Source of the DNA: Acidobacteriota bacterium | GTDB taxonomy: Bacteria; Acidobacteriota; UBA6911; JACQSX01 | NCBI GenBank assembly: GCA_036507075.1 | Contig: DASXQR010000061.1 | Location: 1 to 28,971 of the forward strand | Direction: 5' to 3' | Length of the DNA: 28,971 nucleotides | Shown here: positions 1 to 28,971 of the stretch, one piece after another | How positions within the stretch are numbered: position 1 is the stretch's first letter | Layout: every line of letters starts with the position of its first letter | Program-made: the position numbers and the translations under genes | The notes under the pieces: generated by a model | Seen by the model: the letters and a program-made list of their open reading frames with translations, nothing else | The model's database searches: none | Told to the model about the DNA's origin: nothing

Positions 1-294
1 TTTCACGAAACGTCCAACTTCTGATCGCAACTCGAGCCAGTCCTGCTTGAGCGCCTGAAAGGTCGCCAGCTCTTCGTCGGACTTGGAAGCGGAGGTGGGA
101 CTGGTTCCCTTCCATCGCTGGAGCCAAATCCAATTGGCGAAATGGATATGATTGAGCGTGCCCATGACACCGCCAAAGCTTGATCCCAGATTGCGGGCAT
201 ACTGTTCGGCGGTAAGCGTCTCGACTACCGAGAAGACCCGATCCGTGGCCCAGGCATCAAAATCAAAGAGCCGGAGAATGTCTTGTTGGTTCAT
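1..294 (-). CDS. DinB-family protein (3' end truncated by the window edge; absent from the ORF track)
   Basis: Manual translation from the ATG at 294 gives MNQQDILRLFDFDAWATDRVFSVVETLTAEQYARNLGSSFGGVMGTLNHIHFANWIWLQRWKG..., open to position 1. This fits the DinB pattern (W-A..R...L..E....G.SF.....TL.H....WL.R). Confidence 0.85.
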   Translation of the reverse strand, partial: MNQQDILRLFDFDAWATDRVFSVVETLTAEQYARNLGSSFGGVMGTLNHIHFANWIWLQRWKGTSPTSASKSDEELATFQALKQDWLELRSEVGRFVK

Positions 295-309
295 TCGTGA
301 GCGATGGTA

Positions 310-459
310 TCAAATGCGGAATTGGGAATGTGGAATGCGAAATGCGGAATGCGGAATGATGTTCGAATTAAGCCTTCTAAGCTAAAACGAAATCACTACG
401 CTATTCCACATTCCCAATTCCGCATTTGAAAGGGTTCCGCATTCCGCAATTCCGCATTC
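310..459. repeat. Heptamer-armed palindromic element (MITE/REP-like), copy 1
   Basis: The left arm is (ATGCGGA)n variants and the right arm is (TTCCGCA)n variants. Termini are TCAAATGCGGAA (310-321) and TTCCGCATTTGA (418-429). The core at 359-407 is homologous to 2999-3046. Confidence 0.85.
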
Positions 460-483
460 TTGTGATCGGATTGCCGCTGTCGA

Positions 484-1506
484 TCAGTGCCGCGTGGTTC
501 GATAGTGCTCGGCCAGCAGATCATCACCGAAGTCGCCGTTGAAATCTCTCCACACGCTGTGAATATGATTTCCATCATTCTGCGTATTGTCGTACTCGAT
601 CAGGAACGTGGGGCCCTGCACGCGATAGTAATGCTTTTGGCCGTGAACAGCGCTTCCCGCCCAGCCGAAAGAAATTTTTTCCATTCCCGCACGCTGCAGC
701 TTTTCCATGCGCGCCTGCGACAACTCGGGCGCCATGGACGAGGCATACTCTTGCAGCAGTTTTTTAAGCGATGCCTTCTGCGACGCCGTAAACTCGGCGG
801 CGGAAATCCCCGCGGGGCTTACCGGATTTGCCTTTCTGGAATTTCCGGTCACCATTGTGAGGGCGTTCTTGTCCAGGATGGCACGCTCGCGCTGCTCGGC
901 TGTCAGCGAGTTGAGCAGATCGCGCGCCAGATCTTCTTCGCCCTGAAGCGCGCGCAGTCCTTTATGCGGTCCTTCCCTTACCTCGGCGGGATTGGCGCCG
1001 AAAAAAGAGGGGGTGGTGGCGACCATCTTGCCGTCCACAATAGTAAAGTTCAAAGACAAATGATGACCCTCGACACGCCATCCCCAGGCGCCGTTGGCCG
1101 AAGGAGTGCCAAAAACTGTGAAGAAATAGAGCTCCGGGTCCCGGCGTACGGCGCCCGCCTCGAGTGCCCGCAGCACGGTCTCCAGCTCTATGATCGTGGT
1201 TGCCTTCAAATAGCCGCGCTGGCTCAGGCCCGTCTTCAGAAAATCATGTGCCAGCTTGCGCTGGCCGGCGTCGAGCTCTTTCAGCGGGATTCCTTTTCTC
1301 TCCTTCGGAATGAAGTGCCAGTCGAACCGCTGCGCGTCATCAAATTTGTACGTCGCCTTGGCCTTCTGTTCCGCCGTCAACGATGCAAGGAATTTGCCCG
1401 CCGCGGCCGCCATGTCTCGGGCGGATTTAACGGTATACGCTTCATGCGCCAAAACCAGGGAAACGCCGATAAAAAGAACAACCCAACGTATCAGTTTGCG
1501 TGGCAT
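484..1506 (-). CDS. DUF3500-domain protein with N-terminal signal peptide
   Basis: Motifs WHFIP..RKG, RDPELYFFTVFG.P, WGWRVEGHHLSLNFT, TPSFFGANP, YYRVQGPTFLIEYDNTQNDGNHIHSVWRD..GDFG. Start moved to the ATG at 1506 (GGAG RBS), since the ORF-track extension is translated tandem repeat. Confidence 0.88.
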   Translation of the reverse strand: MPRKLIRWVVLFIGVSLVLAHEAYTVKSARDMAAAAGKFLASLTAEQKAKATYKFDDAQRFDWHFIPKERKGIPLKELDAGQRKLAHDFLKTGLSQRGYLKATTIIELETVLRALEAGAVRRDPELYFFTVFGTPSANGAWGWRVEGHHLSLNFTIVDGKMVATTPSFFGANPAEVREGPHKGLRALQGEEDLARDLLNSLTAEQRERAILDKNALTMVTGNSRKANPVSPAGISAAEFTASQKASLKKLLQEYASSMAPELSQARMEKLQRAGMEKISFGWAGSAVHGQKHYYRVQGPTFLIEYDNTQNDGNHIHSVWRDFNGDFGDDLLAEHYRTTRH

Positions 1507-1544
1507 AAGTGTCTCCGGTGAGTCAGCAAAGTATATCGCAACTT

Positions 1545-1726
1545 GGCAGGTTGCGGGTTGGCGGGTTGGCGGGTTGGCGGGTTCACGGGTTGGCGGGTTG
1601 CGGGTTGGCGGGTTGACGGGTTGACGGGTTGGCGGGTTGCGGGTTGACGGGTTGCGGGTTGCGGGGTGGCGGATTGCGGTTGTCGGGTTCACGGGTTGCA
1701 GGTGCGAGGTGACAGGTTGCCGGGTT
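1545..1726. repeat. G-rich tandem array of about 24 units of 7-8 nt (GGCGGGTT/GCGGGTT/GACGGGTT/CACGGGTT)
   Basis: Read directly from the sequence. The units degenerate toward 1726. Confidence 0.95.
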
Positions 1727-1799
1727 GCTGTTTAACTTCGAATGGCAAATTCCCAAATTCCAGTTTAGAAATTGCATGTATTATTGAAGCTGGGCCGAG

Positions 1800-2035
1800 C
1801 CGGAAAACCCGTACCCGAAAACTCGTAACTCGGAAACTCGTAACCCAAAAACCCGTAACCCGGAAACTCGTAACCGGAAACTCGTAACTCGGAAACTCGT
1901 AACCCGAAAACCCGTAACCGAAAACTCGTGACTCGGAAACTCGTAACCGGAGAAACTCGTAACCCGAAAACTCGTAACCCGAGAAACTCGTAACCCGAAA
2001 ACCGGTAACCCGAAAACCCGTAACCCGAAAACCCG
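1800..2035. repeat. Tandem array of about 15-16 units of ~15 nt (consensus CCGAAAACTCGTAAC)
   Basis: Read directly from the sequence. There are no unique spacers, and the array ends at the RBS of the next gene. Confidence 0.95.
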
Positions 2036-2047
2036 AGAGGAGTCGCC

Positions 2048-2926
2048 GTGAAGAAGAAGATTTTGTATTCCCTGGTGGTTTCGCTTTTCACCTGCAGCGC
2101 AGTGGCATTTCAATATCAGACGGGGCCTTCTGCCAGTGCGGGGGCGATTGAAGCAAATCCGGTCAAGCGCGCCCTCAAGGAAGGCAAAGTGGTCATTGGA
2201 GCCACTATTACGGCGGGCAACGTGGACGTTGCCGCCACTCTTGCCGGCGCAGGCTTTGACTTCCTTTGGATCGAGATGGAACACAGCCCGCTCACGCTGG
2301 AGACCGTGCGGTCGATGATTCTGGCGACGCGCGGTCTACAGGCCATGCCGTTTACTCGCGTGCCCGTCAACGAACTCTGGACGGCCAAGCGCGTGCTCGA
2401 TATCGGAAGCCTGGGCGTGATTTTCCCCTTCACCAGCACGCGCGAGCTAGCCGAAAAAGCGGTCCGAGCATGCAAATACCCGCCGCTGGGTGGAAGAGGC
2501 TTCGGGCCCGGGTTGGCAACATCACGATGGGGGCTCAGCGCCCCTGACTATGTCAAATTCGCCAACGAAAACGTGATGGTTATCGTAATCATCGAACAGA
2601 AACAGGCGATCGATAACATTGAAGAAATCGCTTCAGTGCCCGGCATCGATGTGTTGTTCATTGGAGCCAATGATCTTTCGTTTTCACTGGGAGTCGGCGG
2701 AAAACTGACCGATCCGCTCGTAGAGGATGCGGTTGCCAGGGTTATCGCGGCAGGCAAAAAGCATAATATCCCGGTCGGCTATCCTGCCGGCAGTCCCGCC
2801 GAGATCCAGAAGCGGATCGCTCAGGGTTTCCGCTTCTTTCAAGCCTCCAGCGACGTTGGCTTTATGGCGGCAGGAGCCAGAGACCTGCTCTCAAAAGTCA
2901 ATCGCGAGCCGGCAACGGCTAAGTGA
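2048..2926 (+). CDS. HpcH/HpaI class II pyruvate aldolase-family protein with predicted signal peptide
   Basis: Motifs GFDFLWIEMEHSP, TRVP, KRVLDIG..GVIFP, YPPLGGRG, IEQ, GIDVLFIGANDLS. GTG start with GAGGAG RBS. N-terminus MKKKILYSLVVSLFTCSAVA. Confidence 0.92.
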   Translation: MKKKILYSLVVSLFTCSAVAFQYQTGPSASAGAIEANPVKRALKEGKVVIGATITAGNVDVAATLAGAGFDFLWIEMEHSPLTLETVRSMILATRGLQAMPFTRVPVNELWTAKRVLDIGSLGVIFPFTSTRELAEKAVRACKYPPLGGRGFGPGLATSRWGLSAPDYVKFANENVMVIVIIEQKQAIDNIEEIASVPGIDVLFIGANDLSFSLGVGGKLTDPLVEDAVARVIAAGKKHNIPVGYPAGSPAEIQKRIAQGFRFFQASSDVGFMAAGARDLLSKVNREPATAK

Positions 2927-2939
2927 AGGGAGGCAGGGA

Positions 2940-3081
2940 CTGCGGGATGCGGAATTGGGAATGCGGAATGCAGAATGTGGAATTGGGAATGCGGAATTAT
3001 GTTCGATTAGGCCTTCCAAGCTAGAGCGAAATCACTACCCTATTCCGCATTCCGCATTCCCAATTCCGCATTCCGCATTTG
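2940..3081. repeat. Heptamer-armed palindromic element, copy 2
   Basis: Same (ATGCGGA)n/(TTCCGCA)n arms as copy 1. The core differs from copy 1 by 5 substitutions and 1 indel over ~49 nt. Ends in TTCCGCATTTGA. Confidence 0.88.
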
Positions 3082-3096
3082 AAAAGTGAGGTAAAT

Positions 3097-4005
3097 ATGC
3101 GTTTTGCATTTTGCATCTCAATGATTCTAACTCTGCTTGTGTTTTCCGCGCTGGCGCAGGCGCCCGCCCAGGAGCTGATCATCCCTGTTGTGGCCAATGG
3201 TTACGTCAAGCCTCCCCTCCATTACCAGACGGTTGTGCGCGTCTTGAACGCGGCAGGGGAGGCGGTCGAGATCACAGTGGAGGGCTTTCAGAACGACGGC
3301 ACCGCAACCCGGCTTTTCGAATTATTTCCACTTCCACGGCCGGGAACGAAGTCCGTTTTCAAAATCGAGCCTTTCGGATCGCTGGAGCTTTCCACGGCCG
3401 GCGATGAGCCGGCATTTCACGGATGGATTCGCCTTACCTTTCCCGCCTCGGCGCAGATTCAGGCAAGCGCTGAAGTCGCATTGATTGACGCTCCCGTGGG
3501 TCCACACCCGATTTGCAGCCGCACGTCGAAAGAGATCATCAATACCGTTGAAGTGCGTGGCGTGGCCGCCGCGGCAAGGAGTGGAGGATTTGCTGTTATC
3601 CGGCCCAACCGGCAGAGCGCTTACGCGATTTTGAATCCTACCGAGCAGACTGCGGAGGTTTTCCTGTCGCTCCTTAATTTCAGCGGCACACTTGCCGGCT
3701 CCGCGACACTGAAGATTCCCGCACACGCGCGGGTGAGTAAATTTCTCGGCGAAATGCTGACCGCCGCTGCTTCAGATTTCATGGGCTCGCTGAGAGTAAG
3801 CAGCGTTACACCCGTCGGTGCGGCAGCGATCAACGTGATCTTTCCAGATGGCAAGCTTGCCGCCGTGACTGTGAATCCTGAACCGGCGAAGGCGTGCGTT
3901 ACCGTTATCCAGCCTGCCCGCAATCCGCTGACGGGAGAATGCCGCCTCTTTCCCACACCCTGCGATGTTCCGGCGGGCTGGGTGAAAGTATCTTCGTGTA
4001 ACTAA
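3097..4005 (+). CDS. Secreted hypothetical protein (beta-rich domains plus a C-terminal Cys mini-motif)
   Basis: Signal peptide MRFAFCISMILTLLVFSALA and GAGGT RBS. Segments resemble the C-terminal repeats of the 5460-10850 protein. Ends in CVTVIQPARNPLTGECRLFPTPCDVPAGW. Confidence 0.8.
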   Translation: MRFAFCISMILTLLVFSALAQAPAQELIIPVVANGYVKPPLHYQTVVRVLNAAGEAVEITVEGFQNDGTATRLFELFPLPRPGTKSVFKIEPFGSLELSTAGDEPAFHGWIRLTFPASAQIQASAEVALIDAPVGPHPICSRTSKEIINTVEVRGVAAAARSGGFAVIRPNRQSAYAILNPTEQTAEVFLSLLNFSGTLAGSATLKIPAHARVSKFLGEMLTAAASDFMGSLRVSSVTPVGAAAINVIFPDGKLAAVTVNPEPAKACVTVIQPARNPLTGECRLFPTPCDVPAGWVKVSSCN

Positions 4006-4016
4006 TCCGGGAAAGC

Positions 4017-4194
4017 CGAAAGTCAAGGTCGCGTCAGCCGAACCGCGCGCGTCAGCAAGCGGACTCTGTATGGCCATCGATTCCTGGCGCCTTGGCAAGA
4101 AACTAAACCACCGATGACCGGTTACCACTCAGGGTCCGCTTGCTGACGCGCGCGGTTCGGCTGACGTTCGACTTTCGACCTTCAGACTTTCGAC
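4017..4194. repeat. REP-like inverted doublet between convergent genes
   Basis: Perfect 33-bp inverted repeat at 4032-4064/4134-4166 (CGTCAGCCGAACCGCGCGCGTCAGCAAGCGGAC), flanked by GAAAGTC/GACTTTC-type heptamers. Confidence 0.9.
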
Positions 4195-4206
4195 ATCGCA
4201 AAGCGT

Positions 4207-5226
4207 TCAGACTTTCTTAATACGCCTGACCGACTCCCGTTCGATAAGTTCGGTGTCGACAAGCTGCCGGGTCACCGGCAGGTGTTCATCCTTGCTAACC
4301 AGAGCGCGCAGCAGGTTCTGCATGGCAATTTCACCCATCTGATGAAGCGGGATCCGAAGCGTGGTAAGCGACGGATTGAGGTAGGTGGCCATGTCGATAT
4401 CCCCGAATCCCGTAACCGACACATCCGCTGGAATTCGCATCCCTTTGCCCTGCACGAACGCATACACGCCGATGGCCATGCGATCGTTGGCGGCGAATAT
4501 CGCCGACGGGTGCGGCTTGCGGCGAAAGATTTCTTCCGCCGCGCTGATCCCTCCCTGCGGGGAGTAGTCTCCTGCGACAATCCAGTGGCTCTTCGGACGA
4601 ATGCCGGCTTCAGCCATCGCATCCTGAAAACCACGCAGCCGATCCTGCGAAGTGGTAAGAAACTGAGGTCCCCCGATATAAGCGATGTTGCGATGCCCGA
4701 CCGAAATCAGGAATTCGGTCATGCGACGGGCGCCGTCGTAATTATTGACCTCCACTGAGGGAGCGTCCACATGCCGTCGTCCCACAAGCACCATGCGCCT
4801 TCGAATATCTGGAAAGTCCGTCAGGTGGGAGTCGTCCGGAAATCCCGCTCCTACCACAATTACGCCTTCGGCCCGGTGCTGCTGCAGCTTCATCAGGTAG
4901 GCGCGCTCGCGCTGCAAACTGCGATCTGTGTTGCAAAGGAATGCCATATATCCGGCGCGGGCTGCGACCGATTCTGCGCCCCGGACAATTTCCTGAAAAT
5001 AGGGATCCGTGATGTCATGTACGAGAAGCGCCACAACGCGGCTGGCCCCTGTGATAAGGCCCTGGGCCAGAATATCGGGATGGTAATTGAGATCCCGCAC
5101 CGCCTCCAGGACTCGCCTGCGGGTTGCTTCCCCCACTCGATGCTCGCTGTTGTTGACCACGCGCGACACAGTCGCTACCGAGACACCCGCGCGCCTGGCA
5201 ACATCCGAGATTCTTGACCTGGCCAT
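4207..5226 (-). CDS. LacI-family transcriptional regulator
   Basis: HTH ISDVARRAGVSVATVSRVVN, hinge LNYHPDILAQGL, and a sugar-binding domain (AIFAANDRMAIG, IPADVSVTGFGD, PSLTT). Confidence 0.96.
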   Translation of the reverse strand: MARSRISDVARRAGVSVATVSRVVNNSEHRVGEATRRRVLEAVRDLNYHPDILAQGLITGASRVVALLVHDITDPYFQEIVRGAESVAARAGYMAFLCNTDRSLQRERAYLMKLQQHRAEGVIVVGAGFPDDSHLTDFPDIRRRMVLVGRRHVDAPSVEVNNYDGARRMTEFLISVGHRNIAYIGGPQFLTTSQDRLRGFQDAMAEAGIRPKSHWIVAGDYSPQGGISAAEEIFRRKPHPSAIFAANDRMAIGVYAFVQGKGMRIPADVSVTGFGDIDMATYLNPSLTTLRIPLHQMGEIAMQNLLRALVSKDEHLPVTRQLVDTELIERESVRRIKKV

Positions 5227-5295
5227 GAATTTCCCTGTCAGGCGATTCTAAACAACCAGATCAGCAGGAGGCAACCCGCAGGATGTGAACCAAAT

Positions 5296-5452
5296 AGGGG
5301 GACAGACTCCAATAGAGCAACAGAAGAGAGCAATAGAGGGACAGTCCCCTTTTAAATGAGGGACAGTCCCCTATTTGACCGGAATAAGGGGACAGTCCCC
5401 ATTTCTGGTCCCCCATTTCTGCGAGTCCCCATTTCTGCGCCCCTTGTTTCTG
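5296..5452. repeat. Cluster of GGGGACAGTCCCC-type palindromes with decaying GTCCCCATTTCT units
   Basis: Four copies near 5297, 5338, 5360 and 5388 (first copy imperfect), followed by about three degenerate half-copies. Confidence 0.85.
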
Positions 5453-5459
5453 GCAATGG

Positions 5460-8400
5460 CTATCTCAGATCCACCACCAGGGGCGATCCGCCGGGTCCGA
5501 AGTAGCGAACCGTGATCGTGCCTGCGGCAGGCGATGCGTTGAGCAAAATTGCCTGACTCGAATATCCCCCACCGTCGGCAAAATGGGAAAAGGTGACCGC
5601 AGTATTGAACCCGCTGCCCGCATAATCAGCCACCGGCAGCGTAGTGAGAACGAGCTCTCCCCGGGCGGTGAGCGTGGCGCGAAGCGTTAGCATTTCAATC
5701 GGTCGATCGCTGGAGACTTCCAGCGTTCCCAGAATGCCCAAGGCAAGCGAGCCGGCCAGTTCATCGACAAACCGCGCCGCTTGCGTTCCCGGTTCCAACT
5801 CGATGGTGCGGGGAATCCCCAGCACCGTTCCATCCATCGATCGCAGGATGAGGCGGATCCTGGCAACCGCGCTGCCGCGATTGGCCAGGGCGATGCCGGT
5901 AAGACGAGTCTCTATTGCGCTCAGCAACTCGGTCGCCTGGGTGTCGACGTAAAGCAACGCATGCGAGACGGCGGCCGAGGCCGGAACGGCCGCTTCCGTT
6001 ACCAGAGTATTTCCCGAGTAGTTGCTGAAGAGCAATGTTCCCGCAGGGCTTCCGCTTCCCGGATCCGGACTGGCCACCGCATATCCCGACAGCAGACCCG
6101 CTCCGGGGGCTCCGGACGACTCCACCAGAACATGTCCGAAGGCTGGAATGGAGTAATCAATCACCGGATTGGACTCAAGCCCCAGCGGAGACCCCTTGCT
6201 GTCGAACAAGCGAAGCTTGCCTTTCATTGCGCCGCTTGTCGGATTCAGGAGAATAACTGAAATTCGGTAGCCGCTCCCAATCGCCAGATGCGGGAATACC
6301 ACATCGCCGGAGCGAAGGGCGCTGGAAATCGCGACAGGCAATGTGGAGAGAATGGTCTGTCCCCGCGCGTTCGGTACGGCTCGCAGCGTGACGGAGGCAA
6401 CCGGCTGCGGCGATTCCACCAGCACAGTCCCGCGAAAGCCGGGCGAAAGACCGCCAAAGAGTTCTGAGAAGAACCGGGCTGCGTAGGCACCCGGGCTAAG
6501 CGTAAGCATAGCCCTTTCCCCGACCGGGTTTCCGCCCGGATCAAACAAACGAAAAGAGACTGTAACGGTGGCATTGTTTGGATTGACCAGGGCCACGCCC
6601 GTCTGAGCTCCCGCGCGTCCATCGAGAAACATCAGGCTGCTGGTTGACGGCACAGACTCTGGTACGGCGGCTTCTGTAATCAGGTTCCCATCGCGGTCGC
6701 GCAGACTGAAAATGGAGACTCCCACCAGCCTGGCCCCCGATGCGGATGCCGTGACGTATCCCGCGGTCACTCCGGCATCAGCGCCGGCTGTCTCGGAGAC
6801 CTGGGCGTTGCCGGCCGGGATACTAAGTTCCCTCTGATTCGCCGGATTTCGGGATCGCAGCGTGAACACACCCTTTGCCGGTTGGCCGGAAATCGTGGCT
6901 CGGACAAAAAAGGATCCTCCATTGTTTCGAGCTTTAAACACAGCCGAAGCAACTCCCTGTGTGTCGGTAATGACGGTCAATGCCGGCCCGCCTCCATTCT
7001 CGAAGAAGCCGGAGGTTCCACGGGCTGGCGCGGCAAGCGCCACGGGAGCATTGGGGACCGCAGTACCTGCATCGTCGGTCACTTTCACGGAAAGGGGAAC
7101 AGGGAAGGGTTTGCCGGCGTCTGTGACCTGCAAATTGCCTCCCTGAATCTCGATCTTTCGGGTGCTTACGATACTGAGGATCGCATTCACACCGCGCTGA
7201 TAGCTCTGATTGCCAAAAGCAGAGGTCACCTGGATGACAGCGGGCCCTGCCGCCAGCCCGTTCGGAAGCGTGAAGCTGAAACTGGTGCCAAACGCGTTTA
7301 CCGTTTCGGCGGGAACTCTCACTTCATTCGCACCGGCTCTAATCAGGACTGTATTTCGGGAGGGATTTGTATTAAACACGCCCACACTGGTGCTGGTCAG
7401 CGTAATTCGCGAACCCGGGGCAGCCGCAGCGGGCGAAACGGAAAAAGGATTAGCCGCGGGCGGGGGACCAATGGTGAACGCAGCGCTGTTGGTTCGCGCG
7501 CTTCCATTGGCCAGCAGCGTTGTGACCGACGCGATGGCCGTCCCTTCCGAAAAGCTGCCCGGAATCGGCGCCAGCACGGCGCCTCCAGTGACCGCCAGCG
7601 CGGGTACTTCCACGCTGTTTGCTCCCTGGCTGAAAGTCACGACATTGTTCTCGGGAACTGTGGCAAATCCTGAGAGTGAAGCGCTCGCCAGGGGGAGCAG
7701 TTGTTCCGGAGCGCGCGCGCCTGCAGGCGGCCCAATCGTGGGCGGCTCCGGCTGCCCGGGAATATTGAACGCAACAACCGCGGGCGCAGACGCGTTGTGA
7801 TTTCGAAGCTCCATCATTGCGCCGCCGGACTCGAAAGGGAAAGCGGGCATGGTGAACACCGCTCCGGCGAAAAGCAATAATTCAGCCGACCCGGTATACT
7901 GATTCGATCCCTGGGTCACAGTGAACCGCTCCGTGCCCAACTGCTGGCCAAAAAAGTTCGCCAAAAACTGCTGCCCCGGACTGGGTGCCGAAGGGACTAA
8001 CCCTTGCAAGGCCAGAGAGGTGGGTGTCTTGTTTATGGTGATATCGAGCGCATTTGAAAGCTCACCGCCGCGACTGACCACTACGGATGCTTTACCTGGT
8101 GCGAGGCCCGATGGGACAGTGGAATAGATCAGATTCGACGAGGCTACCGTGGTGTTGGCGGCACTGGCATACCAAGTGCCGTTCTGGATGTAATAAACGA
8201 AAAGCGGTTGGGCGAAGCGCGATCCGGACAAGGCCAATATCTGTCCCGCGATAATTACCTGCCCGGCGAGCGCAGAATCTGGAACTATGCGAGTCAGTTC
8301 AGGAGCGCTCGTCACGCTGTTGATCATAATGGCAGCGGCCGAGGCAACGCCTGCCGCTGATGCCGTAACCGTAATACTCCCGGGAACGCCGCTGAGCTTC

Positions 8401-10850
8401 AACGACGGAAGATTGACGACACCAAAACGATCGCTGACCGCCTGCGCGCTGGAAGCGCCACCTGCAAAGCTTCCGCCTGCGTTGCCGCCAGTGATCTCGA
8501 AATTGACCACCGCATCCGGTACCGGGACGCCGTCACTATCGAGCACCACGGCACGCACGGGAAACATCGGGTCGGAAACCGCGGATGCATTCTGATTGTT
8601 CCCTGCGATTACCCGGATAGAAGCAGGCACGCGGCCGCCGCTGGTGTATTGCCACATGCCACGCCCATGCGTTGCGACACGCAGGAAGTTAGTGTTGCCG
8701 AAATAACCCATGTCGTCTACCACTACATTCGGCAGCCCGTCGTTGAACGGCTCCCATGAAGTACCTTCATTCAACGAGCGAAAGCAACCGAGGTCAGTTC
8801 CAATGAAAAGTGTCGACGGATTCCGGGGATCGATGACGATCACCTGCACGGGCAGATCAGGCAGCTCGGATGAAATGTTAACCCAGGTTTCACCTCCATC
8901 AGCGCTTCGGAAGACGTGCCCGGGTACACCGGTGCCGTTGAACCCGGAAAATGTGGCATAAACTTTCTGTGGATCCGACGGATGCACTCGCAATCGCGTG
9001 ACCCAGCGATTGGGCAATCCGGCGATGATCTGCCGGAACGCCGATGGAGCAGACCCTCCGTCAGTTGTTTTCCAGACCGACCCATCGCTGGAACCGGTAT
9101 AGATGGTGTTTGCATCCGAGGGAGCCACTGCGATAGCGGTCAGTGTCCCTGTTCCCCTGGTGAGATCATTACTGATTGCCGTCCATGAAGCGGCCCGGTT
9201 CGTGGATCGATAAAGGCGTTGGCTCCCGACATACAGCACTTGCGGGTTCACCGGATCGATGATCCAGGGAGTCACCCAATTAAACCGATCCGACGCTAAA
9301 ATTCCGAAGCGCGCGTTTACAAAGGAAATCCCGCCGTTGGTGGACCGTGCCAGGCCGCCGTTTTGCGACTCCGCGTAGACAAAATTGGGGTCCACAGGGT
9401 CCACCAGCGATACCATCCCGTCTCCACCGAGCACGAGCTGGAATCCCGAAGGCCCGCTCCCCTTTTGCGTGCCGTTATCCTGAGTGCCGCCGTAGCTGAG
9501 ACTGGGATCGGTCGCTGACATTGCGAGCGCATAAAACTGCGTCGCTGTCAGACCATAGTTCAAAGCAGCCCAGGTGCCGCCGCCGTCGGTCGAGCGGTAC
9601 ATGCCTCCGTCGTTTCCGCTGTACACGACGTTTGAATTACGGGCGCTGATGGCCAAAGCATGATGGTCTACGTGAACACCGACATCCGAGCGGGACCATG
9701 CAGCGCCTCCATTAGTGCTCTTCCAGAGGAACAACCCTCCGGCATAAAGTATGTCCGGATTCGTGGGATGGACAGTCAGCTCGTTGTCGTACCAGCATTG
9801 CGCCCCGCAATAAGAAGGAGTACCCGCAATCTGAGCCCAGGTTTGCCCGCCGTCGGTGCTCTTGAAGATGCCCATCACGGGTTCGTTGCTGACAAACCGT
9901 GAAACTCCCGCGTACACAACCTGCGGGCTGGATCTGGAACGCGCCAGCGCTACACGGCCGATGACATTCCCGGCGGGCAACCCCGCCTCCAGTCGGGACC
10001 AACTGGTCCCGCCGTCTTTACTTCTCCAGATGCCGTTCTCTTTGGTGTCGGCAGCACGATCCCAGACAGAAACCAGAATGTTGTCGGGACTCGAGGGGTC
10101 CAGCGACAGGTCAGTACAATTGTGATTGGAAAGGACTGCCTTCCAGGAGATGTTGCCGTCGGTACTCCTGAAAACGCCGTTTCGCGTGGCGGCATAAATG
10201 ATGCCCGTGTCGTTCGGGTTAATGGCCAGCCGGTTGACAAACGACGAAAACGCCGGTCCGAACGTCCAGGTGGCTCCGCCGTCTGTGGACTTCATGACTC
10301 CCCGTCCCTGCGCTGCGTCGATGTTGAAGCTTCCTTCTCCCGTGCCCGCGTAAATCACTTCAGGATTTCCTGGATCGAGCGCAAGCGACTTGATCGCCAG
10401 GCTGGGAAGGTTATCGTTCAGCGCTCGCCAGGTTTGCCCACCATCGATAGTCTTGAAAACGCCGCCATCGGCAGCGCCCGCGTACACGATGTTGTCATCG
10501 CCAGGATGAAGCGCAAGCGACAGGATTCTCCCTCCAACATTGTCCGGCCCGATTTCTATCCATCGATCCGTCGCTTCAGCAGATCGGGTCTTCGTCTGCC
10601 GCTGCGCGTTCCCCCATCGTTTCTTAACGTAATTGAAGGCTTCGAAACGGTAGTCGGGCGGAAGCGTGTTGAGCGGGTAGGCTCGCTGCTCAAAGAACCA
10701 TCGCGCGGCGTCGGCCGGATCTCCTTCCTCTTCAAAGATGCTGCGAACTTCTTCCTGCCCGCTCTTTGACTGCGCGTAGAGACAGGAAACCAGGACGGCA
10801 ACCACGGCGAGTGACATCCCCGACATTCTCCGTTGAGCTTTGATACTCAT
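5460..10850 (-). CDS. Large secreted/surface protein: BNR (Asp-box) beta-propellers (VPS10/GH74-like), Ig-like/IPT domains and duplicated C-terminal beta modules
   Basis: More than 10 S/T-x-D-G-G-x-T/S-W Asp boxes in the first ~740 aa. Two Big_1-like segments (IAGNNQ..., IQGGNLQ...PLSVKVTDDAG). Two C-terminal repeats (EAAVP...TGVALVN...TLPVA). The start could be ATG 10850 or a nearby downstream ATG. Confidence 0.88.
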   Translation of the reverse strand: MSIKAQRRMSGMSLAVVAVLVSCLYAQSKSGQEEVRSIFEEEGDPADAARWFFEQRAYPLNTLPPDYRFEAFNYVKKRWGNAQRQTKTRSAEATDRWIEIGPDNVGGRILSLALHPGDDNIVYAGAADGGVFKTIDGGQTWRALNDNLPSLAIKSLALDPGNPEVIYAGTGEGSFNIDAAQGRGVMKSTDGGATWTFGPAFSSFVNRLAINPNDTGIIYAATRNGVFRSTDGNISWKAVLSNHNCTDLSLDPSSPDNILVSVWDRAADTKENGIWRSKDGGTSWSRLEAGLPAGNVIGRVALARSRSSPQVVYAGVSRFVSNEPVMGIFKSTDGGQTWAQIAGTPSYCGAQCWYDNELTVHPTNPDILYAGGLFLWKSTNGGAAWSRSDVGVHVDHHALAISARNSNVVYSGNDGGMYRSTDGGGTWAALNYGLTATQFYALAMSATDPSLSYGGTQDNGTQKGSGPSGFQLVLGGDGMVSLVDPVDPNFVYAESQNGGLARSTNGGISFVNARFGILASDRFNWVTPWIIDPVNPQVLYVGSQRLYRSTNRAASWTAISNDLTRGTGTLTAIAVAPSDANTIYTGSSDGSVWKTTDGGSAPSAFRQIIAGLPNRWVTRLRVHPSDPQKVYATFSGFNGTGVPGHVFRSADGGETWVNISSELPDLPVQVIVIDPRNPSTLFIGTDLGCFRSLNEGTSWEPFNDGLPNVVVDDMGYFGNTNFLRVATHGRGMWQYTSGGRVPASIRVIAGNNQNASAVSDPMFPVRAVVLDSDGVPVPDAVVNFEITGGNAGGSFAGGASSAQAVSDRFGVVNLPSLKLSGVPGSITVTASAAGVASAAAIMINSVTSAPELTRIVPDSALAGQVIIAGQILALSGSRFAQPLFVYYIQNGTWYASAANTTVASSNLIYSTVPSGLAPGKASVVVSRGGELSNALDITINKTPTSLALQGLVPSAPSPGQQFLANFFGQQLGTERFTVTQGSNQYTGSAELLLFAGAVFTMPAFPFESGGAMMELRNHNASAPAVVAFNIPGQPEPPTIGPPAGARAPEQLLPLASASLSGFATVPENNVVTFSQGANSVEVPALAVTGGAVLAPIPGSFSEGTAIASVTTLLANGSARTNSAAFTIGPPPAANPFSVSPAAAAPGSRITLTSTSVGVFNTNPSRNTVLIRAGANEVRVPAETVNAFGTSFSFTLPNGLAAGPAVIQVTSAFGNQSYQRGVNAILSIVSTRKIEIQGGNLQVTDAGKPFPVPLSVKVTDDAGTAVPNAPVALAAPARGTSGFFENGGGPALTVITDTQGVASAVFKARNNGGSFFVRATISGQPAKGVFTLRSRNPANQRELSIPAGNAQVSETAGADAGVTAGYVTASASGARLVGVSIFSLRDRDGNLITEAAVPESVPSTSSLMFLDGRAGAQTGVALVNPNNATVTVSFRLFDPGGNPVGERAMLTLSPGAYAARFFSELFGGLSPGFRGTVLVESPQPVASVTLRAVPNARGQTILSTLPVAISSALRSGDVVFPHLAIGSGYRISVILLNPTSGAMKGKLRLFDSKGSPLGLESNPVIDYSIPAFGHVLVESSGAPGAGLLSGYAVASPDPGSGSPAGTLLFSNYSGNTLVTEAAVPASAAVSHALLYVDTQATELLSAIETRLTGIALANRGSAVARIRLILRSMDGTVLGIPRTIELEPGTQAARFVDELAGSLALGILGTLEVSSDRPIEMLTLRATLTARGELVLTTLPVADYAGSGFNTAVTFSHFADGGGYSSQAILLNASPAAGTITVRYFGPGGSPLVVDLR

Positions 10851-10883
10851 AGAGTTTTTCGTCAAGTTTTCCAACCAAACGTC

Positions 10884-11034
10884 CAAATGCGGATTTCGGA
10901 ATGCGGAATGCGGAATAGGTTTGTCGTCAGTTGTAGTCAGTTGTCAGTGTTTTACTTGTCAGTTGACAATGGACAACGAACAACGGACCACGGACAGCTT
11001 TATTCCCCATTCCGCATTCCGAAATCGGCATTTG
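10884..11034. repeat. Nested heptamer palindromic element, copy 3
   Basis: Outer (ATGCGGA/TTTCGGA)n and (TTCCGCA)n arms enclose inner (TTGTCAG)n and (CAACGGA)n arms. Confidence 0.85.
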
Positions 11035-11067
11035 AGAGCGGCCGGTCCGCATCCGGACAGGAGCCGG

Positions 11068-12744
11068 TTAACTTCGACCGACCAGTCCCGCAACGGTGGA
11101 AATCAGTTCGGCCGGATTGACCGGCTTTGCCAGATGCACCTGGAATCCGGCCGTGATCGCCTGCAACCGGTGTTCCGGCCCGGCGTAGGCAGTGAGCGCG
11201 ACGGCCGGCAGATTCCCTCCGCGCTTCGGCCCGAGTGCTCGGATTCTCCGAATCAGCGTGTAGCCGTCGTTGTCGGGGATTCCTATGTCCGCCACCAGAA
11301 TATCCGGCTTGAGTTCTTCGACGGTTTTCAGCGCTTCCGCAGACGTTTTCACTACCTGCACGTTTGCGCCACGCTGTTCCAGGATGGTGGTGAACAACCC
11401 CAGCACGTCTTGTTCATCGTCGACCAGAAGAACCGTCACGCCTTGCAGCGAAATCGTACTGGGCGGCGCCAGCTTTTCGGCCGATTTAGACGCGCTGTTC
11501 GCGGAATCCGTGTCATGCGGTTTCAGCGGGATCGTCACGGTAAACGTAGAACCACGCCCTTCGCCGGCGCTTTCGGCGCGCACGGTTCCACCGTGCATCT
11601 CGATGATATTGCGCACCAGTGCCAGGCCGAGCCCGAGACCGCCATGCGACCTTGAATCAGCCGCATCCCCCTGGCGGAAATACTCAAAAATATGCGGAAT
11701 CAACTCCGACCGAATTCCAATTCCAGTGTCAGAGACCCTGATCTCCACTTCGGCATCCACGATACTTACGGACACGGTTACGAGACCGCCCTCCGGTGTA
11801 AACTTTATGGCATTCGACAACAGATTCAAGACAACCTGCTGCAAACGATCCGGATCTCCGGAGACAGTTTCCTGGATCGGCGCAAAGTTGGTTTCGATTT
11901 GAATCTTCTTCGCTTCCGCCGCGGGCCGAATTGCCTCCACCGCCTGTTCCGCCACGACGCTCGGCCGGATGGCCCGGAAATCAAGCCGCAGCTTCCCCGA
12001 GATGATCCTCGAGATGTCCAGGATGTCTGAGATCAATTGCGCCTGGACCTGGGCGTTGCGTTCAATAGTCTCGAACGCGCGCGCGGCGCGCTCCGGATCA
12101 AGCTTTCCAGTGCGAAGGATGTGAGCCCAGCCGAGGATGGCGTTCAGCGGCGTGCGCAGCTCATGGGAAAGCGTGGCAAAGAAAATATCCTTGGCCCGGT
12201 TGGCGTCGGCGAGTTTCTCGTTGGCAATCTGAAGTTCCGCCGTTCTTTCCGCAATCCGGTGTTCCAGCTCCCGGTTCAACTTTTCCAGCGTTATCCTCGC
12301 ATCCCGCTCGGCCAGCATCAATCGCCGGTGTTCGATTCCACGGCGCACGGTCTGCTTCATGTCATCGATGATGCAAGGTTTGATCAGGTAATCGTAGGCG
12401 CCTTGCCTCATGGCGGCGATTGCCGATTCCAGTGACGCAAATCCGGTTAGTACGATGGTAATGGTCAGGGGAAAGTGACGGCGAACTTCCGCCAGCACGG
12501 AAATGCCATCCGCTCCTTCCATGTGCAGGTCGGTGAGAACGACATCGTATTCGGTATCCTGGATTTTCGATATCGCGTCCGCGCCGCTCAGGGCTGTCTC
12601 GACAACCAGGCCGTCCTGACGCATCACTTCGCTCACGGTGAGCGCCACGCTTTCTTCGTCGTCCACAACCAAAAGACGCGCCTGCCGCCAGAAGACGTCC
12701 GCTCTGGCGTCAGGCATGTCTGCGTAACTGGAGAACAAACTCAT
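11068..12744 (-). CDS. Hybrid histidine kinase REC-HisKA-HATPase-REC
   Basis: REC1 (LVVDDE...LTDLHM...KP), H-box LSHELRTPL, N-box NLLSNAIKFT, DTGIG, GGLGLGL, and REC2 (LVDDE...ADIG...KP). The ATG at 12744 is preferred over the GTG at 12792, but the start is uncertain. Confidence 0.93.
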   Translation of the reverse strand: MSLFSSYADMPDARADVFWRQARLLVVDDEESVALTVSEVMRQDGLVVETALSGADAISKIQDTEYDVVLTDLHMEGADGISVLAEVRRHFPLTITIVLTGFASLESAIAAMRQGAYDYLIKPCIIDDMKQTVRRGIEHRRLMLAERDARITLEKLNRELEHRIAERTAELQIANEKLADANRAKDIFFATLSHELRTPLNAILGWAHILRTGKLDPERAARAFETIERNAQVQAQLISDILDISRIISGKLRLDFRAIRPSVVAEQAVEAIRPAAEAKKIQIETNFAPIQETVSGDPDRLQQVVLNLLSNAIKFTPEGGLVTVSVSIVDAEVEIRVSDTGIGIRSELIPHIFEYFRQGDAADSRSHGGLGLGLALVRNIIEMHGGTVRAESAGEGRGSTFTVTIPLKPHDTDSANSASKSAEKLAPPSTISLQGVTVLLVDDEQDVLGLFTTILEQRGANVQVVKTSAEALKTVEELKPDILVADIGIPDNDGYTLIRRIRALGPKRGGNLPAVALTAYAGPEHRLQAITAGFQVHLAKPVNPAELISTVAGLVGRS

Positions 12745-12796
12745 GGTGGTAACCTGAATCCATCCCGAAAGCGCCTGGCGGCGTCCCGGCACGGAA

Positions 12797-14974
12797 TTAG
12801 CCTTTGCCTTCCTTTTCCGACACGGCTGACTCCAGCGGCAGAATGATTTTAAAGGTTGTCCCCTTGCCTTCCGCGCTGTTCACATCAATCTTTCCGCCAT
12901 GGTGCGAAATAATGTCTTGCGTTACCCACAGCCCCAAGCCTGTGCCCTTCTTTCGGGTGGAAAAAAAGGGCTCAAAAATTCTCTCCAGGTCTGTTTCGGG
13001 AATTCCCGGCCCCGTATCACTGATTTCAACGGAGATTGACGGCTGGACCCACGGACTATGCCGTTTGGTTTTGATCGTTATATTACCATCACGCTCGATG
13101 GCCTGCTGCGCATTTATGACCAGGTTCAGAAATACCTGGCGCAACTGGTCCGGCATGGCATGAACTCGCGGCAAGTTGCCGTCGAGATCCTTTGTCAACA
13201 CGATATTGGATTGTCTGAGCTTTTTCTCCACCAGCACCAGCGTTTCTTCCAATAGTTGATTCACATCAACCCATTCGGTGCCGCCGGAGCGGCGCGCGAA
13301 TCCAAGCATCTGCCGGATCACATGCGAGACGCGCTCGGTCTCCTTCAACGCGATGTCCATGAAGCGCGCATTGGCAGCTTCATCTTTGCCGGTCTTCAGG
13401 ATGAAAAGGGAATTCTTGATCGCTTCCAGCGGGTTATTCACTTCATGCGCAATGGAGGCCGCCAGGCGGCCTACGGCGGCCAGCTTTTCCGACTCGAACA
13501 GTTGCTGCTCCACACGCCGGCGCTCTAGCTCGCGGATTTCCGAAAGGTCATGCAGCACCGACACGACCGCTGTCACTTGTTCCTTGGCGTCCAATACCTC
13601 CACCGAAGTGATTTCCATCGGCAGCTTGGCGCCCGTTTCCGGATCGATCAAATCAATTTCGGCCTGCCGTCCGGTGCGCATTTCCGAAGCGAGTCCCGAG
13701 AGAAAGGAAGTGAGCTTCACCGAATTAGTCTGCACCGCCGCAAGAGCGCGCGGGAAAGAAGCTTCGCGCTGCTTGAATAAAAGCTCCGCACGATTGTTGA
13801 ATAAAATGAAATTTCCGCCGCCGTCTGTCACCACGACCGGCTGGCCGACGTTTTCAATAATCAGATCGAGCCGGTCTCGCTCGCGGCGCGCTTCCGCCTC
13901 GGCCGTCTGCAACTTGGAGAAGTTCCCCGCCAGTTCCTCGTTCGCCCGCCGCAGATCGGTGACATCGCGAAACACCGAAACGAGGCCGACTCTTTCACCC
14001 TGCGTGTTGAACGCGGGCGTCGAGATAACTTCAAAATGGATATCAGAACCCTCCAGCGGATCGACCAGCGTCAAGTCGCAGCCGACGCCTTCGGTGGAGG
14101 AAACCGCCTCCCCTGATAAGTAAGCGGAGAAAAGCAGATCGTTCATTTTAAGGGCGCGCTTCTTTCCTTCGCTTGCGTCCACCGAGCCGCTGAACAGCTC
14201 CTCGGCCCGGCGGTTTTGCAGCAGTATTTCATTGTCCAGATTCGTCAGCACGATTGGATCGGCGACCGACTTCATGATCGATTCGACCCACTGGCGTTCC
14301 CGCTGCAGCTTATTGACGGTCGTCACCAGTCGGTCTGTGTGCATTCCGCTGGCGATAATTACCGCCACGCGCTCGGCAAATCGGGAAAGCAGGACCAGAG
14401 ACTCCTCGGCAGGCTGCCGTTCGGTCACAACATAAAGAGCGCCCACGCACTTGCTTTCCGGCTCCCAGAACTGCGGTATGTCCTTGGCGTCGAAATCGTC
14501 TCGGGTCTTTTCGGCAAACAACTGCCCGCTGCCAACTCCAGCCAGAGGCAGCACCAGCAGTTCCTTTTCGGGAATGAGCAGCTCGGAGTACGGGTCTCCA
14601 TCCTGATCCGGAGTGCGGCTGTACCATGACGGCTTTCCCTCATGCACCACGGAAACACCCGGCGCCAGGGAGTCGAGAGGCATCTCCAGCCGCTCTACCT
14701 TGCTGTTTTCGGGAAAACCGACCGCCATGCGCATCCTCAGCAAGGAACGGCGCTGATCGATCAGGGCCACGGCGGCTGGGGAAAAATGGAAATCAGCGCG
14801 AAGAGTGTCCAGGGCAAGAAAGAGGCGCTCGTCCAGGCTCCTGGCAGCGAGCGTTTGATTTGTGAGAACAAAGAGAGTCTCGAGTTGCTCGACGCTGAGC
14901 GGGCGCGGCCGGCCCTCCTGACTGGGGGTCGCCACCGATTGGCTGTTTTGGTTATCCAGGGCTCGGTTGCTCAT
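12797..14974 (-). CDS. Cytoplasmic sensor histidine kinase GAF-PAS-PAS-HisKA-HATPase (NtrB-like)
   Basis: SEKLAAVGRLAASIAHEVNNPL, QVFLNLVINA, DTGPG, FEPFFSTRKKGTGLGL. Two PAS repeats end in VSVFRDVT and VSVLHDLS. N-terminal GAF-like region and no TM segment. Confidence 0.93.
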   Translation of the reverse strand: MSNRALDNQNSQSVATPSQEGRPRPLSVEQLETLFVLTNQTLAARSLDERLFLALDTLRADFHFSPAAVALIDQRRSLLRMRMAVGFPENSKVERLEMPLDSLAPGVSVVHEGKPSWYSRTPDQDGDPYSELLIPEKELLVLPLAGVGSGQLFAEKTRDDFDAKDIPQFWEPESKCVGALYVVTERQPAEESLVLLSRFAERVAVIIASGMHTDRLVTTVNKLQRERQWVESIMKSVADPIVLTNLDNEILLQNRRAEELFSGSVDASEGKKRALKMNDLLFSAYLSGEAVSSTEGVGCDLTLVDPLEGSDIHFEVISTPAFNTQGERVGLVSVFRDVTDLRRANEELAGNFSKLQTAEAEARRERDRLDLIIENVGQPVVVTDGGGNFILFNNRAELLFKQREASFPRALAAVQTNSVKLTSFLSGLASEMRTGRQAEIDLIDPETGAKLPMEITSVEVLDAKEQVTAVVSVLHDLSEIRELERRRVEQQLFESEKLAAVGRLAASIAHEVNNPLEAIKNSLFILKTGKDEAANARFMDIALKETERVSHVIRQMLGFARRSGGTEWVDVNQLLEETLVLVEKKLRQSNIVLTKDLDGNLPRVHAMPDQLRQVFLNLVINAQQAIERDGNITIKTKRHSPWVQPSISVEISDTGPGIPETDLERIFEPFFSTRKKGTGLGLWVTQDIISHHGGKIDVNSAEGKGTTFKIILPLESAVSEKEGKG

Positions 14975-15044
14975 CGTCCAACGTCAGAAGCCCGTTCCAG
15001 GCGCCTCCCCCATCAGGCGCCGGTGTGCGGGCAACGCATAACCA

Positions 15045-15329
15045 CTACTTTCTTTCCACTTCTGCGCCGACGCGGCGACGCGGTTCTGCTTCGAGGGTCT
15101 CGGCGCCCGGTGTGAGCGCGGGCCGTGAAACCGCGGGCGTGAGACCGACAGCTTCCGCGTACTTCAGATAGGTATCGATGGAAGCCACGACTACGCGAGC
15201 CTCTATCGTGATCAGATCGATTCCGACCAGCGAAATTCTTACCCACGCGTCTATTACAATGCCCTTGTCCAAGACGCGATCAAGAACATCAATCAGGCTG
15301 GATCCGCCAGGAGCTCGTTCGACTGCCAT
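15045..15329 (-). CDS. gvpA: Gas vesicle major structural protein GvpA (94 aa, with C-terminal extension)
   Basis: MAVER...[54 protein letters not shown] is the GvpA signature. True ATG at 15329 behind a purine-rich RBS. Confidence 0.96.
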
Positions 15330-15474
15330 TCTCTCTTCCTCTTTCCCGATAATTAGTGGTTTTGTGCCAAACCTCGCTAAAGCCCGCTGATACCGGCCCG
15401 GTATTGCCGGTACTTCAGGCATTTGGATACACGATTAAGCTACCCGGCCGAAACCATCATCCAGCCGGGAAATC

Positions 15475-15867
15475 CTATTTATTCTTCCCGACTCGGCCGC
15501 TCTTCACGCCGGCGCGCGCTCTGCCGGCGGCACCTTTTATACCCGTTATACCCGCAGTCGATTCGCCGAGCCGTTTGATTTCCCTTTCCAGTTCAGCGAG
15601 CCGCGTGCGCAATTCCTTGTTCTCGGCGCTGATCCGCTCCGTCCGGGCCGTAAGATTCGTGTCATAGCGCCACCAGTTAAGACCGATCTGCTCGGCCTTA
15701 TCGATAGAGCAAACCAGCAGGCGAATTTGAAGCGTGAGCAGCTCAACGTTGGCGAGCGACACTTTGATGTCACCCGCTACCACCAAACCTTTATCCAAAA
15801 TCCGGTCCAGCACGTCCACCAGCCCAGGTGGCCGTGCCGAGATTAAGCTAGTTCTTTGGTCTGACAA
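15475..15867 (-). CDS. gvpJ: Gas vesicle protein GvpJ (GvpA family)
   Basis: LVDVLDRILDKGLVVAGDIKVSLANVELL..IRLLVCSIDKAEQIGLNWW followed by a coiled coil (ENKELRTRLAELE). TTG start at 15867 or 15885. Confidence 0.88.
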   Translation of the reverse strand: MSDQRTSLISARPPGLVDVLDRILDKGLVVAGDIKVSLANVELLTLQIRLLVCSIDKAEQIGLNWWRYDTNLTARTERISAENKELRTRLAELEREIKRLGESTAGITGIKGAAGRARAGVKSGRVGKNK

Positions 15868-15888
15868 CGGTTCGCCCTTTCCCAAGCA

Positions 15889-16242
15889 TCACAGCAAGCG
15901 GCCCACAGGGCCGAGATCGAGATTGAGATCCTCGTCTGTAAGTCCAAAACGGTCTTTCAATTCGTCCATCTTGGCTTCCAGCTTCATTAAAGCGAGACCC
16001 AGGTCTTCCACCTGCTCGGGCGACAGCCCGCCGCCTTCCACGCGACGCAGCGCCTGTTTCTCCAGCAATCGCCGGATAAACTCAATCAGCGTCAAAACCA
16101 GCTTGGCCAACCCCTGCTCTACCGATTGCGCATCAATATTAATGCGTTCCGGAAGAGCATCCGCCACGCGGCGCAATTCCTTGGCAAACTCCTCTGGCTG
16201 TGTAGTCTCTATTTCAGGCCGGCTCCGGGAATGACGCACCAT
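15889..16242 (-). CDS. gvpK: Gas vesicle protein GvpK
   Basis: GLAKLVLTLIEFIRRLLEKQALRRVEGGGL..EQVEDLGLALMKLE...FGL...DLNLDLGPVGRLL. Confidence 0.95.
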   Translation of the reverse strand: MVRHSRSRPEIETTQPEEFAKELRRVADALPERINIDAQSVEQGLAKLVLTLIEFIRRLLEKQALRRVEGGGLSPEQVEDLGLALMKLEAKMDELKDRFGLTDEDLNLDLGPVGRLL

Positions 16243-16286
16243 AGGTTGAAGTTGAACGCTCAGAATATTCTTAATTTACCAGTGTT

Positions 16287-16994
16287 TCAAGAGTGAAGCT
16301 GTGCGAAATGATACGGCGCCCAGGGTCCGCTGCTCATGATGGACAAATCAGGTCGCCTCTGACGAGCAAGCTCAAGCATAGCGCTGAACGCTTCAACCTG
16401 GCCTCTGGGAACAAGAAACCGAACCGCCAGCAGCGAGTTGGAAGAATGCGTGGAAACGACGGAATCCTTTGCCATTGTTGAGAATTCCTTGGATATCCAA
16501 CCGGCGAGTTCGCTTGCAAGGGGCGAATTTATCACCGCAGCGCCATGCTCGACCCGCTTCCTGGCCAGGAAACGGGTGCCAGGACCGGATTCCTCCGGCA
16601 GTACGCCATTGTCATGAGATGGGCGCGCAAATCTCGACGAATCAGTTCTTACGAGGATTTTGACATTCATCTGAACGCAGCCTGACACGTGCTCCAACAG
16701 GGATAGCAGCCTCTGGCTGTTGGTTTCGACGTAGCGCTTTAAGTTCGCCCCCAAAGTGATCATTCCGAACCGGAACGGCAGCGGGGTTACCTTTTGCATC
16801 ACTGCAGAAACTACGTGCTCATGCGCAAAGATGTTTTCCCTGCTGGCGGGAACATAAGGGTTGTCCAATTCCGAAACAACAGCAGTGAGTACGCCGCAAT
16901 TATTCAGCACAGGCATGGTCTGGGCGACTCCCGGAACAGAGGCTATCGCGGCGGGATCCAGATCGGCGGCAAGGCAATAGGCATAAACTTTCAT
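16287..16994 (-). CDS. GvpL/GvpF-family gas vesicle protein
   Basis: VYAYC, AHEHVV, LPFRFG, GPGTRFL and C-terminal SGPWAPYHF. Confidence 0.9.
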   Translation of the reverse strand: MKVYAYCLAADLDPAAIASVPGVAQTMPVLNNCGVLTAVVSELDNPYVPASRENIFAHEHVVSAVMQKVTPLPFRFGMITLGANLKRYVETNSQRLLSLLEHVSGCVQMNVKILVRTDSSRFARPSHDNGVLPEESGPGTRFLARKRVEHGAAVINSPLASELAGWISKEFSTMAKDSVVSTHSSNSLLAVRFLVPRGQVEAFSAMLELARQRRPDLSIMSSGPWAPYHFAQLHS

Positions 16995-17032
16995 CGGGTT
17001 CTGATTGCGGGGTTCCGATTGTCGGTAGTGCT

Positions 17033-17260
17033 CTAGTTTGAATTTTCAATTCCTAACCCCTGGCGCTTCGCCAGGATCTGGTCAATGGTATCCACCGAGC
17101 CGAGGAGCACGTTTAAGCCAACGAAAACCAAGTCGATATCCGCCACCGAAATTGTGATCTCGCCGGCAATAACCAGTCCGCTCGTCAAGACGTGATCGAC
17201 TGTTTCAAGCAGCGTCAACTCGCTTTCCTCATCGAAAATATCAATTCTTTCTTCGGCCAT
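17033..17260 (-). CDS. Small GvpA-family accessory protein (GvpS/GvpM/GvpJ-like)
   Basis: TLLETVDHVLTSGLVIAGEITISVADIDLVFVGLNVLLGSVDT is a divergent GvpA-family core. Confidence 0.88.
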   Translation of the reverse strand: MAEERIDIFDEESELTLLETVDHVLTSGLVIAGEITISVADIDLVFVGLNVLLGSVDTIDQILAKRQGLGIENSN

Positions 17261-17264
17261 AAGA

Positions 17265-18152
17265 TCAGGGCTGAATGAAATTATATGCGGGCCAAGGTCC
17301 GGTGAGCTCCAGGCTGAAACCCGCAGTCTGCAAGGATTTCAGTTGATTACGGGCAGCAGCCTGAAAATGTTCGAAGCGGCGCCTGCGAACCAGGAACGCA
17401 AAGCGGCCCACTATTCTTCCCTGATCCCCGGATTCCATTTTCAAAACGCGCAGTCGCTTTGCGGCGTCACTGGCGCCCAAAAGCCTGTCTTCTATGCGGT
17501 CAAGTACCCGTCCGATTTCCAGACGCGCCTCCCGGGCTCGGAAGCTGTCGATTCGCTTGCGCTCCAGATAGGACTGGCCGGGAGATGCTGCGGCGGCTTT
17601 GTTCTCAAGCCCGGCCGTTTTATGGCCGGAACGAAGAATGCCGGCGCGCAGTTTCGATGCGTCAAAGTAAACATTCACTCCCCATTCCTCTCGACCTCTC
17701 AAGCGTTCCAGCACGGGAAGAAGGTCATCAGTCCGTTCTCGCAGCATTTTTCCAAGCCGCATACGATCCAGATAGAGGGTGCCAAATCGAAGGGGGATAA
17801 CGCTGATCACAGAAGCAAAGTGTTGCACCACTTTTTCATGGCGTATCGCCCGGGTGGCCGTCCAGGCAGGATCCGCCAGGTTGACTTCGAGTTCATTCCG
17901 TCCGTATTCGCGCAACGGGACGGCGCTTACCACCGCCGCCAAGACCGGCTGTGAGTTGTCAGCCTTACCGGACCGGGCTGCGACCAGTTCCAGTCTGCTT
18001 CCCGGCTCCAGCGAGTCGGGTAGCGTCGCAGTGAAATACTCCGATAGGTCACCCTGCAACCCAATGCAGTAAACATAGATGGCGCTGGCAGGTCTTTTTT
18101 TTCGCGTTCTGCGGGGTGGCGTGGGCTGTCGTCTGCCTTTTGGCTTACGCAT
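17265..18152 (-). CDS. gvpL: GvpL/GvpF-family gas vesicle protein (GvpL-like)
   Basis: IYVYC, NLADPAWTATRAIRHEKVV, IPLRFGTLY, EEWGVNV, SPGQSYL and LTGPWPAYNF. Confidence 0.85.
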   Translation of the reverse strand: MRKPKGRRQPTPPRRTRKKRPASAIYVYCIGLQGDLSEYFTATLPDSLEPGSRLELVAARSGKADNSQPVLAAVVSAVPLREYGRNELEVNLADPAWTATRAIRHEKVVQHFASVISVIPLRFGTLYLDRMRLGKMLRERTDDLLPVLERLRGREEWGVNVYFDASKLRAGILRSGHKTAGLENKAAAASPGQSYLERKRIDSFRAREARLEIGRVLDRIEDRLLGASDAAKRLRVLKMESGDQGRIVGRFAFLVRRRRFEHFQAAARNQLKSLQTAGFSLELTGPWPAYNFIQP

Positions 18153-18216
18153 GTCTGCAACTCAGATTTTCAACATGAAAGCCATTCTAACAGGTTTGTG
18201 AAGACGGCCCGTTGCA

Positions 18217-18251
18217 TTCACCGCCGAGTCGCAAGGCGTCTTTGCGGTGAA
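18217..18251. repeat. Short TTCACCGC...GCGGTGAA palindromic element inside the gvp operon
   Basis: 8-bp inverted termini. 18210-18224 is the exact reverse complement of 24436-24450. Confidence 0.75.
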
Positions 18252-18296
18252 GGCAGTGTGGCGAATCGGCAGACGGTAGATTGGAACATCACGTCC

Positions 18297-20381
18297 TTAC
18301 AGGCGTGCACGTGTTTTTTTTCTTTCAGCGCGGGGGCCTTTGACTCCGTCTAAACCCACAGCCCTCCATTGCCTGAAATGCCGCTGCAAAAGATCAGGGC
18401 CTCTTACTTCACCCGGCTGTTGCGGCGCGATAAATAACTGCAGCGCAGGGAATGCCTTCCGAAACTGACCGGTTATTGTGTCCTGACCCTGACGACGAGC
18501 GGCGCAGAATTCACATTTTGCGGCCGCTTCTTCAGGAATGACATTATTGATGATCAGGCACCGCATGGGGGTTTTGAGTTTCTTCAATGCCTCCGCCAGT
18601 CGGACTGTTTCCTCCAAGCTCATTTTTTCGGGGATTGCGACGCCCACAAATTCGCAGCAATCCGCGTCGGTCAATAACGCGGCCACTCTCTTGATGCTTT
18701 TCGAAAGCGAGACCAGCTCTTCGGCCAGCGAGCGCCATCGGACCACATTTTTATATTTCAAGAGTAGACGGATAAATGTGTGCACCCACGATATGGCAAT
18801 CGAAGGTATCTGCAGAAATCGCAGCAGGTGTCCCGTTGGAGCGGTGTCCAAAATGGTGACGGAATAAGCGTCTTGATCCATCAGGTCGCTGATCGCGCTC
18901 AAAGCCATGATCTCGTCGATTCCGGGAGGCGCCAGCGACACCAGTTCCCGCAGCGAGTCGCGCTCGAACTGGATCTGCCAGCGCGAATCTCCTGTCAGCG
19001 ACTCGAATACCTCATCGGTCCAGGCCCGATAGCGCTCCTTCACCTCTTCAAACCGTTTTTCCGGATTCATCTCCATGCCGTCCAGATTGGATAAGCCGGC
19101 AAGCCCGCTCTTTTTCTCTCCAATCGCCTCTGCGAAACTGTCCGACAAGGAGTGGGCCGGATCGGTGGATAAGATAAGCACCCGCGCTCCAGGATTCTTC
19201 TGCGCCAGTGCCAACGCCACGGAAGCGGCGGCCGTTGTCTTTCCCACGCCGCCTTTGCCTCCAAAGAGAAGCAGTTTGCGCAGTGACAAGGGAAATTCCT
19301 CCCGCGCCGGCGCACTTCTTTCAAAATCGCGCAGCGCCGCTTTTTGCGCCTTCCCCGAATCAACGGAAACGGGCAGGTCGGATGTGGATTCATTCCAGGC
19401 AAAGCCGGCGAAAAGCCGCAGCAAGGCGGGCCCGCGCAGCTCCTTTTCAAAAAGGGGAACCCGGTGAGTGCGAAGATCTCCAAAGCGCTTGGCGATCTCC
19501 GACAGCCAGGGCTGCTGGCTCGCAACGCGCGCCCGGCAATAAAGGCAATCCGCGTGCTCCTGCTCGACGCGATTTACGATCAAGTCCGTCACCGGCACCG
19601 ACAGGCGCCGCAGTGACTGCAGATATCGCGTCGATTCCTCCACGCTCAACGCTTCCGGGATGGTGACAAGGGTGAAGGCGCACTGTTTTGCGTCGTAGAG
19701 CATTTTTTTCACGCGCTGGACACGTTCTGTCAAATCGCGCAGAAACAGGTCCACTTCGTCTTCCCGCACGCGATGCCCGCGGGTGAGTTGCCGCACCATG
19801 AAGCGATGTTTTTCTTCAATCCGATCAAGGGCGCCGATCCATCGGGCGAAAACATCGGGAAGACTCAGCATGCGGGCGGTATGTCCCGTAGGTGCTGTGT
19901 CGATGACGCAGCGTGAAAATCGGGCGCTACTGTCCGCCTCGCTCAATTCAAACAGCGCCATCACTTCGTCCATTCCGGGAAGCGACAGGTCCAGCAGTTC
20001 GGCGATGTCTTCTTCATCGAGCAAAGTTCCGCGATTGGCAATTTCGGCCAGGATGGCGCGATGTTTTTCCCTGAATTTCTCGAAAGCGGCGGGCGCGTCC
20101 ATCTGGCGGGCCATCAGGCGCGCCCTGCCTCGTCGGGCGATTTCCACGAGTTCATCGCCGATGCGTGTTTCCAGGCTGTCGGACAGAGAGTGGGCGGGGT
20201 CGGTGGAAAAGAGCAGAATCTGTTCTGCTCCCTGCGCGATGTCCAGCAGCGCCAGCGCGGCCGCGCAGGCGGCGGTGGTTTTGCCCACGCCGCCTTTTCC
20301 TCCGAAGAACAGATATCGCGCAGGGGGAAGATGGACTTCTACTTTTGAGGGGTATCTGGTCCGGGAGGGGGCGGCTGGCAC
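18297..20381 (-). CDS. Tandem two-domain ArsA/Get3(TRC40)-family ATPase
   Basis: Each half has GGKGGVGKTT, STDPAHSLSD, PG(M/I)DE, DTAPTGH, IPE..S.EE and a CxxC.AR motif (CLYCRAR, CEFCAAR). GTG start with GAAGGA RBS, 12 nt after gvpG. Confidence 0.93.
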   Translation of the reverse strand: MPAAPSRTRYPSKVEVHLPPARYLFFGGKGGVGKTTAACAAALALLDIAQGAEQILLFSTDPAHSLSDSLETRIGDELVEIARRGRARLMARQMDAPAAFEKFREKHRAILAEIANRGTLLDEEDIAELLDLSLPGMDEVMALFELSEADSSARFSRCVIDTAPTGHTARMLSLPDVFARWIGALDRIEEKHRFMVRQLTRGHRVREDEVDLFLRDLTERVQRVKKMLYDAKQCAFTLVTIPEALSVEESTRYLQSLRRLSVPVTDLIVNRVEQEHADCLYCRARVASQQPWLSEIAKRFGDLRTHRVPLFEKELRGPALLRLFAGFAWNESTSDLPVSVDSGKAQKAALRDFERSAPAREEFPLSLRKLLLFGGKGGVGKTTAAASVALALAQKNPGARVLILSTDPAHSLSDSFAEAIGEKKSGLAGLSNLDGMEMNPEKRFEEVKERYRAWTDEVFESLTGDSRWQIQFERDSLRELVSLAPPGIDEIMALSAISDLMDQDAYSVTILDTAPTGHLLRFLQIPSIAISWVHTFIRLLLKYKNVVRWRSLAEELVSLSKSIKRVAALLTDADCCEFVGVAIPEKMSLEETVRLAEALKKLKTPMRCLIINNVIPEEAAAKCEFCAARRQGQDTITGQFRKAFPALQLFIAPQQPGEVRGPDLLQRHFRQWRAVGLDGVKGPRAERKKTRARL

Positions 20382-20393
20382 GGATCCTTCCGC

Positions 20394-20720
20394 TCAGCGT
20401 TCGCCGGGTTCCCATGGACCACCCTGTTCGTCTCCTCCGGCTTCAATGACAATGGAAGACGAATCGGCGGTGTGTACCTGCTGCAGCATTTCGAGCTGCC
20501 GCGCCTTGATCGCCCGCAATCGAGCGAATAACTCGGCTTCGCGTTCGGCGAATTCCTCTTCTGAGATTTCACCCAGCTCGAGGCGCATTTGCAGTTCGAG
20601 CAACTGCTCCTTGATTACAGTGTCATCATTCAGTTCCTGGTCCGCAATTTTCTGGATTTGCCTGAGAATGAATGTGAAGCCGTTGACGGGAGCCAACAGC
20701 AGGTCGTCTATCAGGAACAT
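20394..20720 (-). CDS. gvpG: Gas vesicle protein GvpG
   Basis: MFLIDDLLLAPVNG...I...ADQEL.D...IKEQLLELQMRLELGEISEEEF..RE.EL..RL, directly after gvpF. Confidence 0.93.
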   Translation of the reverse strand: MFLIDDLLLAPVNGFTFILRQIQKIADQELNDDTVIKEQLLELQMRLELGEISEEEFAEREAELFARLRAIKARQLEMLQQVHTADSSSIVIEAGGDEQGGPWEPGER

Positions 20721-20723
20721 CGG

Positions 20724-21554
20724 CTATTTTAGAACGGCTTCTGAAGCCGCGTCGCCGCGCTCCAGCTTCAGCCGGATGTGCACGAAGTTGTAAGGCGGCC
20801 AGGGACCGCTGTATTTGAAAGACAGCTTCCCCTCGTACTTGCCGGCGATCTCCTTAACTTTTTGATCGAATTCCGCTTCGCGCTGCCGCTCCACAAGGAA
20901 CGCGGCGTTCATGATCATCTTGTCCCCGATCGGTTTGTTTGCCCGGGATGCCACGGCGGTGTCGCGCAGAATGGAATACACTTCTCGCACATAAGCGTCG
21001 GATTTTTCCGTCAGTGTTGTTTCCACCAGCCGGCCCAGTTGCATGCGCGCAAAATAGGTCGATCCGCTGGCCGAGGTTATCTGCTCTTTCAGGTGCCGAA
21101 TCTCCTCGTTTTCCTGTTCGATTTCGGCGATTACCTTGTCCCGGTCCCAATTCACCTTCAGCCCGAATTCCACTTTGCCTTCCATTTTTGCAAACACATC
21201 GTGCAGGGCGTCGTAGGTGCCGCGCATCAATTCGATGATGTCCTGTTCGGTGCGGAACAGCGCGCCAAATGCCATCGGCAATACGGTAAATTCGCGCATT
21301 ACCGTCTCATTCACCTGTTCGTGGGCAAAAACGTTTTCGCGGGTCGGATCGTAAACGATCAAGGGGGTGTTGGAAACGACTGCCGCCAGTCCTTCGTGGT
21401 GCACGGTATAAACTTCATCGCCGCGACCGCCGATTCCGATCGGCCCAAACGAACGTGGTTCCTTGGATTCGATAATGCAGTAAATGTACTTGCCCTCCGC
21501 CGGCGGGGGTTGTGAAGCTTCCGGATTGAGAGCGGGGTTCTTCTCTGTCGACAT
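20724..21554 (-). CDS. gvpF: Gas vesicle protein GvpF (GvpL/GvpF family)
   Basis: GKYIYCII, LAAVVS, PTRENVFAHEQVNE, TVLPMAFG, GKVEFGLKV, MIMNAAFLV, YSGPWPPYNFV. ATG at 21554 with GGAG RBS. Confidence 0.93.
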   Translation of the reverse strand: MSTEKNPALNPEASQPPPAEGKYIYCIIESKEPRSFGPIGIGGRGDEVYTVHHEGLAAVVSNTPLIVYDPTRENVFAHEQVNETVMREFTVLPMAFGALFRTEQDIIELMRGTYDALHDVFAKMEGKVEFGLKVNWDRDKVIAEIEQENEEIRHLKEQITSASGSTYFARMQLGRLVETTLTEKSDAYVREVYSILRDTAVASRANKPIGDKMIMNAAFLVERQREAEFDQKVKEIAGKYEGKLSFKYSGPWPPYNFVHIRLKLERGDAASEAVLK

Positions 21555-21586
21555 TCTCTCTCCGCCTTGGATCGGTCCGGATCTCG

Positions 21587-21616
21587 CGATCAAAACCTCT
21601 CCGATCAAAACCTCTC
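21587..21616. repeat. Perfect tandem 15-bp direct repeat (CGATCAAAACCTCTC x2) in the gvp leader
   Basis: 21587-21601 and 21602-21616 are identical. Confidence 0.9.
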
Positions 21617-21630
21617 AGGGAGTCTTTTGG

Positions 21631-21660
21631 ATTGTACGTGGCAAAGCCAGCCCATGTCAA
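21631..21660 (-). promoter_or_regulatory. Sigma70-type promoter for the gvp operon
   Basis: Minus strand TTGACA-N18-TACAAT, with the -10 about 77 nt upstream of the gvpF ATG. Confidence 0.72.
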
Positions 21661-21828
21661 AGCCCGTGCGCTTGTCGATCGCGATCACAACCGCCGGATT
21701 ATGCATAAACTGAAAGAATTGGCCGCTGATCTACCCCGAAAACACGGATTAGTATCAGCGTCGTCCGCGTAAATCGGCGGCTGGTTCCTGCAGTTTGTGA
21801 ATCACTCAGCAGGCGTGTCTGCCCGCAC

Positions 21829-21856
21829 TTGACCCGCGAAGGGAATTTCCTATAAT
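21829..21856 (+). promoter_or_regulatory. Sigma70-type promoter for the divergent di-haem protein gene
   Basis: TTGACC-N16-TATAAT. Confidence 0.65.
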
Positions 21857-22068
21857 GGGGCCAATTCCGATTTTAACTTTTCACAATTCCGGCAAGTCGC
21901 GCGCCTGCCTGTCCTGAAGAAGGCCGGGAACAGGAGTAGCTTAGGGTGACGATCGAGCGGTTTGCTTGGTCAACGCGCGCGCGATAAAGGGGCCCAAAGG
22001 AGGAAGAGGCTCTTTCAAAGAACAACGCCAGTGTTTCAGTTTGAGTTTTCCAAACCATGGAGATGATT

Positions 22069-23328
22069 ATGGAGAAGAAATTTGCATTTAATCGCGGCGA
22101 GCGGCTTTCCTGGCGCGTCGGCGCGCGATCGCGATCGGAATTGAGAGTTTTAAGAGTGCTTATGCTGTTTTTGCTGGTCGTTGCGTTGGGCTTGCCATTC
22201 ACCGGGTTTACGCAGACAGCGATATCTGAGGCGCCGGCCGGTTTTGACAATCAGACCAACGGACTTCTCACCAATATCCAGTTCAAGAAAGCCAAAGCAA
22301 AATTCGAGGAACGGGAGGAAATAGAAGAGGGGCTCGGACCCGTGTTTAACGCGCAGTCCTGCGGGGAGTGCCACCAGACCCCGGTGACCGGCGGTATCAG
22401 CCAGATTACAGAACTGCGTGCGGGCCACTACGATGAACTGACCACGCACTTCACCGATCATCCCGGTGGTTCGTTGATCAATGACCGTACGATTCACGGC
22501 TCCATTCAGGAAACCGTAATGTACGGCAACGAAGTCCGTACCTTCCGCACGTCGCTGAACACATTGGGCGACGGATTCGTGGAGTGCGTCGATGACAATA
22601 CACTGATTGCGATTTCCAACAATCAACCGGCGGATATGCGTGGCCAGGTCATTATGGTGCCGGTACTGGAGGCCAACAGTGCGCTGCGCGTGGGGCGTTT
22701 CGGATGGAAGAACCAGCACGCCAGCCTGCTTTCGTTTTCAGCCGACGCCTATCTCAATGAGATGGGGATCACCAGTCCTTTACAGCCGACCGAAAACACT
22801 TCTAATGGCCGGTCCCTGTCAGACTTCGACTCAGTCCCCGATCCCGAAGATGAGGGCGATGATGTGCGGGCGTTTGCAGCCTTCATGCGGGCTACCAAGG
22901 CGCCCCCGCGCGGCGCCGGCGACACAGGTGCTGGTGCTGCTTTGTTCAACAGTATAGGGTGCGCTACATGCCACACTCCGACGATTGTAACGGCGCCCCC
23001 CGGCACGGTAATCAATGGCGGAACCTTCGTTGTCCCTCCGGCGCTGGGAAACAAAGTGATACATCCGTTCGGCGATTTTCTGCTTCACGACGTCGGCACC
23101 GGCGACGGCATCGTGCAGAACGGAGGTCAAGCGACGAGAAACAAGGTGCGTACCGCGCCACTGTGGGGTCTTCGAACGCGCAGTCGTCTCATGCATGATG
23201 GAGAATCGCTGACATTTGTCGACGCAATTGGACGGCACAAAGGCGAGGCGAACACTGTGAGGCTGCTTTTTGAGGGGCTGACCTCATTTCAGCAGGAGCA
23301 ACTGTTGCAGTTCCTGGGAACTCTCTGA
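22069..23328 (+). CDS. Di-haem oxidoreductase-family (DHOR-like) exported c-type cytochrome
   Basis: GLGPVFNAQSCGECH and IGCATCH haem c motifs, VGRFGWK, AYLNEMGITS, FLLHDVG, RTAPLWGLR, MHDG, and an N-terminal hydrophobic export segment. Alternative starts are 22057 and 22063. Confidence 0.88.
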   Translation: MEKKFAFNRGERLSWRVGARSRSELRVLRVLMLFLLVVALGLPFTGFTQTAISEAPAGFDNQTNGLLTNIQFKKAKAKFEEREEIEEGLGPVFNAQSCGECHQTPVTGGISQITELRAGHYDELTTHFTDHPGGSLINDRTIHGSIQETVMYGNEVRTFRTSLNTLGDGFVECVDDNTLIAISNNQPADMRGQVIMVPVLEANSALRVGRFGWKNQHASLLSFSADAYLNEMGITSPLQPTENTSNGRSLSDFDSVPDPEDEGDDVRAFAAFMRATKAPPRGAGDTGAGAALFNSIGCATCHTPTIVTAPPGTVINGGTFVVPPALGNKVIHPFGDFLLHDVGTGDGIVQNGGQATRNKVRTAPLWGLRTRSRLMHDGESLTFVDAIGRHKGEANTVRLLFEGLTSFQQEQLLQFLGTL

Positions 23329-23365
23329 AGTCGCAAGACTCAACGGCGGGCGCTGGCGCGCTCAA

Positions 23366-23572
23366 ATTCACCACCAAGGCTTAGCGCGGCAAAGCTGCAA
23401 CCATCAAGGAGAGACGGCCTGAGGGCCGTCTCTCTGCGGTGCCATGGTTAGTGGTACAGGATTGTCCGTTGTCCGTGGCCCGCTGTCAGTTGCCAGTCCT
23501 AACGACCAGTATGCAAGAACCACTGACAACGGGCCACCGACAACGGACAACCCTGTGTCCTCTGCGGTGAAT
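23366..23572. repeat. Composite palindromic element between convergent genes
   Basis: Outer ATTCACC...GGTGAAT ends. Inner 29-bp heptamer-built inverted repeat at 23462-23490/23522-23550 (27/29 match). Confidence 0.8.
23409..23434. terminator. GC-rich hairpin, possible terminator between convergent genes
   Basis: Perfect 11-bp stem GAGAGACGGCC-tgag-GGCCGTCTCTC. There is no clear U-tract. Confidence 0.4.
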
Positions 23573-23611
23573 CATTTTCACAGAGTCTCACGCCAAACCC
23601 ACGGCCAATTT

Positions 23612-23854
23612 TCAGGCCGCAAGCGTCGAATCCGAATCAGAATCGCAAACCATCGCGGGCAAACGGCGAATGGCGACGATATGGTTGGATGTCGCCCAGG
23701 CGTCATAGGCTGCGGCGGCACCGTGAATGCCGGCTTGGGCCCAATTCTTTCGCCGCAGGTTGTAAATCACTCCAAGCATGTGCAGGCTGGCTAGAGCACC
23801 GTGCACGAAAATCGCCAGCGACTGAAGATCTCGTTCACCCTTTAGTACTCTCAT
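23612..23854 (-). CDS. Small hypothetical membrane protein (80 aa, His-containing helices)
   Basis: GGAG RBS 5 nt before the ATG and two apolar helices separated by RRKNW. No family recognised. Confidence 0.65.
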   Translation of the reverse strand: MRVLKGERDLQSLAIFVHGALASLHMLGVIYNLRRKNWAQAGIHGAAAAYDAWATSNHIVAIRRLPAMVCDSDSDSTLAA

Positions 23855-24352
23855 ATTGCTCCAAGGTCCGGATGCGTCCCAGAGGATCGAATTCGTTCGA
23901 TCCTGTTCACCATCTCCGGAAAACCCTGCAGCTTATTCTGCTCCCCTTATCCCGGGGCTGCGGTTATCAATGTCACAGATGCCGGTAACAGTTTGCCTCA
24001 TCAGTGAAGTCGAAAGCGTCACCGGCTTGACACTGTTGTGAGACTCCACGCATCGGTCGGCTCCAGGGCACCTTGCCTCTGACCTGTGAGATGAAGCGGA
24101 TTCCTCAAAGTTTCAATTTGAAGACCGCTGTTACGGTTTCCTGTCGCTGCACTGACAGCGCGCTGACAGTGATCGGAGTCACGCCGGTGGCCTTTCGACA
24201 GGAAGATTTGGGACTTTTTGTTCGTGAGCGTAGAGGTGGTCGTTGCCGTCGATCGTTGACGTGCACGTCACCTCTGTCCAAATTAGCTTCAGGATTACAA
24301 GAAGAAGGGCGTGTTGCCCAAATCGGAACAGAATGGAGACGACTACATTATG

Positions 24353-24443
24353 TTCACCGCAGAGCCGCCGAGAACGCCAAGTTTCGCTGAGGTTGTGATG
24401 AAACTCTGCGGAAACTCCGCGTTCTTTGCGGCTCTGCGGTGAA
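24353..24443. repeat. TTCACCGCAGAG...CTCTGCGGTGAA palindromic element
   Basis: Perfect 16-bp inverted termini (24353-24368/24428-24443) with internal degenerate ~9-nt repeats. Confidence 0.88.
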
Positions 24444-24651
24444 TGCAACGTGTCCCTCTACGGCCGGCTTCGATTTCGGGCAACACGCCCAAAAGCGGCG
24501 GGCTATAAGTCAGCCATACCACAGTATTTGGATAGGCCTGGACATGGCACGTGCACAAAATCCAACGAGTTCGAGGAAAAAAACTAAGCGGTAAAGACTT
24601 GCTTTCCAGGGAAAAAAGGTGGCGCGCGGCCCCGGAATCTGCAATCGTGAA

Positions 24652-25353
24652 ATGATGCTGGTTTTGAGCCACCGCGGCTACCACAAGAAGGTCCCCGAGA
24701 ATACGCTGGAAGCATTCGAGCAAGCCATCGCTCTTGGCGTCGACGGGATAGAAACCGATGTCCGCCTTAGCGCCGATGGACTGCCGGTCCTCTTTCATGA
24801 TCGTCTGGCGCCGGACGGACGGCCCGTCGCGTCTTTGGCTCGCGATCAACTCAATGCGGTTGTCGGATACCCGGTGCCAACCCTGGACTCAGTTTTGGAG
24901 CGCTGGGACAACGTGATCTGGAACGTGGAAATCAAGACACCTGCCGCCCTGGACGCCACAATCCCTGTCTTGCGCAAATATCAAAGTTCAAGACGACTGC
25001 TGATCTCATCTTTCTGGCACGACGCGATCGAGGCTGTGAGACGCCACCTGGAGGTACCTTGCGGCCTGCTGATAGCTCATCGCCCGGCCAGTGTTGATCA
25101 GCTACTCGCTCTGATCGCGAGCCCTGGCTACGGCGGCGCGAATAGCGCCGTCCGGCCTGATTCGATAAGAGCGATTGTCTGGTACTTCGAGATTCTGGAA
25201 CAGGGGATGCTGGATGCTTCTTCCGAGCAGGGCATGCAGAATTTTGCATGGGGGATGACGAGCAAAGAGGAGCACCGCCAATGCGCGGAGCTGGGACTGG
25301 ACGGAATCATCACCGACCACCCTGAGTTCCTTTTGCAATACTCGCAGAGCTGA
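24652..25353 (+). CDS. Glycerophosphodiester phosphodiesterase (GDPD) family protein
   Basis: SHRG...PENTLEAF, GIETDVRLSADG.PVLFHD, VPTL, NVEIK, ISSF, GLDGIITDHP. The start at ATG 24652/24655 is inferred. Confidence 0.93.
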   Translation: MMLVLSHRGYHKKVPENTLEAFEQAIALGVDGIETDVRLSADGLPVLFHDRLAPDGRPVASLARDQLNAVVGYPVPTLDSVLERWDNVIWNVEIKTPAALDATIPVLRKYQSSRRLLISSFWHDAIEAVRRHLEVPCGLLIAHRPASVDQLLALIASPGYGGANSAVRPDSIRAIVWYFEILEQGMLDASSEQGMQNFAWGMTSKEEHRQCAELGLDGIITDHPEFLLQYSQS

Positions 25354-25387
25354 GAGCTGATTGCTGAAAGCTGAAGTACTATTGACG

Positions 25388-25610
25388 AAATGCGGAATGC
25401 AGATTTCGGAATGCGGAATGTGGATTTCGGATTTCGGATTTCGGAATGCGGAATAAAAGCTGTCTGTCGTCCGCGCTCAGTTGTTCGTGGTCCATTGTTC
25501 CTTAACCAATTACGTAACCATGTACAACTGACCACGGACCACAGAGGACGAACAATGATTCCGCATTCCGCATTCCACATCCCGCATTCCGCATTCCACA
25601 TTCCGCATTT
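25388..25610. repeat. Nested heptamer palindromic element, copy 4
   Basis: Outer AAATGCGGA... and ...TCCGCATTT arms with about 7-8 heptamers each. Inner arms are TCAGTTG/TCGTGG and CAACTGA/CCACGGA. Confidence 0.88.
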
Positions 25611-25624
25611 GACAAGGAGGCCAT

Positions 25625-26671
25625 ATGCCCAAATCGGCGATCGATGCCATCGGGCCGGCGTTTCGTCAGACGCAGCGGCAGCTTTTCCGCCCTTTTCGTT
25701 TTGGCCGCTGGATGCGTTTTTCAATCATCGCTCTCGCCACCGGGGAGTTTGCCAGCACGGGATGGGGCGGCAGCGGCATTAGAATTCCGGCAAATCGCGG
25801 GGAGCGGAAGATCGGCATGTTGTTTCAGTCTGCATCCGACTCGAACTGGGGCCCGGATGCTGGATCCCTCGCAGTCGTGGGCATAGCCGTGCTGGCCACC
25901 ATAGTATTGATTCTGGCCTGGATGTACGTGGCGAGCGTTTTCAGATTCATTCTGCTGGAATCCGTGCTGCAGGACCGCTGTGAGATCATGCAGGGCTGGC
26001 GGCGCTGGCGCCCCCAGGGCGGGCGTTACTTCGTATGGATGCTGGCGCTCTCCGGCGCAGTTTTGGCGGGCCTGGTTGTAATCATCGGAGCTCCGGTCCT
26101 GATCGCCTGGCGTGCCGGCGTGTTTGACAATCCACGCGAGCACCTGGTGCTCCTGATTGCGGGAGGATTGACGATGTTGGTGGTGGTGGGAGGTCTGGTT
26201 TTGACGACCGCTCTTTTGGCGCTGCTCGGCAAGGATTTCCTGGTGCCGGTACTGGCGCTCGAGAATCTGACTCTCAAACAGGCCCTGAAAAGACTGGGTT
26301 CTTTGATTCGCGCTGAAAAGCTCCACTACGCGGGATATTTCGCGATGAGAATCGTCCTGTCATTCGGCAGCGCAATCCTGTTTGGCATTGTTGATCTGAT
26401 TGTTCTGTTCATAACGCTGGTCCCTGTCGCCCTTGCCGCGTTCGGGATCATTGCAATTGCACAGGCCGGCGGTCTTTCCTGGAACGTGCTCACCATCAGC
26501 GCCGCGATCGTAAGCGGGTCAGTGATCATCACAGGACTCCTGTGGCTGCTCGCCTTCATCTACACACCGGGCCTCGTCTTCTTTCAGTCATACCCGCTGC
26601 ATTTTCTTTCATCCAGATACCCTCCACTGGCCGAGCTGGAAGCACAGGCGCCAGTCCCTCCGTACCAATGA
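25625..26671 (+). CDS. Multi-pass membrane protein of unknown function
   Basis: AAGGAGG RBS and about 6 hydrophobic segments. The N-terminal SAIDAIGPAF..T...LFRPF....W looks like a conserved uncharacterised family. Confidence 0.85.
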   Translation: MPKSAIDAIGPAFRQTQRQLFRPFRFGRWMRFSIIALATGEFASTGWGGSGIRIPANRGERKIGMLFQSASDSNWGPDAGSLAVVGIAVLATIVLILAWMYVASVFRFILLESVLQDRCEIMQGWRRWRPQGGRYFVWMLALSGAVLAGLVVIIGAPVLIAWRAGVFDNPREHLVLLIAGGLTMLVVVGGLVLTTALLALLGKDFLVPVLALENLTLKQALKRLGSLIRAEKLHYAGYFAMRIVLSFGSAILFGIVDLIVLFITLVPVALAAFGIIAIAQAGGLSWNVLTISAAIVSGSVIITGLLWLLAFIYTPGLVFFQSYPLHFLSSRYPPLAELEAQAPVPPYQ

Positions 26672-26691
26672 CTCGACGCCTCAATTCCCAT

Positions 26692-27504
26692 CTACTGCAA
26701 AATAACTGACGGGCCGGAGCGTCCCTGCTTGGGCACGAAGTGAAACTTTACGGCCGCCGTGTTGTTGGTGTAGTCAGATTCTGGAAACAACTGTTCCGGA
26801 TTGACTTGATCCTCCAACACGTAGTCGCCCTCCGGAACGTTTGTCATCTGGATAAACTGGCACGACAGCAGGGCGACATATTGATCAGCCCAGGCGATTT
26901 TGATGCCCTGGTTGCTGCCACAGGACTGGTAAGAGGGAGGGCCGGGTTCGACATCGCCGAACTTAAAGGGCGCGACGTCGATGACACAAAAACCCTGCTT
27001 CCGGCCGACGACCAGGTCCCCTTTCTGTTTAGCCTGATCCAGCAGCCGGGCGTTTCGCCCCGAGTTTGTGGGTTGTGTTAAGTCGCGCTCGGCCACCCAC
27101 CTTTCGTAACCGTTGAGTGTCCAGAGCCGATAGTCCGCATATTCCTGGAAGTGCAGATGCTGGTGACACTCGCTGAACCGGAAGAGATCTCCCAAACAGC
27201 TCTTCGGATCGCCGACAAATAGATCCGCTTTGCCGATATTCGGCGTACTGGAAGTGAAGCGAAGCAATAAGTGCGTGCCAGGCGAATCGACACATCCTTC
27301 CCTGACCGTACATCCCGCCGCGCTGAACGTTTCTTCAGTGATATACATCTGCGCTTTCATCAGCCCCGAGTCGACAATCAAATCAGGGAGATTCGGCCCG
27401 ATAGGAACGGCGCACGGACCAAGCTGCGCTTCAACAAAGGCAGAGGCCAGTAAAGTTATTGCAGCGATGATCGTGAGTCGAAAAACAGCGAGGCTGGTTC
27501 TCAT
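26692..27504 (-). CDS. Secreted lysyl oxidase (LOX)-family protein
   Basis: LPDL, C..EGC, LLRF....N.G.AD, CHQHLH, KQGFCVID, QGI...AD.Y....CQFI....V.EG.Y.L...VNP.....ESDYTNN, colinear with the LOX catalytic domain. Signal peptide from ATG 27504 with GGAG RBS. Confidence 0.9.
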   Translation of the reverse strand: MRTSLAVFRLTIIAAITLLASAFVEAQLGPCAVPIGPNLPDLIVDSGLMKAQMYITEETFSAAGCTVREGCVDSPGTHLLLRFTSSTPNIGKADLFVGDPKSCLGDLFRFSECHQHLHFQEYADYRLWTLNGYERWVAERDLTQPTNSGRNARLLDQAKQKGDLVVGRKQGFCVIDVAPFKFGDVEPGPPSYQSCGSNQGIKIAWADQYVALLSCQFIQMTNVPEGDYVLEDQVNPEQLFPESDYTNNTAAVKFHFVPKQGRSGPSVILQ

Positions 27505-28026
27505 AAGGCTCCTTCCTGCAAGACAGAGATTGCTCTCCGGAAACAAACCCTTCGCGGACATTGCCTGTAAATTTATCGCGTGCCGTCTTATTTACATCGA
27601 TATCATTCCAAAGTCAAACACGCTGTTCGAGCGGCTCCGACGAGATTTCAGCGCCCTCTCGAGAAAGCATTAATTGGAGAAAAAAAGCCCTCTGAATAGA
27701 GCGAGACGCACGCGCCGCCAGTGAGAGCTGCTCGGATCCCAGTCGCGCTGGAACCTTCGAGCAATGCCACTTTTTTTGCGCCACGTCATCCTTAGAACAT
27801 CGATTATGTCCCGGGGGCGGCTATGGTTCTAAGCAGACGGGTGGGTTGTTTAATGTCGCTGTCACTTCTGATACTTGGCCAGTCAATTCAAGAGCGAGTC
27901 GAGCGCGGCACCGACTTCACATTCTCGAAGGCAAGCCGTACAGTCGCCCAGCCGCGGAGAAAACACCCCAAACTGACTGGCCACTGGTAACTCCTGCTCC
28001 AGGATTTTCCTGCTGAGGAAAAAGGC

Positions 28027-28032
28027 TATAAT
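28027..28032 (+). promoter_or_regulatory. -10 box of a probable leaderless or short-leader TA transcript
   Basis: TATAAT 9 nt before ATG 28042. No convincing -35 seen. Confidence 0.45.
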
Positions 28033-28041
28033 GGATCAAGT

Positions 28042-28218
28042 ATGTCCGCTGAATCGAAGAAATTGATCGAAGAGATCGAGAAGCTTGACGAACAACAACA
28101 AGCGGCGGTGAAGCAGTTCATCGCCTACCTTAAGAGCGCAAAAACCAGCCCCTTTTTATCGGCTGTTGATGACTTCATCGACAAGCATCCTGAGCTACTG
28201 CGTCGCCTGGCGCAATGA
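28042..28218 (+). CDS. Putative antitoxin (58 aa; below the ORF-track cutoff)
   Basis: MSAESKKLIEEIEKLDEQQQAAVKQFIAYLKSAKTSPFLSAVDDFIDKHPELLRRLAQ. The stop overlaps the next start (ATGA). The ELLRRLA terminus is typical of antitoxins preceding Doc/Fic toxins. Confidence 0.75.
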   Translation: MSAESKKLIEEIEKLDEQQQAAVKQFIAYLKSAKTSPFLSAVDDFIDKHPELLRRLAQ

Positions 28219-28350
28219 CCTACTGCCCCTCTGCGGAAGAGGTCATCGCTACACACAAACGACTGATTGATCGACGAGAGCGGCACGCTCAAGTTAAAAT
28301 CGCTGGCAGCTTGGCTCAGAGCACACTCTAGGCCCACCACCAATTCGTAG
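28215..28350 (+). pseudogene. doc: Doc/Fic-family toxin pseudogene with a large internal deletion
   Basis: The N-terminus MTYCPSAEEVIATHKRLIDR is joined out of frame to ESGTLKLKSLAAWLRAHSRPTTNS*. Both resemble Doc termini, and the HPFxDGNKR-type core is absent. Confidence 0.7.
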
Positions 28351-28462
28351 ACCGCAGTCACCTGTCCTTCAATATCGAGCCTGCAAGAACAGCAAGTCCG
28401 ATGCGAAACGCCCGAGTCAGAGCACTGGTAACTCTTGCCCCTGTCAACTTGTAACTTGAAAG

Positions 28463-28544
28463 TGCGAAAGGGGGGAGTCGAACCCCCACGGGTTTCCCCA
28501 CTGGATCCTAAGTCCAGCGCGTCTGCCATTTCCGCCACTTTCGC
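28463..28544 (-). tRNA. tRNA-Leu (anticodon TAG)
   Basis: GCGAAAG/CTTTCGC acceptor stem, GGCAGA D-loop, anticodon arm CTGGA-CTTAGGA-TCCAG, long variable arm GGG-AAA-CCC, GGGGG-TTCGACT-CCCCC T-arm and discriminator A. CCA is not fully encoded. Confidence 0.97.
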
Positions 28545-28848
28545 GCGGGTGCTGCTTTACTGCCGCCTGGGAAATCTATTTTACTTCAGGGAGCAGGTGT
28601 TGTCCTGCAATGGTAATTTACGGGGCTCCTTGCCGCCCTCTTGAGGCATGGGGCTTGATACCTTCGCGGAGTCAGTTGCGCTAGCTAGTGGACTGTAACG
28701 GATGAATTGCTAGTGGCTGCGCGTGGCGGCCACGCCGGGCTTGTCCCGGCGGAGCGGAGGATTTTTCACTAGAACGAAAACCCCACCGGCGTTTCAGCCG
28801 TTCTGGCATCGTCCTGACCACCGGGGCAATGACGTGAGAAGAAATCAG

Positions 28849-28971
28849 TACCGCGACCGTAAGGGAGCGCAGGGAGAATCTGACAAATTGCACCGACTCT
28901 TTCGCAACTGGTCGTTGGCCCGCAGCATTTTGGGCTTTGTGAAAGCAACAAACATTCTCCCTGCGCTCCCT
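28849..28971. repeat. REP-like inverted doublet truncated by the window end
   Basis: ACCGCGACCGTAAGGGAGCG arm and a perfect 18-bp inverted repeat at 28862-28879/28954-28971. Confidence 0.8.

Follow-up and report, generated by a model that had tools for sequence, protein, structure and literature searches.

Archaeal and eukaryotic Get3/TRC40 proteins (3ug6, 3zq6, 2woj, 4xtr) act as homodimers in delivering tail-anchored proteins to membranes. In Chlamydomonas ArsA1 (5zme/5zmf) a single chain forms the Get3 pseudo-dimer and binds hydrophobic clients, which are organellar tail-anchored proteins; it has no CxxC motif (PMC11170914, available parts). The arsenic pump ATPase ArsA (E. coli 1f48; L. 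ferriphilum 9nbw) shares the tandem layout and carries three metalloid cysteines. In the available text of Castillo & Saier 2010 (PMC2963123), two-domain ArsA homologues of about 620–690 aa, lacking the ArsA cysteines and located within gas-vesicle (gvp) clusters, make up clusters 4 and 6, and the ATPase was suggested to power a step of biogenesis other than that of GvpN. The acidobacterial member Aba1, assigned by description, lies in a cluster with two L/F genes, J, K and M, but no N. The same text does not mention the Get3 groove or CxxC. The tandem architecture was described for Groups 8 (with CxxC) and 7 (cyanobacterial, without CxxC) by Farkas 2019 (PMC6593721), whose available sections report two domains per chain with the TRC40 insert in both, members from Myxococcales, Proteobacteria and Cyanobacteria, and no gas-vesicle link. 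These sections call bacterial tandem Get3 proteins unique and uncharacterised, and Table 1 scores both groups as lacking the Get1/2/4 binding residues. As far as these sources were available, the gene link (PMC2963123) and the tandem CxxC architecture (PMC6593721) are already in print, so neither the association with gvp genes nor its GvpN-less setting is new.

The window, a 28,971-nucleotide stretch of an Acidobacteriota contig, contains a gvp cluster in which a tandem Get3/TRC40-like ATPase follows gvpG:

21631..21660, minus strand: sigma-70-like promoter match TTGACA-18-TACAAT, 11/12, 5' of gvpF (consensus match alone)
20724..21554, minus strand: gvpF (GvpL/GvpF family), 276 aa from ATG with ribosome site (profiles, ORF/start analysis)
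20394..20720, minus strand: gvpG, 108 aa, hydrophobic N-terminal segment (profiles, ORF/start analysis)
18297..20381, minus strand: tandem Get3/TRC40-like ATPase of the gas-vesicle-linked clade, 694 aa (ORF, PF02374 and TIGR00345 profiles, phylogeny)
17265..18152, minus strand: GvpL/GvpF-family gene, 295 aa (profile match)
17033..17260, minus strand: GvpA-family accessory gene (S/M-like), 75 aa (profile matches)
16287..16994, minus strand: GvpL/GvpF-family gene, 235 aa (profile match)
15889..16242, minus strand: gvpK, 117 aa (profile match)
15475..15885, minus strand: GvpA-family accessory gene (J-like), 136 aa (profile matches)
15045..15329, minus strand: gvpA, major shell protein, 94 aa (NF006874, 120 bits, cut-off 100)
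12797..14974, minus strand: PAS-domain histidine kinase, probable regulator, adjoining gvpA in related clusters (profile match, related loci)
11068..12792, minus strand: receiver-kinase-receiver hybrid histidine kinase, probable regulator (profile match, related loci)

The ATPase is tightly coupled to gvpG, as first described: gvpG ends at 20394 and the ATPase lies 12 nt downstream, with a GTG start codon and a GGAAGGA-like ribosome site. Sigma-70-like consensus sites were as frequent as expected (4 found, 3.8 expected). In a repeat scan of positions 14900–24100, the only findings were the internal duplication of the ATPase gene and, beyond the operon, a single inverted repeat. GvpN is indeed missing, from the cluster and from the genome as a whole (completeness 95.7%; top TIGR02640 score 30.5 bits, cut-off 266.8), and the ATPase itself has no TIGR02640 match. 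With this cluster, the host is a putative vesicle producer.

The ATPase comprises two PF02374 domains with a mutual identity of 33%, whose motifs were located by an alignment-based census of 135 relatives:

19377..20336, minus strand: N-terminal ATPase domain (profile match, motifs, inter-half comparison)
20277-20300, minus strand: P-loop GKGGVGKT, N half (alignment census)
20190-20207, minus strand: STDPAH with catalytic Asp, N half (alignment census)
19881-19901, minus strand: DTAPTGH, N half (alignment census)
19536..19547, minus strand: CxxC 1, CLYC (C279, C282), putative zinc ligands (alignment; matches the CxxC of archaeal Get3 3ug6/3zq6)
18360..19301, minus strand: C-terminal ATPase domain (profile match, motifs, inter-half comparison)
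19236-19259, minus strand: P-loop GKGGVGKT, C half (alignment census)
19152-19169, minus strand: STDPAH with catalytic Asp, C half (alignment census)
18828-18848, minus strand: DTAPTGH, C half (alignment census)
18504..18515, minus strand: CxxC 2, CEFC (C623, C626), putative zinc ligands (alignment census)

The P-loops and switch motifs noted in the first pass are intact in both halves, and the catalytic residues are retained in 132–135 of the 135 relatives. The long helical segment past DTAPTGH is also present in both halves of the AlphaFold2 model (mean pLDDT 91.5), as helices 165–199 and 209–229 in the N half and 516–542 and 550–571 in the C half. The C-half insert, at 66 residues, is 9 residues shorter than that of the N half and shorter than the Get3 insert (72–80). 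Archaeal and eukaryotic Get3 proteins share with the ATPase the domain fold (Z 25–27, rmsd 2.3–3.1), the catalytic motifs, the extended helices 7–9 and the location of CxxC, differing in being homodimers instead of a single chain. The best PDB sequence match is 5zme (E 2e-76), and fold comparison showed the closed pseudo-dimer geometry also seen in ArsA. There is good support for an intramolecular pseudo-dimer of the two halves that has two complete nucleotide sites, Get3-like extended helices 7–9 and no arsenic site.

Both halves carry the hallmarks of the Get3/ArsA superfamily (deviant Walker A, switch I Asp, DTAP switch II), and the TIGR00345 score is 453.5 bits against a cut-off of 135. 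Homologues are named 'arsenite-transporting ATPase' in databases, and in whole-chain fold comparison closed ArsA 9nbw came out best (Z 33.4, rmsd 3.0 over 534 residues), a result that reflects the tandem layout. Nevertheless, an arsenite/antimonite pump ATPase lying in the operon by chance is extremely improbable. The score for the arsenic pump profile TIGR04291 (214.8 bits) is far below its cut-off of 650, and grouping of the clade with ArsA was rejected (AU test, p=2.1e-5). Equivalents of the metalloid cysteines C113/C172/C422 occur in 0/95 clade domains versus 23/23 ArsA domains; LSLPGMDE and LAPPGIDE stand where ArsA has SGACTxEI and SPCTEEI. The distance from DTAP to the next strand is 75 and 66 residues, as compared with 59 and 44–50 in ArsA and 72–80 in archaeal single-domain proteins; together with the model helices, this length identifies the TRC40 insert with extended helices 7–9. 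ArsA is encoded with ars operon partners, whereas none of the 27 window ORFs scanned is an ars gene, in agreement with the initial description, and profile searches found no arsB, arsD, arsR or acr3 neighbours. Genome-wide tblastn gave no match to ArsB or ArsD and only distant ArsR- and ArsC-like matches on other contigs. The ATPase is the sole real ArsA-family gene of its genome.

In the phylogeny, from which algal ArsA1 was left out, the gvp-linked domains form one clade (99/99) apart from ArsA (100/99) and alpha-crystallin Get3 (100/100); the N and C halves are separate, ancient subclades differing in insert length. The ATPase scores 90.9 bits with the Get3d (alpha-crystallin Get3) profile NF050088 (cut-off 325) and lacks an HSP20 domain, and its scores with the mycobacterial BagA and BagB equivalogs are 79.9 (cut-off 400) and 105.4 (cut-off 521). 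The assignment as Get3-like rather than arsenic ArsA thus stands, in a gvp-linked clade of its own. Two loci considered as tandem members (L042, L171) were rejected since they fall with ArsA in the tree and have the ArsA cysteines, and the single-domain match G661 fell outside the clade. Matched by description, the ATPase fits Castillo clusters 4/6 and Farkas Groups 7/8, including the grouping with cyanobacterial tandem forms. Beyond the lineages given in the available sections of PMC6593721, the clade occurs in Acidobacteriota, Chloroflexota and Rokubacteria. While the gvp-linked forms in the available text of PMC2963123 are two-domain, single-domain Chlorobiales proteins and split forms were found here in the same clade or context.

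The first-pass annotation placed CxxC-x-AR in both halves and proposed a single-chain chaperone with a zinc hinge. CxxC is present in both halves, but the positions given span CxxC alone, x-AR falling just past them. Among the 135 aligned relatives, 98 have both CxxC motifs, 8 have one and 29 have none, so the pair is more than chance. On the other hand, CxxC is missing from all 26 cyanobacterial domains of the clade, Chlorobiales members have a single domain, and in some metagenome members the ATPase is split into two genes. Fusion and the CxxC zinc motif are therefore optional traits of the clade.

Inheritance of the clade along with gvp genes is well supported by genome and locus surveys, which bear out the expected conservation in gvp clusters. 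Of 111 genomes of the cyanobacterial phylum, exactly the 14 with gvpK contain the clade, three of them with the ATPase gene unlinked from gvp genes. It was found in 18/19 gvpK-positive Chlorobiales and in one of the ten gvpK-negative ones tested, which has gvpA-family genes, as well as in 18/23 GvpG-positive genomes of the window's phylum. A single-protein search of 401 genomes, scoring two candidates per genome, overlooked 7 of the 18 clade members that the locus survey detected afterwards. Gvp neighbours were present at 74/79 metagenome loci. In the control set of 80 ArsA-family loci, five lay inside gvp clusters and all five were clade members. The gene directly upstream is gvpG in 55 of the 72 metagenome loci with an upstream flank, and gvpG is the commonest upstream neighbour outside cyanobacteria and Chlorobiales. 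Four loci (L033, L035, L040, L134) keep gvpF-gvpG-ATPase together without the remaining gvp genes; operation of this trio without GvpA was rejected, as GvpA-family genes were found in all five genomes checked. A plasmid search with the ATPase gave no match at 1e-30, and at 1e-8 the best 40 of 1175 records were arsA, ArsA/GET3-family ATPases or unannotated. The clade is absent from 27/82 gvp-positive genomes, so the ATPase is dispensable.

The ATPase was initially viewed as a replacement for GvpN, and being the only ATPase of this cluster it could in principle act as the motor turning bicones into cylinders where GvpN is lacking. In the window's phylum, GvpN is missing from 16/18 ATPase-positive versus 2/5 ATPase-negative genomes (Fisher p=0.048; the genomes are related). 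However, the proposed anti-correlation disappeared in the pooled 82 gvp-positive genomes: GvpN was present in 37/55 with the ATPase and 18/27 without it (37/18/18/9; odds ratio 1.03, p=1.0), and nine had neither. The two often occur together, sharing a cluster or genome in 14/14 cyanobacteria, 18/19 Chlorobiales and some Acidobacteriota, Chloroflexota and Myxococcota (clusters with both: L028, L029, L039, L155-164, L168, L175-181), while other clusters lack both and keep the same arrangement, with gvpL directly after gvpG (L135, L140, L174, L209, L210). Moreover, GvpN is an AAA+ protein with a different fold, required for bicone-to-cylinder growth (PMC4982088, available part). Replacement of GvpN is accordingly very unlikely. 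The caveat raised about Serratia gvpZ is probably a red herring, since by synteny GvpZ looks like a CDC48-type ATPase.

A chaperone role is plausible, and we slightly favor an accessory, non-essential ATP-gated holdase acting at the hand-over step between GvpF/GvpG and GvpA. By analogy with Get3, ATP binding would close the halves around a hydrophobic groove, hydrolysis would reopen them, and the CxxC pair may bind one zinc as an optional clamp. The client and hand-over steps are suggested by the order of the genes and by the GvpA-GvpF-GvpG interaction network in the literature: the ATPase would hold a hydrophobic segment of a new Gvp protein, for which GvpG (N-terminal segment) and GvpA/J/S monomers are candidates, and release it at the GvpF/GvpG or GvpL step, reducing aggregation. 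Judged by gene order, GvpG and the GvpF/L family are likelier partners than GvpA/J/S. The ATPase would act beside GvpN, not instead of it, as part of an Hsp20, Get3-like and CDC48 set in GvpN-type clusters; in this reduced cluster it would be the last remaining member of the set, and small bicones or nothing, not long cylinders, would be expected. In favor of the holdase, 21/65 and 26/56 columns of helices 7–9 are at least 80% hydrophobic in the alignment of relatives. The available parts of the literature add that, together with GvpA, GvpF and GvpG make up a chaperone-like subnetwork (PMC11445434) and that the single-chain pseudo-dimer ArsA1 binds tail-anchored proteins (PMC11170914). Against it count the five metagenome loci without gvp neighbours and, in the parts of the papers available, an M. 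xanthus member unlinked to gvp genes (PMC2963123), the sufficiency of gvpA plus NJKFGWV for vesicles in mammalian cells (PMC10344784), and the chaperone roles already assigned to GvpF, GvpL and GvpH in current models (PMC9501494). Get3 grooves bind helices, whereas the most hydrophobic stretch of the window's GvpA (residues 24–42) is a beta-hairpin in the shell, which also argues against the holdase. None of the Gvp proteins of the window has a clear C-terminal anchor. A predicted complex of the ATPase (residues 18–675), GvpG (1–82) and zinc, with scores of 0.25 and 0.26 where 0.32 was the mark, weighs neither for nor against the holdase. A literature search that reached few subscription papers found no report of client binding or ATPase activity for the clade.

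Since its closest gene neighbours are GvpG and GvpF/L-family genes, the ATPase might instead be a nucleotide switch or scaffold. It would then bind GvpG or GvpF/L/W in folded form and set the time or place of nucleation, or control the availability of these partners, but would not shield shell proteins. The separate ancient subclades and unequal inserts would fit such a dedicated asymmetric partner, but the conserved hydrophobic pattern of helices 7–9 and the lineage-dependent neighbours, Hsp20 and CDC48 in Chlorobiales, fit client handling better, which makes this option unlikely. We consider equally improbable a general stress holdase, possibly with a CxxC redox switch like that of yeast Get3, that would share its regulation with gvp genes or remove toxic Gvp aggregates with CDC48 and would not deliver subunits. 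General chaperoning was suggested for these groups in the available sections of PMC6593721, and the ATPase also adjoins CDC48 at loci distant from gvp genes (L167, L182, L183, L185) and lies near Hsp70 in one locus (L258). Yet its near-exclusive occurrence in gvp-carrying genomes is unexpected of a general chaperone, the cyanobacterial domains lack CxxC, and a genome search found no CDC48 in this genome.

At stake is how very hydrophobic shell proteins reach the growing vesicle unaggregated, and why most natural clusters fail in E. coli (10 of 15 in the available part of PMC10344784); a co-inherited Get3-like ATPase missing from current gene lists bears on both questions. As 5893 of 8000 scored homologues reach E<=1e-50, it is the family that matters and not this copy, and a function for bacterial tandem Get3 proteins would follow. 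The cyanobacterial operon as commonly listed and rebuilt stops just short of the ATPase gene: the ATPase and CDC48 genes come after the last annotated gvp gene (gvpW-like) and are therefore omitted from standard reconstituted operons. Tentatively, and at somewhat less than even chances, the clade may represent an assembly factor, as yet without a name, that is dedicated to gas vesicles. Such a bacterial Get3 would serve a protein organelle instead of a membrane, feed hydrophobic subunits to the shell with GvpF/G and form a eukaryote-like quality-control set with Hsp20 and the CDC48 unfoldase. If so, adding the ATPase and CDC48 would raise the yield or lower the toxicity of gas vesicles in E. 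coli, while in mammalian cells TRC40 and p97 may cover for the missing pair.

Nine genes of the gas-vesicle cluster run in one direction on the minus strand of the window, followed by two histidine kinase genes. Their order is gvpF (20724-21554), gvpG, the ATPase gene, a GvpL/F gene, a GvpS/M-like gene, a second GvpL/F gene, gvpK, a GvpJ-like gene, and gvpA. The ATPase has 694 aa and two ArsA/Get3 domains of 33% mutual identity, and all motifs and coordinates reported in the first-pass annotation were verified in its sequence. The absence of GvpN was confirmed for the whole genome (95.7% complete), in which no CDC48 above cut-off, second ArsA-family gene, or gvp genes elsewhere were found, and tblastn gave no match to ArsB and ArsD. 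Other features of the window were as follows:

5460-10886, minus strand, secreted-type BNR/sortilin beta-propeller protein (1,808 aa) with Ig-like domains, adjoining a LacI regulator
23456-23556, intergenic inverted repeat (arms of 35 nt, 91% complementary to each other), downstream of a di-haem oxidoreductase gene
23612-23854, minus strand, 80-aa ORF with a good start and a hydrophobic core, without Pfam or NCBIfam match
26692-27561, minus strand, bacterial lysyl-oxidase-domain protein (PF01186), near the contig end
28462-28544, minus strand, tRNA-Leu, near the contig end

The nearest homologues of the ATPase carry the labels Pyrinomonadaceae, Blastocatellia, or Acidobacteriota. The cluster (15045-21554) shares its gene order with that of genome G318 from outside the window's class (loci compared, L027 and L026), and identity between the two is high, at 57% for the ATPase and 83% for GvpF, while in G001, a genome of the same family, the ATPase is 29% identical and the cluster order is different. 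This pattern suggests that the cluster may have undergone horizontal transfer or differential loss.

In profile searches, the ATPase scored above the TIGR00345 cut-off and below those of ArsA, BagA, BagB, and Get3d. For phylogeny, 139 ArsA-family proteins from the fetched loci, including that of the window, were cut into 189 domains, leaving out two domains without a P-loop and one fragment. In the FastTree tree, one clade (support 90) took in 95 domains, each from a gvp-linked locus or from a genome that carries gvp genes. IQ-TREE (LG+G4; 46-domain subsample) recovered this group (99/99), ArsA (100/99), and Get3d (100/100) in an unrooted tree that contains no eukaryotic Get3. Within the clade, support was 93/97 for the N halves, 96/98 for the C halves, and 100/96 for the single-domain proteins of Chlorobiales, and the branching among these three fits either a fusion or the loss of a half. 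Both window halves lay apart from ArsA, as the initial Get3/TRC40-like assignment implied, and a constraint grouping them with ArsA was rejected (p = 2.1e-5). The metalloid cysteines were present in 23/23 ArsA domains versus 0/95 clade domains. The post-DTAP segments of the window halves comprise 75 and 66 residues; those of ArsA have 59 and 44-50, and five single-domain proteins from archaea have 72-80. An AlphaFold2 model (135-sequence alignment; pLDDT 91.5, pTM 0.92) superposes as a full chain with closed ArsA (Z 33.4), and its single halves match Get3 chains (Z 24-27; mostly the C half among the rows listed). The model shows a predicted closed pseudo-dimer, the superposition speaking to shape and not to function; a candidate hydrophobic groove is indicated solely by conserved hydrophobic columns. 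Chloroflexota also encode ArsA-like tandem proteins with longer inserts of 61 and 57 residues (L042:9168-14342 and L171:6694-9381), which keep the helix-6 cysteines and lack the C172-like motif. Two YlbF genes flank the genes for these proteins, with arsR, arsD, and a RACo gene as further neighbours in L042; the proteins are possibly an ArsA subtype.

The expected co-occurrence with gas-vesicle genes was borne out, in counts that include related, and therefore non-independent, genomes and many assemblies from metagenomes. Among 111 genomes of the cyanobacterial phylum, the tandem ATPase was present in precisely the 14 with GvpK and in 0/97 of the remainder, lying within 8 kb of gvpK in 11/14; in the other three, the flanks fetched were free of gvp genes. 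In Chlorobiales, a single-domain form (305-325 aa) occurred in 18/19 gvpK-positive genomes; 15 of these 18 loci were fetched (L175-L189), seven with gvp genes and eight without. Of the 22 gvpK-negative genomes, 10 were tested, and the only one with this form has gvpA-family genes. In the window's phylum (401 genomes), the ATPase was found in 18 of the 23 GvpG-positive genomes (one truncated, one interrupted by a contig end); the remaining five had only weaker matches, of which the four placed in the tree fell outside the clade. At least 121 metagenome stretches matched the clade motif; discarding 41 without flanks and one duplicate left 79 loci, of which 74 had a gvp gene within 6 kb among the matches listed, a test biased towards the non-cyanobacterial part of the clade because the motif and gvp profiles were derived mostly from such loci of this study. 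Of the clade members without gvp neighbours in their flanks, one was located amid glycosidase, acetyltransferase, and subtilase genes (L265:4339-6441) and one close to Hsp70 (L258:223-2451). In a Myxococcota genome (L172:441-5196), the tandem ATPase directly precedes an 874-aa major-vault-protein homologue (PF11978, PF17795).

The single-chain putative zinc hinge fits the window ATPase but is not needed by the clade: CxxC was present in 19/27 N halves and 14/25 C halves outside cyanobacteria, in 0/26 cyanobacterial halves, and in 3/15 Chlorobiales singles. Within gvp clusters, the ATPase is also split into two-gene pairs (L286, L291), duplicated in tandem form (L278), or represented by a copy broken at several points (L255). 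In L032:4732-7547, a truncated tandem ATPase (410 aa) overlaps an ORF of 585 aa that encodes two GvpL/F domains; this truncation is a frameshift or assembly error.

Genome-level counts of the ATPase and GvpN, in the order both present, ATPase only, GvpN only, neither. One Chlorobiales GvpN broken over two contigs was scored as present.
Window's phylum: 2, 16, 3, 2
Cyanobacteria: 14, 0, 0, 0
Chlorobiales: 18, 0, 1, 0
Chloroflexota: 2, 2, 8, 6
Myxococcota: 1, 0, 5, 1
Pseudomonadota: 0, 0, 1, 0
Pooled, all groups: 37, 18, 18, 9 (odds ratio 1.03)

The proposal that the ATPase replaces GvpN is not supported by the pooled counts. Taken by itself, the window's phylum leans towards the anti-correlation anticipated with gvpN (p = 0.048), a reflection of one type of reduced cluster that is widespread there. 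A CDC48-type double AAA ATPase travels with GvpN, being encoded in 28/37 fetched loci with GvpN versus 0/27 gvp loci from GvpN-less genomes (regions up to 20 kb). In Chlorobiales (gene order gvpJ-Hsp20-ATPase-CDC48-gvpF/L), the clade gene lies inside the gvp cluster next to Hsp20 and CDC48 in 7/15 loci, and near CDC48 in 4/8 unlinked ones. In cyanobacteria, CDC48 was present in 10/10 fetched gvp-linked loci, immediately downstream of the ATPase in all five with coordinates examined and divergent in L155. Therefore, the window cluster is a reduced type, in which the Get3-like ATPase is retained and GvpN, CDC48, and Hsp20 are gone; some other reduced clusters also lack the ATPase.

In reduced clusters, a PAS histidine kinase gene immediately follows gvpA (window 11068-14974; L026, L027, L030, L031, L034), often with a receiver protein, resembling Serratia gvrB/gvrC, which are reported in the accessible text as required for vesicle production (PMC4982088). 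In five cyanobacterial loci (L156, L157, L158, L161, L164), the gvp cluster runs on in the same direction beyond a gvpW-like gene, the next genes being those for the tandem ATPase and a CDC48-like protein (614-652 aa), a continuation missing from the accessible parts of published gene lists; Pfeifer's table, as accessible, gives the cluster as ending with gvpW (PMC9501494). Two further loci (L028:15016-19234 and L029:14516-19677) have the order Hsp20/GvpH, CDC48, gvpF/L, gvpF/L, preceded in L029 by a sigma-54 activator. Since this matches Serratia gvrA-gvpH-gvpZ-gvpF2-gvpF3, GvpZ is probably a CDC48-type ATPase rather than an ArsA homologue, judging from synteny alone.

The window ATPase is real and was correctly described at first pass, and it is another member of a kind already in print. 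According to the accessible text of Castillo and Saier (2010; PMC2963123), two-domain ArsA homologues without the ArsA cysteines occur with Hsp20 within gvp clusters of four phyla, including one acidobacterial cluster given without N, and GvpN and the ArsA homologue were proposed to power separate steps. In the part of Farkas (2019; PMC6593721) available, tandem forms with a TRC40 insert and CxxC were called unique and possibly general chaperones. We found no publication connecting the two or assaying function, although subscription literature and supplements may hold more.

The gvpG gene is the upstream neighbour of the ATPase gene in 19/27 non-cyanobacterial tandem loci and in 55/72 metagenome loci among the matches listed. 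GvpG carries a hydrophobic 19-mer in its N-terminal part (Kyte-Doolittle 1.64, compared with 1.83 for GvpA and 1.98 for GvpS-like), and GvpF, then GvpG, are described as GvpA chaperones in the accessible text of Iburg (2024; PMC11445434). Vesicle formation in mammalian cells from gvpA plus NJKFGWV, as given in the available portion of PMC10344784, counts against the ATPase being necessary. The same paper describes the A. flos-aquae cluster in Escherichia coli as yielding detectable vesicles too scarce for phase contrast; the Anabaena PCC 7120 cluster reportedly gave irregular ones there, and either construct may or may not have included the ATPase. The fold class, intact catalytic motifs, absent arsenic site, and co-inheritance with gvp genes are established for the ATPase. 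Its most likely function would be that of a chaperone, with a groove that would be gated by ATP and with a client and a hand-over step that we infer.
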